Origin: a virus
Lineage: Duplodnaviria; Heunggongvirae; Uroviricota; Caudoviricetes
Strand: one strand, 5' to 3'
DNA: 64,000 bases
IMG/VR virus record: IMGVR_UViG_3300032220_000751
Shown: positions 1 to 64,000 of the stretch, one piece after another
Layout of the letters: the number at the start of each line of letters is the position of its first letter
Numbering within the stretch: position 1 is the stretch's first letter
Made by a program: the position numbers and the translations under genes
Notes under the pieces: generated by a model
What the model was told of the DNA's origin: nothing
What the model saw: the letters and a program-made list of their open reading frames with translations, nothing else
Database searches by the model: none

Positions 1-267
1 GTGGAAGTGAACATCGGCTCCGAGGACTTCAATCCTTACATGAAGTTCGAGATTCGTGAAGGCGACTACGACAAGGTCTTCGTCAAGTACGAGATCGATG
101 GTCATCGTATCGAATTCGGTGTGGAAGAAGGTGGCGAGGAATGCTTCGGCGCCTTGATCGATGACGTCGTGTTCCATGAAACTCAGGTCGATGAGATCAT
201 GGCACACGTGCTGAAGTTGCTCGACATCCTCTACACCAGCCAAGAAGCTGGCAAGTGGGACCGTTAA
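1..267 (+). CDS. hypothetical protein, 3' fragment (start lies upstream of window)
   Basis: Open frame from window edge to TAA 265-267; acidic protein-like composition; next gene starts 22 nt downstream behind AAGGAG. Confidence 0.5.
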   Translation: MEVNIGSEDFNPYMKFEIREGDYDKVFVKYEIDGHRIEFGVEEGGEECFGALIDDVVFHETQVDEIMAHVLKLLDILYTSQEAGKWDR

Positions 268-288
268 TTAATAAGTAAAGGAGTAGTC

Positions 289-954
289 ATGCGGTATAAC
301 GTCGGTGAAAAGTTGTATGTGGTGAACTTCGCCTTCCATGGCCAAGAACCTGAAGAGAACGCGCTGTATCAGTCTCCGTATCTCCGGGGCCTGATGCCGC
401 GCATCTCCCAGATCCGTCTGAATCAGTTGACGGTGGAAGAACACCACAAGGTGCCGTATATCCATGATCCGGAACAAAAACTGGAACATGACGGTTACAT
501 CCTGAAAGATGACTCGGGTCAGGTTTTCTACAACCAATACCCTTCGTCCCACTATGGTCAATTCAGCGACCACATGGACTATCGCTTCCGGATGAAAGAT
601 CCGGATACCGATGAGGCGCGTGAAGCCTACGTCAACGACATGGAACTCAACGACCCGCTCCCGCATGAATACATGTTGCTGGAGCAATTCCTGAAGGAAC
701 TGCGTCGTGGCATCACAGCAGTATTCGATGTCATCGCCAAGTATGAAGTCGCTGGTGTTGAGGAGATGGAGAACTATCGTCCTCTGCGCTGGCAGCGTGA
801 GTACCATGCGGTGTTGTCCGAGCTGTTGACTGAACTCAACAAGGCATTCAGGCACGCATTCGAAGGTCATGACTACGATCTGGTCCTGAAGCCCATCGAT
901 GAGAACGATCCCGGCAGTATGAAGTTCTGGGAAGTGGAGTTCAAGACGGTGTAA
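289..954 (+). CDS. hypothetical protein (221 aa)
   Basis: ATG preceded by AAGGAGTAGTC; natural amino-acid composition; the overlapping minus-strand ORF 268-960 looks like an antisense shadow. Confidence 0.6.
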   Translation: MRYNVGEKLYVVNFAFHGQEPEENALYQSPYLRGLMPRISQIRLNQLTVEEHHKVPYIHDPEQKLEHDGYILKDDSGQVFYNQYPSSHYGQFSDHMDYRFRMKDPDTDEAREAYVNDMELNDPLPHEYMLLEQFLKELRRGITAVFDVIAKYEVAGVEEMENYRPLRWQREYHAVLSELLTELNKAFRHAFEGHDYDLVLKPIDENDPGSMKFWEVEFKTV

Positions 955-963
955 CGTCATAAA

Positions 964-985
964 GGCTACCGGTTTCCCGGTAGCC
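964..985 (+). other. stem-loop GGCTACCGG-TTTC-CCGGTAGCC between genes, no U-tract (possible RNA-processing or stability element)
   Basis: Perfect 9-bp inverted repeat read directly; followed by AAAATAAAA, not T-rich. Confidence 0.35.
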
Positions 986-1007
986 TAAAATAAAAGGAGT
1001 AGTACCT

Positions 1008-1379
1008 ATGAAAACAGTAGCAGGAATAAATGCATTTGTTCTCAGTCAACTTTACGTGGCACTGTATAATGCTGCTTCCGTAAAGGAGAGTGAGAACTCG
1101 GTGACCATGAAACAGTTCTTTAGTGCGAACATGGTTGAAGTGGTTATGGGCGATGTCGCATGCAACTCAGTCAAAGCATCTTTCAAACTGATCACAGATG
1201 ATGATCATCAGGCTGAGTCGATTCAAATCGTCGTCCATCATCGCGCCAATTCCGACAAGATCATTTACAGTTCACGTGATCGTATCAAGGACTACAACTA
1301 CGCGAACCACATGAAGTTCGTGATTGATCTGATGGATAACGAGTACAATCACTTAAAGGAGTGCAATACCTATGGTTAA
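1008..1379 (+). CDS. hypothetical protein (123 aa)
   Basis: RBS AAAAGGAGTAGTACCT-ATG; ORF. Confidence 0.55.
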   Translation: MKTVAGINAFVLSQLYVALYNAASVKESENSVTMKQFFSANMVEVVMGDVACNSVKASFKLITDDDHQAESIQIVVHHRANSDKIIYSSRDRIKDYNYANHMKFVIDLMDNEYNHLKECNTYG

Positions 1380-1620
1380 AGTAATATTGCTGATAAGGCA
1401 TCTCGGTCCGGATGGTCCTCCGGCCGTTACCAGTTCCATGAAGGTCGAAGACGATGTCTACAAGATCGAGAACTACATGAAGGAAGACATGGAAAAGGCA
1501 CGCGATGAATTCATCAGCACTTTCCCTGAATTCCGTCGCGCCCATTGGGCTATTCAGCTGGTGGATATCCGTAACCACGGTATGTCCAGTCTCGACCACA
1601 TCAAGTTGGACCCTATTTAA
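1372..1620 (+). CDS. hypothetical protein (82 aa)
   Basis: RBS AAAGGAGTGCAATACCT-ATG; 8-nt overlap with upstream gene. Confidence 0.5.
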   Translation: MVKVILLIRHLGPDGPPAVTSSMKVEDDVYKIENYMKEDMEKARDEFISTFPEFRRAHWAIQLVDIRNHGMSSLDHIKLDPI

Positions 1621-1634
1621 AGGAGGTATTACCT

Positions 1635-2918
1635 ATGCGAAACAATCATTTCATCATGGAGACCATCCATGCTAAACGTGCAGTGGATACGGTGTTTGAT
1701 TCCGTACTCCATGGACTGTTGACGGAGGGTGTCTATCATCAACGTAACACAGTTGTTGGTGTTGACTACATGCTGAAGATCATGGAGTCTCCGCCGCCCA
1801 ACAGGATGCCGATCATCCAATTCAAGAGTTCGGCTATGAGTGCTCCCTGGAAACTGGAACGCTACTACACGCTGAGTGAAGGGCTGATGGCGGCGGTCTT
1901 CGGCATCTGGTCGTGCTGCGAGTACGGCATCAGTCCGCCTGAAAACATCATGATCGGGGACATCACCAAAGATGTTCTGGACTGCATCGAACGTCTGAAA
2001 AGTACGGAGCAATCACATCGACTACGGATGTTCTCCGATTTGCCGCGCTTTGGTTATTCGGGGGATGCAGGTGGTCCTCTGCATCAGACCGCTCAGGAGA
2101 CTTATGGGCGCGGCATTTCCCCGCAGTTCGGCAGAGGCAATAGCAATATGGGATACCACCACACCATGCTTCAACCTCGGATCACGCCCGTGAATTTCCG
2201 CAGTGGTATACGTCTGGATGTGGCGGCTCATCTGGCACATCGTTGGTGTCCTGCTGCGTTTCATGGTCTATTGGATCCGACCGCTGGTATGGTCGGCTTT
2301 TGCAATCACTGGTGGCCAGGTCCGCAGTATACGAACGACTTCATCATGACTGAGTCCATGCTGACGACGTTCGTGAATGAGCTGGAAAGGGTACATCACG
2401 TTCGTGCTGGTGTGTCTAGCAACATCGCTGAAACGGACATCGTGTTGAAGGCGGGTGTGGAGTACACTCCACTGAGTTTTGTCGAGGAGATCCTGAAACA
2501 AGGTAATCCTGGTCATACTCGTGATGAGTACCTGACACATCTGGGTTGTCTCGGGGTCGATTTGACCAAACCGTTGACAGATACGATGATGCATCTGTTC
2601 GCCTTCGACTACTACCTATCGCTCAAGTTCATATCCGAGCAGAACGTTGACAAGGTGAAGCTGAAGGAAGAACTCCTGGCCAAGATCCAACCCAAGTCCA
2701 AGAGCGTAACCGTCAGGGGTGGCATCTGGCTGCGTCAGTTCGGTCGTAATGCGAAGATCGCTGATATCGACTCGCTGATCACTTACTACACGGTCTTCTA
2801 TCCTGGCTGGATATCGAATGGCAGTAAACCTGGCAGGAGTGATGACTTCTGGCTGGAACCCTCGCAGGTGAGCATCATGGCCGAAGACATCGGTATCCCG
2901 AAGGTGATTGTGAAGTAA
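1635..2918 (+). CDS. hypothetical protein (427 aa)
   Basis: RBS AAAGGAGGTATTACCT-ATG; long ORF ends just before a strong terminator. Confidence 0.65.
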   Translation: MRNNHFIMETIHAKRAVDTVFDSVLHGLLTEGVYHQRNTVVGVDYMLKIMESPPPNRMPIIQFKSSAMSAPWKLERYYTLSEGLMAAVFGIWSCCEYGISPPENIMIGDITKDVLDCIERLKSTEQSHRLRMFSDLPRFGYSGDAGGPLHQTAQETYGRGISPQFGRGNSNMGYHHTMLQPRITPVNFRSGIRLDVAAHLAHRWCPAAFHGLLDPTAGMVGFCNHWWPGPQYTNDFIMTESMLTTFVNELERVHHVRAGVSSNIAETDIVLKAGVEYTPLSFVEEILKQGNPGHTRDEYLTHLGCLGVDLTKPLTDTMMHLFAFDYYLSLKFISEQNVDKVKLKEELLAKIQPKSKSVTVRGGIWLRQFGRNAKIADIDSLITYYTVFYPGWISNGSKPGRSDDFWLEPSQVSIMAEDIGIPKVIVK

Positions 2919-2950
2919 TTAGTTACTAGCGTACATTACGTTATGTAAAT

Positions 2951-2980
2951 GCCCTCCCTTCGGGGAGGGCTTCTTTCTCA
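2951..2980 (+). terminator. rho-independent terminator
   Basis: GCCCTCCC-TTCG-GGGAGGGC stem-loop followed by TTCTTTCTCATCCCTTTTCTTTTT. Confidence 0.85.
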
Positions 2981-3008
2981 TCCCTTTTCTTTTTGTATTC
3001 AAACGCAA

Positions 3009-3036
3009 TTAGAACACATATTACTAAGTTGATAAT
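3009..3036 (+). promoter_or_regulatory. candidate sigma70-like promoter TTAGAA-N16-GATAAT
   Basis: Hexamers read by eye in the 165-nt gap upstream of gene 3085. Confidence 0.25.
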
Positions 3037-3084
3037 AGAACGGTCTATTGTCCTCTTTTTAACTATGTTTAAGGAAGCCCTATA

Positions 3085-3690
3085 ATGGCACTGCTCACTA
3101 CCAAGAAATACAACATCAAAGAAGTCATCTATCGTTCCAACCCGAACCTGGGTCTGCAAGAGAACATCATGATGGCCATGGACAAGAAGAAATCCGATTT
3201 GCTGTTCCCCGGTCAAGTCAAGCCCAAGCCAGTCATCAACTACGAGTTCTATCTGGACTACGATGGCTACAAAGCCAAACTGCCGGACAGCGCCAAGTGC
3301 ACGATCACCAAATCGTACATGGACACGCTCATCAACAACGCCACCAAGCAATTCGAATCCACTCGCCTGGCGTACAACAAGTTCGTCAAGGCCGATGACA
3401 AGAGCATCGAATACTGGCATGAGTTGAAGCGTTTCGTGGTCGATGATGAAACCTATGTCAATGACATCGACGCAGCTATCGAAAATGCATGCTACCACAG
3501 TACGCGTGCATTCGCAGAAGGTCGCTACATGCCACGTCGTGTCGTCCGTACGCAGTATCTCATCATCACAACCCACAACCTGTTCGCATTCAATCCGTGG
3601 GCTGAAGGTGAAGCACTGCGCTTGCGTCGTCTGTTTGAAGAGATGCAAGAAGAACGTCTGAAGAATCTGTCCATCACTCCTTGTAAGTAA
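3085..3690 (+). CDS. hypothetical protein (201 aa)
   Basis: RBS AAGGAAG; ORF. Confidence 0.6.
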   Translation: MALLTTKKYNIKEVIYRSNPNLGLQENIMMAMDKKKSDLLFPGQVKPKPVINYEFYLDYDGYKAKLPDSAKCTITKSYMDTLINNATKQFESTRLAYNKFVKADDKSIEYWHELKRFVVDDETYVNDIDAAIENACYHSTRAFAEGRYMPRRVVRTQYLIITTHNLFAFNPWAEGEALRLRRLFEEMQEERLKNLSITPCK

Positions 3691-3716
3691 GGAGCAATTA
3701 AGAGGATATCCCCATT

Positions 3717-5450
3717 ATGTTTTCTCATCCATTTTATTTCTTCTGGCAAAACAAGTCTCCGTTTTCCAATTGGTATATCCGGAACTTCAAAGTCAGAGAA
3801 ATGATCTTCAATTGCGTTGAGCAATACATGATGTACCAGAAGGCTGTGTTCTTTGGTGATTTGGAAACTGCTAAGCTTATCATGGCAGAATCCAAACCAA
3901 AGAAGCAGAAAGAACTGGGACGTCAGGTCAAAGGCTTCAATCGCATTGATTGGGATTCTGTAGTTGAGGATATCCTCTACACGGCTATCAAGGCCAAGTT
4001 CACCCAGCATCGTGATCTGGGTGAATTGATGCTAAGCATCACTGCGAAAGAATTCGTCGAAGCATCTCCGTATGACCGGATCTATGGTGTGCGATTGTCA
4101 ATGAATGACCCTCGCATCCAGTCAAAGAAATTATGGCTCGGCCTAAACAAGCTTGGGCGTGTGCTGACCCGAGTACGTAACTGGCTGTATGTCAAGAAGA
4201 AAGGAAAGAACATGATCGATCTGTCCCCGCATCATCCAGAAGTCATTATTCTGGATTTGACAGATGTGTTTGCCGATGCACAACGGCGGCTGGCACATAC
4301 GGGTGATGTGAATCTGCTGTTGCCCTCGATGGTCAGTAGCATCATGACGTGTGTGGAATGTCGTGATCCCGATATGACCCGGTTGGAAGTCTATGTCTCT
4401 GACTTGATCGAACAGTTCAAGAATGATGGCATGCCAACTGAGGATGGTGAAATTGCCGCAGCTATCGCTAAAGACATCGGACGTAAGCTTGTCTATGAGA
4501 TCGAGAAGATCGGCGGTTACGATGAGAACGATAATTTCGATTACGATGTCTATCGTGTGGAAATCTCCGGAGCTGTGGTACTGACTCGTCTGGATCCTGT
4601 GGGCGCTCGTGCTCAAGAGAAGAGGAAAGAATGGTTTCCTGATCCGGAAGCTGTTGGTAAATCGATTTCTTCAGGTAGCAGGGTTGACCATATGGTCATG
4701 GTCGATGACGACGGCAATCCAATCAAGACGTCTGTAGTGGATATCCCTGAACCCACTCAAGAACAGAAGGATCATATTGCTTCTTTCGAAGTTAAACTTC
4801 CTTCGCTTGAAGAAATGGAGAATCATCCGCATCAAGGATACTTCCAAGGCCAACACAATGTGCAATATGCTGCTAAGTTAGGAGAAGTAGTCACTCCTGA
4901 ACAGCAGCTGCAGAACTACGAAGCACATGAGCGTCGTGTGGTTATCGAGGAGAATGTCCCGGCTGCTGGTTTCCGTAGTCGTACGGAGTACGATCTCCCC
5001 AGTGAAGACTTTACTTCATCGACTGTTGAGTCCAATATCAGCAACAAAATCGATAAGATGCTTCATAGCCCTAAGTTCAATATGAAGTTTGCTCCTTGCG
5101 ATGATCTGGGAGAAATCTCTGTCAGATTGAACGGTCAAACCATTCAGAATCCAACACCTGAACAATTGTCCGAAGTTGCCAATAAGTTGGGTTTCGATGC
5201 AGCTGACGTCATCATGGGACAAGACAAAGGTTATCGTGAGGTTCCCTTGTCTGAAGTCAAAGAGTCTCCTTATAAAGAGATTCTCGACAATGCGTTCCAG
5301 GATCAGGAAAGGGTTATCATCAATGCAGCTCCACGCTACGTACCCCTTGGTATCGTAGACGGCGATCAACAACAACAGAAGTGGAAAGACACTACAACAG
5401 GGGAAGTGCTTACCAACGAAGAACGATTTAATCGAGTTTCAAAAGACTAA
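3717..5450 (+). CDS. NADAR (YbiA/DUF1768-like) domain protein with a ~400-aa C-terminal extension of unknown function
   Basis: N-terminal ~160 aa carry the NADAR hallmark (FFW..SPFSNWY...F...EQYMMYQKAVFFGD...LGRQVKGFNRIDWDSV...AKFTQ...L..T....VEASPYDRIYGV); the rest has no motif I recognise. Confidence 0.7.
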   Translation: MFSHPFYFFWQNKSPFSNWYIRNFKVREMIFNCVEQYMMYQKAVFFGDLETAKLIMAESKPKKQKELGRQVKGFNRIDWDSVVEDILYTAIKAKFTQHRDLGELMLSITAKEFVEASPYDRIYGVRLSMNDPRIQSKKLWLGLNKLGRVLTRVRNWLYVKKKGKNMIDLSPHHPEVIILDLTDVFADAQRRLAHTGDVNLLLPSMVSSIMTCVECRDPDMTRLEVYVSDLIEQFKNDGMPTEDGEIAAAIAKDIGRKLVYEIEKIGGYDENDNFDYDVYRVEISGAVVLTRLDPVGARAQEKRKEWFPDPEAVGKSISSGSRVDHMVMVDDDGNPIKTSVVDIPEPTQEQKDHIASFEVKLPSLEEMENHPHQGYFQGQHNVQYAAKLGEVVTPEQQLQNYEAHERRVVIEENVPAAGFRSRTEYDLPSEDFTSSTVESNISNKIDKMLHSPKFNMKFAPCDDLGEISVRLNGQTIQNPTPEQLSEVANKLGFDAADVIMGQDKGYREVPLSEVKESPYKEILDNAFQDQERVIINAAPRYVPLGIVDGDQQQQKWKDTTTGEVLTNEERFNRVSKD

Positions 5451-5477
5451 TCTTCTTAATTATCTCAGGGGCGAGAT

Positions 5478-5732
5478 ATGAGCGCTGTAAATCAGGGGAC
5501 TGTTGTCCATCAGCAAACTCTGTTAAATGAGGACAACACCAAAGCAGCTACTTTGACTTATCGTAATGGTTCTAACATTCCAGCGGAGTGGGAGTTATCT
5601 CAGGATGGGGATTCTGAACGTAACTTCCTTACACTGGAATTGTACCTAGCGATCAAAGGCATTGCTTTGACCAGACAGGAATGTGGTTTGACACCGGTTG
5701 ATACGGTGCAAGCTTCTTTGGAATTCGAATAG
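5478..5732 (+). CDS. hypothetical protein (84 aa)
   Basis: ORF with weak G-rich RBS. Confidence 0.4.
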   Translation: MSAVNQGTVVHQQTLLNEDNTKAATLTYRNGSNIPAEWELSQDGDSERNFLTLELYLAIKGIALTRQECGLTPVDTVQASLEFE

Positions 5733-5742
5733 GAATTGTGCG

Positions 5743-6510
5743 ATGGAAAAGAGATTGAAAATGAAGAAGGCGTCCTTCATTGTCTGCGAAGGCATGGATG
5801 GATCTGGTAAGACGACAGTGTCTAAGTATCTACTGGAGTTAATGGGTTTATTTGGCTATGATGTCAAGTGGACGCGTGAACCTGGTGGTACTCCACTGGC
5901 TGAAAGTATCCGTAACCTGATACTGACAACTGAGATGGATTCTACTACTGAACTTCTGCTGTTTAACGCAGCACGTCGTGATCATGTAGAAAACCTGATC
6001 AAGCCGTCTTTAGCAAAGGACATCACAGTGGTATCGGATCGCTTTGTGGATTCGACCATTGCTTACCAGTGCTACGCTAATCAGCGTTCACCTCTTCATC
6101 AAGTACTATCTCTGCACCAGACTTGTATCGATTTCGATCCTGACTATGTCATTTACCTTGACATTCTCCCTGAAGTAGCAGCAGCTCGTGCAAATCAGCG
6201 TGGCGCTGGTGACCGTTTCGACAACATGCCAGCCGACTATAAGAAGCGTCTGGAGATGGGGTACCAAGTAGGGATGCTCATGCATAAAGCTAGCACCTCT
6301 ACTGAAGTCGTTACCATCGATGCCAATCAAAACCTACTCGATGTATTTGAGCAAGTGTTTAATTGGTTTGTTCGCTACTACTGCGCCACGCATCAACCTG
6401 CAGCGTCATTCGTCTTTGATAATGAAAAGCATACTAAAGCGCTCGAAAACCCTGTACTCCAGGCGGCGTTAGAACAGCATCGTCAGCACTGGCGTCTTAA
6501 CTTTAGCTAA
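5743..6510 (+). CDS. tmk: thymidylate kinase (dTMP kinase) with ~50-aa C-terminal extension
   Basis: P-loop FIVCEGMDGSGKTT, then REPGGT, DRF.DSTIAYQ and LID region, collinear with E. coli Tmk; start chosen at ATG 5743 behind AGGAA (ORF opens at 5698). Confidence 0.85.
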   Translation: MEKRLKMKKASFIVCEGMDGSGKTTVSKYLLELMGLFGYDVKWTREPGGTPLAESIRNLILTTEMDSTTELLLFNAARRDHVENLIKPSLAKDITVVSDRFVDSTIAYQCYANQRSPLHQVLSLHQTCIDFDPDYVIYLDILPEVAAARANQRGAGDRFDNMPADYKKRLEMGYQVGMLMHKASTSTEVVTIDANQNLLDVFEQVFNWFVRYYCATHQPAASFVFDNEKHTKALENPVLQAALEQHRQHWRLNFS

Positions 6511-6526
6511 TACGGTAACGTCTACA

Positions 6527-6898
6527 ATGGATGAAAAATACGCATTCTTTGATGACAATGGTCGAGTAAAGGAAATTGAGTATCCGATCTTTACTAAACC
6601 ATTCGAGAAAAAGGAACACTGGTTTATCAAGTTCTTGATCTGGACTGGTGCTTTAACTCGTCAGTATGAGTGGTTAAATTTCCATCAACGATACATCATG
6701 TTATCGTTAGCCAATCCCATGCGTTGGTCGATTGCGCTCATGATCCAGATCGATAGCTTAATCGATAGTAAGACTATTGACCCAAATACTCTGAGAGAGG
6801 TGAATCTCTTAATGCACGTGCATGGGGTGCCCGTTGCCCTTGCATGGTATCGTATCTTCGGATACAAGATTCCTATTAACTCAGAGGTGAGAGTATGA
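6527..6898 (+). CDS. hypothetical protein (123 aa)
   Basis: ORF; weak RBS. Confidence 0.45.
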   Translation: MDEKYAFFDDNGRVKEIEYPIFTKPFEKKEHWFIKFLIWTGALTRQYEWLNFHQRYIMLSLANPMRWSIALMIQIDSLIDSKTIDPNTLREVNLLMHVHGVPVALAWYRIFGYKIPINSEVRV

Positions 6899-7335
6899 TA
6901 GCCCTACCTAGCTACGATTCTCCAGACATTCAAGATGAAGAAGGTACTCTGTCCCACAAGGTCAGGATTCCTATGTTCCAGTACCACATGGAACAAGATC
7001 ACTTTATCTGGAAGGTACTGGATAAGTTGCGTTGTTTGGATCGTGTTTTCATTCCCATTGACAGACGTTCTCGTTTGGTCAAGTACAGGGACCACCCTGA
7101 AATCATCAATGGTAAGTTCGATGCTAATCGTGTCTCCATGACGCGCGAGCAACTCGACGGTATTATCAAGACCATTGATGATGATGCATTTTCAGGTCGT
7201 GCTAGTGCGCGTGACTATTATTGTTATCGCGTGGATCGTTTGATGAACATCGCTAAAGTGCCGGTAGGTACATGCGATTACATCGTACTGGGTATTCGCG
7301 TCTACACCAAGGATGTGATTTATCCAGTGAATTAA
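6895..7335 (+). CDS. hypothetical protein (146 aa)
   Basis: RBS GAGGTGAGAG; ATGA overlap with upstream gene. Confidence 0.5.
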   Translation: MIALPSYDSPDIQDEEGTLSHKVRIPMFQYHMEQDHFIWKVLDKLRCLDRVFIPIDRRSRLVKYRDHPEIINGKFDANRVSMTREQLDGIIKTIDDDAFSGRASARDYYCYRVDRLMNIAKVPVGTCDYIVLGIRVYTKDVIYPVN

Positions 7336-7350
7336 TTATTGGCAAAAATT

Positions 7351-7394
7351 AGAGGATGCTTGTATTCTTTTGAATAGAATGCAAGTATTCCTCT
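7351..7394 (+). terminator. imperfect ~17-bp hairpin, possible terminator or attenuator
   Basis: AGAGGATGCTTGTATTC ... GAATGCAAGTATTCCTCT with 2 mismatches and a bulge, followed by a T-rich stretch. Confidence 0.45.
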
Positions 7395-7395
7395 A

Positions 7396-7590
7396 GTGCC
7401 TTTATGTCTTTCATTTAGGAAGAGTATGTCTAATTTAGGTTTTATGTGGTTTAGTTTTGGTGTCATCGTTTTGATCATGTGGATTATCAAGATGTGTGAG
7501 AAACCAAAAGAACCTCCCAAACTCGATCCCAACACCCTGCCGCCAGAAGTGTTAGATGAAATCCGTAAGGAGAACAAACATGGCTTGTAA
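7396..7590 (+). CDS. small single-pass membrane protein (TM helix plus KPKEPPKLDP motif)
   Basis: RBS AGGAAGAG; hydrophobic helix FMWFSFGVIVLIMWII then a P/K-rich segment. Confidence 0.5.
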   Translation: MPLCLSFRKSMSNLGFMWFSFGVIVLIMWIIKMCEKPKEPPKLDPNTLPPEVLDEIRKENKHGL

Positions 7591-7609
7591 TGATGCTTTC
7601 GTGGAATCG

Positions 7610-7714
7610 ATGATTGTCCTCTATAGTCCTGTAGTGGCGGCAATCATCTTAACCGTGTTCACTTATGGTGCTTACCTGTTCCATAAGTACCTGAAACGTA
7701 AAGGATGGGCATGA
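7610..7714 (+). CDS. putative 34-aa membrane peptide
   Basis: ATG ORF translated by hand (MIVLYSPVVAAIILTVFTYGAYLFHKYLKRKGWA); below the ORF-track size cutoff; sits in a cluster of similar genes. Confidence 0.3.
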   Translation: MIVLYSPVVAAIILTVFTYGAYLFHKYLKRKGWA

Positions 7715-7923
7715 TTCAAAACGACCCACTCTTAACAGGTTTCTGCTATGGACTCCTGATTCTCTTTGTCATCTTCTTTGTGTTCTGGACTTGGATCTGG
7801 TTTATTGATCCTCCTAAGCCTCCTTCTTACTGGGAATGGCAGGCGACAAGACGGAAGTTCGATAGCGAGATGAAGAAGATCAAAGAAAGGAAAGAAGCAT
7901 GCCAGACGAAAGAGTCGTCCTAA
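7705..7923 (+). CDS. small single-pass membrane protein (TM helix plus DPPKPPSYWEW motif)
   Basis: RBS AAAGGA; TM helix; paralogous layout to 7396 and 7899. Confidence 0.5.
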   Translation: MGMIQNDPLLTGFCYGLLILFVIFFVFWTWIWFIDPPKPPSYWEWQATRRKFDSEMKKIKERKEACQTKESS

Positions 7924-8105
7924 TTCGCATGGGTAATGACTGGGATTGGTGGCAGTGGTTGTTGTTATTTGTTGTCAGTCTGGTTGCTACGCTTTGCATC
8001 ATTGTCTTCCCCGATAAGGGTCCTCGCATGGGTCCTGAAGTCAGGAAGATTTACAAGAGAAAGAAGATTAACAAGCTTAAAGCAAGGAGGCGCTATGGAC
8101 GTTAG
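7899..8105 (+). CDS. small single-pass membrane protein (TM helix plus PDKGPRMGP motif, basic C-terminus)
   Basis: RBS AAAGGAAAG; TM helix. Confidence 0.45.
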   Translation: MPDERVVLIRMGNDWDWWQWLLLFVVSLVATLCIIVFPDKGPRMGPEVRKIYKRKKINKLKARRRYGR

Positions 8106-8679
8106 TGCAACGATGGTGCTGACGGTTCTGGCCTGCGCCATCGTCATCATACTCTCAATTGCAGTAGGTGGTATCATCCGGGCCATGAACCCTAAAAGGA
8201 TGATTCAAGAATATCGCTTTGTGAAATTGCACGGCGAAAATCATCTACCCATGGTGAGTCAACGATCCACCGACGGTGTGACTTACAAAGTAGCTGTAGG
8301 TACAGAAGATCAATTCGATGCATGGATGTCGATGGGTGTTTTTGATGATGAATTTCCCTACTTCGATTTTGATTTCTTATTAGATCATCGTGGCTGGACG
8401 ATGTCTGACGGTAGCGTCTATATGGTCAACCGTAGTTCCAAAGACAACTACCATGAATATCAGAGCATCATGCATGATCTGATCAAGGAACACCAAAAGC
8501 TTTATGGCGATGAGATTGGCCTTGAATCAACGGGTATGTATATCCCCAGTTATTTACAAGCAGCCATGGAGTATGAATACGCCGATCGTTTCCCAGGGGA
8601 ATGGGAAAAGTTCAAAGGTGAAAAAGAAGCAAAGAACTACGTAGAACCCATTGACCATTTCGTCAAACAACTCGCTTAA
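8095..8679 (+). CDS. membrane-anchored hypothetical protein (194 aa)
   Basis: Strong RBS AAGGAGG 5 nt before ATG 8095; N-terminal TM helix; the ORF-track start 7936 is upstream and looks non-coding. Confidence 0.55.
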   Translation: MDVSATMVLTVLACAIVIILSIAVGGIIRAMNPKRMIQEYRFVKLHGENHLPMVSQRSTDGVTYKVAVGTEDQFDAWMSMGVFDDEFPYFDFDFLLDHRGWTMSDGSVYMVNRSSKDNYHEYQSIMHDLIKEHQKLYGDEIGLESTGMYIPSYLQAAMEYEYADRFPGEWEKFKGEKEAKNYVEPIDHFVKQLA

Positions 8680-8695
8680 CTCAAGGAGCATCAAC

Positions 8696-9688
8696 ATGCC
8701 TCGTACCCTGAAAGACCTGATCAGCAATTCCATCTCGCAATCCAAGGTGCCAACCTTCAACGACATCAAAGCACCAGCATCATCGAAACCCCTGCCCTGG
8801 GAAAACAAGCAATCTCGTCTGACTCCGGAACAAGAGTTCCAGAAGTCGCTGAAGAAAGACGACAAGCCTGCTACGGTTGACCGCAGTGGCCTGGAACAAG
8901 TGAGCGATCCGGTCATGAAAGAAAACCTCACGCGTCTGGCTGATGCTGCTGAACGTATCGTGGCCAAGAAGCCTACCATCAAGGCAGTGGTCAAGCCCAA
9001 GAAGAAGCCGATGGTTTCCAAGGGTAAGGTCAAGCCGATCGATAAGCCTGCTCCGAAGCGTGAATCGATCACCCCCAAGGCCAAACCTACCGTGATCAAG
9101 ACCAAGGCTGTGACGCCTATCAAGTCTGGTAAAATGTCGGTCGGTGGTTTCGTGCAAGAGCTTAACAAAGCTGTCGGTAACACCAACGTGACTGCGGCAC
9201 CGGAACAAAAGAAAGGGGATGTGAATGCAGGTCAAAAGAAGGCTGGTCCCGGTCGTCCGAAGAGTGAAGGTAAGACCGCAGCACAAAAGCCGGGTAAGAG
9301 TGCACCTGCTAAGGGGGCTCCGGTGGGTAAGGCAGCAGCTGATAAACAAGCAGCTGTGAAGAAGGAAGTCAACAAGCCCAAGACGATGAAGAAGATCATC
9401 GACGCGGTTTCCGATCGCAAAGCATCGCCCAAGGAAATCGGTAAGAAGGTCGCTGACATCGTCGTGGAAGCCAAGAACGTGGCTACTAACAAAGAGATCG
9501 TTATCAATGCAAAAAACACCCCGGTTCAAGACAAGAAGGTTCCGGCCAAAGCGCTTCAATCTGCAGAAAAGCCCGCACCGAAGAAAGTCGTTCACGGTAA
9601 GGGTAATGTGTCTGCGCATAGCAGCAAGGCAAAACCGGTTCAATCTGGCAAAGCAGCTGGCAAAGCTGGCGTGAAGGCTAAGAAGTAA
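8696..9688 (+). CDS. lysine/alanine/proline-rich basic protein, histone-H1-like (putative DNA-binding or nucleoid protein)
   Basis: RBS AAGGAG 7 nt before ATG 8696; ~25% Lys with KPxx/AAGK repeats (KAKPVQSGKAAGKAGVKAKK); GC-rich codon usage. Confidence 0.6.
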   Translation: MPRTLKDLISNSISQSKVPTFNDIKAPASSKPLPWENKQSRLTPEQEFQKSLKKDDKPATVDRSGLEQVSDPVMKENLTRLADAAERIVAKKPTIKAVVKPKKKPMVSKGKVKPIDKPAPKRESITPKAKPTVIKTKAVTPIKSGKMSVGGFVQELNKAVGNTNVTAAPEQKKGDVNAGQKKAGPGRPKSEGKTAAQKPGKSAPAKGAPVGKAAADKQAAVKKEVNKPKTMKKIIDAVSDRKASPKEIGKKVADIVVEAKNVATNKEIVINAKNTPVQDKKVPAKALQSAEKPAPKKVVHGKGNVSAHSSKAKPVQSGKAAGKAGVKAKK

Positions 9689-9708
9689 TTTTCACAAAAG
9701 GTGAGTAC

Positions 9709-9891
9709 ATGATGAAGAAAAGGAAACTGCGTTACAGACGCTGGCAAGTACCACGAGAAAGAGATCCGAACTTCCGTCGGATGTTTATCAAGTCGTGGCG
9801 TCGTGAACATTCTCGTATTCGTTATCCCTTGATGTTCCGGGAATGCTACATGATCCATCCTGAGTATTCCAGCTACCTGTTACACGGTTAA
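9709..9891 (+). CDS. arginine-rich small basic protein (60 aa)
   Basis: RBS AGGTGAG; MMKKRKLRYRRWQVPRERDPNFRRMF... Confidence 0.45.
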   Translation: MMKKRKLRYRRWQVPRERDPNFRRMFIKSWRREHSRIRYPLMFRECYMIHPEYSSYLLHG

Positions 9892-9926
9892 GTACTCACC
9901 ACCCTCAACTAAAAAGAAAGCTATTC

Positions 9927-10790
9927 ATGCTGAAAGTTCAAGTCGATTACCACGATGATGCTTTGTTCGACAGCACAGACTTCGAGCCGAAGATCATTAC
10001 TTTCCCTGGCGGGGAATGTCATGTGACTCTACCGGATGAATTGCTGGACAATCCACGTGCCCGTGCGTTTACCATTAAGACGCTGATCAAGAACGCCGAC
10101 CACATCATGCATTTGCTGATGGTTACAGACGCGATTCGTCGCCACTACGCGGGCTATCCGATTTTCCTACACATGCCGTACATTCCGTACGCACGTCAAG
10201 ACCGCGTAGCCAACCACGGCGAGTCTTTGTCGGCTCGTGTGTTCTGTGATCTGATCAATGCTCAGAACTACGAAGTCGTCAGCGTCGCTGATCCGCACAG
10301 CCCGGTGGTGGAAGCGCTGCTGAACCGCATCGACGTGGTCGATCCGATTTACATGGTCGAAGAAGTGCTGCAAAGCGATCTCTTCAAGGACGGTGTGGCG
10401 CTGGTTGCACCGGACGCAGGTGCCCGAAAGCGTGTGCTGAATATGGCCATGGAAGTCAACGTCGAAGACGTGATCTTTGCTGACAAGGTACGCGATACCA
10501 AGACTGGCAAGATCACCGGTACCGTGGTCAACAACGAAGTTCCTCAAGGTAAAGCTATTCTGGTCGTGGATGACATCTGTGACGGTGGTCGTACCTTCCT
10601 GGAACTGGGTAAGGTCTTAAAGGAGAAGACCGACCAACCGCTGTACCTGTACATTACCCATGGCATCTTCAGCAAAGGTCTGGAAGAACTCGGTAAGTAT
10701 TACGACCGTATCTTCACTGCCTACAACTGGAATGATGAAGAAGCCAACAATCCCCAACTGACCTTGATCAAGGAAGGAAATCTGCTGTGA
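9927..10790 (+). CDS. ribose-phosphate pyrophosphokinase (Prs) family protein; candidate ADP-ribose pyrophosphate synthetase of an NAD+ reconstitution pathway
   Basis: Prs motifs PYIPYARQDR and the nucleotide/PRPP loop VVDDICDGGRT; collinear with E. coli Prs; translationally coupled to the downstream NampT-like gene. Confidence 0.8.
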   Translation: MLKVQVDYHDDALFDSTDFEPKIITFPGGECHVTLPDELLDNPRARAFTIKTLIKNADHIMHLLMVTDAIRRHYAGYPIFLHMPYIPYARQDRVANHGESLSARVFCDLINAQNYEVVSVADPHSPVVEALLNRIDVVDPIYMVEEVLQSDLFKDGVALVAPDAGARKRVLNMAMEVNVEDVIFADKVRDTKTGKITGTVVNNEVPQGKAILVVDDICDGGRTFLELGKVLKEKTDQPLYLYITHGIFSKGLEELGKYYDRIFTAYNWNDEEANNPQLTLIKEGNLL

Positions 10791-12490
10791 GCGAACAACA
10801 AGAAAACATCGTCGAGAAAGTTGCCAATGGTCTCGTGCCATTCAACCTGGCAGACTTCTACAAGACTGGTCACCCAGCCATGTATCCTCAGGGTACTGAA
10901 ACCCTGGTGGCCAACTTTACCCCGCGCTCGGCCAAGTACGCTCCGGTACTGCCGGAATTGTTCGATAACAAGATCGTTTGGTTCGGCCTGCGTGGTTTCA
11001 TCCAGGAATGGCTGATCGATGTCTTCAATCGCGAGTTCTTCCAAAAACCCAAGGAAGAAGCCATCAAGAAGTACCGTCGTCGTATGGACACTTCTCTCGG
11101 TCCTGGTGCTGTCAGCATGAAGAAGCTGGAACTGCTCCATGATCTGGGTTACCTTCCGCTGGAAATTCGCGCCCTACCTGAAGGCGCTCGTGTGAACATC
11201 AAGGTACCGCCGGTACTGTTCATCAACACCGCTGGCCCTGAACTGTCGTGGGTGGCTACCTACTTCGAAACTCTGATGTCCTGCGAAAGCTGGAAAATCT
11301 CGACGGTCGGTACCATTGCTTTCGAGTTCCACAAGCTGCTGACCTACTTCGCTGTGTCCACTGGCGCGCCTCTGGACTTTGTGCGTTGGCAAGGTCACGA
11401 CTTCTCGTTCCGTGGCATGTCGGGTGTGCATGATGCAATGCGTACCTGCTCGGCTCACTTGCTGTCGTTCATGGGTACCGATACCATCCCGTCTATCGAC
11501 TACCTGGAAGACTACTACGACGCCGATTCCGACAAGGAACTGGTGGGTGGTTCGATCCCAGCATCGGAACACAGTGTGATGGCTCTGCGCATTCTGCTGA
11601 AGCTGAAGGAACTGGCCAAGCTGCCGGAGAACGCAGGTCTGACTCACAAGCAACTACGTAAGGCAGCTGAGCTGGAAGTGGTGCGTGACTATGCCATCAA
11701 GGAATACGACACTGGTCTGGTCTCCATGGTCTCGGATACCTTCGACTTCTGGAATGTGATCACTCACATCGCCAAGGTCCTGAAGCCTGAAATCATGCAA
11801 CGCAAGCCGGATGTGTTCGGTAATGCCAAGGTCGTCTTCCGTCCTGATTCGGGTGATCCAGTGTACATCCTGACCGGTTACAAGAACAGTGAAATCGTTG
11901 CTAATGGCGATGGTACTTTCACTGTCAATGCAACTGGCAGAGTCATCCAAGATCACGAGCGTCGTGGTGCTGTGGAATGCCTGTGGGATATCTTCGGTGG
12001 TACCGAAACCAGTCTCGGCTACAAGCTGCTGGATTCCCACGTCGGTCTGATCTACGGTGACTCGATCACTCTGCCGCGTGCTATGCGTATCCTGCGTCGT
12101 CTGCAAGACAAGGGCTTCGCATCCACCAACGTAGTCTTCGGTATCGGTTCGTACACTTACAACATGCTCTCCCGTGACGTCTTCGGTTGGGCCATGAAGG
12201 CGGTGTACGCGGTAGTCGATGGTGAGCCGGTTGAGATCTACAAGGATCCAGCAACTGACGACGGTATGAAGAAGTCGGCCAAGGGTCTGCTGCGTGTGGA
12301 TAAGGTAGGTAACAACTACTTCCTGACGGAGAACTGCACCCCGGAAGAGTTCGAAGGCGGTGAACTCAAGCCGGTGTTCCGTAATGGTGAGATGTTGGTC
12401 AAGCCTACCTTTAAGGAAGCCAAGGAACGTCTGCACCTTTCTTGGACGTGTCCGGAACCTAATAGCATCGTCTGGCAAGACGCTGCTTAA
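10787..12490 (+). CDS. nicotinamide phosphoribosyltransferase (NampT/NadV) family protein; alternatively Namat-like
   Basis: GTG start overlapping the Prs stop (GTGA), RBS AAGGAAGGAAA; NampT motifs DFYKTGH, LPLEIRALPEG, GHDFSFRG, PASEHS, VSDTFDFW, RPDSGDP, GDSIT, collinear with human NAMPT. Confidence 0.85.
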   Translation: MSEQQENIVEKVANGLVPFNLADFYKTGHPAMYPQGTETLVANFTPRSAKYAPVLPELFDNKIVWFGLRGFIQEWLIDVFNREFFQKPKEEAIKKYRRRMDTSLGPGAVSMKKLELLHDLGYLPLEIRALPEGARVNIKVPPVLFINTAGPELSWVATYFETLMSCESWKISTVGTIAFEFHKLLTYFAVSTGAPLDFVRWQGHDFSFRGMSGVHDAMRTCSAHLLSFMGTDTIPSIDYLEDYYDADSDKELVGGSIPASEHSVMALRILLKLKELAKLPENAGLTHKQLRKAAELEVVRDYAIKEYDTGLVSMVSDTFDFWNVITHIAKVLKPEIMQRKPDVFGNAKVVFRPDSGDPVYILTGYKNSEIVANGDGTFTVNATGRVIQDHERRGAVECLWDIFGGTETSLGYKLLDSHVGLIYGDSITLPRAMRILRRLQDKGFASTNVVFGIGSYTYNMLSRDVFGWAMKAVYAVVDGEPVEIYKDPATDDGMKKSAKGLLRVDKVGNNYFLTENCTPEEFEGGELKPVFRNGEMLVKPTFKEAKERLHLSWTCPEPNSIVWQDAA

Positions 12491-12503
12491 TTAGGGCATA
12501 AGG

Positions 12504-12534
12504 ACCGGTGTGGGTAACTCCACACCGGTTTTCA
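12504..12534 (+). terminator. rho-independent terminator
   Basis: ACCGGTGTGG-gtaact-CCACACCGGT then TTTT. Confidence 0.85.
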
Positions 12535-12550
12535 ACTTTACTTTACTCTC

Positions 12551-13150
12551 ATGGAAAACAATCTTATCGTATTAGACGGTGATGGTGTATTGGTCGACTA
12601 CCATCACGCCTATGCTCAGGCATGGGGTAAAGCATTCGGTGAAGTACCTGCAATCAAAGATCCCGATGCTTACTGGGCATTGGATCGTTACGATGTTCGT
12701 AAGCTTCATGGTGATGAACTGGATCACTTCAAGAAGCATATGGACTATGAATTCTGGGCTACCATGCCCGCCATGCCTGGTGCTGTAGAGGCATGTCAAA
12801 AACTGGTAGATGCAGGTTACAAATTGATCTGTGTAACCGCATTGGAAGATGAACACAAATCTGCGCGCTGGAAGAATCTGTTAGATCTGGGTATGCCTCT
12901 GGAAGGTATAGTTTGTACAGGACATGGGAATGATACGGCCAGTCCCAAGGCATCAGTCTTAAGTGTCTTGAATCCGGTGGCATTCGCAGATGACTTCGTG
13001 CACTATATGCGCGGCATTCCACCACACATCCATGCAGCTTTGATCATGCGTTCTAAGAACGGTACACCGAACGTCGGTCCTGATCTTAAGTTAGCTCATT
13101 CTCAACATGCTGATATTCTTAGCTTTGCGGAATATTGGGTCAATCGTTAA
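12551..13150 (+). CDS. HAD-superfamily hydrolase, 5'(3')-deoxyribonucleotidase (NT5C)-like
   Basis: Motif I IVLDGDGVLVD, motif II LICVT, motif III K, motif IV AFADDF; no obvious SD upstream. Confidence 0.65.
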   Translation: MENNLIVLDGDGVLVDYHHAYAQAWGKAFGEVPAIKDPDAYWALDRYDVRKLHGDELDHFKKHMDYEFWATMPAMPGAVEACQKLVDAGYKLICVTALEDEHKSARWKNLLDLGMPLEGIVCTGHGNDTASPKASVLSVLNPVAFADDFVHYMRGIPPHIHAALIMRSKNGTPNVGPDLKLAHSQHADILSFAEYWVNR

Positions 13151-13155
13151 CCCGG

Positions 13156-13187
13156 AAGGGGAGTTTTGCGACTCCCTTTCTTTTTTG
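13156..13187 (+). terminator. rho-independent terminator
   Basis: AAGGGGAGT-tttgcg-ACTCCCTT then TCTTTTTTGTC. Confidence 0.85.
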
Positions 13188-13206
13188 TCTTAAATAAGGA
13201 ACTATC

Positions 13207-14079
13207 ATGTCCGATCAACCCCAAGACCAAACACACACCTTATTGCCTGAACGCTTATATACCACAGCTGTCCAGTGGTCCAAGTTCGTCTCGATGACTG
13301 ACCCCATCGTTGAAGAGACGGTGCCCAACGTGGTGCAGCTGCACAAGAACCTCCTGCAGTACACCTCCCTCATGGGCGGTAACCTGTACTGCCTGCCTGC
13401 TGGTAATGGCGGTCGCTTCGCTATCCTCCACAAACATCGTGCTGGTGTGAACCTGCGCGGTTGGGTGATGGGTGTTTATCAGGGTGATCTCGAACAGCTG
13501 TTCGAACGTTTCACCGAAGAACTCCCTCCCAACATCGGTTACAACATCCAGTTCGCTCGTCCACTGGTATTGACCAAGGACATCAACTCGATGGACTTCG
13601 CTGGTATTCTCGACGGCTATAGCGAAGCTGGTGATGAAGGATCGACTGGCATTAAGGGTAAGTTCATTACGAATACCGATGAACTGCTTCCGTATGACGA
13701 GATGATCAGCGAACTGTTGCAGGTCATGTCCGAGATGCCGGAGTATGAAAGCTACAAGATCGAAATGGTGCGTGCGCTGAAGATTGACTCCGTCACAGCT
13801 AATGTGATTAAGGTTGAACTGATCATCGCCATCACCTGGAAGTCCTGGGTCAAACAGGATAACTCGGTCGACAAGCTGTCGCAGCATGTGACCATCAATT
13901 TCTATCCAGAAATCGAATCAAGTGCAGACTTCACGACCAAAGAGGGATGCGAACGTCACCTGCGTGCATTGCAACAGCGCAAAGAAGCCGGTGGTGAAGT
14001 CAATGAGGTGACGATCAATGCACTGAATGATCGCATCAAGACTTTCGTCTCGATGACCCAAGGCGGCGAACTGAATTAA
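13207..14079 (+). CDS. hypothetical protein (290 aa)
   Basis: RBS AAGGAA; ORF. Confidence 0.6.
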   Translation: MSDQPQDQTHTLLPERLYTTAVQWSKFVSMTDPIVEETVPNVVQLHKNLLQYTSLMGGNLYCLPAGNGGRFAILHKHRAGVNLRGWVMGVYQGDLEQLFERFTEELPPNIGYNIQFARPLVLTKDINSMDFAGILDGYSEAGDEGSTGIKGKFITNTDELLPYDEMISELLQVMSEMPEYESYKIEMVRALKIDSVTANVIKVELIIAITWKSWVKQDNSVDKLSQHVTINFYPEIESSADFTTKEGCERHLRALQQRKEAGGEVNEVTINALNDRIKTFVSMTQGGELN

Positions 14080-14086
14080 TTTGTAG

Positions 14087-14116
14087 ATACATATCACTAA
14101 AGTGTAGGTTAACCTA
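14087..14116 (+). promoter_or_regulatory. conserved promoter-like motif ATACATATCACTAAAGTGTAGGTTAACCTAAC (copy 1)
   Basis: 13-mer ATACATATCACTA is identical at 39454 and nearly identical at 52373; always intergenic, just upstream of an RBS. Confidence 0.5.
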
Positions 14117-14139
14117 ACTTACTCTTGTAAAGAGAAATC

Positions 14140-14952
14140 ATGAACACGAAATATCTGGACGAAGTATTGAAGCAAAAGGGCTACTCTTTAGTGATTAACG
14201 AACACCGCTACGGTAGTGGGTTGTACGCGGTTATCTCTTACGGCATCGAGAATGCGTCTGATATTGCTGACAGCTTTACCGGCGGTGATGATGATTACGA
14301 TATCGTAGAACAGTTCTACGGTAGTGGTAATCCGATTGCACTCTATAGCACCAAAGAAACTATCAGTGAACTGATGGTTGATCTTGATGAGAAATGTCGT
14401 CGTCTTCTGGCTATTGGCTGGTACGACTGGACAGATCTCATGTGTTATGTAGCAGATGAGTATCGAGCATGTTGTGAGAACCCTGGTGGTGAGCGTGATT
14501 TCTCAGCTGCCCTTCAGGTTAAGATCAGTGACATGAAGGCAAGGCTAGATGCAGTCTATAGTCTAGGCGGTACAGCACCTCCTATGAAGAAAGAAGATGG
14601 TCAGCAGTTAATTCGACTGCTTAAAATGAACATCGAAGTCAAACCTGAATTGAAGGATTTGTTCAGAGGCTTGTTTGGTGGCTATGTCGCTGACGGTGTC
14701 CAAGGTGAGCATTCTATTTATGCAAGTAATTGGAAGGTAATCAACAATTACCTATTAGCACCGTTTCGTGCAATACCTGAATTGAGTGGTGATGAAATTC
14801 TGGATCCGAAAGAGGGTATTCCACTGCTGCGTTGTTTGTCTTCAGGTGAATCGCAGATCTTTGAACTGACATTGGAATCATGTCCTAGGGGTAGTCCGAT
14901 TCCCTTGCGTCTACCAGTGCAGTTTGTTCTCGTTATCGACAACTTCAATTAA
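14140..14952 (+). CDS. hypothetical protein (270 aa)
   Basis: ORF downstream of the motif; RBS-like AAAGAGAAA. Confidence 0.55.
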   Translation: MNTKYLDEVLKQKGYSLVINEHRYGSGLYAVISYGIENASDIADSFTGGDDDYDIVEQFYGSGNPIALYSTKETISELMVDLDEKCRRLLAIGWYDWTDLMCYVADEYRACCENPGGERDFSAALQVKISDMKARLDAVYSLGGTAPPMKKEDGQQLIRLLKMNIEVKPELKDLFRGLFGGYVADGVQGEHSIYASNWKVINNYLLAPFRAIPELSGDEILDPKEGIPLLRCLSSGESQIFELTLESCPRGSPIPLRLPVQFVLVIDNFN

Positions 14953-14966
14953 TCGAAAGGGTTGTT

Positions 14967-15245
14967 ATGTTTGGTTGGATCAAGAAATTGTTGGGTGTCA
15001 GGGAGTACGCAGAGAATGGAGAAGTGGTTCGTCTCTACAAACGAGGTAGCATTCAAGGTGAGGTTATCGAACAACCTCCTGGTGTGATCACGAACATGAA
15101 GGAAGTAAAGCTCCCCAATGAAGGTGGTCACTTTATCGAAAAACAAGTCACTGTCCGCCGGGCTGATGGTACGACGTTCAATGTAGCTTTTGATCGTCTG
15201 CGTATCAGTGGTCATGATCGTGGCTTCTACCTCTTCGAGGATTAA
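14967..15245 (+). CDS. hypothetical protein (92 aa)
   Basis: RBS AAAGGG; ORF. Confidence 0.5.
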   Translation: MFGWIKKLLGVREYAENGEVVRLYKRGSIQGEVIEQPPGVITNMKEVKLPNEGGHFIEKQVTVRRADGTTFNVAFDRLRISGHDRGFYLFED

Positions 15246-15599
15246 ATGCTGAAAGAGTTATTGAGTAAGCTCTTTAAACCTACAATAACCATTTTCGACA
15301 CCCCTCAGGATAAGGTTGATGAATCCTTTCCGGATCGTATCTTTCTTATGGGAATGTACGGTATGATGGAATGCGTCACAGGCGATGATGAACAGTTTGA
15401 TCATTTATTCAACTCCGACATCTGGAGGTCTCATCCCAAGGATGTCCGTCAGAAGTTTAAAGACATGGCGCGTGGGTATGAATCAGGTCTGTGGTTAATG
15501 CCATATATGACCATCCCTACTGAGGATGACTTCATGTTAGCCTGTGAAGAGTTCTCCAGTATCATCGGAAGCGAGATCAATGCCGTAGGTATTGGATAA
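15246..15599 (+). CDS. hypothetical protein (117 aa)
   Basis: RBS GAGGA; directly abuts the upstream stop. Confidence 0.5.
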   Translation: MLKELLSKLFKPTITIFDTPQDKVDESFPDRIFLMGMYGMMECVTGDDEQFDHLFNSDIWRSHPKDVRQKFKDMARGYESGLWLMPYMTIPTEDDFMLACEEFSSIIGSEINAVGIG

Positions 15600-15641
15600 A
15601 TTTACCGTCCTAGCCTATAGTGTGTTGAGAAGAGAAATATC

Positions 15642-15670
15642 TTGAAGACGAGTGCCAGAATTGGTATATG
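15642..15670 (+). promoter_or_regulatory. candidate sigma70-like promoter TTGAAG-N17-TATATG
   Basis: Hexamers with 17-nt spacer at the start of a 275-nt ORF-free gap; the same TATATGG -10 recurs at 26280. Confidence 0.35.
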
Positions 15671-15676
15671 GAACCG

Positions 15677-15824
15677 ATAGCTACATGCTTGTGGTGCATG
15701 GATGTTGATCGGTGAGTCGGTGGAGCACCACTGATCGGCTGTCATTGGCCGGACGCTAAGCGCAATTGGGGATTCGCATTCCCCCTCAGAGAGCAATGAC
15801 CATACTTCGAGAGGCTACAAAAAG
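15677..15824 (+). ncRNA. structured untranslated leader or small RNA (nested hairpins; GTCATTG...CAATGAC closing helix)
   Basis: No ORF in any frame; helices CCGAT/ATCGG, CATGC/GCATG, GTGG/CCAC, GGGGA/TCCCC and the 7-bp GTCATTG/CAATGAC pairing read directly. Confidence 0.3.
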
Positions 15825-15850
15825 CGGGAGGATTCGTCCTCTCGTTTTAT
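15825..15850 (+). terminator. rho-independent terminator or attenuator
   Basis: CGGGAGGA-ttcg-TCCTCTCG then TTTTAT, 25 nt before the next RBS. Confidence 0.7.
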
Positions 15851-15875
15851 GCCCTTAACCTAAAAAGGAAAACAA

Positions 15876-16544
15876 ATGGGCCACTACAATTACCACGCAT
15901 CTAAGTTCAAAATCAAGAAAGAGACGCCACCTGAAGTCATGGGTATACTGAACAGTCTCTTCGCACATGACCCTGATTACGAAGAATTCATCAAGGATCC
16001 GTCTAACGATGTCTTGATTGATCGTAACTCCACGGTCTATAACTACAGAGAGTTTTGGCGTTTCTTCCAAGGCAATAGCGTCGGTATGTCTTGCAATGGT
16101 TGGCGGGTCAAAGAAGACATGGGTGACCATTGGTTGTTCGAGTCTCGTTCCAACTGCAAATACCAGAGTGGTATGGACATCTCGATCTGTGAATTCTTCT
16201 CCAAGCTCAAGCCGTGGTTGATCGCTGAAGAAGGTGATATCCTTCATCGCCAGATCTTTGAATCGGCTAACCGTGAAACACTCTTCTGTATCAAAGATGG
16301 AGAGGTTCAGATCGATACCAAGTCGGGATGTCGTTACGAGGTGGACTACGAGTATGTCTTAGATGATCGTCATCCCGTGCGACATGAGGATCTCTCTGAT
16401 GATATTAACATGAGTCCTTTGGGTCGTGGTCGCAATAATCCGAGCAACTGGATGCCGCCCTGGACAGTGAAAGAATTAGCACCCATCAATGAAGAGTTCG
16501 AAAAGAATAAGCGCGGGCAGGCGGACTCTCATTGGGGTTTCTAA
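15876..16544 (+). CDS. hypothetical protein (222 aa)
   Basis: RBS AAAGGAAAA; ORF. Confidence 0.6.
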   Translation: MGHYNYHASKFKIKKETPPEVMGILNSLFAHDPDYEEFIKDPSNDVLIDRNSTVYNYREFWRFFQGNSVGMSCNGWRVKEDMGDHWLFESRSNCKYQSGMDISICEFFSKLKPWLIAEEGDILHRQIFESANRETLFCIKDGEVQIDTKSGCRYEVDYEYVLDDRHPVRHEDLSDDINMSPLGRGRNNPSNWMPPWTVKELAPINEEFEKNKRGQADSHWGF

Positions 16545-16570
16545 GAAACAGTATTTAAAAGGAAGAAGTA

Positions 16571-16816
16571 ATGCAAATTCCCCCTCATTGGAACCATGTC
16601 TCCAGTCGTAGTGAGACTGCTACTCGTGTGATGGTCGCACTGGGTGTATATGAGACTTACAAGAATGTCATCGAAGAAGCTTACGAGTACTTCGAAGATC
16701 AACTCTGGAACAAACACATGGAGTTAGGTGAAGTCCAGTTGTTGCTGAAGAACAACAAGGAAGAACTGGTCAAGTTATTTACTGAGCAAAAAGCCAGTAA
16801 GTGCCTTGTCAACTAA
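16571..16816 (+). CDS. hypothetical protein (81 aa)
   Basis: RBS AAGGAAG; ORF. Confidence 0.5.
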   Translation: MQIPPHWNHVSSRSETATRVMVALGVYETYKNVIEEAYEYFEDQLWNKHMELGEVQLLLKNNKEELVKLFTEQKASKCLVN

Positions 16817-16825
16817 GGAGTTATC

Positions 16826-17089
16826 ATGCTGCTGTATCGTGGTGTGGTCGTAGGGTCTTCTGATCTGTATACAGCGCTACGTGAAAAGAAGAAGGAAGCT
16901 GCAAGAGATATCTTCAAGGACACGAAGCGACGTTATGAAGAGTTGTATTCGAAAGAAGACCGAGAGTGGTTCGATAAGAAATCCCAAGAGGGATGGCCTA
17001 TGGACCTGATGAGGAAAAAGAAAGAGGAAGATGAAGATGCAATCATTGATCTACTCGCTCGTTTCCTTAAAATGAAAAAGAAAGGATAG
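16826..17089 (+). CDS. hypothetical K/E-rich protein (87 aa)
   Basis: RBS AAGGAG; ORF. Confidence 0.5.
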   Translation: MLLYRGVVVGSSDLYTALREKKKEAARDIFKDTKRRYEELYSKEDREWFDKKSQEGWPMDLMRKKKEEDEDAIIDLLARFLKMKKKG

Positions 17090-17092
17090 GTC

Positions 17093-17704
17093 ATGATTAC
17101 CGTTAAGCGATACGTGCCAGGCTTTGTTGACATTGATGAAGAAGAGAAGGTTCCGACCAATGTCGATTGCCCCGTAGAGATTTTGAAGATTCCATTCGTT
17201 GCTCGATTGTTTACCGAAGGCTTCAGTCTCACAGTCAAGAAGTATCCTGAAGAAGAACGAATTCATCTGAAGGCTATGTTAGTGAACGACGAGGCTTCGC
17301 ATACTGTTGCTTTCATCAATGGTGTTAGCATCAGTGAATTGCTTACTGTATTTCCCATCGAAGAACTCACGTTTAAAGAACGTGCTGTACGAAACGTTAT
17401 AACCCCACTTACCATCAACATACTGGATAACGATGGGCGTTCCGGATTGCTCTTTTTATCCATCCAGCAGCAGTGGGGTATGCCTGGTGATAAATTAGAT
17501 TGGGCGATTGAAGTATTGAAAGAAGTCATCAGTAACAGTCCTCCATACGAAGGTTATGAGATCGTCAATATCTTCGACCTTGAAGTACATCTGAAGACTG
17601 GTAAACATTACAGTTTGGAAGTTAGTGCTACAGTGCAGGGTATGAGCAGCGGACAGTCACTTGCTTTTCAACATCGCGTCACTGTTAACTTTCTGAAAGG
17701 ATAA
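17093..17704 (+). CDS. hypothetical protein (203 aa), tandem paralogue of 17708
   Basis: RBS AAAGGA; N-terminus MITVKRYVPG...EILKIPF aligns with the next gene. Confidence 0.55.
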   Translation: MITVKRYVPGFVDIDEEEKVPTNVDCPVEILKIPFVARLFTEGFSLTVKKYPEEERIHLKAMLVNDEASHTVAFINGVSISELLTVFPIEELTFKERAVRNVITPLTINILDNDGRSGLLFLSIQQQWGMPGDKLDWAIEVLKEVISNSPPYEGYEIVNIFDLEVHLKTGKHYSLEVSATVQGMSSGQSLAFQHRVTVNFLKG

Positions 17705-17707
17705 ATC

Positions 17708-18436
17708 GTGATTCAAATTCGTCGTTATGTAGCGGGTGATTACGATCCCCGCACAGGTCCACTGCATTTCGCAGTGCAGACCCCACAGGAAATCCTGCAA
17801 CAACCATTCATTCGTAGCGTCGTCGAAGAAGATGGCTTCGTCTTGAAGTTCACTGACGATGGTCAAGGTCGCATCATCATTCAAGGTGAGTGCCCGATGT
17901 CCAAACAACGCAAGATCGTTGCTGTGGTTGAAGGTACTAACGTTGATGAGATGAAGAAAATCATGCCGTACCTTCAGCATACCTTGGCTACCATTGCTGA
18001 ACGTAACCGTATTGCACCGGTGGAGATTCGTTACGAGCCGCCGTCGATTGACTTCCTCGAACGTTTCATGGATAGCTTTGTAGCAGCTGTCCGTTATAAC
18101 GACTACAAGGGTGTGGCGCATCTCATCAAGAATGAGATCCTGAAGAACTCTCCAGTCTTCATCGGTTACACGGTATACGAAGCCATGAAGTTCGCTATGT
18201 CTTTGAACACTCGTGGCAACGGTATTGAACTGGTGGTGCTGTGTGGTGTTCATGCATGTCGTAACGGTCTGAAGGTAGAAGAGTTCATGTTCTCTCAAGA
18301 AGTGAAGATCACTTTCGGTACGATGCCACATGCTGAGAAGGAACCGACTGCAGCACCACGGACAGCAGTCCAAGAGACATCGCTGATCGACACCCCCATC
18401 GTCTCGTCTGGACTGCACTCGAATCTGGCACTCTAG
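17708..18436 (+). CDS. hypothetical protein (242 aa), tandem paralogue of 17093
   Basis: GTG start behind AAAGGA; (M)IQIRRYVAG...EILQQPF aligns with 17093. Confidence 0.55.
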   Translation: MIQIRRYVAGDYDPRTGPLHFAVQTPQEILQQPFIRSVVEEDGFVLKFTDDGQGRIIIQGECPMSKQRKIVAVVEGTNVDEMKKIMPYLQHTLATIAERNRIAPVEIRYEPPSIDFLERFMDSFVAAVRYNDYKGVAHLIKNEILKNSPVFIGYTVYEAMKFAMSLNTRGNGIELVVLCGVHACRNGLKVEEFMFSQEVKITFGTMPHAEKEPTAAPRTAVQETSLIDTPIVSSGLHSNLAL

Positions 18437-18480
18437 TCAGATTTTAAAGAAGTCAACGATCAGTATGTAAAGGAGTAGTA

Positions 18481-18939
18481 ATGGGTATTTGTCCAACTGT
18501 AGATTTGAGAAGTTTAGATGCATTCTTGAAAAATCGCGGTATGGCGTTTGGTGAGTCGCGCTATGGTGATAAAGACTATCAGTTGATGATCTCGCATAGC
18601 GTGAAACACGCCCACAGCGTCATCGATACTGAAAATGAATCAGGTGATGGATTCTCGTGGGTTGATGACTATTATGGAAGTAATCCCATTTCCATGTATC
18701 TCACCGGACCCAATCTCCTGACATGCTTGCGAGAAGCTAACCGTCGTGCTTATGCGATTCAGTCGGTAGGTGTGAAGGAATGGGAAGATCTGATGGGTGA
18801 ATTTAATCAACTCTTCTATCTCGCTTGCAATAGTTTCCGAGAAGGCGTGTCTCGTAAACCCATTAGTCCAGAGCTTCAAGCTAAACGCGATGATTATGCG
18901 CAACGCATGGAAAAAGCACTGAGAACATTTATCTATTAA
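18481..18939 (+). CDS. hypothetical protein (152 aa)
   Basis: RBS AAAGGAG; ORF. Confidence 0.55.
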   Translation: MGICPTVDLRSLDAFLKNRGMAFGESRYGDKDYQLMISHSVKHAHSVIDTENESGDGFSWVDDYYGSNPISMYLTGPNLLTCLREANRRAYAIQSVGVKEWEDLMGEFNQLFYLACNSFREGVSRKPISPELQAKRDDYAQRMEKALRTFIY

Positions 18940-18950
18940 GGAATAAAACA

Positions 18951-20006
18951 ATGCAACAATATTTAGCCGTCATGCGTGACATCCGTGAGAACGGGGAATG
19001 GAAAGAAAACCGCACTGGCATTCGCACCCTGATGATCGATGGTGCTATGGCACGCTACGATCTGCGTAAAGGCTTTCCTGCCGTAACCACTAAGAAGCTG
19101 GCATGGAATGCCGTTAAGGGTGAGCTGTGCGGTTTCCTGCGCGGTTTCACCAGCGCTGCTGACTTCCGTGACTTCGGTTGTCGCGTCTGGGATCAAAATG
19201 CAAATGAAAACAAGCAATGGCTGGACAATCCTTTCCGTAAGGGCACTGATCATCTGGGTCCGGTCTATGGTGCTCAATGGCGTAACTGGAAAGCTTACAA
19301 GAAGATCAATGACTATTCACAGAACGCTACTAACATCGCACACAAGTTGATCAAAGAAGACGGCTGGGAATCCATTGTCGACGATGCTGAAAACATTGAC
19401 TTCGCTATCTACTACAAGGAGATCGATCAGATCCGTGAATGTATCACCAAGATCTTCAAGGATCCTGACAACCGTCGCAACATCTTCCACGCCTGGAACT
19501 TCGCTGAACTGGATGAGATGGCTCTGGTACCGTGCCACCTGCTGTACCAGTTCCTGCCGAACAAGGATACCAAGGAAATGTCGCTGGTCATGTACCAACG
19601 CAGCTGCGACTACTTCCTGGGCGTGCCGTTCAATGTGGCGTCGGCTTCTCTGTTGTTGGAGATCGTCTGTCACCTGACTGGCTACAAGCCTAAGAACTTC
19701 GTTCACTTCATGGCTGATGTACATCTTTACGAAAACCATCTGGATCAAGTTGATGAACAGCTGTCGCGTGAACCGCTCCCACTGCCGACTTTGAAGATCA
19801 CGGGTCTGAAGTCCTACGATGAGATCTACAAGCAAGCTTTCATCGAACGTCCGCCGCGTGATGGTGTATATCCGGCAGGATACGATCCTCAAGCAGACAC
19901 CATGATCGATCTGGTCATGAAGGAAATCGACAACCTCCACCCCGACATGTTCGAGTTGGAGAACTATCAACATCACGCCGCTATCAAAGCACCGATGGCA
20001 GTCTAA
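18951..20006 (+). CDS. thyA: thymidylate synthase (ThyA family) with two large insertions (351 aa)
   Basis: Collinear with E. coli ThyA: MQQYL..M, TGI.T, AWN..EL..MAL.PCH (catalytic Cys), QRSCDYFLGVPFNVAS (Asn as in dUMP-specific enzymes), HLY.NH; ~55-aa insert before the PCH region and ~60-aa C-terminal insert. Confidence 0.88.
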   Translation: MQQYLAVMRDIRENGEWKENRTGIRTLMIDGAMARYDLRKGFPAVTTKKLAWNAVKGELCGFLRGFTSAADFRDFGCRVWDQNANENKQWLDNPFRKGTDHLGPVYGAQWRNWKAYKKINDYSQNATNIAHKLIKEDGWESIVDDAENIDFAIYYKEIDQIRECITKIFKDPDNRRNIFHAWNFAELDEMALVPCHLLYQFLPNKDTKEMSLVMYQRSCDYFLGVPFNVASASLLLEIVCHLTGYKPKNFVHFMADVHLYENHLDQVDEQLSREPLPLPTLKITGLKSYDEIYKQAFIERPPRDGVYPAGYDPQADTMIDLVMKEIDNLHPDMFELENYQHHAAIKAPMAV

Positions 20007-20045
20007 GGGTACGTGTTCGATTGGTGTTAAAAGATAGGAGTTAAT

Positions 20046-20426
20046 ATGGGGGTTCTTATCCAGGTCTCCAAATTTAATGCTGATTACTTCGATGACAACT
20101 TCATATACGACGGATACAATAATCGAGTGTTGGATTTTGATGCAGCGCATCGTGCACTTGATGGCGTGAAGTCTGAGTTTTCCAATTACACACGTAGTCA
20201 GGCAATTATTGAGAATGTTCTCTTTGTCCTGTCTGGCGTTCGTTGTTGGAGTAATGTTAGTCCAATGTGTTACGAACTAACTAAGGAAAACTTATTGGAA
20301 TTGAAGCAGTGTATGCCTGAAGGATATACTGATAATCTGTGGGATGACTTCTTAGAAGACGTAGATGAAATTTTGTCTAAGTTAGAAAAATCTGATCATT
20401 ACGTCTTCACAATTGACTGGGGTTAA
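20046..20426 (+). CDS. hypothetical protein (126 aa), AT-rich codon usage
   Basis: RBS TAGGAG; ORF. Confidence 0.5.
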   Translation: MGVLIQVSKFNADYFDDNFIYDGYNNRVLDFDAAHRALDGVKSEFSNYTRSQAIIENVLFVLSGVRCWSNVSPMCYELTKENLLELKQCMPEGYTDNLWDDFLEDVDEILSKLEKSDHYVFTIDWG

Positions 20427-20432
20427 TAGGAT

Positions 20433-20451
20433 GGAGGGTGTAATGCCCTCC
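20433..20451 (+). terminator. hairpin GGAGGG-tgtaatg-CCCTCC, weak U-tract
   Basis: 6-bp GC stem directly after stop 20426. Confidence 0.45.
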
Positions 20452-20475
20452 GTCTTATGACTGAAAGAATTCAAG

Positions 20476-20958
20476 ATGAACATTCGTATTGAACAAGCAG
20501 TAAATCTGGATCGCTGCGATGAATTCAGTCAGGTCTACGATCATTACTGGCGTGAAAATAGTCCAGATGAAGAAAGTGCTGCAGATACAGCAGCTGTCGC
20601 GTTTAAGAATTACCTTGCCAGTCCAGACAAGTATCGGTCTTTCTTCTTGATTGACGGTGATACTAATGCGATCGTTGGCTTTGCTAACATCCACATTAAC
20701 GTAGAGTTCTGCTCCTATGAACATGCGGTGTATGTAGCTGACCTATATGTTGCTCCGGAGTATCGGTATTACGGATTAGCAACACGAATGATAAACCATC
20801 TAGTAGAACTCTGCCAGCAAAATAACTGGAAGAAACTCTACTGGGTAACAGTATTGGAAAATGCTGAAGTAGAAGGTATTTGTACCAGACTTGCGAAGAG
20901 AAGAACGCATGTCTGGTATGAAATTCCAGTTCTGTATCAAGATCCAATTGATGAATAA
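20476..20958 (+). CDS. GNAT-family N-acetyltransferase
   Basis: Motif A VADLYVAPEYRYYGLATRMINHLVE. Confidence 0.6.
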   Translation: MNIRIEQAVNLDRCDEFSQVYDHYWRENSPDEESAADTAAVAFKNYLASPDKYRSFFLIDGDTNAIVGFANIHINVEFCSYEHAVYVADLYVAPEYRYYGLATRMINHLVELCQQNNWKKLYWVTVLENAEVEGICTRLAKRRTHVWYEIPVLYQDPIDE

Positions 20959-20970
20959 AATAGTTCTTAA

Positions 20971-23453
<2,483 letters not shown>

Positions 23454-23455
23454 AT

Positions 23456-23647
23456 ATGGCTGATGAAGTACCAGATCGTCCTGATTCACCGTGTGTAGCG
23501 GTTTGCACCACAACCTTCGATCCCGTTTGTCGTGGTTGTGGGAGAACCGTTTACGAGGCTGCGAATTGGGTAGCAATGACTCCAGAAGAAAAGGAAGTCG
23601 TATGGAAAAGGATAACGTTACAAGGTTTCCCGAAAAGAAACCCGTAG
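23456..23647 (+). CDS. small Cys-rich protein, DUF1289-like
   Basis: SPCVAVC...DPVCRGCGRTVYEAANW...MTPEEK matches the DUF1289 pattern. Confidence 0.5.
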   Translation: MADEVPDRPDSPCVAVCTTTFDPVCRGCGRTVYEAANWVAMTPEEKEVVWKRITLQGFPKRNP

Positions 23648-23961
23648 TAAAAGAGAAGGGATCATTGGACTGGGTGGATACTCCGGTACGTCGTGATTAC
23701 TTTGTTGAACCGCCAACGGTTGCGATGACTATGATGTCCACCGTTAGTCCAGCTGCATTGAAAGCAGCTAAGCAGCGGGTATTGGCTAGACGTCGTGCAA
23801 AGGTAATAAGAGACCTGAAGCTCAATGAAGGGTTGGAGCACCACATCGTAGCACAAGGTCAACTCCAGATCAATGAAATGATCAGGAAGAAAGAAGAACG
23901 CGGTGAGAAGCACGGTATGGAGTATTACCTTATGCTTCAGCTTGTAGTTGACAATACCTAA
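23602..23961 (+). CDS. hypothetical protein (119 aa)
   Basis: ATG 23602 behind AAGGAAG, inside ORF 23491-23961; overlaps the 3' end of the upstream gene. Confidence 0.45.
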   Translation: MEKDNVTRFPEKKPVVKEKGSLDWVDTPVRRDYFVEPPTVAMTMMSTVSPAALKAAKQRVLARRRAKVIRDLKLNEGLEHHIVAQGQLQINEMIRKKEERGEKHGMEYYLMLQLVVDNT

Positions 23962-24000
23962 AAAGCCAGTAAAATAGTGGATTCTAAATAATTTCAGATC

Positions 24001-24025
24001 TATATAACTGGCTTGAGTAGTAAGA
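24001..24025 (+). promoter_or_regulatory. variant of the conserved promoter-like motif (TATATAACTGGCTTGAGTAGTAAG)
   Basis: Shares GCTTGAGTA with the 52373 copy; intergenic, upstream of gene 24090. Confidence 0.3.
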
Positions 24026-24089
24026 GAAGTAAAGTTTCAAAGAGGTAATTTGGGCTCCTCTATTCTAGCCCAACCATAAGGAGTTACGC

Positions 24090-24473
24090 ATGCAATTCGA
24101 AAGCATGGTCAGGAAGCCTGAAGAAATCATTCCAGGGAATATTCTCTGGCGGGTTCAAGTCACTCTGAATGAAGACGGTAGCGTAAATGTTGCCGCCCCA
24201 TACAAAGTGATTCCTCGCACTGAAGCTAAGCAACTGTCGGATACTCAATATTTCGTCGGTATCCGTAACGTCATGGGCGGATTCATTATCCCTCTCGCCC
24301 TGGACGCATTTGCTGTTGGTCACAGTGAGGATTCAGATGAGTTTCGGTTCACTCATTCCCGGTTGTTCCGCAAACGTAAGGATGCGATCAACTACGGGCG
24401 TGAGATGCAATCCTATCAACCTCCCTTAGAAGAAATGAAGTATCATTTCACCATCAAAGGAGATGAAAAGTGA
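24090..24473 (+). CDS. hypothetical protein (127 aa)
   Basis: RBS AAGGAG; ORF. Confidence 0.55.
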   Translation: MQFESMVRKPEEIIPGNILWRVQVTLNEDGSVNVAAPYKVIPRTEAKQLSDTQYFVGIRNVMGGFIIPLALDAFAVGHSEDSDEFRFTHSRLFRKRKDAINYGREMQSYQPPLEEMKYHFTIKGDEK

Positions 24474-26173
24474 AAGCACCGAAACCCAAGTCAGAACCCA
24501 TCAAGGATTTCATGACAATGGCGCAAGTCATTGGCAAAGACACCCTGCCTGAAACATCCCAAAACAACAAGGAGCAACAAGCTATGCAAATGCAATCGAA
24601 TGTGAACATCATCGACACCGACTTCGTCAACCGCGACTGGCTGTGCCGTATCGATCCTGATGCCGAGATGCAAGCCAACATCGTGAATCTGATGGCAGAC
24701 CGCCGTCCGTTCACGGTCAAGGAAATCGGCGACGTCTTCGAATTCTTCGGCGACGCTGGTGATCGTGTGAAGTCCGCGCATGTCATGCTGCAGATGAATG
24801 CCAAGGGTTTCTTCAAGACCGTCTCCGGTGGCAACATCGAGATGTACATCCTGAAGGATCGTTTGCCTGGCATGGATCGCCCGAAGCAACCGAAGCTGTT
24901 CCGTACTCCTGATTACTTCGATCGTGATCCGATCGGCGAGATCAAGCGTGCTGATGGCGTCGACATGGCGATCTTCAAGATCCTGTTGTCCGATGGCGAA
25001 AAGCGCACCGCACAAGAACTGCGTGCTCTGCTCTATCCCTTCGGCTTCACGGCTAATGAAATCTCTGGCAAGCTGAAGACCCTGATGCTGGGGTCCAGTG
25101 GCGATGTCTGGATCGAACGCATCCAACGTGGTTCCGATGTCTGGTACACGGTCAAGAAGGGCTGGAACCTGGCTCGCTTCATCAAGGCACGCAAGGGCAA
25201 GCCATCCGTCGTTTACACGGGTGACGAGCCGGAACTGCCTGCAGCAAAGATCGATGACAAGCAAGAGTCTCTGACTCCGGCAGTCACCGGTCGTGCTGGT
25301 ACGCACGTGTCTGTCAGCGAAGTTCAAGCTGCATCTCAGGAGGAAGCTGTGGAAACCAACCAAGTCGACCTGGTCGTGACTGCCAAGGACACGATGGATC
25401 AAGCGATCTGGAAGGTTACGCAAGACCGCGCAACCTACCTGGTCTCTGAAGTCGCTGCTCTGATCGAAGACTTCGGCTTCAACAAGGGCACTGTCGGTGT
25501 GCGCATGGCCAAGCTGGCTGAAATGGGTTGGTTCACGCGTACTCCTGAGGGTCGTGCTTTCAAGTACACCATGGTGGAAGGTACTGCTTTCCCTATGGCG
25601 CAACTTGAAGTGGTCAAGCCGACTTCGCAAGTTCAGTCTGAACCTGCTGAAGGTAACAAGGTCGAAACCAAGGCACAAGAAGCCATCGTCACCACCAAGG
25701 CCGGTCCGAAGGTCGTGGCTCTGGATGAAGTCCAGAAACCGCGTATCAGCGTGACCGAACTGGCTCAAGAACTGGATGTGACGCCTACTGGCCTGATGTT
25801 CTACATCAAGTCGCGCGGTTTCACCGGTGTCCTGGACATCGATACCCAGTTGACCATCGAACACGCTGCTGCATTGCGTGTTAACTTCAACAAGAACGAT
25901 GCAAAGGAAATCGATATGGGTACTGTCACCAATCTGGCAGATGCAGTGAAGAACGACCAAGAACAACCGGCTCTGTTCACCATGATCGTCCAGATCAAGG
26001 GTGTGAACTTCAGCCTGGTTGAACTGAAGGAACTGACTGTGGAACTGGACGAAGCCATTTCGTTCCTGACCAAGGTCAAGTCCCTGGATGCGAAGATCAC
26101 CATCAAGACCATCCCGCTGTCGCTGGATGAAATGAAGGAACTCGCAGAACGCATCCGCGAACTGAAGCTGTAA
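24470..26173 (+). CDS. hypothetical acidic protein (567 aa) with three tandem winged-helix-like repeats and a C-terminal coiled coil
   Basis: GTG start overlapping the upstream stop (GTGA) behind AAAGGAG; internal ~65-aa repeats (FTVKEIGDVFEFFG.., TAQELRALLYPFGF.., ATYLVSEVAALIEDFGF..); ISVTELAQELDVTPTGLMFYIKSRG segment; GC-rich codons. Confidence 0.65.
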   Translation: MKAPKPKSEPIKDFMTMAQVIGKDTLPETSQNNKEQQAMQMQSNVNIIDTDFVNRDWLCRIDPDAEMQANIVNLMADRRPFTVKEIGDVFEFFGDAGDRVKSAHVMLQMNAKGFFKTVSGGNIEMYILKDRLPGMDRPKQPKLFRTPDYFDRDPIGEIKRADGVDMAIFKILLSDGEKRTAQELRALLYPFGFTANEISGKLKTLMLGSSGDVWIERIQRGSDVWYTVKKGWNLARFIKARKGKPSVVYTGDEPELPAAKIDDKQESLTPAVTGRAGTHVSVSEVQAASQEEAVETNQVDLVVTAKDTMDQAIWKVTQDRATYLVSEVAALIEDFGFNKGTVGVRMAKLAEMGWFTRTPEGRAFKYTMVEGTAFPMAQLEVVKPTSQVQSEPAEGNKVETKAQEAIVTTKAGPKVVALDEVQKPRISVTELAQELDVTPTGLMFYIKSRGFTGVLDIDTQLTIEHAAALRVNFNKNDAKEIDMGTVTNLADAVKNDQEQPALFTMIVQIKGVNFSLVELKELTVELDEAISFLTKVKSLDAKITIKTIPLSLDEMKELAERIRELKL

Positions 26174-26193
26174 CAGGCATAACTGACTGAGCT

Positions 26194-26259
26194 AGCTAGG
26201 ATAGAATCTTAATTGATTCTATCCTAGCTGCTCTTTCTCTTATGTCTTTTTTTTTTTGA
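26194..26259 (+). terminator. strong rho-independent terminator
   Basis: Perfect 15-bp stem AGCTAGGATAGAATC-ttaatt-GATTCTATCCTAGCT followed by T-rich sequence including a 13-T run. Confidence 0.9.
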
Positions 26260-26285
26260 TGTGAAATTTACAGACTTGCTATATG
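26256..26285 (+). promoter_or_regulatory. candidate sigma70-like promoter TTGATG-N18-TATATG
   Basis: Hexamers immediately after the terminator, upstream of gene 26315. Confidence 0.3.
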
Positions 26286-26314
26286 GTCTGACTAATAACC
26301 TAGAAGGAGTCACT

Positions 26315-27460
26315 ATGGCTTTGATTTCCCAATCAGTAGACGGCGAGCGTCTGGATCAGCTGGTGCAAAACCGCATCAACACCAATGAAATTATGGACCG
26401 TATCCGTCAGATCAAGAAAGAATCTGAAGGTGTGATCGGTGGTCCTGATGGTGAGTACATCGCCTTATCCGCACTGTTCAAAGAGATCGCTGATATTGGC
26501 ATTGATGAGATGGCCAAAGCCGCTGCAGTCCATGTCAAGCGCAAACCGCCAATGAGTGAGGTGGAGTTTGCTAAGCTGTTCTCCAGTGGTAACGATGAAA
26601 GCGAGAAAAGCGAGAAAGATGACTTCATCGTGAATACGCATCGTGATGATCATAAGGACGGTGGTTTCGCATTCACTCCCGGATATTCGCAAGAAGAGTT
26701 CGATGCATTGCCGCCAGCTACTCAGATCCTTCGTATTGCTGATGAGACTGTACGCGTTATCGTAAGTGATAAAGTACCCGCTAATGGTAAAGAATCGGTG
26801 ATCCACACCATGCAGTCTTTACAATGGGTTAGTAAGTTCGTACAACTGATTGAGAAGTATCTGGGCGTTCAGTATACTGAGAAGTTCACATCGATTCTCG
26901 GTTCATATGCTGAACAATTGGAGATCTATCAGAATAACAAAAACAGCGCTCTATGGATGCCTGTTCAGATGGTACGTAATGAAATCGAAGACGAGATCAA
27001 GATGATCATGAACATCCATCCGGATAAGATTCCTGAACTAACCAAACATGAACCCAAGATCGACATCGTCATACGTTCCAATGGACGTCAACAAGGCGCT
27101 AGCTATCTGTCTAACACCATTTATGATTCTCTGAAGATATTGGGTTATCGCAATCTCAGTCAGAACAATCTGCAAGAAGGTAACGGTAGTATTCACAGTC
27201 ATCACCGCACGAACTACGAACGCAATGGCATAGCTGTTCAGTATCTACTGGAAATACCGATCACTATCGAAATTGAACAGTTCGATAATGAAGACAAGCA
27301 GTGGCGTGATGGTAAGGGTAATGTGATCGGTGAGCGTAAAGTCAAATTCGATTTTGATGTCGATACCTCTAACCTGCCAGAACATCTGAAAGCACATGGG
27401 ACTTTGGTTGATATTCCCAAAGTCTGGCCGAGTACTACTGACACTAACAATAAAGGATAA
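26315..27460 (+). CDS. hypothetical protein (381 aa)
   Basis: ATG behind GAAGGAG (the ORF opens at GTG 26261). Confidence 0.6.
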   Translation: MALISQSVDGERLDQLVQNRINTNEIMDRIRQIKKESEGVIGGPDGEYIALSALFKEIADIGIDEMAKAAAVHVKRKPPMSEVEFAKLFSSGNDESEKSEKDDFIVNTHRDDHKDGGFAFTPGYSQEEFDALPPATQILRIADETVRVIVSDKVPANGKESVIHTMQSLQWVSKFVQLIEKYLGVQYTEKFTSILGSYAEQLEIYQNNKNSALWMPVQMVRNEIEDEIKMIMNIHPDKIPELTKHEPKIDIVIRSNGRQQGASYLSNTIYDSLKILGYRNLSQNNLQEGNGSIHSHHRTNYERNGIAVQYLLEIPITIEIEQFDNEDKQWRDGKGNVIGERKVKFDFDVDTSNLPEHLKAHGTLVDIPKVWPSTTDTNNKG

Positions 27461-27465
27461 GAAAC

Positions 27466-27963
27466 ATGGCGTACGACCGTCAACTCCCATTTGAAATGGG
27501 AGAAGGTACTACCAAGGCAGCGGTGCTTGCAAACTACCCCGCAATCACAGAAGTCAGTAGACGTGTCCGAGAAGAACACGCTAAAGTCAATCCGGTACTT
27601 CCGAAAGGACCTACGGTGGAAAAAGAGAACCCCATACAAGTTTTCCGGAGTGAATACTTCGCAAATGATCCAGAGATGATCAAACGCCTGCTATTCACTC
27701 ATCGTCAAAATCTCCCCAAGACTTCTGACTCGTACTGTGATTACAATCGCTTCAGGGATGTGCATAATAACTACACCAGATCGATCTTAGAAATCGTTCG
27801 TGAAGTTGCTCATGTCGGTACTGGCATCCGGTGCAAGAGCTTTGGCATTGTGTTCGATATTTACAACGGTGCTGAAATCATTTATCAAGAGGTTAACTCT
27901 AATGTGGAACACCGCATTAAGATCACACAACCTCCCAAATATTCTTTTCCTGAAAGGACCTGA
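27466..27963 (+). CDS. hypothetical protein (165 aa)
   Basis: RBS AAAGGA; ORF. Confidence 0.55.
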   Translation: MAYDRQLPFEMGEGTTKAAVLANYPAITEVSRRVREEHAKVNPVLPKGPTVEKENPIQVFRSEYFANDPEMIKRLLFTHRQNLPKTSDSYCDYNRFRDVHNNYTRSILEIVREVAHVGTGIRCKSFGIVFDIYNGAEIIYQEVNSNVEHRIKITQPPKYSFPERT

Positions 27964-27964
27964 A

Positions 27965-29116
27965 GTGGAACAAAACAACTCTGCTGTTTCTCATCGACCA
28001 CTGCCATTGATCGAAGTCGACGTCAAATGCAATAAAGGACACATCGGCGGTAACTTCATGGCACAGCTGATCGGGCAAGCTCTGACCATTGCCGGGTATA
28101 GCCAAATCAACTTAAGTCCTACGGTCATGGAGGGTGGTGATCTGCTCTCCAACAAACACCACATCCAAGGACTGCGTCAACGCGTTCACGACATTCCAGT
28201 GTTCATCCATAGTCAGATCATAGAGCGTGATCCTTACCTGCCTCTGCCGACTACGGTAGAATCAGAAATGGAGAAGGTCATGAACGCCGCCATGGAGTAC
28301 GCCCACAAGTATTCATTCGTGGGTGATGACTCGATGGTTATTGCCAAGAATCATCTGCAAGAAGTACTGAGTCAATACGGTCAGGAGCTGTATCGCTTAG
28401 GCAAACAACCAGTACATGGTCTTCCTCTGGAGCAAGAACCCAAGTACACCGTGGATGGCAATCACGTCATCAATCGTTCTTCGGGTGAAGCTATTCCACA
28501 TGAAGAACCTGTCTTCATCTTCCGTGGTCGTGACTCTCTGGCGGTAACAGCACTCATGCTGTATGTGACGTACTTCAATGAAGCCACACCGCACTACAAA
28601 GCCATCATGAATCGCATTGATGACTTTAAGAAGTTCGCCAAAGAGTATCCGGATCGCATGAAGATGCCTGACACGGTATTGCAAGCCGGTCCTCTGGAAC
28701 AGCTGACCAAAGAGAACGTCATTGCACATAACGTCAATCTGACCAAGAATACCTTGGCTACATTGGCTAACATCTGGCGAGATGGTGTTAAGCGTGATTC
28801 GCGCATCGTAGCTGGTCTTGAGTACTTGATCGAACGTCTGGATCACATTCATGATGATCGCTGGAAATGGGCAGGTGACGAAGCCGAATATGAACGTATG
28901 CGTTTAGCTGCTTGTGGTATTGCAGCGCTGGGTAATACGGAAGAAGCCGTCAAACAGCGCATCGGTCGTGACCATCAATACTTCTCAGCTAGCTACGATG
29001 ACGTCTGTCGTTCAGTTGACGCTGAGATCAAGTATCGCGATGAAGCCGCAGCGCTCAAAGATGAAAATGAGAAACTGCGTGCCGAGATTGCTCAACTGAA
29101 GAAGTTCAACGGTTAA
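27965..29116 (+). CDS. hypothetical protein (~383 aa) with C-terminal coiled coil
   Basis: GTG 27965 behind AAGGA, directly after the upstream stop; ORF open from 27800; start is uncertain. Confidence 0.5.
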   Translation: MEQNNSAVSHRPLPLIEVDVKCNKGHIGGNFMAQLIGQALTIAGYSQINLSPTVMEGGDLLSNKHHIQGLRQRVHDIPVFIHSQIIERDPYLPLPTTVESEMEKVMNAAMEYAHKYSFVGDDSMVIAKNHLQEVLSQYGQELYRLGKQPVHGLPLEQEPKYTVDGNHVINRSSGEAIPHEEPVFIFRGRDSLAVTALMLYVTYFNEATPHYKAIMNRIDDFKKFAKEYPDRMKMPDTVLQAGPLEQLTKENVIAHNVNLTKNTLATLANIWRDGVKRDSRIVAGLEYLIERLDHIHDDRWKWAGDEAEYERMRLAACGIAALGNTEEAVKQRIGRDHQYFSASYDDVCRSVDAEIKYRDEAAALKDENEKLRAEIAQLKKFNG

Positions 29117-29146
29117 TTAATAACCATCAACCAATAGGAGAATACC

Positions 29147-29458
29147 ATGCCTGAAGTAAGCCCTATCGAAACCCCATTGACCCGTGACAGCATCGACGAT
29201 CTGGACATCCTGATCCGTAACCAGATCAATGCCGTCTTCCTGAATCTCGGCAGCCTGGAACTGGAACTGAGTTCCATCCTGAACTACCAGCCCAATCTCA
29301 AGAGCGATGAGGAAAGCGAGACCGTAGAAGTTAAACGCAATGACGAAAGTGAAAAGCCGTCGTCTGAAATGGTTTCGCGTCTGCGTGTCCGTCTGGAACG
29401 TCTGGAAGAACTGAACGCCGCTATCACCAAGATCAAGACGGGCTCGACCCTGAATTAA
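29147..29458 (+). CDS. hypothetical acidic protein (103 aa)
   Basis: RBS TAGGAG; ORF. Confidence 0.5.
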   Translation: MPEVSPIETPLTRDSIDDLDILIRNQINAVFLNLGSLELELSSILNYQPNLKSDEESETVEVKRNDESEKPSSEMVSRLRVRLERLEELNAAITKIKTGSTLN

Positions 29459-29466
29459 GGAGAGTC

Positions 29467-30087
29467 ATGTCCAGAATCGCTTCTGGGAAATACATTGACT
29501 GTCTGATACAAGCCAGACCCGTAATGGCACGTAAGTCAGACTTACGTGCTGCCCAGCTGAGGAAAGAACAACCTCAGCTGGGTATCGGTGAAGATGAAGA
29601 GATCCTATTTGGTCCAGCTGTACCTTCGTTCATGGATTTTCATGAAGGACCAAATTGGCCTGCGTCCTTTGGTATTGAGGATAGGGATCAACGTCAATTC
29701 TCGGCAGCGACATTCCAAGTCAATCGTCCTAATCCCAAGGACACCATCCGTAGTTTGCATCTGTTTCGTAAACCCACATTAACAGAGATTCTCTTTGATA
29801 ATGAGAAGTTCGCATTGATGCATGCGTCGTCCATGAGAATCGAAGTACCGTTTATCGGTGGTCGGTTGTTAGACAGTACGATGACGCTTTGGCAAGAACT
29901 CTTCATGGATAAAGAGTATCTTTACAAAGGTGAACGATTTACTCTGTCATCTCTGGATTTCGTAACGGAGATCTATGACCAGCGTCAGCGTCATTTCACC
30001 ATGTATGCACGTACTGAGTCCATTGATGTACGTGGGACGTTGTGGGTAGAACGTGAAGACCACAAACTAATCATCAAACCGCTATGA
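29467..30087 (+). CDS. hypothetical protein (206 aa)
   Basis: RBS AAGGAG; ORF. Confidence 0.55.
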   Translation: MSRIASGKYIDCLIQARPVMARKSDLRAAQLRKEQPQLGIGEDEEILFGPAVPSFMDFHEGPNWPASFGIEDRDQRQFSAATFQVNRPNPKDTIRSLHLFRKPTLTEILFDNEKFALMHASSMRIEVPFIGGRLLDSTMTLWQELFMDKEYLYKGERFTLSSLDFVTEIYDQRQRHFTMYARTESIDVRGTLWVEREDHKLIIKPL

Positions 30088-30455
30088 TTAAAATCAAATC
30101 ACTTTACCTAAAGTCAGTTATCGGCACCATTGAAGTGGATATCGAGAATGCTCCTGGTAGTGTCTGTAACAAAGAGGACAAGTTGTGGGTCATTGATTTC
30201 AGTGTAGAAAGACTGATTAAAGATGAGCGCACATTCTGGCAAAAGGTAAAGGGATTCCTCTTTGAAGGTAAACACTTTACTCTGAAGCAATTCATGATGA
30301 CATTCCACGTCCATGGTTGGGCCGACTTCAGAGACAGTACTTTAGACATCAATACCGACGGTGTTGGCAACACGAAGTATCTTCCTGAAGTTGTTGGCTA
30401 CGGTACAGAAGCATGGCGTGTGAGCGTCAAACCAGAACTAATAGGTCAATCATGA
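30084..30455 (+). CDS. hypothetical protein (123 aa)
   Basis: ATGA overlap with upstream gene; ORF. Confidence 0.5.
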   Translation: MIKIKSLYLKSVIGTIEVDIENAPGSVCNKEDKLWVIDFSVERLIKDERTFWQKVKGFLFEGKHFTLKQFMMTFHVHGWADFRDSTLDINTDGVGNTKYLPEVVGYGTEAWRVSVKPELIGQS

Positions 30456-30760
30456 AGCTATTTGTATTTCGTCCTAATGGACACGGTAGTGAGACGTTTA
30501 TGGTTGTGCAAGAAGATGAAGCTGCTGCTCGGACTGCAGTAGATAATCTAATTGCTAAGAACAAGCAAGAATACCAAGAGTACCGACAACGATGCGATAA
30601 GGTGCGAGGTCTACGTGGTACTCGTACTTACATTCCACCTGGTCCTGAGTATCGATATCCTGAGCCAGTGTATGAATTGAATTCTGATGGCTGGGGTACT
30701 GATTACTACGAGATGGAAGTCTACGAACCCGGTCAAGTGGCCACTAACGAGAATTCGTGA
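30452..30760 (+). CDS. hypothetical protein (102 aa)
   Basis: ATGA overlap; ORF open from 30413. Confidence 0.45.
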   Translation: MKLFVFRPNGHGSETFMVVQEDEAAARTAVDNLIAKNKQEYQEYRQRCDKVRGLRGTRTYIPPGPEYRYPEPVYELNSDGWGTDYYEMEVYEPGQVATNENS

Positions 30761-30761
30761 T

Positions 30762-31568
30762 ATGGAAGAACCTAATCCATTTGAGTTATCCCCAGAGCAG
30801 ATCAAGCAGTTTCATGAGGAACTTCCTCGTGTAATGAGTCAGCGGCTTGATCTCGATGAGGTAATAAGGGTACAACGAATTCGTAATGAGAGAAAAATGA
30901 AAGATCCAACATACGCACCGGTGTATGCAGCGCTGTACCCTGAGCTGACAAAGATAGCCCGTAAACACGGCTATGCGATGGCGGTTCATGGAACACTTGC
31001 AAGGGATATGGACTTGATCTGTGTCCCGTGGATGGACCACGCATCCAAACCTGACGATGTGATTGATGAGATTGTCAATTCGTTCCACATCGTTCGTGTG
31101 GGCGGTCTCACCAGACATGCTCACAATCGTGTTGTTCAAACGATCAGCATCGGACATGGTGAATGCTTCCTCGATCTGTCTTTCATGTATCGTTGGAATA
31201 CGATTGATGAAGTCGATGGCATGCAACGTAGTGAACTTGCTGTATGGAATCTGATTGATTTTTGTGGCAAGAACCCAGTCGAAATCAAAGCAGTCGATCA
31301 GAGAGCGTGGGAGCATCTGATGATCTATATCCCTAAAGAAACACTTCTGAAGGGATTGGAGTTCAAGATGAAACATTCGGATGACCCTGAGAAGCTGCAA
31401 AAGGAAATCACCCGTATCACAGGTAAGCAACCGGATACATTAGCATCTGTCGAAGAAGCTGAGTTAAACGGTGGTCAGCCTATTGTTCAAGGTGAGTCAC
31501 ACAAGGTATTTCAACGGGTAGGGGATCCTATTCCAGACCCATCTAATCAAAAGGAAAACAACACATGA
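30762..31568 (+). CDS. hypothetical protein (268 aa), co-translated partner of the SPFH gene
   Basis: ORF; ATGA overlap with the downstream SPFH gene; start uncertain (alternative start at 30687). Confidence 0.5.
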   Translation: MEEPNPFELSPEQIKQFHEELPRVMSQRLDLDEVIRVQRIRNERKMKDPTYAPVYAALYPELTKIARKHGYAMAVHGTLARDMDLICVPWMDHASKPDDVIDEIVNSFHIVRVGGLTRHAHNRVVQTISIGHGECFLDLSFMYRWNTIDEVDGMQRSELAVWNLIDFCGKNPVEIKAVDQRAWEHLMIYIPKETLLKGLEFKMKHSDDPEKLQKEITRITGKQPDTLASVEEAELNGGQPIVQGESHKVFQRVGDPIPDPSNQKENNT

Positions 31569-32458
31569 ACTACGAAGAAATGCAACAGGCTAAAGTCGAT
31601 GCCGCAGAACAGAAACAAAAACAACTTTACCGTCGTATCAAAATAATCGCGGCGGTATTCTTCCTCTTGGTTGTGGGGGTTGTCTTAAATCCGGTGGTGA
31701 TCGTACAGCCGGGTTATCGCGGTGTGGTGACACACATGGGCGCTACCCAAAAGGTTGTCTTGGAAGAAGGCTTGAATTTCGTCATGCCGATCCGTGACTC
31801 CGTACATCAGATTTACGTCGGTATCAAGAAGACTGAAACTGATGGTGAATCGGGTACATCGGATTCCCAGAAAGTCGATGTGAAGGTAGCGATCAATTGG
31901 CACCAACTGCCGAACTCGACACCTTACATCTACAAAGAACTGGGTAATGATGCTGAATCTCGTATTCTCATGCCAGCAATTCTGGATGCGATGAAGGGTG
32001 CTGTTGGTAAGTTCCGTGCAGAAGAATTGATTGTACAGCGTGACGAAGCACGGAACAAGATTACCGAACGTCTGCGCAAGATCGTTAACCCTCATGGTAT
32101 CGAAATTGATGAGACGTCTATCACCAGTCTGTCATTCTCCAAAGCATTCGATAAATCGATCGAAGAGAAGATCGTAGCTGAGCAAAAGAAGAAACAAGCT
32201 GAATTCGATTTGGCTCGTATCGAAGTGGAAGTGCGCCAAGAGTTAGCCAAGGCTACTGGTGTTGCTGCTCAGATGAAAGCTAAGAGTAAGGAAATCACTC
32301 CTGACCTTCTGGCACAGCAAAAGCTGGATAATGAGCGCGCAGCCATTGATAACCAGAAAGACTTCATTGCTAAGTGGGATGGCAAGCTGTCTAATGTTTC
32401 TGGTAGCGGCGGCATGCCGTTCTTTATGACTTTGCCTTCTACTGGCTCTGGTAAATAA
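31565..32458 (+). CDS. SPFH/band-7 (prohibitin/HflK-like) membrane protein
   Basis: N-terminal TM helix IIAAVFFLLVVGVVL, PHB-domain-like core (VQPGYRGVVTHMG...), C-terminal coiled coil; RBS AAGGAAAA. Confidence 0.75.
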   Translation: MNYEEMQQAKVDAAEQKQKQLYRRIKIIAAVFFLLVVGVVLNPVVIVQPGYRGVVTHMGATQKVVLEEGLNFVMPIRDSVHQIYVGIKKTETDGESGTSDSQKVDVKVAINWHQLPNSTPYIYKELGNDAESRILMPAILDAMKGAVGKFRAEELIVQRDEARNKITERLRKIVNPHGIEIDETSITSLSFSKAFDKSIEEKIVAEQKKKQAEFDLARIEVEVRQELAKATGVAAQMKAKSKEITPDLLAQQKLDNERAAIDNQKDFIAKWDGKLSNVSGSGGMPFFMTLPSTGSGK

Positions 32459-32468
32459 CGACATAAGT

Positions 32469-32488
32469 GGAGTGGGTGATCCCACTCC
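32469..32488 (+). terminator. hairpin GGAGTGGG-tgat-CCCACTCC, no clear U-tract
   Basis: 8-bp perfect stem 10 nt after the stop. Confidence 0.4.
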
Positions 32489-32505
32489 ATTAACAAGGAT
32501 AATAA

Positions 32506-33756
32506 ATGGAAGATACTCGCGTTTTAGCACGCATCGTCCGTATCGACGATGTTTTACCTCACCCCAATGCCGACAAGATGCAACTGGGCATCGTCGGTGG
32601 TTGGCAGTGCTGCATCAAACTGGACGAATTTAAGAAGGGCGATCTGGCCTTGTACTGCGAGATCGATTCTCTCTTGCCTGTCTCGGTCCCTGAATTTGCT
32701 TTCCTGGAAGACCGTAAGGAATCCATCAAGGTAGTCAACGAAGTCGTCTACTCCCGTATCAAGACGATCCGGCTGCGTAAGGAACTGTCCCAAGGTCTGT
32801 TGGGTAAGATCCCACGTCAACTGGGTAAAGTAGTTGAAGGTCAAGACGTGACTGAAGCACTTGGCATCATCAAATACGAGAAGAAGCAAACTCGTGTCAG
32901 TGACGGTCCTGAACTGAAACCTGGTCTGATCAAACGCTTCTGCGAATGGCTGAGGAAAGACATCAAGGATGATCTGCTGCTGCCATGGCCTTACTTCATC
33001 AAGAAGACAGAACAAGAGCGCGTTCAGAATCTGCATTCCCAGTACCTCAAAGCAGTTGAGGATGGTGAGACCTTTGAAGAATCGGTGAAGTTAAACGGTG
33101 AATCGTTTACTGCCTTCTTCGTATTCAAAGATGGTGTCCATGGTCACGCTGGTGTTTGCTCACGCAACTATGAGATCCAGACTACTGATGTAGTTTGGAC
33201 CTGGAAGCAATCCTTCCGTTATTGGCTGTCTCGCTTCGTGGGTGGTAACTCTCGTATTCTGCGGACCCGGCACTTTGTCTGGCCTGATTGGCGTACTGGC
33301 GTCAAAGCCGATGATGATCCATTCGTACGCCACTGGAAACGTTTGGATCTGGCTAAGAAGCTGGAAGACTACCAGTACAAGTCAGGTGTACAGATTGCCA
33401 TTCAGGGTGAGTTAGCTGGTCCTGGACATCAGAGCAATAAGGAAGGTCTGGAGACTGCTGACGTCTACGTGTATCAAGTATACGTGATCGATTCTGACTT
33501 CGGTATGAAGATGGGTCTGCTATTACCAGAAGACGCACGTCGGGTGACAGAGGAACTTGGTCTGAAGTACGTTCCTGTTCCTGAGAAGAACGCTAAGCTA
33601 CCACCTACCATCAAGGAAGCCTTGCTGCGTGCGGATGGTCCGGCTTATTTCGATAAGAGCCGCAGTCGTGAAGGTCTGGTCTACAAGAGCAATACCCGTG
33701 ACTTCTCGTTCAAGGTGATTAGTAACAAGTTCTTGGAAAAGAACGAGGACGAATAA
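32506..33756 (+). CDS. ATP-dependent RNA ligase-like nucleotidyltransferase with N-terminal tRNA-binding-type OB domain
   Basis: N-terminus VLPHPNADKMQLGIVGGW resembles the tRNA-binding (Myf-like) OB domain; motif I KLNGES (KxxG as in Rnl2/Rnl5), EGLVYK and FKVISNKF as motifs IV/V. Confidence 0.6.
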   Translation: MEDTRVLARIVRIDDVLPHPNADKMQLGIVGGWQCCIKLDEFKKGDLALYCEIDSLLPVSVPEFAFLEDRKESIKVVNEVVYSRIKTIRLRKELSQGLLGKIPRQLGKVVEGQDVTEALGIIKYEKKQTRVSDGPELKPGLIKRFCEWLRKDIKDDLLLPWPYFIKKTEQERVQNLHSQYLKAVEDGETFEESVKLNGESFTAFFVFKDGVHGHAGVCSRNYEIQTTDVVWTWKQSFRYWLSRFVGGNSRILRTRHFVWPDWRTGVKADDDPFVRHWKRLDLAKKLEDYQYKSGVQIAIQGELAGPGHQSNKEGLETADVYVYQVYVIDSDFGMKMGLLLPEDARRVTEELGLKYVPVPEKNAKLPPTIKEALLRADGPAYFDKSRSREGLVYKSNTRDFSFKVISNKFLEKNEDE

Positions 33757-33770
33757 CCTAGAAAATTGAA

Positions 33771-33796
33771 GACACTTATTATTAAAGTGTAGTAGG
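33771..33796 (+). promoter_or_regulatory. variant of the conserved promoter-like motif (GACACTTATTATTAAAGTGTAGTAGG)
   Basis: Shares TAAAGTGTAG with the 14087 copy; followed by hairpin AGGAGTT...AACTCCT. Confidence 0.3.
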
Positions 33797-33878
33797 AAAC
33801 AGGAGTTGCTTACAGAGAACTCCTGTCGTAGCACCTTTAGGCAACTGTGCCGCTAACTGAGTGATGAAAGGAATGATC

Positions 33879-34556
33879 ATGGAAATGATGAAGATGATGT
33901 TACGCAATACCAATAGTGAACTGATCGTTCACGATGACAATCTGATTACGCTGCGAACCATGCGTGGCGTTATCGTCAGTCAAAACCCTGAAGAGGATTC
34001 CAATCCTCGTGAGGGTAAGTTCTACCGTTTGCTGAAACAGTTGTATCTCAGCGAGTTCTACAAGAACCCGTGGGACAACATGATCTGGTCGGCTCACTAC
34101 AATGCGGACGACGCCATCAAAGATACCTACCTCAGCATCTTGAACGAATACAGCAAGAAGTTCTACGGTACTGATCTGGCGAAGTGGGCAATTCAAAATG
34201 AGTTCGCCTACACGAAGAAAGTAAAAGTCGAAGTGCTGGGCATCAAGCGCGATCTTCGTCTGAAGTATACGTTCAATACTCATGGTGAGACGATGAACAT
34301 CCTCCTGGAGGGATACATTGCTCACAGCACTGAGAAAGACGAGCAAGCTGTTTGGCCGACTGATGAAGTTGGTGCCTCATTCATCCAGTCTGTTTTCGAT
34401 GACAACAATATCGAGTTGACGATGAAGATTAAACCGAAGTCCATTGGTCGTGGCGAGGTTGAAATCCCTACGTTCATCCCTACCTCGGATGACATCATCG
34501 CAGCCAACATGAAGAAGTTGGAAGCGTTCTATCACACCACTGAATTCAAATTCTAA
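33879..34556 (+). CDS. hypothetical protein (~225 aa), Met-rich N-terminus with ambiguous start
   Basis: Several in-frame ATGs between 33864 and 33888; ATG 33879 has the best spacing to AAAGGA. Confidence 0.5.
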   Translation: MEMMKMMLRNTNSELIVHDDNLITLRTMRGVIVSQNPEEDSNPREGKFYRLLKQLYLSEFYKNPWDNMIWSAHYNADDAIKDTYLSILNEYSKKFYGTDLAKWAIQNEFAYTKKVKVEVLGIKRDLRLKYTFNTHGETMNILLEGYIAHSTEKDEQAVWPTDEVGASFIQSVFDDNNIELTMKIKPKSIGRGEVEIPTFIPTSDDIIAANMKKLEAFYHTTEFKF

Positions 34557-34560
34557 TAAA

Positions 34561-34782
34561 ATGAGCAGCCAATATCTCACTCCAGATGACGAAACCGTAA
34601 TCGTTACTACTAGATCAAAAGGTAATATGAACAATCAAGAACTGCTGGCTGTTCTGCGTCAAACAGGTGGCGGGTTCGCTGCCGCTATGATCAACACCAT
34701 CGGTGAATTCGATCAAGAAATTCATCTGGTTCAAGGTTATAGCGGTGAAGATGATCCCGCTAAGAAACCCACTCTGAATTAA
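34561..34782 (+). CDS. hypothetical protein (73 aa)
   Basis: ORF; weak RBS. Confidence 0.4.
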   Translation: MSSQYLTPDDETVIVTTRSKGNMNNQELLAVLRQTGGGFAAAMINTIGEFDQEIHLVQGYSGEDDPAKKPTLN

Positions 34783-34795
34783 TAAGGAGAAGTTC

Positions 34796-35191
34796 ATGTA
34801 TCAAGGTATCATCAATTTTCAAGACATCGAAAAGATGCAGCGTCAGTTCGTAGGACGTTTTGCTCCTCTGAAAGATGCTCCGATCAGTTTCAACTTCGTC
34901 AATTCGTTGGGTCTGTGTGGTCTGTACGGGAAGATCATCAACATGCGCATGATCGACGGTAAAGAAGACGGTCACTTCTTTGTCGATCTGGCTCTGGAAA
35001 CTCCGGTCGATGGCTTCTACACCGTGCACAAGGATATGCTCTGCGTATTCATGCTCGGTGATGATGGCAACAGCACTCATCCGGATGGTGTCTGGGCACT
35101 TTGCTTGGCTGAAGAATACAGTCAGGTTAAGGCACTCCTGGATCAGTATCACGACAGCCTGGAAGCTGGCGACGATTCACCACCACATTGA
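34796..35191 (+). CDS. hypothetical protein (131 aa)
   Basis: RBS TAAGGAGAAG; ORF. Confidence 0.55.
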   Translation: MYQGIINFQDIEKMQRQFVGRFAPLKDAPISFNFVNSLGLCGLYGKIINMRMIDGKEDGHFFVDLALETPVDGFYTVHKDMLCVFMLGDDGNSTHPDGVWALCLAEEYSQVKALLDQYHDSLEAGDDSPPH

Positions 35192-35203
35192 TAAGGACTC
35201 ATC

Positions 35204-35953
35204 ATGCCTCGGGAAATTACTGAGATGGAAGGATGGGTAGATATGGAGGTGCGTCTGCGCATCTTCCCGTTCTACTACAAGAAGAAGCTCGAACAGTTGT
35301 ACAAGGACGGTAAGGTCAAGAAGGAAGAAGACTTCGCTGTCGTCAAAGAACTGATGCGCGTACTGGATGGGTTCGGTGTCCCCTTCTATGGTGGTGACTT
35401 CGAGATGATCAAGGGTCAGTGGCCCGAGGCTGAAGTACAGTTCTCTGAGATGTTGGAACCATCTGCACGTTTGAAGTATCTGACTCCAGAACAGCGCAAG
35501 CAGTTAGAGGACGTCATGGGTGACTGTAATCCAGAGAACAACACCGTCTGGGATAACATCCTGAGGGCACTGGAAGTAGCGCGTCAACTGGATCAGTGGG
35601 GTATTCCTCACCATGAATTCCCGCCACCGAAGAGTGACATGGACTGGATGATGCAGGAAATGAAGACGTATCGTCCTTATTACTCTGTACCTTACCATGA
35701 AATGATCACTAAGCAATGGCAGAAAGGTCTCTCAACTCAGCAGCAGATCGATTGTCTATTCCCACATGAGAAGGAGATCTTGGCTCCTGAACTGATCGCC
35801 TACATCGAAGCCAACACCCCTGAGAAGCGATGGAATTGTGAGAAAGCATTGGAGCGAGCCATGAAGGTGTTGGGTGTTCCCAGTACGGTCAGTGAACTCA
35901 ATTCCCGTAATGCATTCAAAGATCGTATTTTGGCTGTTATCGAAAAGGAGTAA
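35204..35953 (+). CDS. hypothetical protein (249 aa)
   Basis: RBS AAGGA; ORF. Confidence 0.55.
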   Translation: MPREITEMEGWVDMEVRLRIFPFYYKKKLEQLYKDGKVKKEEDFAVVKELMRVLDGFGVPFYGGDFEMIKGQWPEAEVQFSEMLEPSARLKYLTPEQRKQLEDVMGDCNPENNTVWDNILRALEVARQLDQWGIPHHEFPPPKSDMDWMMQEMKTYRPYYSVPYHEMITKQWQKGLSTQQQIDCLFPHEKEILAPELIAYIEANTPEKRWNCEKALERAMKVLGVPSTVSELNSRNAFKDRILAVIEKE

Positions 35954-35956
35954 TTG

Positions 35957-36529
35957 ATGGCGAACTTCACCAAGGTGAGGGAGGGTGTCTACATCGTCCG
36001 TACACAGGCTGGCTTCAGACGAGCCTTTAAGGACTGGGATGGTGGTAGCTCAGATAACCTGAGTGAATCATTACGTCGTATGTCCGGATATCCAAAGTCG
36101 TACCCGTCCTTGGTGATGTTTTCCTATGGCGGGCGTGACTGGGATCCATACCCGGTATGTACAGACGTGCACGTCAACGTGTTGCAAGGAGCGATTGTTG
36201 AATCTGAGCAACAACAGCGTATTAAGTTAGGATTACCTGTGGAAAAGACCAAAGAAGAATTAGCAGCTGAAGTACATCAGTTGCGCAAAGAGAATCAACT
36301 GATGCATTATCGCATGGCTGCGCTGGAACTCAAAGCCAAGCAGTACAAGATGCATTATGAGTCCGCTAACAAGGCTCGTCTGAAAGCAGATGATTTCCGG
36401 GCAGAGACATGGTCTGGATTGAATGCGTCCGTGGACAAAGCCTATAGCGAAATCAAGAATGATCCGAGTATGCTGAGCGCGACCTTTGTTGAACTGAAAG
36501 AACGTATCGTTTCGTTGTTTAGCAAGTGA
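35957..36529 (+). CDS. hypothetical protein (190 aa) with coiled-coil segment
   Basis: ATG 35957 behind AAAAGGAG (the ORF opens at TTG 35954). Confidence 0.55.
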   Translation: MANFTKVREGVYIVRTQAGFRRAFKDWDGGSSDNLSESLRRMSGYPKSYPSLVMFSYGGRDWDPYPVCTDVHVNVLQGAIVESEQQQRIKLGLPVEKTKEELAAEVHQLRKENQLMHYRMAALELKAKQYKMHYESANKARLKADDFRAETWSGLNASVDKAYSEIKNDPSMLSATFVELKERIVSLFSK

Positions 36530-36534
36530 TTATT

Positions 36535-36580
36535 GGGAGAGGGCTTAGGCTCTCTCCCTTTATGCCTTCTTATTTTTACT
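36535..36580 (+). terminator. rho-independent terminator
   Basis: GGGAGAGGGC-ttag-GCTCTCTCCC (1 mismatch) then TTTATGCCTTCTTATTTTT. Confidence 0.8.
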
Positions 36581-36613
36581 GTACTGTTCTATTGGATGTA
36601 GCTATTAACTAAC

Positions 36614-37630
36614 ATGGAAATGAACATGAACAAAGTCGCCCTGAAAGAACTCCTGCTGGAAAAGATCGAAGATGAAGAATACGTAGCTTCGATCTGGAGA
36701 GGTATCCCTAACAATGTCGCCGATACCCAGCAGCTGGGGATGGCTTTGGTTACTGCAATCAACGACACCCGTAAACTCACGGGTAAGAAAGAGATGATCG
36801 AACTGACAGAACTGGACTTTGAGTTCCAGTACCTGCTGGCAGTTCATAAGCTGGGTAGCCACAGCGTCATCCTGAACGCACATCACCAATCTGAAAAGGT
36901 GGAGGGTTCCATTGAAGTTTCTTTCATGAAAAATGGTCATGTCATCCGTGTGTCTGAAACGCCGGAAGAGATCCGTGCCAGTATGGCTGAGATCGCTGTC
37001 GATCCGAATGCATCGGCAGACGAACGTTTAGCCGCTCAAGCTGTTGAACTGGGGAAAGATCAGGTTGAGAACCTGTCTCAAGCACTGGCCGCTACCCAAG
37101 CCAAACTGAACGATCTGCAGATGCTCCATGATGACGTCATGAACCGTCTGACTGGTCGTGATCTGACGATTGTGGTGCATGGTGGTTCTGATGAGCATAA
37201 CAGCATCATCACCAACTACATCGTCAAAAACATCGTCGACCAGATGTTCATCGAAGAAGATGGCGTTCGCCGTCTGAAGCCTGAAATCTTTGATACCGAA
37301 GATGTTACCACTGGTGAAGACCTTCGCTACGTGATCGGCGAACTGATTCTGGTACACCCGCACTTGAAGACTATTCAGCTGCGTGAACTGTACACTGCAG
37401 TGGTTCAGGCTATCAGTAACATGAACGTTTTGCAGAGCGCTGCAAGTGATCTGGGTATCCGTCTGATGGATGAGAGCGGTGCACCGTCTGGTGAACCACA
37501 AGCCGAACGTCTGGGCAGGCTTTGCGCCGACGTCATGAGCGTGACTGCTTTCGTACTGGCTGAAGGTTTGGAAGTAGCACTGATCGACAATCGCGACATT
37601 AACCGTGAAGAGGTGAATGATGCCAACTGA
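36614..37630 (+). CDS. hypothetical protein (338 aa)
   Basis: Long ORF; no clear SD. Confidence 0.55.
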   Translation: MEMNMNKVALKELLLEKIEDEEYVASIWRGIPNNVADTQQLGMALVTAINDTRKLTGKKEMIELTELDFEFQYLLAVHKLGSHSVILNAHHQSEKVEGSIEVSFMKNGHVIRVSETPEEIRASMAEIAVDPNASADERLAAQAVELGKDQVENLSQALAATQAKLNDLQMLHDDVMNRLTGRDLTIVVHGGSDEHNSIITNYIVKNIVDQMFIEEDGVRRLKPEIFDTEDVTTGEDLRYVIGELILVHPHLKTIQLRELYTAVVQAISNMNVLQSAASDLGIRLMDESGAPSGEPQAERLGRLCADVMSVTAFVLAEGLEVALIDNRDINREEVNDAN

Positions 37631-37970
37631 AGGTGAGCACGTAGATAAACCGGTGGATGATAGATATTATCAGGCCAGACCGACGTTCTATTCCGGCATT
37701 GTCAATGAACGGACATCGGACGCCATGACCAGTCTGAAGTGTAATCTCATTGTCGCATTGATAAATGCTGGTGTTGTCGATGCGCGTGTTGGTATGGAAC
37801 CCTGTGAACTGAGCATCATTTTGAATGATACTCGTGTACGGGTTGAGATGAACAACTGGGGAATGAAGTCGACCTTTGAGATCGATATCAGTGAGCAGAC
37901 CAAAGTGGCAGCGGCAAGAAGCGGCTCTATGGTCGATTCCCTCTCAATAGCTGCGATGAAATGTACCTAA
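37617..37970 (+). CDS. hypothetical protein (117 aa)
   Basis: ATGATG start overlapping the upstream gene end; ORF. Confidence 0.5.
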   Translation: MMPTEGEHVDKPVDDRYYQARPTFYSGIVNERTSDAMTSLKCNLIVALINAGVVDARVGMEPCELSIILNDTRVRVEMNNWGMKSTFEIDISEQTKVAAARSGSMVDSLSIAAMKCT

Positions 37971-38233
37971 CCCCTCTTGGTTGGGCAATTGTGTCAGGGG
38001 TGATCATTCTGTTGATCACCCTGCTCTTGCTCATTGGCTATGGAATACATCGTTTCTTCCAGACCTTAAAAGAAATCTCCGAACACTTAGGTGAAGTCAG
38101 AGATGAACTGGATCGGGCTGGAGATAAACTAGACAACTCTTTTAAATCTATCAAAGACGGTCTGGATGACTGTCAGTTGTCATTAAAAGAGATCGATACC
38201 ACCTTAGATGCTGAATATCGATTAAAAAGGTAA
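37961..38233 (+). CDS. hypothetical membrane protein (90 aa)
   Basis: N-terminal TM helix LGWAIVSGVIILLITLLLLIGYGI. Confidence 0.5.
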   Translation: MYLTPLGWAIVSGVIILLITLLLLIGYGIHRFFQTLKEISEHLGEVRDELDRAGDKLDNSFKSIKDGLDDCQLSLKEIDTTLDAEYRLKR

Positions 38234-38236
38234 ATC

Positions 38237-38848
38237 ATGCTGATCAAAAAGAATGACGACGGTTCATTTCAAGTACTGCTGGCTTATGAAGGTCAGACTA
38301 TCGGTAATCTCAAAGCAGTGGTGTCTGCTAAGGTCTTGGATGAAACTTATCTCGACTTCAAGACGGGTAAACGCCACTTCCAATCGGAACTGGATCATCC
38401 TCGCTATAAGTTTGATCCGATGAAACAAGCGCAAGCAATCATCGATGATAACTTAGGTGATCCTCAGATGGAAGCGATGGAGCGCGCTATGACGATCAAG
38501 CTTGAGAACGTCTGCGGTTACATCACTGACATGTTACTGCTTCGTCCTGAGTCTATCGGGATCGACATTCTGATTGGTACGTGGAAGTTCAACGGACCGA
38601 TGAAAGAAGTAGCAGAGAAGTGCTATAAGGAAACAGGTGATGTGAAACTGTCTCTGCGTGCATTCTCCAATGGTACCGGTACCTGCAACGGTATTAATGT
38701 CGTCAAGGTCATCACCTGGGACTTCGTTGACCCCAACGAAAAGTACAAGCAGGATCTGTACGAGACGCTTGGCCAAGAGAAGGCAGATAGCCTGATTCGT
38801 TATCTGAACAACGAACCCCTTACTCAACCGGATAATCATGCTGATTGA
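38237..38848 (+). CDS. hypothetical protein (203 aa), tandem paralogue of 38838
   Basis: RBS AAAAAGG; MLIKKNDDGSFQVLLA..., VCGYITD, ETGDVKL and VITWDF align with the next gene. Confidence 0.55.
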   Translation: MLIKKNDDGSFQVLLAYEGQTIGNLKAVVSAKVLDETYLDFKTGKRHFQSELDHPRYKFDPMKQAQAIIDDNLGDPQMEAMERAMTIKLENVCGYITDMLLLRPESIGIDILIGTWKFNGPMKEVAEKCYKETGDVKLSLRAFSNGTGTCNGINVVKVITWDFVDPNEKYKQDLYETLGQEKADSLIRYLNNEPLTQPDNHAD

Positions 38849-39452
38849 AAAATACGACGATGGTTCATGTTTGGTTCTGCTGGCGTTTACCGAACAGATC
38901 ATGAACAACAATGCGATCCTGACGTATACGGCGATCGATAAACTGATGCAGCGTTATAATAACGAAGAATGTCGTCGCAGTCCGTTTTATACGGAATACG
39001 GTCATCCGCATCTGGATCGTCGGGATTACTATACAGATGAACTGGATGGTGAAGGTAAGGTATTGAACGACCGCCTATTCCAGTTCAACATGGATCGTGT
39101 TTGCGGGATGATCGATGATCTGCATGTGGAGAAGCGCCCTAACCTGCGGCACATCTTGACCGGTGTTTGGTCACCCTATGGACCATATGCTTCTGAAGCA
39201 GCGAAGCTGATCCATGAAACAGGTCAAATCAAATTGGGTCCACGGTCACTGTGTGATTTGGTTTCCAATGGTAAAGGCGGTATGACTGGTACAGTAGCCA
39301 AACTCATTGGTTGGGACTTCATGAACCCGTATGACCAATCCATCACTTCCATGGCTAAACTGGATACACACATCTGTCATCCTGTTCGCTACTGGATAGA
39401 TGACAGTGCTCCTCCAGTCCCACTCCCAGAAAAACAACTCGAACTAGGTTGA
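38838..39452 (+). CDS. hypothetical protein (204 aa), tandem paralogue of 38237
   Basis: MLIEKYDDGSCLVLLA..., VCGMIDD, ETGQIKL, LIGWDF; overlaps the upstream gene by 11 nt. Confidence 0.55.
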   Translation: MLIEKYDDGSCLVLLAFTEQIMNNNAILTYTAIDKLMQRYNNEECRRSPFYTEYGHPHLDRRDYYTDELDGEGKVLNDRLFQFNMDRVCGMIDDLHVEKRPNLRHILTGVWSPYGPYASEAAKLIHETGQIKLGPRSLCDLVSNGKGGMTGTVAKLIGWDFMNPYDQSITSMAKLDTHICHPVRYWIDDSAPPVPLPEKQLELG

Positions 39453-39453
39453 G

Positions 39454-39481
39454 ATACATATCACTACTTTGGTAAAACAAA
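39454..39481 (+). promoter_or_regulatory. conserved promoter-like motif ATACATATCACTACTTTGGTAAAAC (copy 2)
   Basis: Identical 13-mer to 14087; begins 2 nt after the stop codon; followed by RBS AAAGGAG. Confidence 0.5.
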
Positions 39482-39491
39482 GGAGAAAGTA

Positions 39492-39722
39492 ATGGTCTGG
39501 ATCTTAATCATGTTCTCGATGCCCATGTGGGAGCGCACGGCACCGGCGATGTACAGTGTTGAATTCAATGACGAGGCTGCATGTCAAACGGCGATGGAGA
39601 GTCGTATTCGCTTCATCCGCCGTGTTGACCGTCGTAGCTACGAGTCTGGTCGCATTGATTTCGAATGTGTCCCGAAGACTACTCCCAAGAACAAACAACA
39701 ATCCCCTGCTAACCGAGGTTAA
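39492..39722 (+). CDS. hypothetical protein (76 aa)
   Basis: RBS AAAGGAGAAAG; ORF. Confidence 0.5.
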   Translation: MVWILIMFSMPMWERTAPAMYSVEFNDEAACQTAMESRIRFIRRVDRRSYESGRIDFECVPKTTPKNKQQSPANRG

Positions 39723-39724
39723 GT

Positions 39725-40336
39725 ATGCAGAAATTCCGTACCTTCCAGATGGTCACAACGAACCAAGCGTTGTCCTCTGTGAAGAACAACAACATCAAGC
39801 TACCAGCAGGTAGCGAGGTCATTGTCCGTAGGTTCGTCACTGGTGGGGTGTTTAACCATTACGAAGTCTTTGAAATTGAAGACTACGATCAAGAACGTCC
39901 CTTCCAAGCACAGACACACCAACTGGTTGAAAGTTACGTCAAAGGTAATTCAGCCATGCGTGTGTATCTGGCTGGACCGATGGCTGGTTACCCTGAGAAT
40001 AACTACCCCGCATTCCATCGAGGAGCGGCGTGGCTGCGTTCTAAAGGCTACGAGGTAGTTTCTCCCGCCGAGATTAACTTCGACGCTCCTAAGCGCTATA
40101 AAGAGCTTGAGAGTAAATTCACAGGCGATGAACTGAGTCTTGAAAAACAAAGCATTGTCAATGAATGCCTGAAGAAAGACTTTGTTGAACTGTTGAGTTG
40201 TGAACTCATTGTCAAGATGAAGGGTTGGCAAGAATCGACGGGTGTCAACAAAGAAATTGATCTGGGTAACTTTGTCGCTATTGGCAGCGTTGAGCTGAGT
40301 GAAATCATGATGATCACCGACGGGGTGGTGACGTGA
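39725..40336 (+). CDS. DUF4406 / nucleoside 2-deoxyribosyltransferase-like domain protein with ~90-aa N-terminal extension
   Basis: VYLAGPMAGYPENNYPAFHRGAAWLRSKGYEVVSPAE matches the DUF4406 core pattern. Confidence 0.5.
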   Translation: MQKFRTFQMVTTNQALSSVKNNNIKLPAGSEVIVRRFVTGGVFNHYEVFEIEDYDQERPFQAQTHQLVESYVKGNSAMRVYLAGPMAGYPENNYPAFHRGAAWLRSKGYEVVSPAEINFDAPKRYKELESKFTGDELSLEKQSIVNECLKKDFVELLSCELIVKMKGWQESTGVNKEIDLGNFVAIGSVELSEIMMITDGVVT

Positions 40337-40779
40337 GCGTCTATGAAGTGGGTTGTGTATTAGGCCCACGACCAGAGGAGAAAGAAATGGCTTGTATGGA
40401 TGGAAGTGATGACACACTAACGGCAGAGGAAGTCCAGGATCGTCGCCGGGAGCAACATCTTCTGGATGAAGCTGAGAAAGAACGCAATAGTCGTCGTACC
40501 ACGCACAACGACATTATCGAGAAAGCACTCTCGATTAAGCGTAACCTCAGCTACAATAACACGCCGACCGAAGCCGCTGCAAAACACATCATCAATGAAC
40601 TCTGTCATCGCTTTGGCGACACCATTGTCAAGGTGAAGCATGAAAGTAATGGCGGTGGTGGTCCCAAGGTGTGGTTCATTATCAGTCTCTTTGGCCGTCG
40701 TCGTGAGATGACCTGGTTTGAAGTCCGGATGTGGAAGTGGTTTGGTTGGCCACCCAAAGGCGCTATCTTAGATGAGTGA
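40333..40779 (+). CDS. hypothetical protein (148 aa)
   Basis: GTG start overlapping the upstream stop (GTGA); start uncertain (next in-frame ATG ~50 nt downstream). Confidence 0.45.
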   Translation: MSVYEVGCVLGPRPEEKEMACMDGSDDTLTAEEVQDRRREQHLLDEAEKERNSRRTTHNDIIEKALSIKRNLSYNNTPTEAAAKHIINELCHRFGDTIVKVKHESNGGGGPKVWFIISLFGRRREMTWFEVRMWKWFGWPPKGAILDE

Positions 40780-40978
40780 GGACAACATGGCTGTATGCAT
40801 GACGTGTGGTAAAGGTTTCAAAGAAGGCGTGAGTCTGTTCCGCGTCAATGAGAAGGGTCAATCTGGTATCTGGGCATGTGAATCTCACTTCCCGAAAGAG
40901 AAGAAGATCGACCCCACGGTGTACGAAACCGTTTCTGCAATCGAGAAGGGTCAAACTCCACCGGGTTCGATCCAGTAA
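40772..40978 (+). CDS. small Cys-containing (zinc-ribbon-like) protein (68 aa)
   Basis: CMTCGK...WACESH; two possible ATG starts (40772 or 40787). Confidence 0.45.
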   Translation: MSEDNMAVCMTCGKGFKEGVSLFRVNEKGQSGIWACESHFPKEKKIDPTVYETVSAIEKGQTPPGSIQ

Positions 40979-41059
40979 GACCAAGCTCAATCTGTATGTG
41001 ATTAACCAACCTCAGGAGGCGCTATGCGGGATCTATCTAAATAACCGCAAGGAGCTATC

Positions 41060-41242
41060 ATGAGCAGGACGAAGAAGGGTGGTAAATCATTCGGACACGA
41101 GTTTTGGGCAGGGCGTGGTGGTGGTATCGTTGACGGCTGGTCCGCTGGCGGTCACACCTCCAAGAAGTACAAAACCCTGACGCACAAGCGTGAACGTAGA
41201 TTGCAGACCATCGACCTGCGCAAGCAATTGAAGGACGTGTAA
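41060..41242 (+). CDS. small basic protein (60 aa)
   Basis: RBS AAGGAG; ORF. Confidence 0.45.
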   Translation: MSRTKKGGKSFGHEFWAGRGGGIVDGWSAGGHTSKKYKTLTHKRERRLQTIDLRKQLKDV

Positions 41243-41249
41243 GAACTAT

Positions 41250-41279
41250 AAATAGGGAGAGGGCAACTTCTCCCTATTT
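41250..41279 (+). terminator. hairpin or terminator AAATAGGGAGA-gggcaact-TCTCCCTATTT
   Basis: 11-bp perfect stem; short T run. Confidence 0.6.
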
Positions 41280-41302
41280 ATGCCCATCGTAAAGGAAATG
41301 TA

Positions 41303-41584
41303 ATGCCTGAACAAGAAATCAAACCTACTGTTAAGATGCGTCTGAAAGTTGGTGCATCTGTCTTTCAAGACTTCGGGTTCTATCGCTGGCCTGAACTGCG
41401 TCGTGGTGCCGCGCCGGTGGACACCCTGTTTAACGTAGAGTTCATGGATGATGGTAAGCGTGCTCGCTTGTCTGCACCAGGGTACGGGGATGACAGTAGT
41501 CCCAATGCCTATGGTTCCGGTGCCATTCATGTGTTCGTCAGCAATCTTCAATTCGTCAAAGAAGACGTGAAAGAAGCTGCATGA
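41303..41584 (+). CDS. hypothetical protein (93 aa)
   Basis: RBS AAAGGAAA; ORF. Confidence 0.5.
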   Translation: MPEQEIKPTVKMRLKVGASVFQDFGFYRWPELRRGAAPVDTLFNVEFMDDGKRARLSAPGYGDDSSPNAYGSGAIHVFVSNLQFVKEDVKEAA

Positions 41585-41733
41585 TCACCGTTACCACATA
41601 CTCTCAGATGCTATCTCTGACCATCGATGGTGAACGGTCACTGACTGGTTTAGAACTCGCCATCACAATCGCCGTCGTTGTAGTTGGTGTATTGGCGATT
41701 GCATTGATGTATCGAGCAATGAAGAAAGGTTGA
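41581..41733 (+). CDS. putative 50-aa membrane peptide
   Basis: ATGA overlap; hand translation MITVTTYSQMLSLTIDGERSLTGLELAITIAVVVVGVLAIALMYRAMKKG fills the gap to the next gene exactly. Confidence 0.4.
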   Translation: MITVTTYSQMLSLTIDGERSLTGLELAITIAVVVVGVLAIALMYRAMKKG

Positions 41734-41734
41734 C

Positions 41735-42166
41735 ATGCTGAAAGTTCAAATCATCTATCCGGCTTATAATCAGAGTTTAGATCAGCCGGGTATGTGGGAG
41801 TTGTTAAGGCATATGTGGAGTGAAACACCTGGTGGTTTGATGGTCAGGGGCGCATACATCACTAACATTCCTAACGATCCTTCCACAGGAGTTGATCCCA
41901 TCTACTTCTTTGGACGTCGTCCAGATTCACCAGAGGTCTGGCATGGCGATGTTGCACATGCTCAACTGTTTAGCAACATCCAAGACCTGATCAGTGAACT
42001 AGAGAAGATGCGTCAAGAGTCTTCTCGTGGGAACGATGATGGTCAGTACTTTAACCATGAGCATCGTAGTCAGTTGGGTTACAGGGTATCGGTTTATCCG
42101 GTTTACTGGAATCCGCTTTATACGCCCCATTTTGAAATGGTAAGGGATAAACAACACTATGGCTAA
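41735..42166 (+). CDS. hypothetical protein (143 aa)
   Basis: RBS GAAAGG; ORF. Confidence 0.5.
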   Translation: MLKVQIIYPAYNQSLDQPGMWELLRHMWSETPGGLMVRGAYITNIPNDPSTGVDPIYFFGRRPDSPEVWHGDVAHAQLFSNIQDLISELEKMRQESSRGNDDGQYFNHEHRSQLGYRVSVYPVYWNPLYTPHFEMVRDKQHYG

Positions 42167-42557
42167 GACGCTCCTTGAATTGGTCAAAGGCACGATTGAA
42201 CGCGGCATCGCGTGCCCTTATGATGATGAACCCGTTGCACCGCATGACCTTGGTCGTATTGCAGCAGTGTCAGTCATTGCTGATCTGACCGATCGTCGAG
42301 GCATCAAGAATGGTTTCAATGACATTGATGACGATGTCCGTAAATCTATCGTTGATGATCTGACCAACATCATCAACGCCGTTCACTCTCCTGAATTCAA
42401 GTTCGAAGACTTTACTGGATTTCGTGATCAACTGATCGAATCGGAGAAGAGATTTGAAGCATTGACCGAAGAGGAGTTGAAAGAACTTGCAGAATATGTC
42501 GAGCGACGTGATCGAGAGTTCTACGCTTCATTAAACAGAGTTAACCAAATATTTTAG
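42159..42557 (+). CDS. hypothetical acidic protein (132 aa)
   Basis: ORF overlapping the upstream end. Confidence 0.5.
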   Translation: MAKTLLELVKGTIERGIACPYDDEPVAPHDLGRIAAVSVIADLTDRRGIKNGFNDIDDDVRKSIVDDLTNIINAVHSPEFKFEDFTGFRDQLIESEKRFEALTEEELKELAEYVERRDREFYASLNRVNQIF

Positions 42558-42563
42558 GACGAC

Positions 42564-43628
42564 GTGATGAATGTTGACAAAAGACAATATATCGATCACG
42601 ACACATTAGATATTGAAGAACGTGTCATTGTCGCAGTTAATTATCTCCCCAAGGATATTGATCCCCGGTTTGAAGGTCTGGGGATTGAAAACTATTCAAG
42701 CAAGTACAACGAGTATTTTTGCTGGGGTAGGCACTATCAAACTAAGGTTGATAAGGAACTTCAGGAATTAGGCATTCCGGGTAATAAATACGGTTTCGTC
42801 CCCAAGAAGATACCGCGAATCATCCAATGCTTGGAGTATTACGGTGTGCCGCGTTTTAAAGAAGAATTAACGAACGATGACGTAGATGCATTGATGAAAC
42901 ACATAGCGTATCAGTGGAACTTCAATGGATTCGAAGAACATATGTGTAGTTCAGCAGAAAGAGCTTTTTCTGATGATCTGGAATCTCGTGACGAATATGT
43001 CTATAATAAACTGTCGCAGATGGTTTATGAAGATTACATCACGACCATCGAAGCAGGTTATCTTGAGGCTAAAAGTTTGCAACTAGGGATGGAGTATTCC
43101 ATATTCCCTTTCTACAAACATCGTAAATGGTTGTTTCCATGGGCTGCTGATTTATTGACCGACTTTCGTTTGAATGGGTTCCCCAGCTGGTATATTGGAT
43201 CAGTGCTCAGTTACTACCGTAAACCAATCAGTGAAGACGAGAAATATCATTACCGTCCAGTTTATACTGCATTTTTATTTGGTGATATCGAACGTAAGTA
43301 CGAAAAGCTATTAGTAGATATCGCTAAGTACCATGGTATTGATGAATATATTGCCAAAGTCCGCTACATCGATCAAAACGAGACTCTGACATACCACCGT
43401 CATCATACCAGGCTGAAGTTGGAGAAACTGAGGAAAGAGTCAAGACAGGCAGATGAGGAATTGAAAGACCTCTTGCAAAAATGCACTAATGCCACCGAGG
43501 TTTCAGTTCAAAGTAAACCTAATAACGACGACATCACGATGAAAGAGTTTTTGCTCGATACCGTGATGTTCTGGCGTAGTCTACTCAAATTAGCGAAACG
43601 CTATTTCGCTAAGAATAAGGAGAAATAA
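42564..43628 (+). CDS. hypothetical protein (354 aa), markedly AT-rich codon usage
   Basis: RBS AGGACGACGTG; long ORF whose composition differs from the GC-rich neighbours. Confidence 0.55.
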   Translation: MMNVDKRQYIDHDTLDIEERVIVAVNYLPKDIDPRFEGLGIENYSSKYNEYFCWGRHYQTKVDKELQELGIPGNKYGFVPKKIPRIIQCLEYYGVPRFKEELTNDDVDALMKHIAYQWNFNGFEEHMCSSAERAFSDDLESRDEYVYNKLSQMVYEDYITTIEAGYLEAKSLQLGMEYSIFPFYKHRKWLFPWAADLLTDFRLNGFPSWYIGSVLSYYRKPISEDEKYHYRPVYTAFLFGDIERKYEKLLVDIAKYHGIDEYIAKVRYIDQNETLTYHRHHTRLKLEKLRKESRQADEELKDLLQKCTNATEVSVQSKPNNDDITMKEFLLDTVMFWRSLLKLAKRYFAKNKEK

Positions 43629-44425
43629 TGCATTTAGGTAAACTGACGTTAAGTGAACTCCAAAAGATCGTCCACGCATTGTTCAACGAGGACAAACCTG
43701 AATCACCGATGAAGATCGTCGGTGCGTACATCGTGGCTGATTTCGTTGATCCGGAACTGGGTCGTCGTTACTATGGTTATCATGACCATCGACCACGTGA
43801 GTTGTGGTTCGAACAGAAGAGTTTGGCTCACCTCTACATCGCTGACGATTGTGCAGTGGATATCGCTCATGCATTGGTCGGTATTCTGAATGAGATGGAA
43901 GAGGTCATCAATGTCACGGGTGGTGCTGATCCCGATAAGGAATATCAGGTCTTCTCTTACTGGAATATCAACCGTCTGAAGACACTCAAGGGTGTGACTA
44001 TCAGTCTTTTGCCAGTGTACGAACTGAAGGAAGAAGGAGAAGACCTACGCGCGATTAAGGTTGTTCCTCGTATCAGGACAATCGGTGAGCTGAGGGATGA
44101 GATGTTGAAAGTCGCGCGCGGAGATACCCCAATTCCATCCAGTGCGTCACATCCATCTGTAGAACCAAACGCATCGATGAATTACCGCACGTTGGCTAAG
44201 GTTCATGCTGAAGCGAGCGCCGTCGACGCACATGCCGTACAAGGCGAAAACGTTACTGCGATTATGGACATATTGAAAGATCCTCATTTGGTTCATGTCA
44301 ATATGTTGGCTGGTAAAATAGCCAAGATCGGCATGCGTGAATTAGCACACGTGCATGGTGATGAGATGTCAGCCCGCTGGCGTGCTTTCGAAGAATGGGA
44401 AGCTTCCCAAAAGGAAGGTAAATGA
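43628..44425 (+). CDS. hypothetical protein (265 aa)
   Basis: RBS AAGGAGAAATA; 1-nt overlap. Confidence 0.55.
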   Translation: MHLGKLTLSELQKIVHALFNEDKPESPMKIVGAYIVADFVDPELGRRYYGYHDHRPRELWFEQKSLAHLYIADDCAVDIAHALVGILNEMEEVINVTGGADPDKEYQVFSYWNINRLKTLKGVTISLLPVYELKEEGEDLRAIKVVPRIRTIGELRDEMLKVARGDTPIPSSASHPSVEPNASMNYRTLAKVHAEASAVDAHAVQGENVTAIMDILKDPHLVHVNMLAGKIAKIGMRELAHVHGDEMSARWRAFEEWEASQKEGK

Positions 44426-44619
44426 CCCCATATCTCATCAATCGTGCTGATGGCGTTAAAGGCCACTTCGTCATCGCTCGTAATACTTCTCGTGGTGGCT
44501 TGGAGTTTTGGAGCAAGAAGAATAAATGCTGGTGTGGCTGCGCTGACTTTAAACCCCTGGGTAAAAAGAAAGCAAAGAAGCTCTTGGCTAAAATCATTAA
44601 AAAGGAGTCCAATGAATAA
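44422..44619 (+). CDS. hypothetical basic protein (65 aa)
   Basis: RBS AAAAGGAAGG; ATGA overlap. Confidence 0.45.
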   Translation: MTPYLINRADGVKGHFVIARNTSRGGLEFWSKKNKCWCGCADFKPLGKKKAKKLLAKIIKKESNE

Positions 44620-44797
44620 ACGTTGTACCTGTGGTCGCATGCGTTATTGCGATACAGTTGTGACTTGCCCTCGCGCTGGTATTAATCAAATGGGCGATGC
44701 ACGTAAGCGTCAGCAGATGGGTGGTTTTATTGTCCCACTGCATAAGCAACCTGATCGTCCACGTAACAAACATCAACAGGAGCAGCCATATGGCTAA
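44612..44797 (+). CDS. small Cys-rich protein (61 aa)
   Basis: ATG behind AAAAAGGAG; MNKRCTCGRMRYCDTVVTCPRAG... Confidence 0.4.
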   Translation: MNKRCTCGRMRYCDTVVTCPRAGINQMGDARKRQQMGGFIVPLHKQPDRPRNKHQQEQPYG

Positions 44798-44972
44798 GGG
44801 TAAGTATAAGTCACCTCCGAAGTATCCCGAATTGCAAGGGGATGTACTGAAGAACAAAGCAAAAGACTTTATGCTGACCGTGCCACCCACTGCTGTGGGT
44901 GGTAACTTCGATCAAAAGAGAAACATCGCCTACTTTGGTAAAGAGGCTATCGATAAGAAAGAACCCCAATGA
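44790..44972 (+). CDS. hypothetical protein (60 aa)
   Basis: ATG overlapping the upstream stop; ORF. Confidence 0.4.
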   Translation: MAKGKYKSPPKYPELQGDVLKNKAKDFMLTVPPTAVGGNFDQKRNIAYFGKEAIDKKEPQ

Positions 44973-45370
44973 TTCCATTCCTGCAAGACCCCGCTCATAT
45001 CTGGCACGTTGCCATTCTCCTGGTGTTTGCGCATTGTTTGGCAGACTATCCCCTGCAAGGTGATTTCATGGCTCAAGCCAAGAATCGTAACCATCCAGTA
45101 TTCAACGCCCATGGGGACCCCAAGAAACCCGTTTACTGGAAATGGGTATTGCCGTCCCATGGGTTGATCCATGCCGGGTTCGTATACCTGATCACAGGGA
45201 TGTGGGTGCTGTTCTTGGCTGAGTTCGTCATGCACACCGTGATTGACTTCTTCAAGTGCGATGAGAAGATTTCGTATAACACCGATCAAGCCCTGCATCT
45301 GTTTTGCAAGGTTGCATGGCTGATTGTGTTTTATTCAGAAATCACTTTCAAAATCTATCTGGCTAAATAG
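44969..45370 (+). CDS. hypothetical polytopic membrane protein (133 aa)
   Basis: Three hydrophobic helices; HCLADYPLQGDF motif. Confidence 0.5.
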   Translation: MIPFLQDPAHIWHVAILLVFAHCLADYPLQGDFMAQAKNRNHPVFNAHGDPKKPVYWKWVLPSHGLIHAGFVYLITGMWVLFLAEFVMHTVIDFFKCDEKISYNTDQALHLFCKVAWLIVFYSEITFKIYLAK

Positions 45371-45378
45371 GAGATATA

Positions 45379-45795
45379 ATGCCAACTGGACTGAACCTCG
45401 ATTCGATCTACCAAGCATCGAAGAAGGCAATCGAAGTACCCATCCATACCGATGACCTGCTGGGTTTCGATCTGATCGTCGCTGAATCTCTGATTAAACT
45501 CTCGTTCATCGACGGTCATTCGTACTACTACGGTGAACCCGATGGTCGACCGCACCAGCCACGTACTCACTGGTATCACGATCAAACCGATCCCAATGTG
45601 TTCCGTTATACCGACGCCAAGTCGTTAGCTGAGGCGCTGGAATCTCTGCGCAAGATCATCGACGGTGAATCTGAAGGCGATATCTTCTCCATCGTACCTG
45701 AAGGTATCCCTGCTCTGGTGTCGGTGGTGCACCTCTATCGTCTTTCCCCTGAAACATCGCCAGTCGTGGTGATGAAGTACGACAGAGAAATTTAA
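45379..45795 (+). CDS. hypothetical protein (138 aa)
   Basis: RBS TAGGAGATATA; ORF. Confidence 0.5.
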   Translation: MPTGLNLDSIYQASKKAIEVPIHTDDLLGFDLIVAESLIKLSFIDGHSYYYGEPDGRPHQPRTHWYHDQTDPNVFRYTDAKSLAEALESLRKIIDGESEGDIFSIVPEGIPALVSVVHLYRLSPETSPVVVMKYDREI

Positions 45796-45804
45796 GGAGT
45801 CGTA

Positions 45805-46230
45805 ATGACAAACCGTATGATCGCAGCGTCGTATGGTCAGCAAAGACCGCTCGACCTGAAGTTTGAACTATCACGCGTCTCATGCGTGAAGATCGAGAAA
45901 GAAGTCTTCCACCTTGACCAGTTCAAGAATGGTACATGGCGTTTGACCTACACCGATTCTCTGATTCCTCACATCGATCGTTTCAACAGGTTGATTATCA
46001 ACCAAGTCGAGAAGAAGATTGAAGTCTGGCAAAAGGATATCGAGGGTACGTCTGGCAAGATCCGAGAACTTTCCCTGAAGTCGATCATCAAGACTGGCAG
46101 CGAAGTCGGCATGCTCCATATCGAACCAGATGCTCGGGGTAACTACCGTATCTTGGTCTCGCCCGGTCTGATCAATGACTTTAAGTTGTTCGATGGTCTG
46201 CTCATGTTGCGTGAGGTCGTCAAGACTTAA
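45805..46230 (+). CDS. hypothetical protein (141 aa)
   Basis: RBS TAAGGAG; ORF. Confidence 0.5.
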   Translation: MTNRMIAASYGQQRPLDLKFELSRVSCVKIEKEVFHLDQFKNGTWRLTYTDSLIPHIDRFNRLIINQVEKKIEVWQKDIEGTSGKIRELSLKSIIKTGSEVGMLHIEPDARGNYRILVSPGLINDFKLFDGLLMLREVVKT

Positions 46231-46251
46231 ATTACAGGAGTCGATTAAGGT

Positions 46252-46602
46252 ATGAGTATCTTCAAGTGGCAGCGTGGACGTCAGGACACAGGCTATGACA
46301 AGGTGCTTCTTCTGACGGGTAAATGGCCATTAGGCTTTGATTGTTATTTGATCAAGTATCCTGAAGGATCGTCTATTCCACCCCATAAAGACCCAGTGGC
46401 TACTGGGCGGCATTACAGACTCAATATCATCCTCTGGAAGTCTCCAGAAGGTGGTGAGTTCGTATGTGACAATCCCATCCTCAGTTTACCGAGGATCAAA
46501 CTCTTCCGACCAGATCAATCTGAACATAGCGTAACCACTGTTAAAGGTGGATCACGTTACATCTTATCGATCGGTTGGATATTCAAAAAGGAACCGCAGT
46601 GA
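46252..46602 (+). CDS. small 2OG-Fe(II) oxygenase / cupin-like protein (116 aa)
   Basis: HxD...H...R pattern: PPHKDP, SEHSV, GGSRYILS. Confidence 0.45.
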   Translation: MSIFKWQRGRQDTGYDKVLLLTGKWPLGFDCYLIKYPEGSSIPPHKDPVATGRHYRLNIILWKSPEGGEFVCDNPILSLPRIKLFRPDQSEHSVTTVKGGSRYILSIGWIFKKEPQ

Positions 46603-47258
46603 GCGATCAACAACCCCAAGCACAAAACGAACAACAAGGTTACACCGACGAGCAAGTCGAGACCATGAACCTGCTGGAGCAATTCAAGATCCCAGCTGGT
46701 ACTTCCTCCGATGTACTGACCAAAGCCATCCCCCTGCTGGAAGTTGCAGCTGGTGCTGTGAAAGCCGCCATCGAGCACATGGAAGAACAACGTAACTTCA
46801 TGGGTGCTGACTGGAAGGCACTGCCGGTGGCTGAAGACACGCTGAACAAGTGGGTCCAAGAACACACTGCACGCATCGAGTTCATTGCACACCTCCAATA
46901 CATGCTCGAAGCCTGCAAGAAGTGGGAAGAACAACTCGATGAAGGTCACCTGGAACAAATGCGTCTGGTCGTTGACCTGGACAAGGCCATCAGCGAAATC
47001 GCCAGCCTGAATGCCGACATTGACAAACTCAATGCGAAGTTCCCGCAGATGTTTGTCAATGCAGAAGAATCTCCACTGATCCAGCGTCGTACCGAACTGG
47101 TTGGCGAGATCTCTGACAAGCTGCGTTTCCTGGTGCGGCCGTCTCTGCCTGCTTATTACCTGCACAATCAGAACGGCAATCAACCGCGTCACTTCGGTGA
47201 ACCGGTCTGGGGCGTGGAAGACATCGTTGCCAACTTCAAGGTTGCTGCACCTACCTAA
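46599..47258 (+). CDS. hypothetical acidic protein (~220 aa)
   Basis: GTG behind AAGGAA overlapping the upstream stop (GTGA); the ORF opens at TTG 46575; GC-rich codons. Confidence 0.5.
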   Translation: MSDQQPQAQNEQQGYTDEQVETMNLLEQFKIPAGTSSDVLTKAIPLLEVAAGAVKAAIEHMEEQRNFMGADWKALPVAEDTLNKWVQEHTARIEFIAHLQYMLEACKKWEEQLDEGHLEQMRLVVDLDKAISEIASLNADIDKLNAKFPQMFVNAEESPLIQRRTELVGEISDKLRFLVRPSLPAYYLHNQNGNQPRHFGEPVWGVEDIVANFKVAAPT

Positions 47259-47272
47259 ACCGTAAGGCATAA

Positions 47273-47296
47273 AGAGGAGGGGAATTCCCCTCCTCT
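47273..47296 (+). terminator. perfect 24-nt palindrome AGAGGAGGGGAATTCCCCTCCTCT (hairpin; terminator or protein-binding site)
   Basis: Read directly; contains GAATTC; no downstream U-tract. Confidence 0.45.
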
Positions 47297-47317
47297 ATGA
47301 CAACAAAGGAAATTACC

Positions 47318-47896
47318 ATGGCGTATGGTGACGAATTCGGTATTAGCAAAGAAGAGTTTCAAACACTCTTCCAAGTTGAAATCAACATCGCACTTGATAT
47401 GTTGATTGCCAAGTTTAAGCCGGTGATCAATCAGTTGCAAATTCAGCCTTATGAAATTGCATCCTTCGTTGGTCGAGCACTGGCCCACAAGATCAGTACT
47501 GACCTATTGATCAGTGACAACGATACCTTGCCACCTGATGGTCACATGCAGGCAGTGCGTTGCGGTATGAATGCAATGACGGCTTATCTACAAGGTGTGG
47601 ATGAAATCCACCATCCTGAAATGCGTGAAGATCTTTACCAGCGCATCCAGAAGGTGATTGATGCTAAGATCGATAAATCCTTGCCTGAAGGTATCGATGT
47701 TAATTATCAAATCAGTGTGGGTGTAGTTCGTCCAGAATCCATGCGGGCAGCAAATGCCTTATTGAGTGATCTTTCGGTTAAGGATGCAACTGGCAAAGAG
47801 ATGGGTCGTGATTACATGATCGCACTCATTGCAAATGCACTGGATCAATACCGTGAAACCGTCACTGGTTCGCAGTATCGTTTCCTGAAGGGATAA
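47318..47896 (+). CDS. hypothetical protein (192 aa)
   Basis: ATG 47318 behind AAAGGAAA (the ORF opens at 47297 inside the palindrome). Confidence 0.55.
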   Translation: MAYGDEFGISKEEFQTLFQVEINIALDMLIAKFKPVINQLQIQPYEIASFVGRALAHKISTDLLISDNDTLPPDGHMQAVRCGMNAMTAYLQGVDEIHHPEMREDLYQRIQKVIDAKIDKSLPEGIDVNYQISVGVVRPESMRAANALLSDLSVKDATGKEMGRDYMIALIANALDQYRETVTGSQYRFLKG

Positions 47897-47897
47897 C

Positions 47898-48284
47898 ATG
47901 AACAACAAACCTGAATTGACAGCAGAACAACATGAAGAACGCATGAACTTTATGCGTGAATTTCAGTTGAGCATGCTGCGCAGTATCAAAGAAGTCTACA
48001 ACAAGCATGAGGACCAAGCAGTAGCGCTGGATCTTCAGCTCGGTGAATTGGTCTGGCATAGTGGTTCATCGTTTGCTGGCGTTGTCTATAGCTTCTTTGC
48101 TAACCACAGCAATCTGCCAGCTGACTTCGAAATGCGTAAGTACATGCAGGCTTACGGTGAACAGTTCATGCGTGGTTATATGTCCAAAATGGACATCTTG
48201 ACCGATGAGGCTAAACTGAAAGAAGCCATCGCATCGGGTAACCTAACTGTCATTAACGGAGAAAACAAAGATGAGCAAGGTTGA
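47898..48284 (+). CDS. hypothetical protein (128 aa)
   Basis: RBS AAGGGA; ORF. Confidence 0.5.
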   Translation: MNNKPELTAEQHEERMNFMREFQLSMLRSIKEVYNKHEDQAVALDLQLGELVWHSGSSFAGVVYSFFANHSNLPADFEMRKYMQAYGEQFMRGYMSKMDILTDEAKLKEAIASGNLTVINGENKDEQG

Positions 48285-48483
48285 TAAACTGTTTCCTGAC
48301 TGTCCGACGATCTACGATGCAGAAAATCTGAAGGAATACGTCAATACCACTGGTGCGCGGGTAGATGGCAAGATTGTTCCTTGCCGTCCTCTTCCCTTCT
48401 GGGGTCTGATGCTGCGTCAGCGCTTCAAGGCGGCCTGGATGGTCTTCACTGGTAAGGCTGACGTGGTGACTTGGAAGTACTGA
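48271..48483 (+). CDS. hypothetical protein (70 aa)
   Basis: RBS GGAGAAAA; ORF. Confidence 0.45.
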   Translation: MSKVDKLFPDCPTIYDAENLKEYVNTTGARVDGKIVPCRPLPFWGLMLRQRFKAAWMVFTGKADVVTWKY

Positions 48484-48665
48484 TGAAGTCAATCAAGGAG
48501 AGGGTATTAGAGAGACCCTCTCCAGAGGAGCTACAAAGACGGCGTACTGCCGAAATGCTAGATTCTCTGGAAAGGTTAGATCTCATCTTCAGTACACCCA
48601 GAAAAGTGACTGATCCCATCAAGCCATCCATCTGTGAACGTATCTTAAGGAAACTAGGGATATGA
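48471..48665 (+). CDS. hypothetical protein (64 aa)
   Basis: ORF overlapping its neighbours. Confidence 0.4.
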   Translation: MEVLMKSIKERVLERPSPEELQRRRTAEMLDSLERLDLIFSTPRKVTDPIKPSICERILRKLGI

Positions 48666-49111
48666 AAGTATTGAAAGAAGGACAGCTGTCTATTGCACAG
48701 ACTAAGCAATACGACGCAGTTAAGAAAGCAGCACTTCAAGATAAGTTCCTGCAAGATGGACCTCTGGATTATCCAAATCGCAACATCATCGTTACTGACG
48801 ATGGCGATGTAGCTGGATATTACACTCCACATCGTTCGTCGTGGAAGGGTAAACCGGCTTGGCGTCCTGGTGCTCTTTTCATCGCTCCGGCATTCCGTGG
48901 GCAGAATCTGATGTTCCAAGCTCTTTCGGAATTCTATCAGAAACCTCCACGTAGAGGTGTTGCATGGATTGATGATCGCAATTCAGCATCAATAGCGTTG
49001 TTCACTAAGTTAGGTTTCCTTAAGGACAAACCTTACGAAGATGAAGGCTATCCTGGCCATTGGTGGATTCTCGATAAAGTGAGTCAACCCGGCTATACTC
49101 ACTGGAAGTAG
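48662..49111 (+). CDS. GNAT-family acetyltransferase-like protein
   Basis: ATGA overlap; LFIAPAFRGQNLMFQAL resembles GNAT motif A. Confidence 0.45.
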   Translation: MKVLKEGQLSIAQTKQYDAVKKAALQDKFLQDGPLDYPNRNIIVTDDGDVAGYYTPHRSSWKGKPAWRPGALFIAPAFRGQNLMFQALSEFYQKPPRRGVAWIDDRNSASIALFTKLGFLKDKPYEDEGYPGHWWILDKVSQPGYTHWK

Positions 49112-49119
49112 GAGAACCA

Positions 49120-49434
49120 ATGACAGATGTACATCTGAAAGACTGTCCTTTCTGTGGGGCAACACCACCGAAGGACTTGTCTGATACTCTGTATCCATCT
49201 GGTACCTGGTGGCGAATTAATGATGGTTATCGCCACTATGTCGCCCATCGAGACCGGGAGCCAGGAGACAACATGTGTTGGCAAGTAATCTGTAATGAAG
49301 TCTATGGCGGATGTGGTGCCGAGATATCAGCAGATAGCGAGCAAGAAGCAATTGATAAGTGGAACCATCGCGATACGTGGTTCAAGCGCACCTGGAGAAA
49401 GTTATGCCGTTTGCTCAAGCGCAGGAAAGTCTGA
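49120..49434 (+). CDS. Lar-family restriction-alleviation-like protein with C-terminal basic extension
   Basis: RBS TAGGAGAA; LKDCPFCGA...C.QV.CNEVYGGCGAE...EQEAIDKWNHR matches the Lar family pattern. Confidence 0.55.
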   Translation: MTDVHLKDCPFCGATPPKDLSDTLYPSGTWWRINDGYRHYVAHRDREPGDNMCWQVICNEVYGGCGAEISADSEQEAIDKWNHRDTWFKRTWRKLCRLLKRRKV

Positions 49435-49635
49435 CGTTATTCGTTCCTCGGAATTCGTATATTTCTCGACGAGGTCGATGGATCAAGGCACCAGGTCAAT
49501 CGCTTTGTACAGAAATTCAGTGGCACACTCACGTATTTGTACAAGCTCATGCGTCAGGTGCTGTCCCTACCATCATCCATCATGTTGTTAAGTCACTCTA
49601 TCCAAGAGATGTTTAAATCAGCTTAGGAACTAATA

Positions 49636-50007
49636 ATGTCCAATGAAGACAGAACAACACGTGCTATGAGTGACTTGGAAATAAGACTCCAGTTGAAGCT
49701 TTTACAGTTCATTGATGAGAACCAAGAATTCATTACAGCTAATAAGGTTGATTTCTCCAACCTGGCACGGGTGGCTGGGAGTGCTGTAGCCTCCACGTTT
49801 TATAGCCTGGCACGACAGCACCCAGTGGCTGGTCCGCGCGTTGTGGATAATCCAGTTGGTGCAATGGAAACCATTAAGAGTTACATTGTCGAATCTTTTG
49901 ACAAAAAGACAGATATTCTTGTTGACCCTGAAAAATTAAAAGCTTCTACTGTCTCGTACGAAGAAGCTGTAAAGGCTCAAGGAGTGCCAAGGCGTGACCA
50001 ATCCTGA
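49636..50007 (+). CDS. hypothetical protein (123 aa)
   Basis: RBS TAGGAA; follows a ~200-nt ORF-poor gap. Confidence 0.5.
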   Translation: MSNEDRTTRAMSDLEIRLQLKLLQFIDENQEFITANKVDFSNLARVAGSAVASTFYSLARQHPVAGPRVVDNPVGAMETIKSYIVESFDKKTDILVDPEKLKASTVSYEEAVKAQGVPRRDQS

Positions 50008-50383
50008 TAAGGTCGTTATTGTGGGAGGTGGCTACCTCTCGCAAAGCATTCTCTCAGCCATCAACAGCATACCAGGTTATTCTGGCAGAATGGCTCAGGA
50101 TGTTGACGTTTTGGGTCCTATCTATAAAGCAGCTGCGGATGCTCGTAGAGAAATGGATATCATTGGACCAGACATGATGATCGCTTCGGAAGAATATACT
50201 GCCTACCTTGATTATGTATTAAAGTACACTGTCGTGGTCGGTAGTTGTCCTAGTGGTCAAGTCTGGCGTGTTGACAAGCGTTACTTAAGGATACCCAAGG
50301 TTCAAGGTATTCGCCGTCGTAAGTCAGTTCTCTATCAACAGTTGAGTGCTGTCATTCGTAATCGTTTTTCGTTCCCGTATTAA
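49994..50383 (+). CDS. hypothetical protein (129 aa) with VVIVGGGYLS glycine-rich motif
   Basis: GTG behind AAGGAG; overlaps the upstream end. Confidence 0.45.
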   Translation: MTNPDKVVIVGGGYLSQSILSAINSIPGYSGRMAQDVDVLGPIYKAAADARREMDIIGPDMMIASEEYTAYLDYVLKYTVVVGSCPSGQVWRVDKRYLRIPKVQGIRRRKSVLYQQLSAVIRNRFSFPY

Positions 50384-50408
50384 CCCTCATGACTAAAGGA
50401 AAGTCGTA

Positions 50409-51188
50409 ATGTCTACCAAGAAGAAACCCCAACCGTTCCAATACCAACCGATCGCCTCGGTCAAGATGCAAGAGCAAGCCAAGGCCAAACAAGAGTTCAA
50501 GAATCTGATCGACAAGCACAATGAGCGCTTGAACTACGAAGCCAGCATGGGCATCCACATCAACGTGGTCAATACCGTGGGTGACCGTGTGGTCATGCCG
50601 GTTGATGAATTCCGCCGCAAGTATCTGGTCACGATCGATCCGCGTCCGGATGCTACCAACGTCTTCGTGGCCATGGATGCACTGACTGGTTCGGTCTATC
50701 GCCGTAACAATGGCAATCCGGAAGAACTGGTCGAGTACGTCGAGGTCAACATCAATGCCAAGGAACCCGTCTTTACCACCGATCTGGAAAAGACGCTGGC
50801 CAAGGCAGCTACTGACTTCGCCAATGGCGATGAGTCTGCACTGAATCGTCTGGAAGAGAACGCCGAACAACTGGTGAAAGAAGCCGTGGCTGAAGAAGCC
50901 AAACAACCTCGTGGTCGTGGCGTGATTCCTGGTCTGCAGCCGCTGGATGAATTCGGTAATCCGATTGGTCCGATGGTTCCTCTGGAATCTGCTGACAATG
51001 CCGATAAGTCCACTACCACTGAAGCGTTGGATACGATGCTCGATATGGCCGGTAAGATGGCGGATGCGCGCAATGAAGCCAACGCTGCATTCACAGGTGC
51101 ACAGGGTACCCATGATGTTGGCTTGGAAGGGACTCCATCGGTCAGTGATGCTCCTGCCGACGATGAGTCCTTTTCTCTGCCGGGTTAA
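50409..51188 (+). CDS. hypothetical acidic protein (259 aa), GC-rich codon usage
   Basis: RBS TAAAGGAAAG; ORF. Confidence 0.55.
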   Translation: MSTKKKPQPFQYQPIASVKMQEQAKAKQEFKNLIDKHNERLNYEASMGIHINVVNTVGDRVVMPVDEFRRKYLVTIDPRPDATNVFVAMDALTGSVYRRNNGNPEELVEYVEVNINAKEPVFTTDLEKTLAKAATDFANGDESALNRLEENAEQLVKEAVAEEAKQPRGRGVIPGLQPLDEFGNPIGPMVPLESADNADKSTTTEALDTMLDMAGKMADARNEANAAFTGAQGTHDVGLEGTPSVSDAPADDESFSLPG

Positions 51189-51217
51189 GTAACACAATCA
51201 AGATACAAGGAAACCAA

Positions 51218-51997
51218 ATGAAAGTAAGTGACATCCCATCAACAATTGGCTGGGAAGTAGTTGTCAATGGTGGACGTGATCTGGGAATGGATACAGAGAA
51301 ACGTAAACTCATTGGGAAGACTTGTATCTTGATCAAGCAGTGCAAGAGCGGTCTCATGCAGATCAGTTACAAGGGTAATCTCTACAGTGTACCCTTGACT
51401 GCGCTGGATGTCAAGTCAGACAATCCAGCATTAAACATCAGAAAACACAATCAAAGGAATAACATGACTCAAGACGTCATCACCAACGAAACAACCAAGG
51501 TTCGCCTGACCACCAACTTCGGTGAGATCCTGCTGGAACTCAACAATGCCGCTGCCCCGGAAACCGTCAAGAACTTCCTACAATACGTCAACGACAAGTT
51601 CTACGACGGTACCATCTTCCATCGCGTCATCGACGGCTTCATGATCCAAGGTGGTGGTTACACCTCCATCACGAGCGAAAAGCACGTGCCCAAGGAAACC
51701 CGTGAAGCCATTCCGAACGAAGCCAAGAACGGTCTGAAGAACGAGCCTTACACCATCGCCATGGCACGTACCGCAGCACCTCAATCGGCTACGGCTCAGT
51801 TCTTCATCAACGTGAAGAACAACAGCTTCCTGGACTATCCGGGTCAAGACGGTTGGGGTTACTGCGTCTTCGGTAAGGTGATCGACGGTGAGAAGACCAT
51901 CGATCGTATCAAGGCAGTCAAGACCGAACGCCGTGGCATGTTTGCTGACGTACCTGTGGATGAAGTTGTCATCCAGAAAGCCGAAGTGGTGGAATGA
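51218..51997 (+). CDS. cyclophilin-type peptidyl-prolyl cis-trans isomerase fused to an ~82-aa N-terminal domain
   Basis: C-terminal 178 aa: FGEILLELNNAAAPETVKNF..YVND.FYDGTIFHRVIDGFMIQGGG...YTIAMAR...SATAQFFIN...LD...GYCVFGKVIDG; an internal ATG at 51464 could be an alternative start. Confidence 0.75.
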   Translation: MKVSDIPSTIGWEVVVNGGRDLGMDTEKRKLIGKTCILIKQCKSGLMQISYKGNLYSVPLTALDVKSDNPALNIRKHNQRNNMTQDVITNETTKVRLTTNFGEILLELNNAAAPETVKNFLQYVNDKFYDGTIFHRVIDGFMIQGGGYTSITSEKHVPKETREAIPNEAKNGLKNEPYTIAMARTAAPQSATAQFFINVKNNSFLDYPGQDGWGYCVFGKVIDGEKTIDRIKAVKTERRGMFADVPVDEVVIQKAEVVE

Positions 51998-52305
51998 ACA
52001 AGATCATCCTGGCGGCGTTACTGCTGTTAGCTGGCTGTGGTCCCAAACCAGATACAGCCATGAAGGTGTCGTCTCCCACAATCGGTGACGAAGCAGTCGC
52101 TAAGAAAGACAAAGGCGATGGTCGCTTCAGAATCGAACGTGTGGGTGTGGTTTATGATGATCTCGCTTACGAGAGCAAGCGCGGCATCTACGTCATCATC
52201 GATACCAAGACCGGTAAGGAATACTTCGGTATGTCCGGTATTGGCATTACTGAGACGGGCAATCACAACTGTGGCAAGAACTGCAACAGAGACGACGAGC
52301 GGTAA
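51994..52305 (+). CDS. putative lipoprotein (103 aa)
   Basis: Signal peptide with lipobox LLAGC; ATGA overlap. Confidence 0.55.
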   Translation: MNKIILAALLLLAGCGPKPDTAMKVSSPTIGDEAVAKKDKGDGRFRIERVGVVYDDLAYESKRGIYVIIDTKTGKEYFGMSGIGITETGNHNCGKNCNRDDER

Positions 52306-52313
52306 CATTCATT

Positions 52314-52344
52314 TCCCACACTCCTTCGGGGGTGTGGGTTTTGA
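52314..52344 (+). terminator. rho-independent terminator
   Basis: CCCACACTCC-ttcg-GGGGTGTGGG then TTTTGAT. Confidence 0.8.
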
Positions 52345-52372
52345 TCTCCTCTTTCTTTTTAGAAATAATTAG

Positions 52373-52400
52373 ACACATATCACTAGCTTGAGTAACAAAT
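52373..52400 (+). promoter_or_regulatory. conserved promoter-like motif ACACATATCACTAGCTTGAGTAACAAATG (copy 3)
   Basis: 12 of 13 identity to the 14087 and 39454 copies; sits between a terminator and the next RBS. Confidence 0.5.
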
Positions 52401-52434
52401 GCTCTTTATGACTAAAACGAAAGAGGAGTAACAA

Positions 52435-52638
52435 ATGAAACAAGATCAAACTGGACCGATTAGTCCGCCCGATAAGAGTCTCATTGAGATTCAAGAAGAA
52501 TTCGTACAGTATCCCATCATCCCGCCACGTATATGCAATCTTCGTGAATCGGCTGAACGTATCCGACAGATGGGGACCTTCAGTCATATCACAGATTCTG
52601 TCGAATGGCAACGAGAGATGCGCTCGGACTGGGACTAA
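52435..52638 (+). CDS. hypothetical protein (67 aa)
   Basis: RBS AAGAGGAG; ORF. Confidence 0.5.
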   Translation: MKQDQTGPISPPDKSLIEIQEEFVQYPIIPPRICNLRESAERIRQMGTFSHITDSVEWQREMRSDWD

Positions 52639-52685
52639 ATCCTACGTCTCGTAGAGACGACTGATTAACTATTTAAATATCAAAC

Positions 52686-52973
52686 ATGACTACTGAAATC
52701 CAAACCATCGAAGTACAACATCGCAAAGTCGCTCAAGAACCGTTTGAGTGGATGGACAAACAAGGTGCGCGTTACAAGCTGACTGATGGTCACTTCACCG
52801 CCAAGCATGACGGTCGCGATATTCTGGTCGTGCGCTATGAAGCTGCCTCTGGTACGGAATACAAATACGTCTATCTGGATACCAACAAGGACGTTGAGTT
52901 CAAGCTGGGTAACTGGATCTCCATTCCGGAAAGTGCTGTGCTGGAGCGCGTACCTCTTCCCTGGAAGAAGTAA
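52686..52973 (+). CDS. hypothetical protein (95 aa)
   Basis: ORF; weak RBS. Confidence 0.45.
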   Translation: MTTEIQTIEVQHRKVAQEPFEWMDKQGARYKLTDGHFTAKHDGRDILVVRYEAASGTEYKYVYLDTNKDVEFKLGNWISIPESAVLERVPLPWKK

Positions 52974-52974
52974 C

Positions 52975-53166
52975 ATGGAGCCGCAGTTTTATCCGTTCGA
53001 AGAGTTCAGGAAATTTATTGACAATCTTCCCAAATCACTTCGTGAGAAGAGAATCAATCCCGTACCTGACTTCTATGTCAAGCCGGAATACATCACTGAA
53101 GTTAAAGGTGATTGTTTCCAGCTTGACCCCAAACACATCGTCTGGAATAAGGATAAGAAGAAATGA
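52975..53166 (+). CDS. hypothetical protein (63 aa)
   Basis: ATG directly after the upstream stop, inside the longer ORF-track frame 52786-53166. Confidence 0.4.
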   Translation: MEPQFYPFEEFRKFIDNLPKSLREKRINPVPDFYVKPEYITEVKGDCFQLDPKHIVWNKDKKK

Positions 53167-53531
53167 AATTCAACAATAGTGACACCATCAACATCGTCAA
53201 TGCAATCCAAGGACTGATGTCTTTGGATCGTAACTGCATCTGTTACAAGGACATTGAAGTTACTGTTGATTACATCCAGGACAGGGATGGTAAACAGATG
53301 GGGCGCTTTACCCGGACTACGGGTCTGGCTGCTGGTGAGAAGGTAAGTGTGACGGTCTCTCGCTATGATGCTCCAGATAACAAGATCTACGTCATGGCTC
53401 TGTATCACAATGGGGAAGACGGTAAGTATACCGATGAACAGTACGATTTCAGTGAACTGCAGGAAGCCGCACAATTCGTAGGGACGCACCTGACTACTAC
53501 GTGGTGGGTGCCTGACAAGAAAGGTGAATGA
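53163..53531 (+). CDS. hypothetical protein (122 aa)
   Basis: ATGA overlap; RBS AAGGATAAGAAG. Confidence 0.5.
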   Translation: MKFNNSDTINIVNAIQGLMSLDRNCICYKDIEVTVDYIQDRDGKQMGRFTRTTGLAAGEKVSVTVSRYDAPDNKIYVMALYHNGEDGKYTDEQYDFSELQEAAQFVGTHLTTTWWVPDKKGE

Positions 53532-53866
53532 TGGACACTTCAGATGTTCGGAAACGGATGATGAATCGGTCTGCTGAAAGACTCTTAGCAACACAAGAAG
53601 CCCTTAACCAGATCCAAGAGAGGAAGGACGCATTGCAAAGACGATTAATGCTCTTTCCACATGTCGTTGATCGTCAACAACCTCAACCGGGTGACCACAT
53701 CATCGATGTGAATGGCGTTGTTCATATCGCAATGCAGGCGCAGGGTCGCCGCATTCTGACGGGTTACGAAGGGGTACTTGCCAACACGCCTCAAACACCG
53801 ACCATCAATGAAAGCGACATTGAAACTTGTCCTGTAATCGGTAGCAAAGACCATTTGCGATTGTGA
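53528..53866 (+). CDS. hypothetical protein (112 aa)
   Basis: ATGATG overlap; RBS AAAGGTGA. Confidence 0.5.
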   Translation: MMDTSDVRKRMMNRSAERLLATQEALNQIQERKDALQRRLMLFPHVVDRQQPQPGDHIIDVNGVVHIAMQAQGRRILTGYEGVLANTPQTPTINESDIETCPVIGSKDHLRL

Positions 53867-53873
53867 GGCAAGC

Positions 53874-54068
53874 TTGAAAATCCGCAAACGTAAAAGACTG
53901 CTTGACTTGACTGCCATCCCCTTCATTCAAAACAAATACGATCTGCGTTTCTACGTAGACAGGAATTACTATCGCTTTGTCAAGAACTTGGGATGGCAAA
54001 AATCTAAGCGTGTGTTTGGCATCACTGCTCGCAATCTCGTGGCGGTGCCATTACTTAAGGTGGAGTGA
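53874..54068 (+). CDS. small basic protein with N-terminal KIRKRKR motif (64 aa)
   Basis: TTG start behind GTGAGG; no in-frame ATG; the N-terminus aligns with the two following genes. Confidence 0.45.
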   Translation: MKIRKRKRLLDLTAIPFIQNKYDLRFYVDRNYYRFVKNLGWQKSKRVFGITARNLVAVPLLKVE

Positions 54069-54376
54069 TGAATATCCGTAAACGTAAGCGCAAGGTCGAA
54101 GCTTCTACTTGGTTTAACAGGATCGTTCACTATCCTGATGTAGATGCACCCACTCAAACAGCGCAATGCACCCAGCACAACTTTGAATGGAAGGATAAAC
54201 ATTCGCAGCGTGCTGAGAACAAATACGAGCGTCAAAGCTTGCGTAATTTCCGTCGGCATGGGAAATGGTGGAAGTGGCGCCCCTATGGTACTCTTTCTCC
54301 AGTGACTTACTGGAAGAGAACCAAGAAACGCTTAGCTGAAGAAAAGAAGGCGCTGGCTCAAGCAACTTCAGTCTAA
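54068..54376 (+). CDS. basic Trp-rich protein with N-terminal NIRKRKRK motif (102 aa)
   Basis: ATG overlapping the upstream stop; pI clearly basic. Confidence 0.5.
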   Translation: MNIRKRKRKVEASTWFNRIVHYPDVDAPTQTAQCTQHNFEWKDKHSQRAENKYERQSLRNFRRHGKWWKWRPYGTLSPVTYWKRTKKRLAEEKKALAQATSV

Positions 54377-54387
54377 AGGACATTGAC

Positions 54388-54987
54388 ATGAAGCAAAGGA
54401 AACATAAACGCCGTCTGTATGGTCGTATTCAATCTGACGCTATTGACTACTACAAGAATTACGACTGGGAAGCTTTCAAGAAAGTTGTAATGGATCGTAG
54501 TAAACATACCAAGCTTAGCTGGATAATCTTGGATGCGGAGTTTGCCGATAGTCAGCCGGAACACAAGAAGTGGCAGAGTCTAGCCGCTGAGTCTCTTAAG
54601 ATTCATCGCAGGCAGATGTTCCGTAAACGCCGTCCTCGATTGAATATGGCATATGGCGGTCAATTCTCCATGACATCGATTCCCAATCCATTCCCTGATC
54701 CTCGTAGTCGTAGTAATCGTGATCTCGTGACGGTTGGTGAGATCACAGACTTCGATCCTAAGCCATTCATCGTCAAGGAACGTCATTTCATGCGGCGAGT
54801 AGCACCTGCTGCGTTAAAAGGAGAGCATAGCCATCCTGATGTGACTGAAGTCAAGATCGGCAATGGTGACAGGGAGTTCTATGCTGTTGATCCCGGCTCA
54901 GATAAATGCATAGGTATGCGTGGGTTTATCGATGAGAATGGTCATTTACACCAGACCTCGTTCAATCTAGTCAATCCTGGGAAATAA
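54388..54987 (+). CDS. basic protein with N-terminal KQRKHKRR motif (199 aa)
   Basis: RBS AAAGGA; ORF. Confidence 0.55.
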   Translation: MKQRKHKRRLYGRIQSDAIDYYKNYDWEAFKKVVMDRSKHTKLSWIILDAEFADSQPEHKKWQSLAAESLKIHRRQMFRKRRPRLNMAYGGQFSMTSIPNPFPDPRSRSNRDLVTVGEITDFDPKPFIVKERHFMRRVAPAALKGEHSHPDVTEVKIGNGDREFYAVDPGSDKCIGMRGFIDENGHLHQTSFNLVNPGK

Positions 54988-54990
54988 ATT

Positions 54991-55752
54991 ATGGATGACG
55001 ATAATGTCATGAAGCGTCTGACTAATGCATTACAGTCAGAAGAGATGCAAAAGAAGTTGAGGGAGATGCAATTGCGTTTTATGCCTACTTCCGAGATGAC
55101 TCCAGAAGATGTAGAGAAAGCATTAAGACGTCGATTCAATGAATTGATCGGTACTGAACAAGGTTCGAGAATCGAGCTTGTTGCGGTTCATCCGGACTCC
55201 ATTCGTGAGATGACGGTATCTATGGTTATGCCCCCTGAGGTTAAAGACTTGCTGTTTACCAAAATGGGCAATCTCCCTGCGGCCATTATGCCTCCGATCA
55301 AGATCCCTATGGTCAAACCTGAGAACTTCTCTCGTTCCGTCGAAGGGATTGAGCCTGATGAGATCTCTGGCTGGATCAGTAATGAGAACAACGGTGATGA
55401 TGACTATGTGGTCTTCGTTCGGCAGAAAGATTCCAAAGACTACTGGGATGATAAACCGCTAGCGGATCTCATGCGGGAGAAGTACTCAAATAAGTTAGTC
55501 ACTATCCATTACTGGACCTGTGACCGTGAGTTACCTCCTGAAGTCTTGAAGACAGCTGCCTTAGAACATATCTTCGGTATCACTGAAGCTGACTATCAAA
55601 CGCACTATTCGGATACGACCGGTTATCTCTGGTTGGATCAGGATATCAAGATTGGTGGTCACGATCTGTTAGAAGAACTACGTTCTCATGCAGGCAAGTA
55701 TCTTTACATGGAGATCTTTGTACATGAACACCCGCCAATTAAAGCGGTATAA
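54991..55752 (+). CDS. hypothetical protein (253 aa)
   Basis: RBS GGGAAATAA; ORF. Confidence 0.55.
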   Translation: MDDDNVMKRLTNALQSEEMQKKLREMQLRFMPTSEMTPEDVEKALRRRFNELIGTEQGSRIELVAVHPDSIREMTVSMVMPPEVKDLLFTKMGNLPAAIMPPIKIPMVKPENFSRSVEGIEPDEISGWISNENNGDDDYVVFVRQKDSKDYWDDKPLADLMREKYSNKLVTIHYWTCDRELPPEVLKTAALEHIFGITEADYQTHYSDTTGYLWLDQDIKIGGHDLLEELRSHAGKYLYMEIFVHEHPPIKAV

Positions 55753-55948
55753 AAACAATCAATCTCTTGTGCGCCTTAAGTTCTTGGTGCATGGAGAAAT
55801 CCAAGCTTTGATGAAACGGTTCCCTTACCGTCGCATTGAAGACCTGATAGCTTATCACATGGTTCGTAGTGATCAAGTCATTGTGACCAAGATGATGAGC
55901 ACTTATTTGAAACAACTACCGGTACCTAGGAGAATCAGAAATGGCTAA
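55724..55948 (+). CDS. hypothetical basic protein (74 aa)
   Basis: ORF overlapping the upstream 3' end by 29 nt; alternative start at 55688. Confidence 0.35.
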   Translation: MNTRQLKRYKNNQSLVRLKFLVHGEIQALMKRFPYRRIEDLIAYHMVRSDQVIVTKMMSTYLKQLPVPRRIRNG

Positions 55949-56123
55949 AGAACAACAACCTCATCGTGTCCTGAACGGCATCTTCAGCAAGGTCATCGAT
56001 CAGAGCGTTAAAGACAAGGGCGTCAGTCCCGGCCTAGCCAAGAAACAGCTGGTGGAGTCGTTCCCTCAGGCTAAGCCCAAGCACAAGCCGAAATCCAAGA
56101 AACCGCAGCAACAGGTGCGTTAA
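55941..56123 (+). CDS. small basic protein (60 aa)
   Basis: RBS TAGGAGAA; ORF. Confidence 0.45.
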   Translation: MAKEQQPHRVLNGIFSKVIDQSVKDKGVSPGLAKKQLVESFPQAKPKHKPKSKKPQQQVR

Positions 56124-56530
56124 TGGATTTCATTAATCCAGCCACGATGCGAGTAGGTGACTTATACTTCATCGTGGCATTGCAATTTAGTAACGATCAA
56201 TCCTTAGCTAGCATTGTCCGACTTGGGGTCATAGTGACTTCCAAGCAGGACAGTGCTGATCGAATACAAGTAAAGGTCGTCTTCCGTGCTAAAGGTAATG
56301 TTAAAGAGCACCCAGCATTCGAATATGAATATCTCATCGATGTTAGTAAAAAGGCTAAGATGATTGGGATGGATGAGGTTGCTGTGTTTAACACGGGAGC
56401 TAAGGCAGCGTCGTTTAATCGACATGTTTCTGATGTCATGTGGGCATTTAACGTTGAATCGCTACCAAGGTCGGAAGCGATTCGATTGTTGAAAGTTCCT
56501 TTCTTCAGAAACTTCAATAGTGGGGTATAA
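56123..56530 (+). CDS. hypothetical protein (135 aa)
   Basis: RBS AGGTG; 1-nt overlap. Confidence 0.5.
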   Translation: MDFINPATMRVGDLYFIVALQFSNDQSLASIVRLGVIVTSKQDSADRIQVKVVFRAKGNVKEHPAFEYEYLIDVSKKAKMIGMDEVAVFNTGAKAASFNRHVSDVMWAFNVESLPRSEAIRLLKVPFFRNFNSGV

Positions 56531-57424
56531 ATGGCATCAATTGTCAATTACGAACAAGACCATAATTCATTCATGGCAGAGACTGTTGCGATGTTTGCCC
56601 ATGAAGCAACTGGTCAACGTCGTGTTGTCTTTTCAGATGGTCAACGTGAAGAGGGTGATGAACCCTATTACAATCACCCGCTGCGTGTAGCTGGTGGTGT
56701 GCGTAACTTCTTTAATACGGATGCCTGGAAGCGCATGAGCTTTGTCAACCATGACAAAGACAAACTTCGCTGGGCTGCTATTAATGCGGCCTATCTTCAC
56801 GACGTTATCGAAGACACCAAGATTAAGCGTGAGTATATCGAAGAGTATTTCGGTCTTACCACGATGACCATCGTCATGGGTTGTACTTCGGTGCTGTCAG
56901 ATCGTAAGGATCTTCCCCGTGCAGTCAAGAAGGCAGTTAATCGTTGTCGTTTATTTAATGCCAGTCATGCACACGCATACGCACCCTTCATTTACCTGAT
57001 CAAGACGGAAGACCATAGCGACAACTGGTTTAACAATAACCGGGATGACCTGAATAATCGCAGTCGTACTCTGACTGAGATCATCATCAATGTAGCGACT
57101 TACATCTGCGCATTACAACGTGGTCCTAACGACAGCGTGTTCCTGCAGGCATATCTGAACGGTGTCATCGATGGGATTATGTCAGACGCCGCTCAACTGG
57201 GTATTCATCCTACCAGTGTGGCGACGCATTATGTCTCTATGATGGATCTCTGGGCTAAGGCTGGTAAAGACGACAACTTTACCTACAACCTGAAGTCACT
57301 CCCACACGACTGGGCAAAGAGTATGGCTGACTACATGCCTGTAGTTGATCTTATTAAAGATAACTTAGAGCATCTGTTCTCGCGCTATGTTCGGATCTTC
57401 AATCACAAAAACGAAGCAGGATAA
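56531..57424 (+). CDS. HD-domain phosphohydrolase of the RelA/SpoT family (small alarmone hydrolase-like)
   Basis: AHEATGQRR...GDEPYYNHPLRVAGG and AAYLHDVIEDT, the paired hallmark motifs of SpoT-type (p)ppGpp hydrolase domains. Confidence 0.7.
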   Translation: MASIVNYEQDHNSFMAETVAMFAHEATGQRRVVFSDGQREEGDEPYYNHPLRVAGGVRNFFNTDAWKRMSFVNHDKDKLRWAAINAAYLHDVIEDTKIKREYIEEYFGLTTMTIVMGCTSVLSDRKDLPRAVKKAVNRCRLFNASHAHAYAPFIYLIKTEDHSDNWFNNNRDDLNNRSRTLTEIIINVATYICALQRGPNDSVFLQAYLNGVIDGIMSDAAQLGIHPTSVATHYVSMMDLWAKAGKDDNFTYNLKSLPHDWAKSMADYMPVVDLIKDNLEHLFSRYVRIFNHKNEAG

Positions 57425-57429
57425 CGCTC

Positions 57430-57469
57430 ATTTCTCGTAAATGTTGGGATTACCACCTTTACGAGAAAT
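57430..57469 (+). promoter_or_regulatory. 12-bp hairpin ATTTCTCGTAAA-N16-TTTACGAGAAAT without U-tract
   Basis: Read directly; directly follows stop 57424. Confidence 0.4.
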
Positions 57470-57498
57470 ACTATCGTAATTCAAAGACGGAATTCTAA

Positions 57499-58329
57499 AT
57501 GGACTATTCGGAGGGAAGGATGGACGAACATCAGTTCGAAAGTTCCAAGATGACAGATGAGATGTTTAACCAGAATTGGGAAAACACGATCCGGCATTTG
57601 GAAGCGAAGAATCAAGAAGCAATGAAGAAAGAATGGGAATGGGCAGAAAGTCCCTATGCCAATCTCCTTCTGCTGTTGAATCTCGGTAGTCACACGCCAC
57701 ATCAACTGTTTGCGTTGTTCTTGGATAAGTTGAATATCCCACTGGACATGCGTGCAGTCATCGAGTCGTTCCCAACGCTTTACAATTCGATACTGCGTCG
57801 TGTTGAGTACATGATCCGTCGCTCGTTGCCTAGCCCAGGTAAAACAAGACCGGGTGATGTAGATGAGGCGTTCGGTATGGCTTCGGTTTCACTCCATACA
57901 TCGGGACGTCAGACTGGTAAGAGCTTGATGAACCTTCATGTTCAGTCCAGTGCAGAAGCCATTCTTGCATTCATATTCAAGGGAGCGAATATGGATGTCA
58001 CTGAGATGGTCAAGATACGTGACATCTTTTACAGTAAATACCCGGATCCCATAAGGGAAGGTCGTCATGGTCATGTGGTGATCGATGAAGCCATCATCAC
58101 CGATCCACCAAACCGGATGTTCAAAACCAGAAATTCTTCTATATCAGGTGCGCACTATGCTCCTGTATTAAGTACATCTGTCCGTCCTGATGATCTATCG
58201 CCTAAATTTGTCAGGCACCGTGTAGAAGAACCAGAACAAACTGATTGCGATGACTACGGGTCGCCGGATCACAACGGCAACCACGCAGCACCATCTGATT
58301 TACTCATGAGGCTCATGGGTCGCATCTAA
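57499..58329 (+). CDS. P-loop NTPase-like protein (276 aa)
   Basis: Deviant Walker A TSGRQTGKS and Walker B HVVIDEA about 55 aa apart. Confidence 0.5.
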   Translation: MDYSEGRMDEHQFESSKMTDEMFNQNWENTIRHLEAKNQEAMKKEWEWAESPYANLLLLLNLGSHTPHQLFALFLDKLNIPLDMRAVIESFPTLYNSILRRVEYMIRRSLPSPGKTRPGDVDEAFGMASVSLHTSGRQTGKSLMNLHVQSSAEAILAFIFKGANMDVTEMVKIRDIFYSKYPDPIREGRHGHVVIDEAIITDPPNRMFKTRNSSISGAHYAPVLSTSVRPDDLSPKFVRHRVEEPEQTDCDDYGSPDHNGNHAAPSDLLMRLMGRI

Positions 58330-58341
58330 GAAAGGAAAACA

Positions 58342-58818
58342 ATGTGTCAACATGATGGCACCAGACGTACTCCGATTATCTGTCCCGTTAAGGATCAGGG
58401 TCGGATTAAGTATTGGACTGGGGTTCAGGAAATGTACACCACTCTCACAGAGAACCTGAACCCTACAGAAGACGCTAACTTGATTCAGTACATCAAGTGT
58501 CAGCTGGACGAGGTTGAGAGAGTGTTAGAGAACCCTCTGAACCCTTACAGTGTACTGAAGTTCATCTCGACGTGCACGCATCAATATCATCGTGGATTGG
58601 TCGTCCATGACATTTATGCGATACATTGCAACGATGGTGATGACGCTATTAACATTCCGCGCTATTTCCAGAACTCAAGTAATCCAGATGAAGTAAAGAG
58701 CGTTTACTGGAGGGCGGAGTTTAAAGTCCGTGAAGTCTTCGTCCCGCATCTGAAGATGTATAAGGTCAATACATTCGAATTTGTGGGTATTTCTGTTCGT
58801 AAAGGAAAGTCAACATGA
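58342..58818 (+). CDS. hypothetical protein (158 aa)
   Basis: RBS GAAAGGAAAA; ORF. Confidence 0.5.
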   Translation: MCQHDGTRRTPIICPVKDQGRIKYWTGVQEMYTTLTENLNPTEDANLIQYIKCQLDEVERVLENPLNPYSVLKFISTCTHQYHRGLVVHDIYAIHCNDGDDAINIPRYFQNSSNPDEVKSVYWRAEFKVREVFVPHLKMYKVNTFEFVGISVRKGKST

Positions 58819-59420
58819 AAAGCATGACAAAGAAGCAGTTTGAAATCATCGATGCTGTGGTCAAGCAGCGTTTCATCAGCGTGTTGTTCGAGCTATATGA
58901 AATCAAACAAGGTCTGAGTAAGTTCAAACAGGATGCGGTCTTTGGTGAGTTTCCTGGTTACAACACCAATGGGATGAACGCCTACGTTCACGATGGTTAT
59001 GTGAACGTAATCGATGGGTCTTTAGTCATCACGGATAAAGGCGAACAGCTTTTGGCGGACTATATTGGCGCCCATACCGTCATGGATGCCCATACCCGCT
59101 ATCAGTTCCTGAAAGAAGATATTCCTCGTAATGTCCGTGTTTACATCGCTCAATCCGTTTTCGGACTTTACACCTTCGGTATGGCGACGACTGACTTCGA
59201 TAAATGCGATGAAGACTGCGCGATGAATAATTCGCGTGTTCCTTATAGTTGGGATCAGATCGATCGCATGACGTTTATCAAACTTATTAAATATTTCTCT
59301 GAGGATGTGACGAGTACATTCCCGTTGGTCGATGACGGTCAAGGGTACTACTTCAGTGATCTGGGTGAAAAGGATCTGACGCTGCAAGATGAAGCAGAAG
59401 ATGCTGAAAAGGAGAAATGA
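58815..59420 (+). CDS. hypothetical protein (201 aa), distant member of the downstream paralogue family
   Basis: ATGA overlap; N-terminus QFEIIDAVVKQRF resembles the LxVDRAVK N-termini downstream. Confidence 0.5.
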   Translation: MKSMTKKQFEIIDAVVKQRFISVLFELYEIKQGLSKFKQDAVFGEFPGYNTNGMNAYVHDGYVNVIDGSLVITDKGEQLLADYIGAHTVMDAHTRYQFLKEDIPRNVRVYIAQSVFGLYTFGMATTDFDKCDEDCAMNNSRVPYSWDQIDRMTFIKLIKYFSEDVTSTFPLVDDGQGYYFSDLGEKDLTLQDEAEDAEKEK

Positions 59421-59770
59421 TGAGTAGTGTAGAAACCATGGAAGTCATCCTCAAGGCTTTGGAAGAAGCTCGTGACAAAGGCGAACTGAACTATGTAATC
59501 GTCGACGGCGCTTTGGATAGTAAGCGTATCAAGCTGATTCCCAAAGGTCCGTCTATCCATAGTCGCAATGTTCTTATCGTTCAGAAGAACCACAGCGAGC
59601 GTGATCTGGTGTTTAACGATTTGGGTCCTGGTGGTGGATTGCCTCACTATCGCTACTACTTCAAAACAGCAGATCTCATTCCAGGTAAAGAGAATTGCAA
59701 TGTCGAGAACATCGGGCGTGACGTTGTTGCTTATCTGATGGATGGCACTCTCCCGGAAGGAACAGCATGA
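59417..59770 (+). CDS. hypothetical protein (117 aa)
   Basis: ATGATG overlap; RBS AAAAGGAGAA. Confidence 0.5.
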   Translation: MMSSVETMEVILKALEEARDKGELNYVIVDGALDSKRIKLIPKGPSIHSRNVLIVQKNHSERDLVFNDLGPGGGLPHYRYYFKTADLIPGKENCNVENIGRDVVAYLMDGTLPEGTA

Positions 59771-60381
59771 CCAAACTGTGTATCGATATCCCTCGATACG
59801 CTGAGATCGACAGAGCAGTCAGGCATGGCACCCTGATTGCTGTGTTTAACGCACAGACCACTTCTGTGAAGATCCACAGCGAACTCGATACCCCAGCCAA
59901 CCGTGAAGCTGTAGCTAGAGGTTATCTGCTATATGACGTCCTCTTTGGTCAGTACCAGATCACTGAGAACGGCAAAGATCTCCTAAAGCAGTATGCAGGA
60001 CGGGATCACATTGGCTCAACGATTGCTTACATCAAGCGTCTCCAACGTACTGAGATCCATCCCAGGTGCCGTTATTGGCTGGGTGTGGTGTACTTTGCCA
60101 ACTATCCAGATAAGTATCGTTATACCAATGCAGAACTGGCCAAGTTGAACCGTATGCCTGATGAGCTGGGAAAGTATCTGGACATCATCGGGGTACCACG
60201 CTACTTGATTGATCTGACACGTAAAGACATCAACTTCTTACGGTCGTATCAGTTCGAGGAGTTTGACAACAAGTTCTGGCATAGTTATCAACAGAGTGAT
60301 CTGGGTCGCTTTGACCGACACATGGTCATGGACTACGTCGCTGGATGCAATGAAGCCAACAGGAAAGGAACCACACTGTGA
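59767..60381 (+). CDS. hypothetical protein (204 aa), paralogue family member A
   Basis: ATGA overlap; IDRAVRHGTL N-terminus and W..S C-terminal region. Confidence 0.55.
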   Translation: MTKLCIDIPRYAEIDRAVRHGTLIAVFNAQTTSVKIHSELDTPANREAVARGYLLYDVLFGQYQITENGKDLLKQYAGRDHIGSTIAYIKRLQRTEIHPRCRYWLGVVYFANYPDKYRYTNAELAKLNRMPDELGKYLDIIGVPRYLIDLTRKDINFLRSYQFEEFDNKFWHSYQQSDLGRFDRHMVMDYVAGCNEANRKGTTL

Positions 60382-60968
60382 ACTTAATGGAATATCTCCA
60401 GGTAGACCGTGCTGTTAAAACCAAGCAACTGTATCTGACTTACGATGTGGTCTATCGTAATGGCGCAATCAATGAAGCAGCGCGCCTTGAAGGATCTGAT
60501 GCTTGGGTTGATGAAGCACTGGTACGTCAGTTCATGCGGGTTGAACGTGACGGTAGCTTGGCGATCTGTAATCAAGGCATTAAGCTACTCTTGAATTACA
60601 CTGGGACAAGTAACCTGGAAGATGCCGTTGCTAAATATCTCAGGTTAGTTGGTACTCAGTTGCCTATTCAGATCCGTGGCTTGATCTGCTCTAAGTGGTA
60701 TGCAAGCGGTATTCAATTAGATGCACTTGACGATGAACGTATTCAGTTCGTCATCAATGGCGTGTGTGATGACCTGCATGTACCCACACACCTGCATGAA
60801 GTTACCCGACAGCAATACAACTACCTGCGCAACTTTAACGAGGCATGGTGGAATTCCATTAAGGACATCCTTCCGGCCTACTTTACCGATCCTATCGGTC
60901 AAAAGGATCTGCTGTGGTATCTTGCAGCAGACATGGAACCAGAGAAAGAAAAAGGACTATGGATCTGA
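60378..60968 (+). CDS. hypothetical protein (196 aa), paralogue family member B
   Basis: GTG start overlapping the upstream stop; (M)NLMEYLQVDRAVK aligns residue-for-residue with MDLRTFLEVDRAVK of the next gene; C-terminus WWNS...PAYFT. Confidence 0.55.
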   Translation: MNLMEYLQVDRAVKTKQLYLTYDVVYRNGAINEAARLEGSDAWVDEALVRQFMRVERDGSLAICNQGIKLLLNYTGTSNLEDAVAKYLRLVGTQLPIQIRGLICSKWYASGIQLDALDDERIQFVINGVCDDLHVPTHLHEVTRQQYNYLRNFNEAWWNSIKDILPAYFTDPIGQKDLLWYLAADMEPEKEKGLWI

Positions 60969-61564
60969 GAACCTTCTTAGAAGTCGATCGCGCTGTTAAG
61001 AACAAAACGATCAACACCATTCATGACGTGCTGTTTCGTAATGAGTACTTCCACACAGTCATGCTGGCGAACCCGCACTTCTCTACCCAGATCAATGAAG
61101 CCATCAATCGTTTGTATATTACGGTTAATGGTGAAAAGAAGTGGACCGTTACTCCAGGTGGTATCCACATCCTTCAAGATTACATCGGTGGTGACTTTAC
61201 CGATGATCAGATCGTATCGAAATATTCGAATCTGATCACACCGATTCCGATTAAGATCCGTACCCGGCTGGCTGAGACCTACTACCCAGTGTCGACGTTC
61301 TTGCTGCAAACGCATCTCATCGGTACTGAACGCGAAAGTATCCTGGAAGATCAGTTGGTCAGTCTGAATGTACCAATGTGCTTGGCTGATTTGGACCGTC
61401 AGCAATTCAACTTCTTACGACATGATCTGGAAGCGTGGCAGAATTCCGATGAAGCATTCGGCAAGTGGAAACTGAACAATCCATGGCCTGCTTACTTTAC
61501 GGTTCCCATTGCTGGTTCGGATTATCCTTTCTGGGCTAAGTATAGTGAGAAGTTGAAGGCGTAG
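60959..61564 (+). CDS. hypothetical protein (201 aa), paralogue family member C
   Basis: ATG behind AAAAAGGA; C-terminus WQNS...PAYFT. Confidence 0.55.
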   Translation: MDLRTFLEVDRAVKNKTINTIHDVLFRNEYFHTVMLANPHFSTQINEAINRLYITVNGEKKWTVTPGGIHILQDYIGGDFTDDQIVSKYSNLITPIPIKIRTRLAETYYPVSTFLLQTHLIGTERESILEDQLVSLNVPMCLADLDRQQFNFLRHDLEAWQNSDEAFGKWKLNNPWPAYFTVPIAGSDYPFWAKYSEKLKA

Positions 61565-61603
61565 TGTCAGAATAGCAATTAATTAATTCTGGAGCGCAAT
61601 AAG

Positions 61604-61951
61604 ATGAGTAAGAAGAAGTTTCTTCCCGGCAAGAAGGCATGCAACGCACTCGTCGCTGCTGCCTATGTGATGGCATTTGCCTCCATTCAAGAGAGGGTGG
61701 ATTTCAAAGTGATCAATTTTGATCACACCAATCTTCTTTCTGAAAAGCCTACCATTATCGTACGACACATCAGTGGTAACAGTCTCAATATCGGTTGGGA
61801 TGACATGTGTCAAGACGATGTCCTGGTAGAGGGCAAATGTCCAAATAAGAAGGGAGTGATGGAAGAAGTTGAACGCTGGTTCCCAATCGCTGATATGCAT
61901 AGTGCGCTGGTTTATGCAATCTCGACTCTGATGAACAAGAAGTTCAAATAA
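61604..61951 (+). CDS. hypothetical protein (115 aa)
   Basis: ORF; weak RBS. Confidence 0.45.
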   Translation: MSKKKFLPGKKACNALVAAAYVMAFASIQERVDFKVINFDHTNLLSEKPTIIVRHISGNSLNIGWDDMCQDDVLVEGKCPNKKGVMEEVERWFPIADMHSALVYAISTLMNKKFK

Positions 61952-61977
61952 CCGTCACTCAAGATAAAGGTGATAAC

Positions 61978-62415
61978 ATGCTAGCCGCATCTCCTGAGAT
62001 CACCTTCTGGTTGTCGATTATCATCTTTATCTTAGTTTTACTGGTTGCTTATCTCTCGTCCAAGAACTCGTTTTTGGTCAGGCAACGTAAAGAGTATATC
62101 GATAATCACAAGGTGCATATTCAAAGTTACGAACGCATCATCATACTCGCGGCTAAACACGAAGCTCAAATCGAGCAAATGGCTATCCGCTTCAATGAGC
62201 ATGAGAATAAGATATGCCAAGATCTAATTGCATTAAAAACGCGCTTGATTAATTGCAAGTTAGAAGACCTCATGACTGACCTCCCTAGCCTCAACAATCT
62301 TCCTGCTTCGACGGAGAAGAAGAATGGCCCAGAAAATGACCAGAGACAGCTATCGAGTACTGTTCCAGTTATTGAAGAACGGTCCCTCTCAGATCGCCAA
62401 GATCACCAACCGTAA
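61978..62415 (+). CDS. hypothetical membrane-anchored protein (145 aa)
   Basis: RBS AAAGGTGATAAC; N-terminal TM helix. Confidence 0.5.
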   Translation: MLAASPEITFWLSIIIFILVLLVAYLSSKNSFLVRQRKEYIDNHKVHIQSYERIIILAAKHEAQIEQMAIRFNEHENKICQDLIALKTRLINCKLEDLMTDLPSLNNLPASTEKKNGPENDQRQLSSTVPVIEERSLSDRQDHQP

Positions 62416-62593
62416 CCGGGTCCAGCAGTTAGTATCGTCTGGACATGTAGTTGCAGTCGCAGTAATGGCTGATATTGACCTGTATGCTGCCACACCTAGT
62501 GGCGCAGTCGCTTTCAGAACGTATATGTCTGAAACTGATTTGGTCATGGCCATTGAGAAGTTCGCACGTCAAGAAGTTCAAACAACAAATTAA
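62324..62593 (+). CDS. putative winged-helix DNA-binding protein (89 aa)
   Basis: YRVLFQLLKNGPSQIAKITNRNRVQQLVSSGHV resembles an HTH; overlaps the upstream ORF by 92 nt in another frame. Confidence 0.4.
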   Translation: MAQKMTRDSYRVLFQLLKNGPSQIAKITNRNRVQQLVSSGHVVAVAVMADIDLYAATPSGAVAFRTYMSETDLVMAIEKFARQEVQTTN

Positions 62594-62598
62594 ATCAG

Positions 62599-62626
62599 GG
62601 GGCTACCTTCGGGTAGCTCTTTTTAT
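62599..62626 (+). terminator. rho-independent terminator
   Basis: GGCTACC-ttcg-GGTAGCT then CTTTTTATAAC. Confidence 0.8.
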
Positions 62627-62670
62627 AACCGCCTATGTATACCCCACTTTTCCTAACTAATGGAGAACTC

Positions 62671-63210
62671 ATGGATTTACTCCAGTTTCTGCCTTATCTT
62701 TCAATTGTTTCTTTCCTCTTCTTCCTCGGCGCTATTGTCGTATTGGTAAGATTTACCATGAGGACCAATCGACGTATTAAGGAAAACCTTCAAGTTACGC
62801 TGGTGTCAGACTGGCCTGATGGCTATGTGGTAGATACACTAGCTAATGACATAGGCATCAAACCACGTAACTACGGTATCGCTGTTGGCAGGCATTCATT
62901 CCGTGTTGTCATTGGTTGGAAAGAACAAGTTACCAAACAGTTAAGAATTCACTCCACCAACAACATGGAGACAGACGGCTGCATTTTAGCCAGCGGTTTG
63001 GCATTCGTCGTTATGCGAGAGTATTACGATGATCCTCATCTCCATGAAATTGAAGTACCGATGAACGAACGTACTCCAGTGAGATATGTGCTAGATGAAC
63101 TTAAGAACTGTCATCTAGTTAAACAAGATGATCGCGTTGTCCAATTCATTACTTACACCACAGTTAATGGATTGGTGCGCATCCCTAATGTAGGAGATAA
63201 TAATGCTTGA
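62671..63210 (+). CDS. hypothetical membrane-anchored protein (179 aa)
   Basis: ATG behind GGAGAA; TM helix LPYLSIVSFLFFLGAIVVLV. Confidence 0.5.
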   Translation: MDLLQFLPYLSIVSFLFFLGAIVVLVRFTMRTNRRIKENLQVTLVSDWPDGYVVDTLANDIGIKPRNYGIAVGRHSFRVVIGWKEQVTKQLRIHSTNNMETDGCILASGLAFVVMREYYDDPHLHEIEVPMNERTPVRYVLDELKNCHLVKQDDRVVQFITYTTVNGLVRIPNVGDNNA

Positions 63211-63712
63211 CTATGATGTTTTGACTAACGTCGCCTTCGTCCTCTTCTTAGGCTGCATTGCTCTGTCTTTTGGTGTTTATCATTTACAAACCAAGGTAGC
63301 TGCTTTGAGGTCGGCCTTGAGAGAACAACATGAAGTGAGTCAGATCCTGAAGGAAGGGATGGAGGGTAGCATCGATCGTCTAGGTGGCGAGGTAGCTAAC
63401 TATCAGAAGTTCCATGACGCGATTAATGAGAGTCGTGAGGCATTGCAGCAAGCAAACGACATCATTTTGCAACTGACGAAGAAGATTAACAAGCTCAACA
63501 AGCTCGACATCCACAAAGAACGGGCATTGGTTACGTTAATGATCATGGTTGAGGACAAGGAACTGCGTGAAGCCTTTTATAAGAGGATCATGTCAGCTGT
63601 GGGTCCGGCATTCGTCGTGCAGTTGCGTCGACTGGTAGATCATTTCGACCAGCCCAATAACACGCAGTCTATGAACCTGCCAGCCATCACGGGAGAAGAA
63701 CATGTTGATTAA
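63203..63712 (+). CDS. hypothetical membrane-anchored coiled-coil protein (169 aa)
   Basis: RBS TAGGAGATAATA; TM helix then a heptad-like segment. Confidence 0.5.
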   Translation: MLDYDVLTNVAFVLFLGCIALSFGVYHLQTKVAALRSALREQHEVSQILKEGMEGSIDRLGGEVANYQKFHDAINESREALQQANDIILQLTKKINKLNKLDIHKERALVTLMIMVEDKELREAFYKRIMSAVGPAFVVQLRRLVDHFDQPNNTQSMNLPAITGEEHVD

Positions 63713-64000
63713 TTCAGAACCTATCGTCATCAGTGCTGTAGGGGTTACCGCGTTTCTCGTCATCTTCCTGGGCGCTTTCGCATTAGCGTTCATTGCGGTA
63801 CTGCGTAATGCTGCACTCGTGATCTCTAAAGAGAGTGCGAAACGTGAGTTGACCAAGCTACAACGTCAGCATCTCGACGTACAGGTAGAACACCACATCG
63901 ATCGCAATCGACTACGGGGCGCTTATGAAGGGATTATCGTAGCTTTGAGGAATATGGACGAAATTCCTGATTCATTTTACGATGACCTGAGTAAGAACAT
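63702..64000 (+). CDS. hypothetical membrane-anchored protein, 5' fragment (continues beyond the window)
   Basis: ATG 63702 overlapping the upstream stop; TM helix IVISAVGVTAFLVIFLGAFALAFIAV; open to the window end. Confidence 0.4.
   Translation, partial: MLINSEPIVISAVGVTAFLVIFLGAFALAFIAVLRNAALVISKESAKRELTKLQRQHLDVQVEHHIDRNRLRGAYEGIIVALRNMDEIPDSFYDDLSKN

Follow-up and report, generated by a model that had tools for sequence, protein, structure and literature searches.

Stand-alone NADAR proteins were put at ~150-180 aa by the original prediction for this locus, and nearly all of the 120 closest homologues of the domain described here are indeed 150-195 aa long. A phage protein of 577 aa that opens with a NADAR domain therefore raises the question of what the rest of the protein is for, and what the enzyme acts on. 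Such a protein is encoded in the window, by which we mean the whole stretch of 64,000 nucleotides analysed here. Its source is an uncultured jumbo phage of ~310 kb, so the phage origin assumed at the outset was correct. The window DNA had no match in INPHARED, and the few protein matches of the phage scatter across unrelated jumbo phages. What is new at this locus is the extension, which is very rare; the NADAR half is ordinary.

Our reading of the whole, for which the chances seem to us about even, is of a glycohydrolase resembling AdfN and held in place by a non-catalytic module for interaction or targeting. The coordinates of the features are collected in Table 1.

Table 1. Features of the fusion gene and its neighbourhood (positions are those of the window).
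Feature	Coordinates	Strand	Remarks
Strong intrinsic-terminator-like hairpin ending the upstream unit	2951..2970	+	8-bp stem with 7 G-C pairs, GCCCTCCC-TTCG-GGGAGGGC, T-rich tail
Sigma-70-like promoter match TTAACT-16-TATAAT	3059..3086	+	10/12 positions; best in the first 13.5 kb; consensus match only
201-aa ORFan, always precedes the fusion gene	3085..3690	+	Orthologues: L002 27%, L003 32% identity
NADAR-fusion gene	3717..5450	+	ORF call; matching 577-aa call in ENA contig L010
NADAR domain, aa 1-165, pI 9.9	3717..4211	+	Pfam PF08719; E35 (VEQYMM), E115 (VEASPYD)
Domain junction: SD-like AAAGGAA, 5-nt spacer, ATG of M166	4200..4214	+	Same in L002 and L003
Compact acidic alpha/beta domain, aa 166-300, pI 4.35 (predicted)	4212..4616	+	Motifs LLPS.V, EQFKNDG, GYDENDxFDY, DPVG
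Fast-evolving acidic tail, aa 301-577	4617..5447	+	Mostly predicted disordered
His/Gln motif ENHxHQGxxQGxH, aa 368-380	4818..4856	+	Positions invariant between window protein and P0002
Motif VPAAGFRSRTEYDLxEDFTSST, aa 414-436	4956..5024	+	Near-identical in P0002 within divergent surroundings; weak phrog_13149 match, E 0.007-0.012
Motif MGxDKxYRxVPLxExKxSPY, aa 500-523	5214..5285	+	Common to P0003 C-terminus
Thymidylate kinase, syntenic	5743..6510	+	Pfam PF02223, E 3.1e-43; equal position in L003
Prs-like protein, candidate Adps of NARP1	9927..10790	+	Pribosyltran_N, Pribosyltran and Pribosyl_synth matches
Namat-type nicotinamide ADP-ribose transferase (Nampt-like)	10787..12490	+	Structure-sequence matches
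HAD/NT5C-type phosphatase, last gene of predicted unit	12551..13150	+	Pfam Hydrolase, NT5C
Strong terminator-like hairpin closing the predicted unit	13154..13181	+	12-bp stem, then TTTTTTGT

A real and conserved gene fusion

The protein is encoded by one open reading frame with an ATG start, its coordinates including the stop codon. The strings originally cited as a NADAR signature, FYFFWQNKSPFSNWY, EQYMMYQKAVFFGD, LGRQVKGFNRIDWDSV and EASPYDRIYGV, are all present in the translation. An assembly or gene-calling artefact was considered and rejected, because the identical 577-aa gene call recurs in an independent ENA assembly (contig L010) and the reading frame is unbroken in the diverged orthologues P0002 (456 aa) and P0003 (449 aa), in which identity over the fused domain is 42-47%. 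The locus is thus one real, conserved gene, and the fusion is both real and old. Identity across the three orthologues falls along the protein, from 68-77% in the NADAR domain through 42-57% in the folded domain that follows to 18-23% in the tail.

The fusion is confined to few genomes. An exhaustive HMMER profile search of 1.84e9 representative proteins returned three members of the fused family, each with the NADAR domain at its N-terminus and all belonging to a single clade of uncultured phages of ~300 kb. The C-terminal region gave two matches in a word-index search of 5.8e9 proteins and no relatives in a scan of IMG/VR, and tblastn of the folded domain and a conserved tail segment against 50,697 phage genomes at E<=10 produced chance matches only. 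For the complete extension (aa 166-577) there was no PDB sequence match at E<=10 and no Pfam match at E<=1; in PHROGs it had a weak match, over 39 aa, to phrog_13149. The one 412-aa gene call, P0001, was set aside as an artefact, since its source contig starts within the gene.

An SD-like AAAGGAA followed by an ATG, conserved and placed exactly at the domain boundary, had been overlooked by the original prediction. With an SD duplex score of -5.6, this junction scores as the median gene start does (89 starts compared) and ranks within the top 12% when set against 411 internal ATGs. One ORF might accordingly give two products, if the stop codon between two former neighbours was lost and the start at M166 still yields a 412-aa protein unrelated to NADAR. 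Retention of the AAAGGAA, the 5-nt spacer and the ATG in 3/3 orthologues despite surrounding amino-acid changes is consistent with such a start, as is a score typical of real ones. However, ~12% of internal ATGs score equally, the K-G-x-x-M stretch may be a mere conserved linker, and 3/3 known copies are fused, no genome having been found in which the genes are separate. That the frame has persisted through ~55% divergence also points to selection acting on the fusion protein, and we regard a second product as rather improbable.

The NADAR domain and its likely substrate

The assignment of the N-terminus to the NADAR family, as originally proposed, is firmly supported. Pfam PF08719 matches aa 8-157 over profile positions 1-162/163 (E 1.9e-42; 145.8 bits against a cut-off of 35.1), NCBIfam TIGR02464 matches aa 6-157 (147.7 bits against a cut-off of 73.7), and the PHROG family phrog_1017 matches with an E-value of 1.7e-45; at the level of sequence, the family match is far beyond chance. 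Only two PDB sequences were matched, 8BAU, a NADAR from P. nicotianae (E 1.5e-12), and 2B3W, E. coli YbiA (E 3.2e-7), and these matches suggest a NADAR fold for the N-terminus. The catalytic glutamates are present: in the phmmer alignment E35 and E115 correspond to E43 and E125 of 8BAU, which contact the ribose (PMC11543638; we follow the numbering of that paper, from which the 8BAU chain is offset by 2 residues). Glu at the diagnostic position (E115) assigns the domain to the YbiA family, broadly defined, and to neither the DarG1 (Asp) nor the T4 (His) type (cf. PMC11125620).

The domain is basic, with 30 K+R against 16 D+E, and its PADLOC match is PDC-M42C (E 6.6e-36). Its identity with the NADARs of Escherichia phages of ~145-151 kb, Justusliebigvirus among them, is 36-37% (E ~1e-24 to 1e-26). 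To this genus belongs Bas60, which we take to be phage PaulScherrer; the taxonomy of PaulScherrer was confirmed.

Several unrelated phage NADARs, AdfN-T4, AdfN-Bas32 and AdfN-Bas60, free the guanines of DNA from ADP-ribose and overcome DarTG1 (PMC11825919), and four E. coli and phage NADAR subtypes all hydrolyse G-ADPr in vitro (PMC11125620). The window domain resembles AdfN, in particular the non-T4 AdfN-Bas60 (PMC11825919): both are phage NADARs of ~160 aa with conserved catalytic residues, and non-T4 NADARs share with it Glu, not His, at the diagnostic position. AdfN is, moreover, a phage-encoded orphan NADAR; so is the protein described here, whose gene lies in a jumbo phage with no cognate toxin gene nearby. 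The described AdfNs are stand-alone proteins of ~150-190 aa, whereas the window protein carries a 412-aa C-terminal module. YbiA and the P. nicotianae NADAR (2B3W, 8BAU) are in turn cellular and single-domain, where the window protein is viral and fused, and YbiA is tied to riboflavin metabolism and a LexA-controlled operon.

The basic N-terminal 165 aa are predicted to be a catalytically intact, Glu-type NADAR ADP-ribosyl N-glycohydrolase. By analogy with all NADARs tested so far, its substrate is most likely guanine-linked ADP-ribose in single-stranded DNA. In the manner of AdfN it would reverse the modification that DarT1-type (or other guanine-directed) enzymes place on the phage genome during replication, and would release free ADP-ribose. 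Every NADAR tested has reversed guanine-ADPr and never thymine-ADPr or DarTG2 (PMC11125620, PMC11825919), so hydrolysis of ADPr-thymine is not expected here. The earlier suggestion of an anti-DarTG factor is therefore in keeping with published phage NADARs as far as guanine is concerned, and the assay on ADPr-thymine proposed with it should turn out negative; nor is the suggestion a novel idea, since phage NADARs acting against DarTG1 had already been described (AdfN, 2025). Activity in vitro is no guarantee of counter-defence: neither E. coli YbiA nor T4 gp30.3 rescued cells from DarT1, although both hydrolyse G-ADPr in vitro (PMC11125620).

As a counterpoint to the counter-defence role, the domain passes an NCBIfam model, TIGR02464, that is named for riboflavin biosynthesis intermediates N-glycosidases. 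Many phage homologues of the domain are annotated 'GTP cyclohydrolase II'. Taken with the Glu-type residue of the YbiA family, these names would suit a housekeeping YbiA-like N-glycosidase that detoxifies intermediates of the riboflavin pathway and has no part in host conflict. However, the TIGR02464 and Pfam NADAR models cover essentially one domain, the ORFs scanned included no riboflavin gene, and the phage context, the PADLOC match and the published phenotypes of phage NADARs all point to conflict functions. We consider a purely housekeeping role extremely unlikely.

The acidic extension

The extension comprises 412 aa with a pI of 4.61 and contains 76 D+E against 42 K+R. It had been described as an acidic, uncharacterised region of ~400 aa in which no motif could be recognised. 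Its acidity and lack of characterisation stand, but the region resolves into a folded domain of ~130 aa and a tail of ~280 aa with three short motifs. Structure prediction, the check proposed for this region, gave a divided answer: the AlphaFold2 model of aa 166-300 is confident (pLDDT 86.7, pTM 0.81; topology b-a-a-a-a-b-b), pLDDT is below 50 over most of the tail, and no convincing structural match to the aa 166-300 model was found in the PDB.

In a Foldseek search of BFVD, the best match to the folded domain was a 180-aa protein of Ralstonia phage RP12 (E 9.9e-6, probability 1.00, TM 0.69/0.53), and the named targets among the further matches are nearly all small ORFans of Chimalliviridae, several per genome. 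The RP12 protein, ORF008 (phrog_31369), was also the top HMM match in the RP12 genome (E 0.0024, hmmsearch of 1085 RP12 ORFs; E 0.0076 in the reverse search), and the motifs P-x-V/I-x-LDL and F-[DP]-YE are common to it and aa 166-300. When the two family alignments were compared with hhalign, neither local nor global mode reached significance (E 0.34, probability 0.2), and jackhmmer from ORF008 found nothing. Since the hhalign comparison was not significant, homology to ORF008 is unproven and we claim structural similarity alone. These small chimallivirus proteins, whose predicted fold is like that of aa 166-300, are stand-alone ORFans without characterisation, whereas the domain here is fused to a NADAR. 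A literature search for a chimallivirus small-protein family returned nothing relevant. The PhiKZ inner-body family (PF12699) was tried as the paralogous family behind the BFVD matches and set aside, there being no Pfam match at E<=1.

The near-exclusive match to chimallivirus ORFans would fit a role in compartment or virion targeting, in which a domain from a fold family that has expanded in nucleus-forming jumbo phages directs the NADAR to phage DNA or the capsid, the destination being a nucleus-like compartment, the replisome, or the capsid for injection with the genome. The PhiKZ macrodomain AdfM counters DarTG2 only if it is imported into the phage nucleus (PMC13309987), and Macro and NADAR proteins are often packaged in the virions of myoviruses (PMC9503650). 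A whole-proteome comparison showed that the window and the chimallivirus RP12 have 10 accessory genes and local gene order in common, but no hallmark gene; neither chimallin, PhuZ nor a split RNAP was found in the 64 kb plus flanks, and the two orthologous loci (L002, L003) both encode a sigma-70-like gene, which is atypical of chimalliviruses. Known nuclear import, moreover, reads surface patches and not a transferable domain (PMC13309987). Together with the unproven homology to the RP12 protein, this leaves such targeting very unlikely.

The tail is, according to the model, probably disordered for the most part. Its length varies among the orthologues (277, 155 and 148 aa), and E, G, Q, S, P, K, D, T or N make up 60% of its residues. 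A targeting signal, if shared, would be expected to recur in other ORFs, and we searched on that rationale: no paralogues of the folded domain and no repeats of the tail motifs were found in the other ORFs of the window and related loci.

Searches of Pfam, PHROGs and the PDB, the last by sequence and structure, detected no catalytic family in the extension, which is probably not a second enzyme; this view follows from the absence of matches, and a novel enzyme fold would look alike. In the reading we prefer, the extension would serve protein-protein interaction or targeting, and would tether the basic, DNA-binding enzyme, localise it or regulate it. The original prediction, too, had supposed that the fusion partner may target or regulate the enzyme; this stays an inference, and none of our results names a partner.

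The architecture invites comparison with the DarG antitoxins, which, like the window protein, join a de-ADP-ribosylating domain and a second, non-catalytic region (presumably so here) in one polypeptide. DarG1 is a NADAR with an N-terminal extension, and DarG2 a macrodomain with a DarT-binding domain. DarG1 has Asp where the window protein has Glu, and the window extension is C-terminal, unrelated in sequence and without a PADLOC match to DarG. DarTG1 has an adjacent DarT1, whereas no DarT was found among the neighbours scanned: Pfam detected no DarT or ART domain in the flanking genes (1008-14952), and PADLOC nothing for the two immediate neighbours. The protein could nonetheless mimic a bipartite antitoxin, the acidic module serving as a DNA mimic or toxin trap that directly binds and inhibits a DNA-targeting ADP-ribosyltransferase, and the NADAR mending the damage at the same time. 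The strong acidity of the extension (net charge about -34) beside a basic enzyme domain, and short motifs conserved in a disordered context, are features such a mimic might have, and the small phage proteins AdfA and AdfB inhibit DarT through binding (PMC11825919). On the other hand, the extension has no likeness in sequence or fold to the C-terminal domain of DarG, to AdfA or to AdfB, and the tail is highly variable in length and sequence; we give this idea very little credence.

A tethering module would bear on the in vivo specificity of phage NADARs. T4 AdfN works well in T-even infection alone, and the authors of that study suspect a helper that stabilises or localises it (PMC11825919). 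The fusion with a folded domain and a motif-bearing disordered tail offers a handle on that specificity: whatever the tail binds would reveal which site or protein the enzyme has to reach. The folded domain would also offer a first hint of function for the unannotated small proteins of nucleus-forming jumbo phages.

Gene neighbourhood and the NARP1-type pair

The two strongest terminators (2951 and 13154) bracket a unit downstream of one promoter-like site (Table 1); in a consensus scan, promoter-like sites were not enriched in the region around the fusion gene. This predicted unit contains a NARP1-type Adps/Namat pair, which the first inspection of the sequence had overlooked. The Prs-like protein scores only ~70 bits against solved PRPP synthetases, and the end of its gene overlaps the next gene by 4 nt. 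That gene encodes a Namat-type enzyme: its product scores 418 bits against SPbetaL1 Namat (9W5X/9W5W) and at most 165 bits against canonical Nampt structures. Its counterpart of the selectivity-clamp helix, GIGSYTYNM, has an aromatic residue at one of two expected positions: Tyr stands at F392 but Met at Y396 of SPbetaL1 Namat, and R399 is kept (PMC12774641). Judged from the layout of these signals, the fusion gene may be co-transcribed with the pair, although nine genes and 4.5 kb lie between it and Adps.

The pair could turn the ADP-ribose released by the NADAR, together with nicotinamide, into NAD+. Two ADPR-releasing accessory enzymes that feed NARP1 have been described, the Macro-domain Adpp of NARP1-AP (bioRxiv 10.64898/2026.01.28.702374) and RyDEP (bioRxiv 10.64898/2026.05.28.727677). 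As in NARP1, NARP1-AP and RyDEP, an Adps-like gene and a Namat-type gene stand here in a predicted unit with an enzyme expected to free ADPR. The NARP1 preprint mentions neither 'NADAR' nor 'YbiA', and we came across no published NADAR that serves NARP1 as an accessory.

Such a neighbourhood also suits a different substrate. The NADAR might act mainly on soluble N-glycosidic ADP-ribose derivatives, not DNA, and supply ADPR to NARP1 as Adpp and RyDEP do; immune signals, toxin products or by-products of RNA repair are candidates. Phage NADAR genes adjoin NAD+ salvage genes, and comparative genomics has predicted low-molecular-weight ADPr derivatives as substrates of phage NADARs (both PMC9503650, PMC7824862). 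Extended NARP1 operons have precedents in the two preprints cited above, the predicted unit here unites the fusion gene, Adps/Namat and a HAD phosphatase, and the window holds an RNA ligase gene. However, no NADAR has a demonstrated soluble ADPr substrate, the activities shown being on G-ADPr DNA and riboflavin intermediates; the nine intervening genes weaken the link; and, in contrast to NARP1 and its extended forms, the association is missing from the orthologous locus L002, where no Prs or Namat gene lies within 10 kb of the fusion. We consider a mainly soluble substrate unlikely. The linkage of the fusion gene to NARP1 is not ancestral. The GC3 of the NARP1 genes, 0.63-0.64, is above the window mean of 0.45, which suggests a later insertion.

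A bolder version of our reading, which we hold to be decidedly improbable, combines both halves of the locus: the extension would be a new adaptor, either delivering the enzyme to a DNA compartment or replisome, in view of the fold it has in common with chimallivirus ORFans, or doubling as an acidic DNA-mimic trap for the attacking ADP-ribosyltransferase, and NARP1 would close the cycle. If true, a full cycle would lead from DarT-made ADPr-DNA through free ADPR to NAD+, and NADAR would be the third class of feeder after Adpp and RyDEP. The apparent co-transcription with NARP1 suggests that the rebuilding of NAD+ from the debris of immunity may extend to ADP-ribose derived from DNA. If none of these proposals holds, the gene is one more phage NADAR with a lineage-specific appendage.

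The ORFan upstream of the fusion gene had no match in Pfam, PHROGs, PADLOC or NCBIfam. The synteny of the fusion is kept among the orthologous loci, which retain both this upstream gene of ~190 aa and genes downstream.

NADAR domain and status of the fusion

The N-terminal part of the window protein is a NADAR domain, as the original prediction had proposed from four sequence strings, all of which occur in the translated ORF. Pfam NADAR (PF08719) covers aa 8-157 (162 of 163 profile positions, E 1.9e-42), and PHROG phrog_1017 (E 1.7e-45) and NCBIfam TIGR02464 (147.7 bits) match as well. Among solved structures, sequence matches are confined to the NADAR of P. nicotianae (8BAU, E 1.5e-12) and YbiA of E. 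coli (2B3W, E 3.2e-7). Two glutamates of 8BAU, E43 and E125, contact the distal ribose (PMC11543638), and E35 and E115 of the window protein align with them. NADAR subfamilies are told apart by the E125 position, where YbiA-family members have Glu, DarT1-associated proteins Asp and T4-like phage proteins His (PMC11125620); the window protein has Glu. A housekeeping YbiA role comes last in credibility among five rivals to the function preferred below. The domain has a pI of 9.9.

In a word-indexed protein search, nearly all of the best 120 matches listed were 150-195 aa long, in agreement with the ∼150-180 aa claimed for stand-alone NADARs; the candidate step of this search can skip close relatives, and it missed two orthologues of the fusion, P0002 and P0003, with a NADAR ∼75% identical. 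The domain also matches full-length (E 6.6e-36) the PADLOC model for a gene of a candidate bacterial defence system, PDC-M42C, which shows at the level of sequence that close NADARs would serve the bacterial side of the conflict too. There is a weak match to DS32_2, the NCBIfam 'NADAR family anti-phage protein'.

The fusion is genuine. An identical 577-aa gene is called in an independent ENA assembly, and the architecture is kept, with no stop at the junction, in P0002 (456 aa, on a 297-kb contig) and P0003 (449 aa), whose fused domain is 42-47% identical to that of the window protein. Synteny across the three loci extends to a ∼190-aa ORFan before the fusion gene and to several genes after it. 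Since frame, architecture and synteny are common to three diverged loci, the fusion is a long-standing trait in a small phage clade without cultured members. A public call of the extension as a separate 412-aa gene (P0001) was rejected as a truncation beginning 38 bases from a contig end. Among 5.8 billion proteins, a word-indexed search with the extension recovered P0002 and the window protein itself, and no others. When 1.84 billion cluster representatives were scanned exhaustively with an HMMER profile, three proteins in total came up, each with an N-terminal NADAR. No further relatives of the extension came from IMG/VR or from tblastn against phage genomes.

The extension and the junction

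The extra acidic region, put at ∼400 aa in the original prediction, measures 412 aa (pI 4.6; 76 acidic versus 42 basic residues). Neither Pfam (E≤1) nor PDB sequences (E≤10) gave a match to it, and what the original prediction observed holds on all points. AlphaFold2 modelled aa 166-577 as a confident block followed by ∼280 residues at pLDDT <50. Modelled alone from a three-sequence alignment, aa 166-300 reached pLDDT 86.7 and pTM 0.81, with a strand, four helices and a beta-hairpin in that order. Conservation among the three orthologues drops stepwise from NADAR to folded domain to tail, and three short tail motifs are each common to two of them (see table). Taken together, the confident block, low-pLDDT tail, stepwise conservation and motifs match what is predicted for an interaction domain that is folded and continues into a disordered linker with short linear motifs. 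This is unlike the pattern expected of a second enzyme, a reading that rests partly on negative evidence. A DarG-like combination of enzyme and toxin trap, and targeting to a compartment or to the virion, rank third and fourth among the rivals.

Features of the NADAR fusion and of its predicted transcription unit
Feature	Position	Strand	Identity among three orthologues	Remarks
NADAR-fusion ORF	3717-5450	+		577 aa, single ORF; start is the first ATG past a stop, preceded by AAGAGGA
NADAR	aa 1-165		68-77%	165-168 aa
Folded domain	aa 166-300		42-57%	133-135 aa
Tail	aa 301-577		18-23%	277, 155, 148 aa
Tail motif ENHxHQGxxQGxH	aa 368-380			Window protein and P0002
Tail motif VPAAGFRSRTEYDLxEDFTSST	aa 414-436			Window protein and P0002
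Tail motif MGxDKxYRxVPLxExKxSPY	aa 500-523			Window protein and P0003
Terminator-like hairpin	2951-2970			One of two strongest in first 13.5 kb
Promoter-like site	3059-3086			Best in first 13.5 kb; after hairpin 2951-2970
Prs-like gene	9927-10790			4-nt overlap with Nampt-like gene
Nampt-like gene	10787-12490			4-nt overlap with Prs-like gene
Terminator-like hairpin	13154-13181			One of two strongest in first 13.5 kb

The domain HMM was also run against the 1085 ORFs of Ralstonia phage RP12. The top match was ORF008, which carries no annotation, has exactly 180 aa and aligned across the whole domain (E 0.0024), with P-x-V-x-LDL and F-[DP]-YE as common motifs. Because a profile of ORF008 homologues (n=25) did not match the domain profile significantly (hhalign E 0.34), we claim only a common predicted fold; homology is plausible but unproven.

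The linker between NADAR and extension encodes K-G-x-x-M in each of the three orthologues, and the junction DNA reads AAAGGAA, 5 nt, ATG. Translation may start internally at this Shine-Dalgarno-like site, or the site may be a remnant of an ancestral two-gene arrangement; two products from one ORF would be the second most credible rival. The site pairs with a score (-5.6) identical to the median for 89 window gene starts, but 12% of internal ATGs score equally, and no genome was found with NADAR and extension as separate genes.

NARP1 neighbours and likely function

The predicted transcription unit comprises, in order, a conserved 201-aa ORFan, the NADAR fusion, an 84-aa ORF, Tmk, several small ORFans, the Prs-like and Nampt-like genes and a HAD/NT5C phosphatase. 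As the Nampt-like protein matches the SPbetaL1 Namat crystal structures 9W5X/9W5W with 418 bits and canonical Nampt with ≤165 bits, the pair is by sequence of NARP1 type; one of the two clamp-helix aromatics is replaced (GIGSYTYNM). Free ADP-ribose is the product released by NADAR and the substrate of NARP1, a pathway that combines it with nicotinamide to regenerate NAD+ (bioRxiv 10.1101/2024.02.11.579819; PMC12774641).

The most credible rival is a NADAR acting on soluble ADP-ribosylated substrates as a feeder for NARP1. Feeding of NARP1 has recently been demonstrated for two other ADPR-releasing enzymes, the Macro-domain phosphatase Adpp and the glycosidase RyDEP (bioRxiv 10.64898/2026.01.28.702374; 10.64898/2026.05.28.727677), and phage NADAR genes were earlier observed by comparative genomics to adjoin NAD+ salvage genes (PMC9503650). 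Tight coupling of the NADAR fusion to NARP1 is, however, opposed by the lack of NARP1 genes within 10 kb of the orthologue in locus L002 and by the GC3 of the NARP1 genes (0.63-0.64 versus a window mean of 0.45), as if they were a later insertion. The HAD/NT5C phosphatase lies directly 3' of the Adps-like/Namat-type pair and is followed by a strong terminator (9927-13181); the arrangement could represent 'NARP1 with associated phosphatase' in variant form, the HAD enzyme replacing Adpp.

All four NADAR subtypes tested (E. coli, phage T4) hydrolysed G-ADPr on ssDNA and none hydrolysed ADP-ribosyl-thymine (PMC11125620). In DarTG1 hosts, phage growth was restored by T4 AdfN and by the unrelated AdfN-Bas32 and AdfN-Bas60; with phage NADARs thus published as anti-DarT factors (PMC11825919), the core of the original interpretation is already known. 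Identity of the window NADAR domain to the NADARs of Escherichia phages of ∼145-151 kb, Justusliebigvirus among them, is 36-37%. We take Bas60 to be phage PaulScherrer, whose taxonomy was confirmed by lookup, which would tie the Justusliebigvirus NADARs to AdfN-Bas60. On the basis of the activity of tested NADARs, the phage rescue and this identity, we favour an AdfN-like reading, in which the NADAR domain would remove ADP-ribose from DNA, the acidic, non-catalytic extension would tether or regulate the enzyme half, and the ADPR set free would possibly be recycled via NARP1; we hold this to be about evenly balanced. What is new is a conserved, extremely rare fusion of NADAR to a confidently folded domain without a solved-structure relative and to a motif-bearing disordered tail, together with its NARP1 neighbourhood. 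Specialists would be mildly surprised by the fusion, and it offers a practical means of finding what phage NADARs depend on for their localisation or potentiation.

The phage and other features

The phage recurs in several metagenomes (longest contig 310,154 bp) and has no DNA-level relatives among 50,697 phage genomes. The window has 47% GC and lacks tRNA genes; ∼100 of its 108 ORFs share a strand. It is filled with ORFans and nucleotide/NAD-related genes including Tmk, ThyA, an NAD-dependent ligase and an RNA ligase. With regard to a possible chimallivirus affiliation of the phage, no chimallin or RNAP subunits were found in the 64 kb and flanks. A sigma-70-like gene (regions 2 and 4) separates the NADAR fusion from the genes of the Tmk region in L002 (12107-12673) and in L003, the P0003 locus (5353-5925), and is absent from the corresponding window position.

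Ten accessory genes are common to the window and RP12, a chimallivirus, as is the gene order Tmk...Prs-Nampt...RNA ligase. RP12 (AP017924) 196759-208143 corresponds to window 5743-12490 and 32506-33756 (thymidylate kinase, small ORFs, Prs-like, Nampt-like, RNA ligase), with an RtcB gene inserted; RP12 encodes no NADAR. At 20980-23453, a LigA-type NAD-dependent DNA ligase with a BRCT domain overlaps by 4 nt the gene of a 147-aa protein 43% identical to the putative N-acetyltransferase ORF271 of RP12. The ligase would be a further NAD+ consumer in a phage that itself restores NAD+. An SPFH/Band-7 protein gene adjoins an Rnl-type RNA ligase with a PHA02142 OB-fold domain (31565-33756), and a cyclophilin-type prolyl isomerase (51218-51997) has an N-terminal extension of ∼95 aa.

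Diverged ∼200-aa paralogues form two tandem arrays, one of four members (58815-61564; 23-31% identity) and one of two (38237-39452; 31% identity) with weak matches to PHROG 'head maturation protease' (E ∼1e-6). The ORFans at 14140-14952 and 18481-18939 are a dispersed paralogue pair (27% identity across 141 aa, E 3e-11).

Follow-up and report, generated by a model that had tools for sequence, protein, structure and literature searches.

A predicted protein of 330 residues, encoded in the approximately 310-kb genome of an uncultivated jumbo phage, is tentatively proposed here to be a polycation that binds polyanions without sequence specificity, with DNA as the most probable ligand and RNA as a possible one. 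The gene (p1, as is its product) occupies positions 8696–9688 on the plus strand of the window, i.e., the 64,000-nucleotide stretch of phage DNA that was analysed, and is followed on the same strand by a small gene for a 60-residue basic protein (p2, 9709–9891). The window belongs to a contig of 310 kb on which the genes that can be recognised are of phage type, in agreement with the phage context assumed in the first-pass annotation of this DNA. What is new in p1 is the combination of an H1-like composition with the lack of a family, the lack of repeats, and the presence of helices interleaved with the basic regions. Because there is neither a homologue nor any variation among the recovered contigs to draw on, the functional proposal is built entirely on composition.

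p1 is a genuine, lineage-specific orphan gene, and is probably well expressed. Its open reading frame starts with ATG, at the position originally assigned, and is preceded by a Shine-Dalgarno sequence, AAGGAG, that can be read 7 nt before the start codon (8683–8688, plus strand). When codon log-odds are calculated with a model trained on 16 further genes of the window, the annotated frame scores +0.53, level with prs, NAMPT, and thyA and as good as the best enzyme genes, and the other five frames all score negative (−0.22 to −0.86). The same 330-residue and 60-residue genes were called by independent gene callers on the ENA and JGI contigs. Coding on the opposite strand was rejected, as the 287-residue and 210-residue minus-strand reading frames over the p1 region have negative codon log-odds; the long minus-strand frames across this region are mirror artefacts of an AAG/GCN-rich plus frame. 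In the use of codons preferred in the window, p1 ranks sixth among the 101 genes (CAI-like index 0.82), which fits an abundant, stoichiometric binder, and in GC content it ranks seventh (52.3%). The initial impression that both genes are GC-rich, with codons typical of highly expressed genes, is accordingly correct for p1 but not for p2, which does not exceed the average on either measure (GC 46.7%; CAI-like index 0.66, rank 86 of 101).

Lysine accounts for 20.3% of p1 (67 of 330 residues), the highest content among the 101 genes of the window (mean 7.1%, s.d. 3.1), together with 12.7% alanine, 9.7% valine, and 9.1% proline. The first-pass annotation gave the length correctly, but overestimated lysine at about 25%. 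The protein has a mass of 35 kDa, a pI of 10.3, and a net charge of +46, and its net charge per residue is moderate, +0.14 overall and +0.16 to +0.30 in the basic segments. The C-terminal end is exactly KAKPVQSGKAAGKAGVKAKK, as had been quoted, but the KPxx and AAGKxxK repeats said to lead up to it could not be recovered: AAGK occurs once in p1, Tandem Repeats Finder returned zero tandem repeats in the DNA between 8600 and 9950, and the best off-diagonal self-alignment of the protein scores 42, compared with 40.2 ± 4.8 for shuffled sequences. The motifs KPAA, KPVA, AKKA, AAKK, PAKKA, SPKK, and TPKK are each absent from p1. At the dipeptide level, KP is enriched about twofold (12 observed versus 6.1 expected, p about 0.007), and GK is enriched as well (9 observed versus 4.0 expected). 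The spacing of basic residues in p1 is not periodic, with a slight depletion at lags 2–3, which indicates that they are evenly spread and not clustered. The signal in p1 is one of compositional bias rather than of a repeat array. Neither a signal peptide nor a hydrophobic segment is present in p1, where the highest hydropathy over 21 residues is 0.31, and an envelope protein is thereby ruled out. A TonB/TolA-like identity was also rejected, given that p1 has no membrane anchor and no Pfam match.

Since an alignment cannot be built for p1, the AlphaFold2 model was calculated from the single sequence. The mean pLDDT is 60.6, with 234 of the 330 residues below 70, and with values below 50 over most of residues 94–145, 165–210, and 275–330. 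In a charge-hydropathy plot, the protein as a whole falls on the disordered side, as does every segment other than residues 148–165 and 228–273, which are found on the ordered side. By both measures p1 is mostly disordered. Confident helices are predicted for residues 72–90 (pLDDT 81–91) and for residues 211–225, 228–238, and 245–273 (pLDDT 87–94), and a weaker helix is predicted for residues 149–160.

The segments of p1 differ markedly in charge, and three disordered stretches, with +0.30, +0.16, and +0.21 net charges per residue, hold nearly all of the excess. The N-terminal segment, residues 1–90 (8696–8965, plus strand as for all segments), is of mixed charge and near neutral (+0.02 per residue), and includes the predicted amphipathic helix 72–90. 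The most basic disordered stretch follows at residues 91–147 (8966–9136; pLDDT about 50), with 19 Lys/Arg versus 2 Asp/Glu, 9 prolines, and most of the KP dipeptides. Residues 211–273 (9326–9514) comprise the three confident helices, and gave no fold or sequence match. In the last of these, helix 245–273, six of the nine heptad a/d positions are hydrophobic, which makes self-association plausible, and in the model this helix is a possible oligomerisation core. The disordered tail, residues 274–330 (9515–9685), is basic (14 Lys/Arg versus 2 Asp/Glu) and composed largely of Lys, Ala, Pro, Val, Ser, and Gly.

Two features within these segments recall known DNA-binding elements. The AT-hook consists of a Gly-Arg-Pro core with basic flanks, usually present in several copies. 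A lone core of this kind is found in p1 at residues 186–188 (9251–9259, plus strand; context KKAGPGRPKSEGK), and constitutes a weak lead: a GRP arises by chance in 4.1% of shuffled sequences, there is no preceding arginine (RGRP), and no model matched. Residues 228–260 have what we take to be a superficial likeness to the N-terminal helices of HU. A reading of this segment as HU/IHF or as a helix-hairpin-helix was rejected, as neither Pfam nor the PDB gave a match and the model has no β-arms.

Searches for relatives of p1 returned only the protein itself. Against 5.8 billion proteins, the sole match is the same protein on a JGI contig, where it is labelled “heparin binding hemagglutinin HbhA” and is 313 residues long because the contig (Ga0480284_0000014; 310,154 bp) starts inside the gene. 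An exhaustive phmmer search over 1.84 billion cluster representatives retrieved the same JGI entry only. No match was obtained with tblastn against 50,697 records of cultured phages, against the IMG/VR viral contigs, or against PADLOC, and no family was assigned by Pfam, PHROGs, or NCBIfam at E ≤ 10; a sub-threshold Pfam match to DUF4777 was dismissed as noise (14.7 bits versus a cut-off of 34.4). Comparison of the whole protein and of its sub-segments with PDB sequences gave nothing significant, and in Foldseek searches of the PDB and BFVD with the p1 model, the best match had an E-value of 0.5, short of the threshold of E ≤ 0.001. A reading of the region as an RNA element was rejected, as Rfam gave no match in the window. 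Copies of the locus recur in several metagenome assemblies from JGI and ENA, with JGI samples 3300043572, 3300043573, and 3300032292 and ENA analyses ERZ28593706 and ERZ28593723 as source environments of the phage, and the contigs that were compared are 100% identical to the window at this location, with no variation in sequence or repeat number among them.

A protein that has no relative among billions of others, with biased composition and without a fold match, might be a young or fast-drifting low-complexity reading frame that has little or no specific function. Against this, the frame is intact over 993 nt and has a canonical ribosome-binding site, its codon adaptation is among the best of the window, and parts of the product are confidently predicted as helices; we consider such an origin improbable as a full account of p1.

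With only self-matches in all searches, p1 must be placed outside the AlgP/PhaF, Hc1/Hc2, HbhA, and linker-histone families, and judging from its sequence, the likeness to H1-like proteins is physico-chemical only. The AlgP/Hc1-type character given to p1 in the first-pass annotation is appropriate insofar as the protein is polycationic, rich in Lys, Ala, Pro, and Val, and mostly disordered, but it does not extend to kinship, for which models, motifs, and homologues are all missing. In Pseudomonas, AlgP (352 residues, charge +55) carries KPAA repeats in tandem over 154 residues, all within the C-terminal half, and 25 of these repeats are perfect (PMC9239181). The Lys/Ala/Pro-rich tail of AlgP binds DNA independently of sequence, and the protein is also found at polyphosphate granules (PMC9239181). 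As for AlgP and PhaF, p1 features helical segments and long disordered regions rich in Lys, Ala, and Pro, and the size (330 versus 352 residues) and charge (+46 versus +55) are comparable to those of AlgP. Unlike these proteins, p1 lacks KPAA, KPVA, and any tandem repeat, and has no sequence homology to them; its alanine content is 12.7%, it contains much Val, Thr, Ser, and Gly, and its basic stretches are interleaved with helices. On these grounds, and with no homologue among the 5.8 billion and 1.84 billion proteins searched, membership of the AlgP/PhaF family was rejected.

Mycobacterial HbhA (199 residues) has an N-proximal hydrophobic segment, and five AKKA and two AAKK motifs in a 39-residue tail (PMC10665949). 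The Lys/Pro/Ala-rich tail is both necessary and sufficient for sequence-independent DNA binding, and HbhA also binds sulfated glycans (PMC10665949). AKKA motifs occur as well in RplV, a ribosomal protein that binds 23S rRNA (PMC10665949). In analogy to HbhA and the C-terminal tail of HupB/MDP1, p1 has a helical, possibly coiled-coil part combined with a basic part rich in Lys, Pro, and Ala. An identity as HbhA was nonetheless rejected: AKKA, AAKK, and PAKKA are all absent from p1, as is a hydrophobic segment, and no HbhA-related model is found among its NCBIfam matches at E ≤ 10. The HbhA name attached to the JGI copy therefore appears to be compositional and not to reflect homology, and p1 illustrates that labels like “HbhA” or “H1-like” in databases should be read with care, as they may reflect composition alone.

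H1-like proteins have already been published for the metagenomic jumbo “moraphages”, which carry PF07432-type (Hc1) proteins, and with them the idea of a phage H1-like DNA compactor (PMC12619734), so that the concept as such is not new. While the moraphage proteins match PF07432, the family of chlamydial Hc1, p1 matches no Pfam model, and was rejected as Hc1 (PF07432) or Hc2 because no such match exists at E ≤ 10. Similarities are also noted to the C-terminal domain of eukaryotic linker histone H1, which is rich in Lys, Ala, and Pro, disordered, and contains KP-, TPK-, and KAKP-type strings. However, p1 has no winged-helix domain, no β-strand in its model, and a lower charge density. A linker histone H1/H5 identity was rejected, since PF00538 does not match, the model contains helix and coil only, and there is no sequence or fold match in the PDB. 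A functional precedent for an early phage protein that coats DNA non-specifically is provided by MotB of phage T4. This early protein binds DNA tightly and non-specifically, co-purifies with H-NS, and raises fitness, although the phage transcriptome is not clearly affected (PMC7827196). MotB is predicted to be folded, with KOW and OB-fold parts, and is conserved in the Tevenvirinae, whereas p1 is a mostly disordered orphan.

If p1 is a polyanion binder, its most likely mode of action is one in which its three basic, proline-punctuated disordered stretches bind electrostatically and independently of sequence, and in which the short, amphipathic helical islands that interrupt them (residues 72–90, 149–160, and 211–273) may give rise to self-association. 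A self-associated p1 particle could then bridge or condense several nucleic-acid segments. Such an action would resemble that of nucleoid proteins that combine a coiled coil with a basic tail. The DNA-binding Lys/Ala/Pro-rich tails of AlgP/PhaF (PMC9239181) and of HbhA (PMC10665949) can be cited as precedents.

The nature of the ligand is a separate matter. Motifs that are important in known DNA-binding tails are absent from p1, and its charge per residue is moderate, both of which count against the proposed binding. Furthermore, disordered regions with many positive charges are by nature hardly selective, and the ligand could be a polyanion other than DNA, either rRNA or mRNA, with p1 acting in translation takeover or as an RNA chaperone or condensate, or polyphosphate granules. 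That AlgP, the classic bacterial “H1-like” protein, sits at polyphosphate granules (PMC9239181), and that AKKA motifs are present in the 23S rRNA-binding RplV (PMC10665949), make RNA and polyphosphate real alternatives to DNA. On the other hand, p1 has no detectable RNA-binding domain or ribosomal-protein similarity, and its genomic context holds no pointer to translation or polyphosphate, and we regard a non-DNA ligand as unlikely. Should p1 really coat DNA, it would imply that chromatin-like proteins can arise de novo in large phages, with no known histone-like family as their ancestor, and protein coating would be added to the strategies by which phages manage or protect DNA, which include H-NS antagonists, base modification, and the phage nucleus. 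For now, p1 represents a clean example of a compositionally extreme orphan gene that is probably well expressed.

All genes in the window are on the plus strand, and most are without a database match. Upstream of p1 are genes for a NADAR-domain protein (3717–5450, 3.2 kb away), thymidylate kinase (tmk; 5743–6510), and, immediately before p1, five clustered small membrane proteins of the single-pass type (7426–8679). The gene that directly precedes p1 encodes a 194-residue membrane protein and is an orphan, and two large neighbouring orphan genes have no phage relatives. Directly downstream of p2 are prs (ribose-phosphate pyrophosphokinase; 9927–10790), NAMPT (NAD+ salvage; 10787–12490), and a HAD/NT5C phosphatase (12551–13150), and further recognisable genes of the window encode thymidylate synthase (thyA), an NAD-dependent DNA ligase, and an RNA ligase.

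The intergenic gaps around p1 and p2 are 16, 20, and 35 nt. A candidate sigma-70-like promoter, TTGGCA-18-TATTCT (7339–7368, plus strand), is located in a 90-nt gap (7336–7425) that opens the gene block of p1. Between this gap and a hairpin at about 12504–12529, 3′ of NAMPT, there is no convincing plus-strand terminator; a strong intrinsic-terminator-like hairpin followed by a T-run at 13154–13181 (plus strand) is the likely end of the transcription unit. Given the tight same-strand gaps and the lack of a terminator before prs and NAMPT, p1 probably shares a transcript with the NAD+ salvage genes. This context, with a promoter and terminators assigned by consensus match, suggests early or middle expression rather than membership of a virion module, and p1 would then be produced early or midway in infection alongside NAD+ salvage.

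The gene neighbourhood bears on whether p1 could instead be packaged, i.e., an internal or ejected virion protein that neutralises the charge of capsid DNA or protects the entering DNA, like the internal proteins of T4. A very basic, disordered, and apparently highly expressed protein would suit this role, and virion genes of jumbo phages are scattered around the genome. The neighbours are, however, genes of nucleotide and NAD metabolism (tmk, prs, NAMPT, HAD phosphatase, thyA, and ligases) and not structural genes, and p1 matches no structural-protein family, which leaves a virion role distinctly unlikely. A tail fibre or other structural protein was rejected for related reasons, namely the lack of repeats, the lack of a structural-family match, and the wrong neighbourhood.

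The proximity to prs and NAMPT, which lie directly downstream, and to the NADAR-domain gene raises the further alternative that p1 is an interaction hub or a counter-defence factor, such as a decoy or scaffold, tied to the adjoining NAD+/ADP-ribose genes. The prs-NAMPT pair is kept in 77 of 80 other viral loci, but no counterpart of p1 or p2, and no recurrent comparable Lys-rich neighbour, is found at any of the 80, nor are counterparts present beside prs-NAMPT in Pseudomonas phages PA1C and UAVern. p1 and p2 are accordingly lineage-specific additions to a widespread module, and with no PADLOC match in addition, a link of p1 to NAD-based counter-defence appears very improbable. The virion-protein, NAD counter-defence, and near-neutral young-gene explanations are all less likely than binding of a polyanion by p1.

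The neighbouring p2 is a probable gene, given the gene calls, although its coding score is weak: with a codon log-odds of −0.004, the annotated frame exceeds the other five by a small difference only, and other mini-ORFs score similarly. Searches of phage, viral-contig, protein, and PDB databases with p2 returned only itself or noise. The product contains 21.7% Arg and 6.7% Lys (28.3% together, close to the approximately 30% noted at first for this 60-residue protein), is rich in aromatic residues, and has a pI of 11.1; the AlphaFold2 model is helical and of low confidence (pLDDT 59). The reading frame of p2 is exactly bracketed by a perfect 9-nt inverted repeat, GGTGAGTAC / GTACTCACC. The 5′ arm (9700–9708, plus strand) begins 11 nt past the p1 stop codon and contains the p2 Shine-Dalgarno sequence GGTGA, and the 3′ arm (9892–9900, plus strand) begins at the first base past the p2 stop codon. 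Complementarity of more than 7 nt between start and stop flanks is found for p2 alone among the 101 genes, and the stem forms in the minimum-free-energy fold (z = −2.2). The stem would hide the ribosome-binding site of p2, and since the p1 stop codon is only 11 nt upstream, a ribosome that terminates on p1 could open it. This may be a hint that the translation of p2, as a separate small orphan rich in Arg and aromatic residues, is coupled to that of p1.

The two genes had originally been proposed to form a dedicated histone-like system for DNA compaction or shielding. Their adjacency, with a gap of 20 nt, and the inverted repeat that would sequester the p2 ribosome-binding site and could couple translation, are what connects them. 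Neither gene is found elsewhere, however, so that co-occurrence is not demonstrable, and both are absent from the 80 other loci. Several small, very basic reading frames are scattered through the window, of which p2 is one, and its adjacency to p1 therefore means little on its own; codon adaptation of p2 is below average, and its structure model is of low confidence. A two-component system in this form is not supported, and seems quite improbable. An extended version of the DNA-binding proposal for p1 would make it a convergent, family-less analogue of linker histones, abundant and early, that coats and bridges DNA, with p2 made in step as ribosomes unmask its ribosome-binding site. The role of p1 could be silencing or compaction of the host nucleoid, or shielding of the phage genome from nucleases; taken as a whole, this scenario has a low probability. 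The sole match to a cultured phage at the nucleotide level is a 321-nt part of NAMPT, in Pseudomonas phage UAVern, and a gene of the T4_Y16D family is located just outside the window.

The p2 gene (9709-9891), which encodes a 60-aa Arg-rich orphan mini-protein and follows the gene for the lysine-rich protein p1 (8696-9688), is flanked by a perfect 9-nt inverted repeat with arms at 9700-9708 (GGTGAGTAC) and 9892-9900 (GTACTCACC). The repeat fits the ORF exactly, the 5' arm ending one base before the start codon and the 3' arm beginning one base after the stop, and the p2 ribosome-binding site lies within it. Such a bracketing repeat is unique to p2 among the 101 plus-strand genes compared. The arrangement could serve to couple translation of p2 to that of p1; alternatively, it could be the trace of an inserted mini-cassette. 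Further mini-ORFs with pI >10.5 are present in the window, among them 41060-41242, 53874-54068, 54065-54376, and 55941-56123. An N-terminal Arg/Lys run is common to p2 (MMKKRKLRYRR...) and two of the basic mini-ORFs (MKIRKRKRLL... and MMNIRKRKRKVE...), and no significant pairwise similarity was found among them beyond this run.

Directly upstream of p1, five successive small ORFs (7426-8679; 54, 44, 70–72, 68, and 194 aa) each contain a single hydrophobic helix, and no database relatives were found for any of them. Downstream of p2, a block of prs, NAMPT, and a HAD/NT5C phosphatase gene (9927-13150) lies near a gene (3717-5450) whose 577-aa product carries a NADAR domain at its N terminus. The four genes together make up a set related to NAD+ and ADP-ribose, and sets of this kind have been linked to countering defences that act by NAD depletion or ADP-ribosylation. 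Among the genes scanned, none was identified as an NMN adenylyltransferase.

Position 1 of the 310,154-bp JGI metagenome contig Ga0480284_0000014, which carries the same locus, corresponds to window position 8729, within p1, and the database copy of p1 is only 313 aa long because the contig begins there. An independent ENA scaffold is continuous across this position. These observations would be consistent with a genome that is circular or circularly permuted and was cut at an arbitrary point during assembly.

The phage lineage itself appears to be undescribed. The majority of the large window ORFs scanned match neither PHROGs nor Pfam, and two of these ORFs, 1635-2918 and 26261-27460, gave no tblastn match in cultured phages. 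Neither tRNA genes nor Rfam families at the gathering threshold were found in the 64-kb window. A 567-aa orphan (24470-26173) weakly matches two winged-helix models, PaaX-like and HTH_24, neither match reaching the curated cut-off; a role as a phage transcription regulator is possible. The opposite strand of this region holds a long mirror ORF.

Intergenic regions of the plus strand share a conserved motif, [AG]A[CT]A[CT][AT]TAT[CT]A[CT]TA, at 3013, 14086, 33771, 39453, and 52372, with no copy immediately 5' of p1. It lies about 25–75 nt 5' of gene starts and probably represents a phage-specific promoter class. In two cases the motif is directly preceded by a hairpin.

Follow-up and report, generated by a model that had tools for sequence, protein, structure and literature searches.

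A probable NARP1-type gene pair for NAD+ reconstitution in an uncultured jumbo phage

Two adjacent genes, ORF A and ORF B, in a 64-kb stretch of DNA (the window) from an uncultured jumbo phage with a genome of about 310 kb very probably form a NARP1 module, that is, the Adps plus Namat pair of NAD+ reconstitution pathway 1 of phages, as judged from their sequences. The original prediction had put NARP1 ahead of classical Prs plus NampT salvage, and this preference is supported by the model scores of ORF A, its donor loop, the clade of ORF B and the statistics of the neighbouring genes. From the observed gene structure, clade, signatures and neighbourhoods we infer the reactions, the substrate preference and a counter-defence role. 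A host NADase effector of the TIR, SIR2 or SEFIR type would cleave NAD+ to nicotinamide and ADP-ribose. ORF A, as the Adps, would then pyrophosphorylate ADP-ribose at its 1'' position with the beta-gamma pyrophosphate of ATP, giving ADPR-pyrophosphate (ADPR-PP), and ORF B (Namat) would couple nicotinamide to ADPR-PP, giving NAD+ directly without an NMN adenylyltransferase (NMNAT). The pair would be expressed as one unit with a coupled stop and start, and may be co-transcribed with a downstream HAD phosphatase gene.

Gene layout and NAD+ context

The pair and its junction are laid out as follows.
9927-10790, forward strand: ORF A, Adps-like gene of the Prs family (287 aa, ATG start)
10770-10790, forward strand: Shine-Dalgarno sequence AAGGAAGG (10770-10777) and GTGA stop/start overlap (10787-10790)
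10787-12490, forward strand: ORF B, Namat-like gene of the NampT family (567 aa, GTG start)

The two ORFs, their coordinates and the GTGA overlap behind AAGGAAGG are as originally predicted, both genes being on the forward strand. The TGA stop of ORF A (10788-10790) overlaps the GTG of ORF B (10787-10789), with AAGGAAGG spaced 9 nt upstream of this GTG. On identical metagenome contigs, independent gene callers likewise predicted products of 287 and 567 aa whose genes overlap by 4 nt. It should be noted that an in-frame GTG at codon 17 of ORF B would also retain the essential Asp23 and Tyr25. The claim that the two genes must be co-translated holds in part, as the 4-nt overlap makes translational coupling likely, but "must" is overstated. 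Osterman et al. define NARP1 operationally as a Prs homologue and a Namat homologue within ten genes (10.1101/2024.02.11.579819); here the two are adjacent and overlapping. A sigma-70 promoter scan gave no forward-strand match upstream of ORF A; a jumbo phage may use its own polymerase.

Under classical salvage, an explanation that we consider improbable, ORF A would be a dedicated PRPP synthetase and ORF B a nicotinamide phosphoribosyltransferase making NMN. The NMNAT would come from another part of the 310-kb genome or from the host (NadR or NadD), which would make the route NARP2-like with a PRPP supply of its own. The claim that no NMNAT is present in the 64-kb window stands, both in a Pfam scan of the ORFs of at least 100 aa (four ORFs at 35204-37970 were entered 31 aa short) and in a search of all six frames for the nucleotidyltransferase motif HxGH, and none was found among the precomputed Pfam calls for the 10 kb beyond each window end. 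The search covers about 84 kb of the approximately 310-kb genome, with about 225 kb lying outside it, and this span is a point on the side of classical salvage. Also, in Vibrio phage KVP40 the NMNAT is not within 10 kb of NadV.

Two other genes of the window touch on NAD+ and ADP-ribose.
3717-5450: NADAR gene (Pfam scan)
20980-23013: NAD-dependent ligase gene (Pfam scan)

Both had been predicted and both are real by Pfam scan. The proposed theme of NAD+ and ADP-ribose metabolism is true but loose, as the ligase makes NMN and AMP, not ADP-ribose, and therefore does not feed the ORF A/ORF B pathway. These genes bear on another explanation, in which the biochemistry is the same (ADPR plus nicotinamide to NAD+) and the role is not counter-defence: the phage would have captured the pair recently from a host as a housekeeping or recycling operon, which sustains NAD+ for the NAD+-consuming enzymes of the phage or recycles the ADP-ribose that ADP-ribosylation cycles of the phage or the host set free. 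The presence of the ligase and the NADAR protein in the same window favours such a role, whereas the products of the ligase speak against it.

Comparison with Adps, Namat, Prs and Nampt proteins

The motifs below were placed by alignment.
10290-10301, forward strand: DPHS motif of ORF A, residues 122-125 (DLHA in canonical Prs)
10479-10514, forward strand: catalytic beta-hairpin of ORF A, ADKVRDTKTGKI, in which Lys187 aligns with Lys185 of ICP1 Adps
10569-10598, forward strand: PP (donor) loop of ORF A, DDICDGGRTF, residues 215-224
10928-10939, forward strand: selectivity-clamp loop (SCL) of ORF B, S48-A49-K50-Y51
12146-12178, forward strand: selectivity-clamp helix (SCH) of ORF B, GSYTYNMLSRD, G454-D464

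The profile matches place both proteins in their families at levels far beyond chance, with ORF A matching PF13793/PF00156 and phrog_619 (1e-86), and ORF B matching PF04095 (2.4e-35), NF006629 (501 bits, cut-off 405) and phrog_448 (6e-172). The profile comparison of Adps/Namat with Prs/NampT that had been proposed as a check separates ORF A from E. coli Prs, but it is uninformative for ORF B. With TIGR01251 (cut-off 113), ORF A scores 123 bits, the Adps references (two validated enzymes plus a Bas63-like proxy) score 98-122 and E. coli Prs scores 423; with PRK01259 the corresponding values are 106, 74-91 and 532, and with phrog_619 they are 292, 246-324 and 193. ORF A remains below all the narrower NCBIfam Prs cut-offs (61-107 bits versus 296-536) and passes only the broad TIGR01251. 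It scores like validated Adps, which argues against the PRPP synthetase of classical salvage.

The motifs quoted in the original prediction were located in ORF A at residues 84-93 (PYIPYARQDR), 122-125 (DPHS) and 213-223 (VVDDICDGGRT). DPHS, which had been noted as fitting altered substrate use, is a real signature of the Adps family: D/E-P-H-S is present in all four reference Adps (ICP1, SPbetaL1, FADO and Bas63-like, i.e. three validated enzymes and one proxy) and is the commonest form among the viral Adps-linked proteins, whereas E. coli and B. pseudomallei Prs both have DLHA. ORF A further has THGIFS in common with the ICP1 and Bas63-like Adps. Its donor loop DDICDGGRTF is identical in the Adps of a Felixounavirus from the genus of Bas63 (LF82P1 being used as the proxy for Bas63), and is the modal motif of the viral Namat-linked Prs-like proteins (31 of 70). 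The same loop reads DDICDGAASF in ICP1, DDLSSFGGTF in the Gram-positive (SPbetaL1/FADO) Adps, and DDMIDTGGTL in E. coli Prs (Prs pattern DDM[IV]DT[GA]GTL). A remodelled PP loop of the Adps type is conserved across Adps homologues (PMC13586617), and the Adps version of the ribose-5-phosphate and donor loops in ORF A is a second point against classical salvage. Also, ORF A is without the C-terminal alpha11-alpha12 regulatory/filament module of Prs, its alignment ending about 25 residues before E. coli Prs, and truncation of this type was found in all the Adps references (the feature being described in PMC13586617).

The K185A substitution in ICP1 Adps abolishes ADPR-PP formation (PMC13586617). 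The aligned Lys187 of ORF A, as well as the other catalytic and acceptor residues of ICP1 Adps that are all conserved in it (Arg87, His121, Asp161 and Asp212/213/216), are kept in Prs too and indicate catalytic competence rather than specificity. The adenine contact Phe92 of ICP1 Adps is Ala in ORF A, a position that varies among the Adps references as well. A neighbour-joining (distance) tree with three canonical Prs as outgroups, two of them partial, separates the Prs of E. coli and B. pseudomallei from every Adps-like sequence, ORF A among them, in 100 of 100 bootstraps, and all three canonical Prs in 71 of 100; the deep nodes within both the Adps and the Namat clades are poorly supported in these trees. 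On curated models, signatures and truncation together, it is well supported that ORF A resembles validated Adps and not canonical Prs.

For ORF B, phrog_448 and NF006629 were dropped as discriminators, as Namat and KVP40 Nampt score alike with them, and this lack of separation is to the credit of classical salvage. A fold comparison would not separate the two types either, because both superpose at about 1 Å. The best PDB match of ORF B is SPbetaL1 Namat 9w5x (E 4e-124), followed by 9ke8/9keo, while the best mammalian Nampt chain is at 2.5e-47. Its identity is 40-47% to the three validated Namats and the Bas63-like proxy, and 28% to KVP40-type Nampt (25-31% across 80 KVP40-type Nampts). The catalytic core is conserved throughout (D23, Y25, F/R at 206/209, H262, R352, D354, G424 and D425). 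In a neighbour-joining tree ORF B groups with the Adps-linked Namats, whose clade is split from the KVP40-type Nampt clade in 100 of 100 bootstraps. On looking at the neighbours, a Prs-like gene was found adjacent in 75 of the 75 Namat-clade viral loci with enough flank, as opposed to 1 of the 80 Nampt-clade loci. Clade and neighbours alike argue against classical salvage, as does the report of Osterman et al. that no phage was found to have both NARP1 and NARP2 (10.1101/2024.02.11.579819).

The selectivity clamp of ORF B, though of the Namat type, is less clear-cut. Its SCL has Lys at the third position followed by an aromatic residue, like SDKW in Bas63-type Namat; the rule of Arg/Lys/Tyr at the third position plus a stacking residue is described in PMC12774641. 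This loop discriminates only weakly, as the shorter loop of KVP40-type Nampt reads GGKF. The SCH of Namat-type loci follows GS[FY]T[YF][QNE]x.[TS]RD and that of Nampt-type loci G[GA]LLQxxx[DNT]RD. ORF B has the correct SCH length and agrees with the published Namat consensus at 8 of the 11 positions, with Tyr at positions 3 and 5 and Asn at phi2. It departs from the consensus in having Leu at phi3 (the third small-residue position), Met at position 7, where SPbetaL1 Namat has Tyr396, one of its two adenine-stacking aromatics, and Ser in place of Thr398 of SPbetaL1. The exact string GSYTYNMLSRD occurs in 2 Adps-linked viral loci; of about 73 Adps-linked viral motifs, 6 have Met at position 7, and this Met is dominant in the betaproteobacterial relatives. 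The clamp appears to be of the Namat type, in only partial agreement with the Namat consensus, and is clearly unlike the G[GA]LLQ of Nampt. The non-aromatic Met at position 7 counts towards classical salvage, as does the retained ability of Namat-type enzymes to form NMN from PRPP in vitro (PMC12774641), because of which ORF B may be mixed or PRPP-preferring. For the betaproteobacterial sub-clade to which ORF A and ORF B belong, we found no biochemically tested member. As a Namat-like member of the NampT family, ORF B is well supported by these comparisons.

Among the known systems, coliphage Bas63 (Felixounavirus) and Vibrio phage ICP1 have the same gene order, Adps then Namat, with identities of 36-39% for Adps and 40-44% for Namat, and the Bas63-like Felixounavirus Namat (593 aa) has two long insertions and a Lys-aromatic SCL, as in ORF B. 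They differ in having Tyr at SCH position 7, in having separated genes instead of a 4-nt overlap, and in host range and genome type. The Namats of the Bacillus phages SPbetaL1 and FADO (structures 9w5x/9w5w) are 46-47% identical to ORF B, which conserves all their NAM, ribose-phosphate and catalytic residues; their SCH has the same length, with Phe/Tyr at position 3. The SPbetaL1 enzyme is shorter, however (491 aa), is without the two insertions and uses Arg40 in its SCL. NARP2 of KVP40 (NadV Nampt plus NatV NMNAT) shares the NampT fold, the catalytic core and the end product NAD+, but its NadV belongs to the other clade, has GGGLLQQLDRD in place of the clamp, is without a Prs-like partner and requires the NMNAT. 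NARP2 membership goes by a Nampt of the KVP40-type clade together with a phage NMNAT, a combination not found at the ORF B locus.

Chromosomal relatives of the pair

A new point is that the closest relatives of the pair, going by identity, are nrtR-prs-nadV operons on the chromosomes of Betaproteobacteria and not phage genes. Identities to these relatives, from Duganella, Chromobacterium, Paraburkholderia, Achromobacter and Ralstonia, are 56-62% for ORF A and 64-70% for ORF B, and the loci are non-prophage. Linkage to nrtR was seen in 5 of the 5 nearest bacterial relatives looked up and in 71 of 80 species loci. NrtR is an ADP-ribose-sensing repressor of the Nudix/winged-helix type. The Duganella loci L011 and L186 have the same 4-nt prs/nadV overlap as the phage, and the GS[FY]TYNML[ST]RD clamp variant is common to the phage and the bacterial operons. 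The phage copy differs in being without nrtR (tblastn of the window gave no NrtR homologue, with a best E of 0.7, and there was no NUDIX Pfam match) and in its GC content (47% versus 54-68% in the bacterial loci). At the DNA level, the one match in known phages was to Pseudomonas phage UAVern (321 bp at 75% identity), so that there is no close cultured relative; the best match in the IMG/VR search was at 66%. The phage module and the NrtR-controlled prs-nadV operons of Burkholderiales and Chromobacterium most likely go back to a recent common ancestor.

In annotations, these operons (Rodionov et al. 2008) have invariably been read as PRPP/NMN salvage, and this historical reading of the nearest relatives is a further argument for classical salvage (PMC2330246). 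The one such operon that was tested, that of S. oneidensis, has ADP-ribose as its inducer (PMC2330246), which fits a pathway that consumes ADP-ribose. The housekeeping or recycling role gains from the closest relatives being chromosomal, non-prophage, NrtR-regulated operons in many bacterial species, and from the remark of Osterman et al. that some bacteria may use NARP1 in this way (10.1101/2024.02.11.579819). It loses from the loss of nrtR in the phage copy, which would make expression constitutive or phage-timed, and from the tested phage NARP1 modules (Bas63, SPbetaL1 and FADO), which act against NADase defences (10.1101/2024.02.11.579819). On balance we regard this role as unlikely, and counter-defence by NARP1 as the preferred reading.

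Downstream HAD gene and implications

The region following ORF B contains these features.
12501-12532, forward strand: between ORF B and the HAD gene, a strong GC hairpin whose T tail is weak
12551-13150, forward strand: predicted gene for a HAD-superfamily (NT5C-like) phosphatase, 199 aa
13154-13191, forward strand: intrinsic-terminator-like site directly after the HAD gene, a 12-bp stem followed by TTTTTTGTCTT

The hairpin at 12501-12532 folds at -23 kcal/mol (z = -4.8; 0 of 200 shuffles fold as well), and was not called by the terminator scan because only 4 T follow it; it could act as a leaky terminator or in RNA stability. The site at 13154-13191 is the only forward-strand consensus terminator between genes in 7600-14200, with two weaker forward-strand matches lying inside ORF A. 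The HAD gene may be a third gene of the unit, perhaps co-transcribed with the pair. In its product the motifs DxDxV, Lys133 and DD147/148 are conserved or invariant. No sequence relative was found in the PDB, and the AF2 model (pLDDT 95.9) gave only generic HAD-fold matches in Foldseek (TM about 0.6), so that the predicted fold gives no clue to the substrate.

A phosphatase gene joined to a NARP1 pair is known from NARP1-AP of Vibrio phage Gary, which consists of Adps, the Macro-domain phosphatase Adpp and Namat (10.64898/2026.01.28.702374). There, however, the phosphatase is a Macro domain placed between the two genes, whereas here it is of the HAD/NT5C type, after Namat and behind a hairpin. 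NARP1-AP membership goes by a Macro-domain protein within two genes of the pair, and no Macro domain was matched by Pfam hmmscan in the scanned neighbours of ORF A and ORF B (an upstream 60-aa ORF was left out). It is conceivable, though doubtful, that the locus is a three-gene variant of NARP1 in which the HAD phosphatase replaces Adpp and dephosphorylates an ADP-ribose product for NAD+ rebuilding by Adps and Namat; its substrate may then be ADPR-1''-phosphate (from RES-type NADases) or 2'-phospho-ADPR (from NADP+ cleavage). The position of the gene between ORF B and the sole intergenic consensus terminator favours such a variant, as does the recurrence of the adps-namat-HAD order on one Duganella-like bacterial contig (L186, 52-69% identity). 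Against it, none of 80 bacterial and 80 viral further loci (160 in all) has the HAD gene beside the pair, its homologues elsewhere stand alone and the fold is uninformative on the substrate. If the variant is real, NAD+ reconstitution would have recruited an accessory phosphatase a second time, independently.

NARP1 is already known, and as a further example in an uncultured giant phage the pair adds little to its mechanism; the HAD gene after ORF B is the new point besides the chromosomal relatives. For enzymology, the Met clamp variant and the HAD phosphatase attached to the pair are inexpensive targets. As NARP1 undoes NAD+ depletion, it defeats many unrelated defence systems at once, and its carriage across phages would be useful for predicting host range and for choosing therapeutic phages. 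The phage pair also links two literatures, that on phage NARP1 and that on the bacterial nrtR-prs-nadV operons, whose "second prs" has been without explanation since 2008. The bacterial loci carry the Namat-type clamp motif, which suggests that many of these operons may perform ADP-ribose-to-NAD+ recycling and not PRPP/NMN salvage.

Structure and source of the gene pair

The Prs-family gene (ORF A) and the NampT-family gene next downstream (ORF B) lie on the same strand exactly where the original prediction had placed them, with the predicted GTGA overlap and with AAGGAAGG 9 nt 5′ of the GTG start of ORF B. The features of this region are as follows.

8651..9688: Lys/Ala/Pro-rich low-complexity ORF of 330-345 aa just 5′ of the pair, no family match
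9927..10790, + strand: ORF A, 287 aa, ATG start
10787-10790, + strand: GTGA overlap, TGA of ORF A over GTG of ORF B
10787..12490, + strand: ORF B, 567 aa, GTG start
12501-12532, + strand: strong hairpin with a weak T tail, between ORF B and the phosphatase gene
12551..13150, + strand: HAD-superfamily, NT5C-like phosphatase gene after ORF B, 199 aa, catalytic motifs intact
13154-13191, + strand: consensus terminator after the phosphatase gene, the only one between genes on the strand in 7600-14200

Family matches are to Prs for ORF A (PF13793/PF00156; TIGR01251, 123 bits; phrog_619, 1e-86) and to NampT for ORF B (PF04095; NF006629, 501 bits; phrog_448, 6e-172). Identical DNA is carried by 16 metagenome contigs from several samples, on which independent gene calls recover both products and their overlap, and since the longest of these contigs reaches 310,154 bp, the source of the window is an uncultured jumbo phage. 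Two tandem, overlapping Peptidase_S80 paralogs (38237..38848 and 38838..39452; phiKZ-type prohead protease) fit this origin. Known phages give a sole match at the DNA level, of 321 bp at 75% identity.

Adps-like and Namat-like features of the two proteins

NARP1, a phage counter-defence pathway in which Adps makes ADPR-PP from ADPR and ATP and Namat joins ADPR-PP to nicotinamide to give NAD+, is recognised by a Prs homologue of the Adps clade encoded close to a Namat homologue and occurs in 4.3% of phages (Osterman et al., 10.1101/2024.02.11.579819). The alternative NARP2 consists of a KVP40-type Nampt with an NMNAT, and no phage was found with both pathways (10.1101/2024.02.11.579819). The original prediction saw no NMNAT in the 64 kb. 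This is borne out, as a Pfam scan of the window ORFs of at least 100 aa (four ORFs at 35204..37970 being entered 31 aa short) found no cytidylyltransferase-like or NadR/NadM domain, a six-frame scan of the window for the HxGH motif found nothing, and gene calls in the 10 kb past each window end gave no NMNAT-type Pfam match; together these searches take in about 84 of about 310 kb.

The features reported for ICP1 Adps are a remodelled PP donor loop, Lys185 in a beta-hairpin and the absence of helices alpha11-alpha12 at the C-terminus (PMC13586617). ORF A was aligned with the experimentally validated Adps of ICP1, SPbetaL1 and FADO; a Felixounavirus, of the same genus as Bas63, supplied a fourth Adps as proxy for that of Bas63. 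The donor loop of ORF A, DDICDGGRTF, is that of the Bas63-like sequence (ICP1 has DDICDGAASF and E. coli Prs DDMIDTGGTL) and is also the modal motif in 70 viral Prs-like proteins adjoining a Namat-type gene. ORF A shares DPHS and THGIFS with ICP1 and Bas63-like Adps, against DLHA and THPIFS in Prs, and stops short of the Prs C-terminal helices. Its catalytic residues are complete, as they also are in Prs, and the adenine contact Phe92 is replaced by Ala, at a position that varies among the Adps references as well. The scores of ORF A on the curated Prs models resemble those of the Adps references and differ from those of E. coli Prs, and in a neighbour-joining tree the Prs of E. coli and B. 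pseudomallei stand apart from all Adps-like sequences (100/100 bootstraps).

Table. Bit scores of ORF A, the Adps references and E. coli Prs against three models.
TIGR01251: ORF A 123; Adps references 98-122; E. coli Prs 423
PRK01259: ORF A 106; Adps references 74-91; E. coli Prs 532
phrog_619: ORF A 292; Adps references 246-324; E. coli Prs 193

The best solved relatives of ORF B are 9w5x/9w5w (E 4e-124), both confirmed as SPbetaL1 Namat, and the best mammalian Nampt chain gives 2.5e-47. With the Namat references ORF B shares 40-47% identity, with KVP40-type Nampt 28%. To compare the two kinds we used the best 80 IMG/VR loci for ORF B and the best 80 for KVP40 NadV. The former are 41-66% identical to ORF B, and a Prs-like gene lies within 3 kb in 75 of the 80, the other 5 ending at a contig edge; the latter are 25-31% identical, with a weak Prs-like match in 1 of 80. 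The two sets split with 100/100 bootstraps, ORF B and all validated Namats lying opposite KVP40. The second-best solved relative, 9ke8/9keo (E 7e-106), carries the label Nampt; over the N-terminal fragment tested its identity to Bacillus-phage Namats is 58%, and its clamp is non-aromatic (GAQTYQRNTRD).

Namat differs from Nampt in that an adenine 'selectivity clamp' is added to a Nampt-like core (PMC12774641). It comprises a helix motif (SCH), GS-X-phi-X-phi-X-phi-TRD with aromatics at positions 3 and 7, and a variable loop (SCL) (PMC12774641). Loci of the ORF B-like set have the motif GS[FY]T[YF][QNE]x.[TS]RD, those of the KVP40-like set G[GA]LLQxxx[DNT]RD. That of ORF B, GSYTYNMLSRD, has the Namat-type length and Tyr at positions 3 and 5, and Met at position 7, where SPbetaL1 has the adenine-stacking Tyr396, so that the clamp appears to be present in part. 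Among Adps-linked viral sequences this Met is uncommon (6 of about 73, with two occurrences of the complete ORF B string), and most of the closest relatives of ORF B have it. The SCL of ORF B, S-A-K-Y, has a Lys followed by an aromatic as in Bas63.

Taken together, the Adps-like model scores and donor loop of ORF A and the Namat-clade position of ORF B lead us to prefer, as the original prediction had proposed, NARP1 over Prs plus NampT; judged from sequence, the pair is very probably a NARP1 module whose Adps resembles the Gram-negative Bas63/ICP1 type. Classical salvage through PRPP and NMN is an improbable reading, which keeps a place because Namat enzymes retain PRPP activity.

The phosphatase gene and other genes of the window

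The HAD gene belongs to a small family whose closest members are in Oxalobacteraceae. The order nrtR-adps-namat-HAD-Band7 occurs on one Duganella-like contig (HAD gene at L186 3267-3875), with identities of 60/69/52% for adps, namat and HAD, and two further homologues stand alone. In 160 other Namat-type loci, bacterial and viral, the gene is absent beside the pair, and the AF2 model is confident with generic fold matches. The known NARP1 accessory is a Macro-domain ADPR-1″-phosphatase (10.64898/2026.01.28.702374), and scans of the neighbourhood detected no Macro domain. For these reasons the HAD gene is only a possible third component of the unit.

Also present is a 577-aa protein (3717..5450) with an N-terminal NADAR domain followed by a C-terminal part of 420 aa that has no assignment. 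NADAR genes are immediate neighbours of Namat/Adps in three viral loci, lying between the two genes in one case, and of a KVP40-type Nampt in one (L065 5909-6364, L089 3783-4226, L053 14092-14532, L117 9371-9742). An NAD-dependent DNA ligase (20980..23013) has GNAT acetyltransferases on either side (20476..20958 and 23010..23453). Most remaining window ORFs have no Pfam match; other assigned genes are listed here.

31565..32458: SPFH/Band7 protein
32506..33756: RNA ligase, PHA02142 OB fold
39725..40336: DUF4406
49120..49434: Lar-like restriction-alleviation protein
51218..51997: cyclophilin-type prolyl isomerase
56531..57424: HD_4 (RelA/SpoT-type HD) protein

Relation to bacterial nrtR-prs-nadV operons

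Phage homologues of the two proteins reach at best 42-50% identity. The nearest homologues lie on betaproteobacterial chromosomes, in Duganella, Chromobacterium, Paraburkholderia, Achromobacter, Burkholderia and Ralstonia, and are 56-62% identical to ORF A and 64-70% identical to ORF B. The window's proteins nest in this betaproteobacterial clade with 98-100% bootstrap support; the Namat-like protein, which carries the Met variant of the clamp, forms a sub-clade there with proteins from NrtR operons of Betaproteobacteria. The regulator NrtR (Nudix plus winged helix) adjoins the pair, in a non-prophage setting, in all five loci looked up. Among the best 80 ORF B-like bacterial loci (one genome per species), drawn from Proteobacteria, Bacteroidota, Cyanobacteria and Verrucomicrobia, a Prs-like gene lies within 6 kb in 78 and an NrtR homologue is present in 71, and most have the full phage-type clamp motif, e.g. 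SYTYQYVTRD. In the Chromobacterium piscinae locus an Xre/MbcA-like antitoxin and a RES-domain toxin, of an NAD+-degrading family, lie directly 3′ of nrtR-prs-nadV (L182 6772-7676).

No nrtR was found with the phage pair, and its GC content is 47% as opposed to 54-68% in the bacterial loci. As the pair nests with the betaproteobacterial operons, lacks nrtR and has this GC content, it appears to have been exchanged with a host lineage of the Burkholderiales type.

These bacterial relatives correspond to the nrtR-prs-nadV operons described by Rodionov et al. (2008), who called the dedicated second prs unexplained and found that ADP-ribose frees S. oneidensis NrtR from the prs-nadV operator. Such release fits a pathway that consumes ADP-ribose. 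NARP1 itself has been described before and is common, and what this case adds is modest: the HAD gene, the Met form of the clamp and the relation to bacterial operons. Judged from their sequences, the classic nrtR-prs-nadV 'salvage' operons may be bacterial NARP1.
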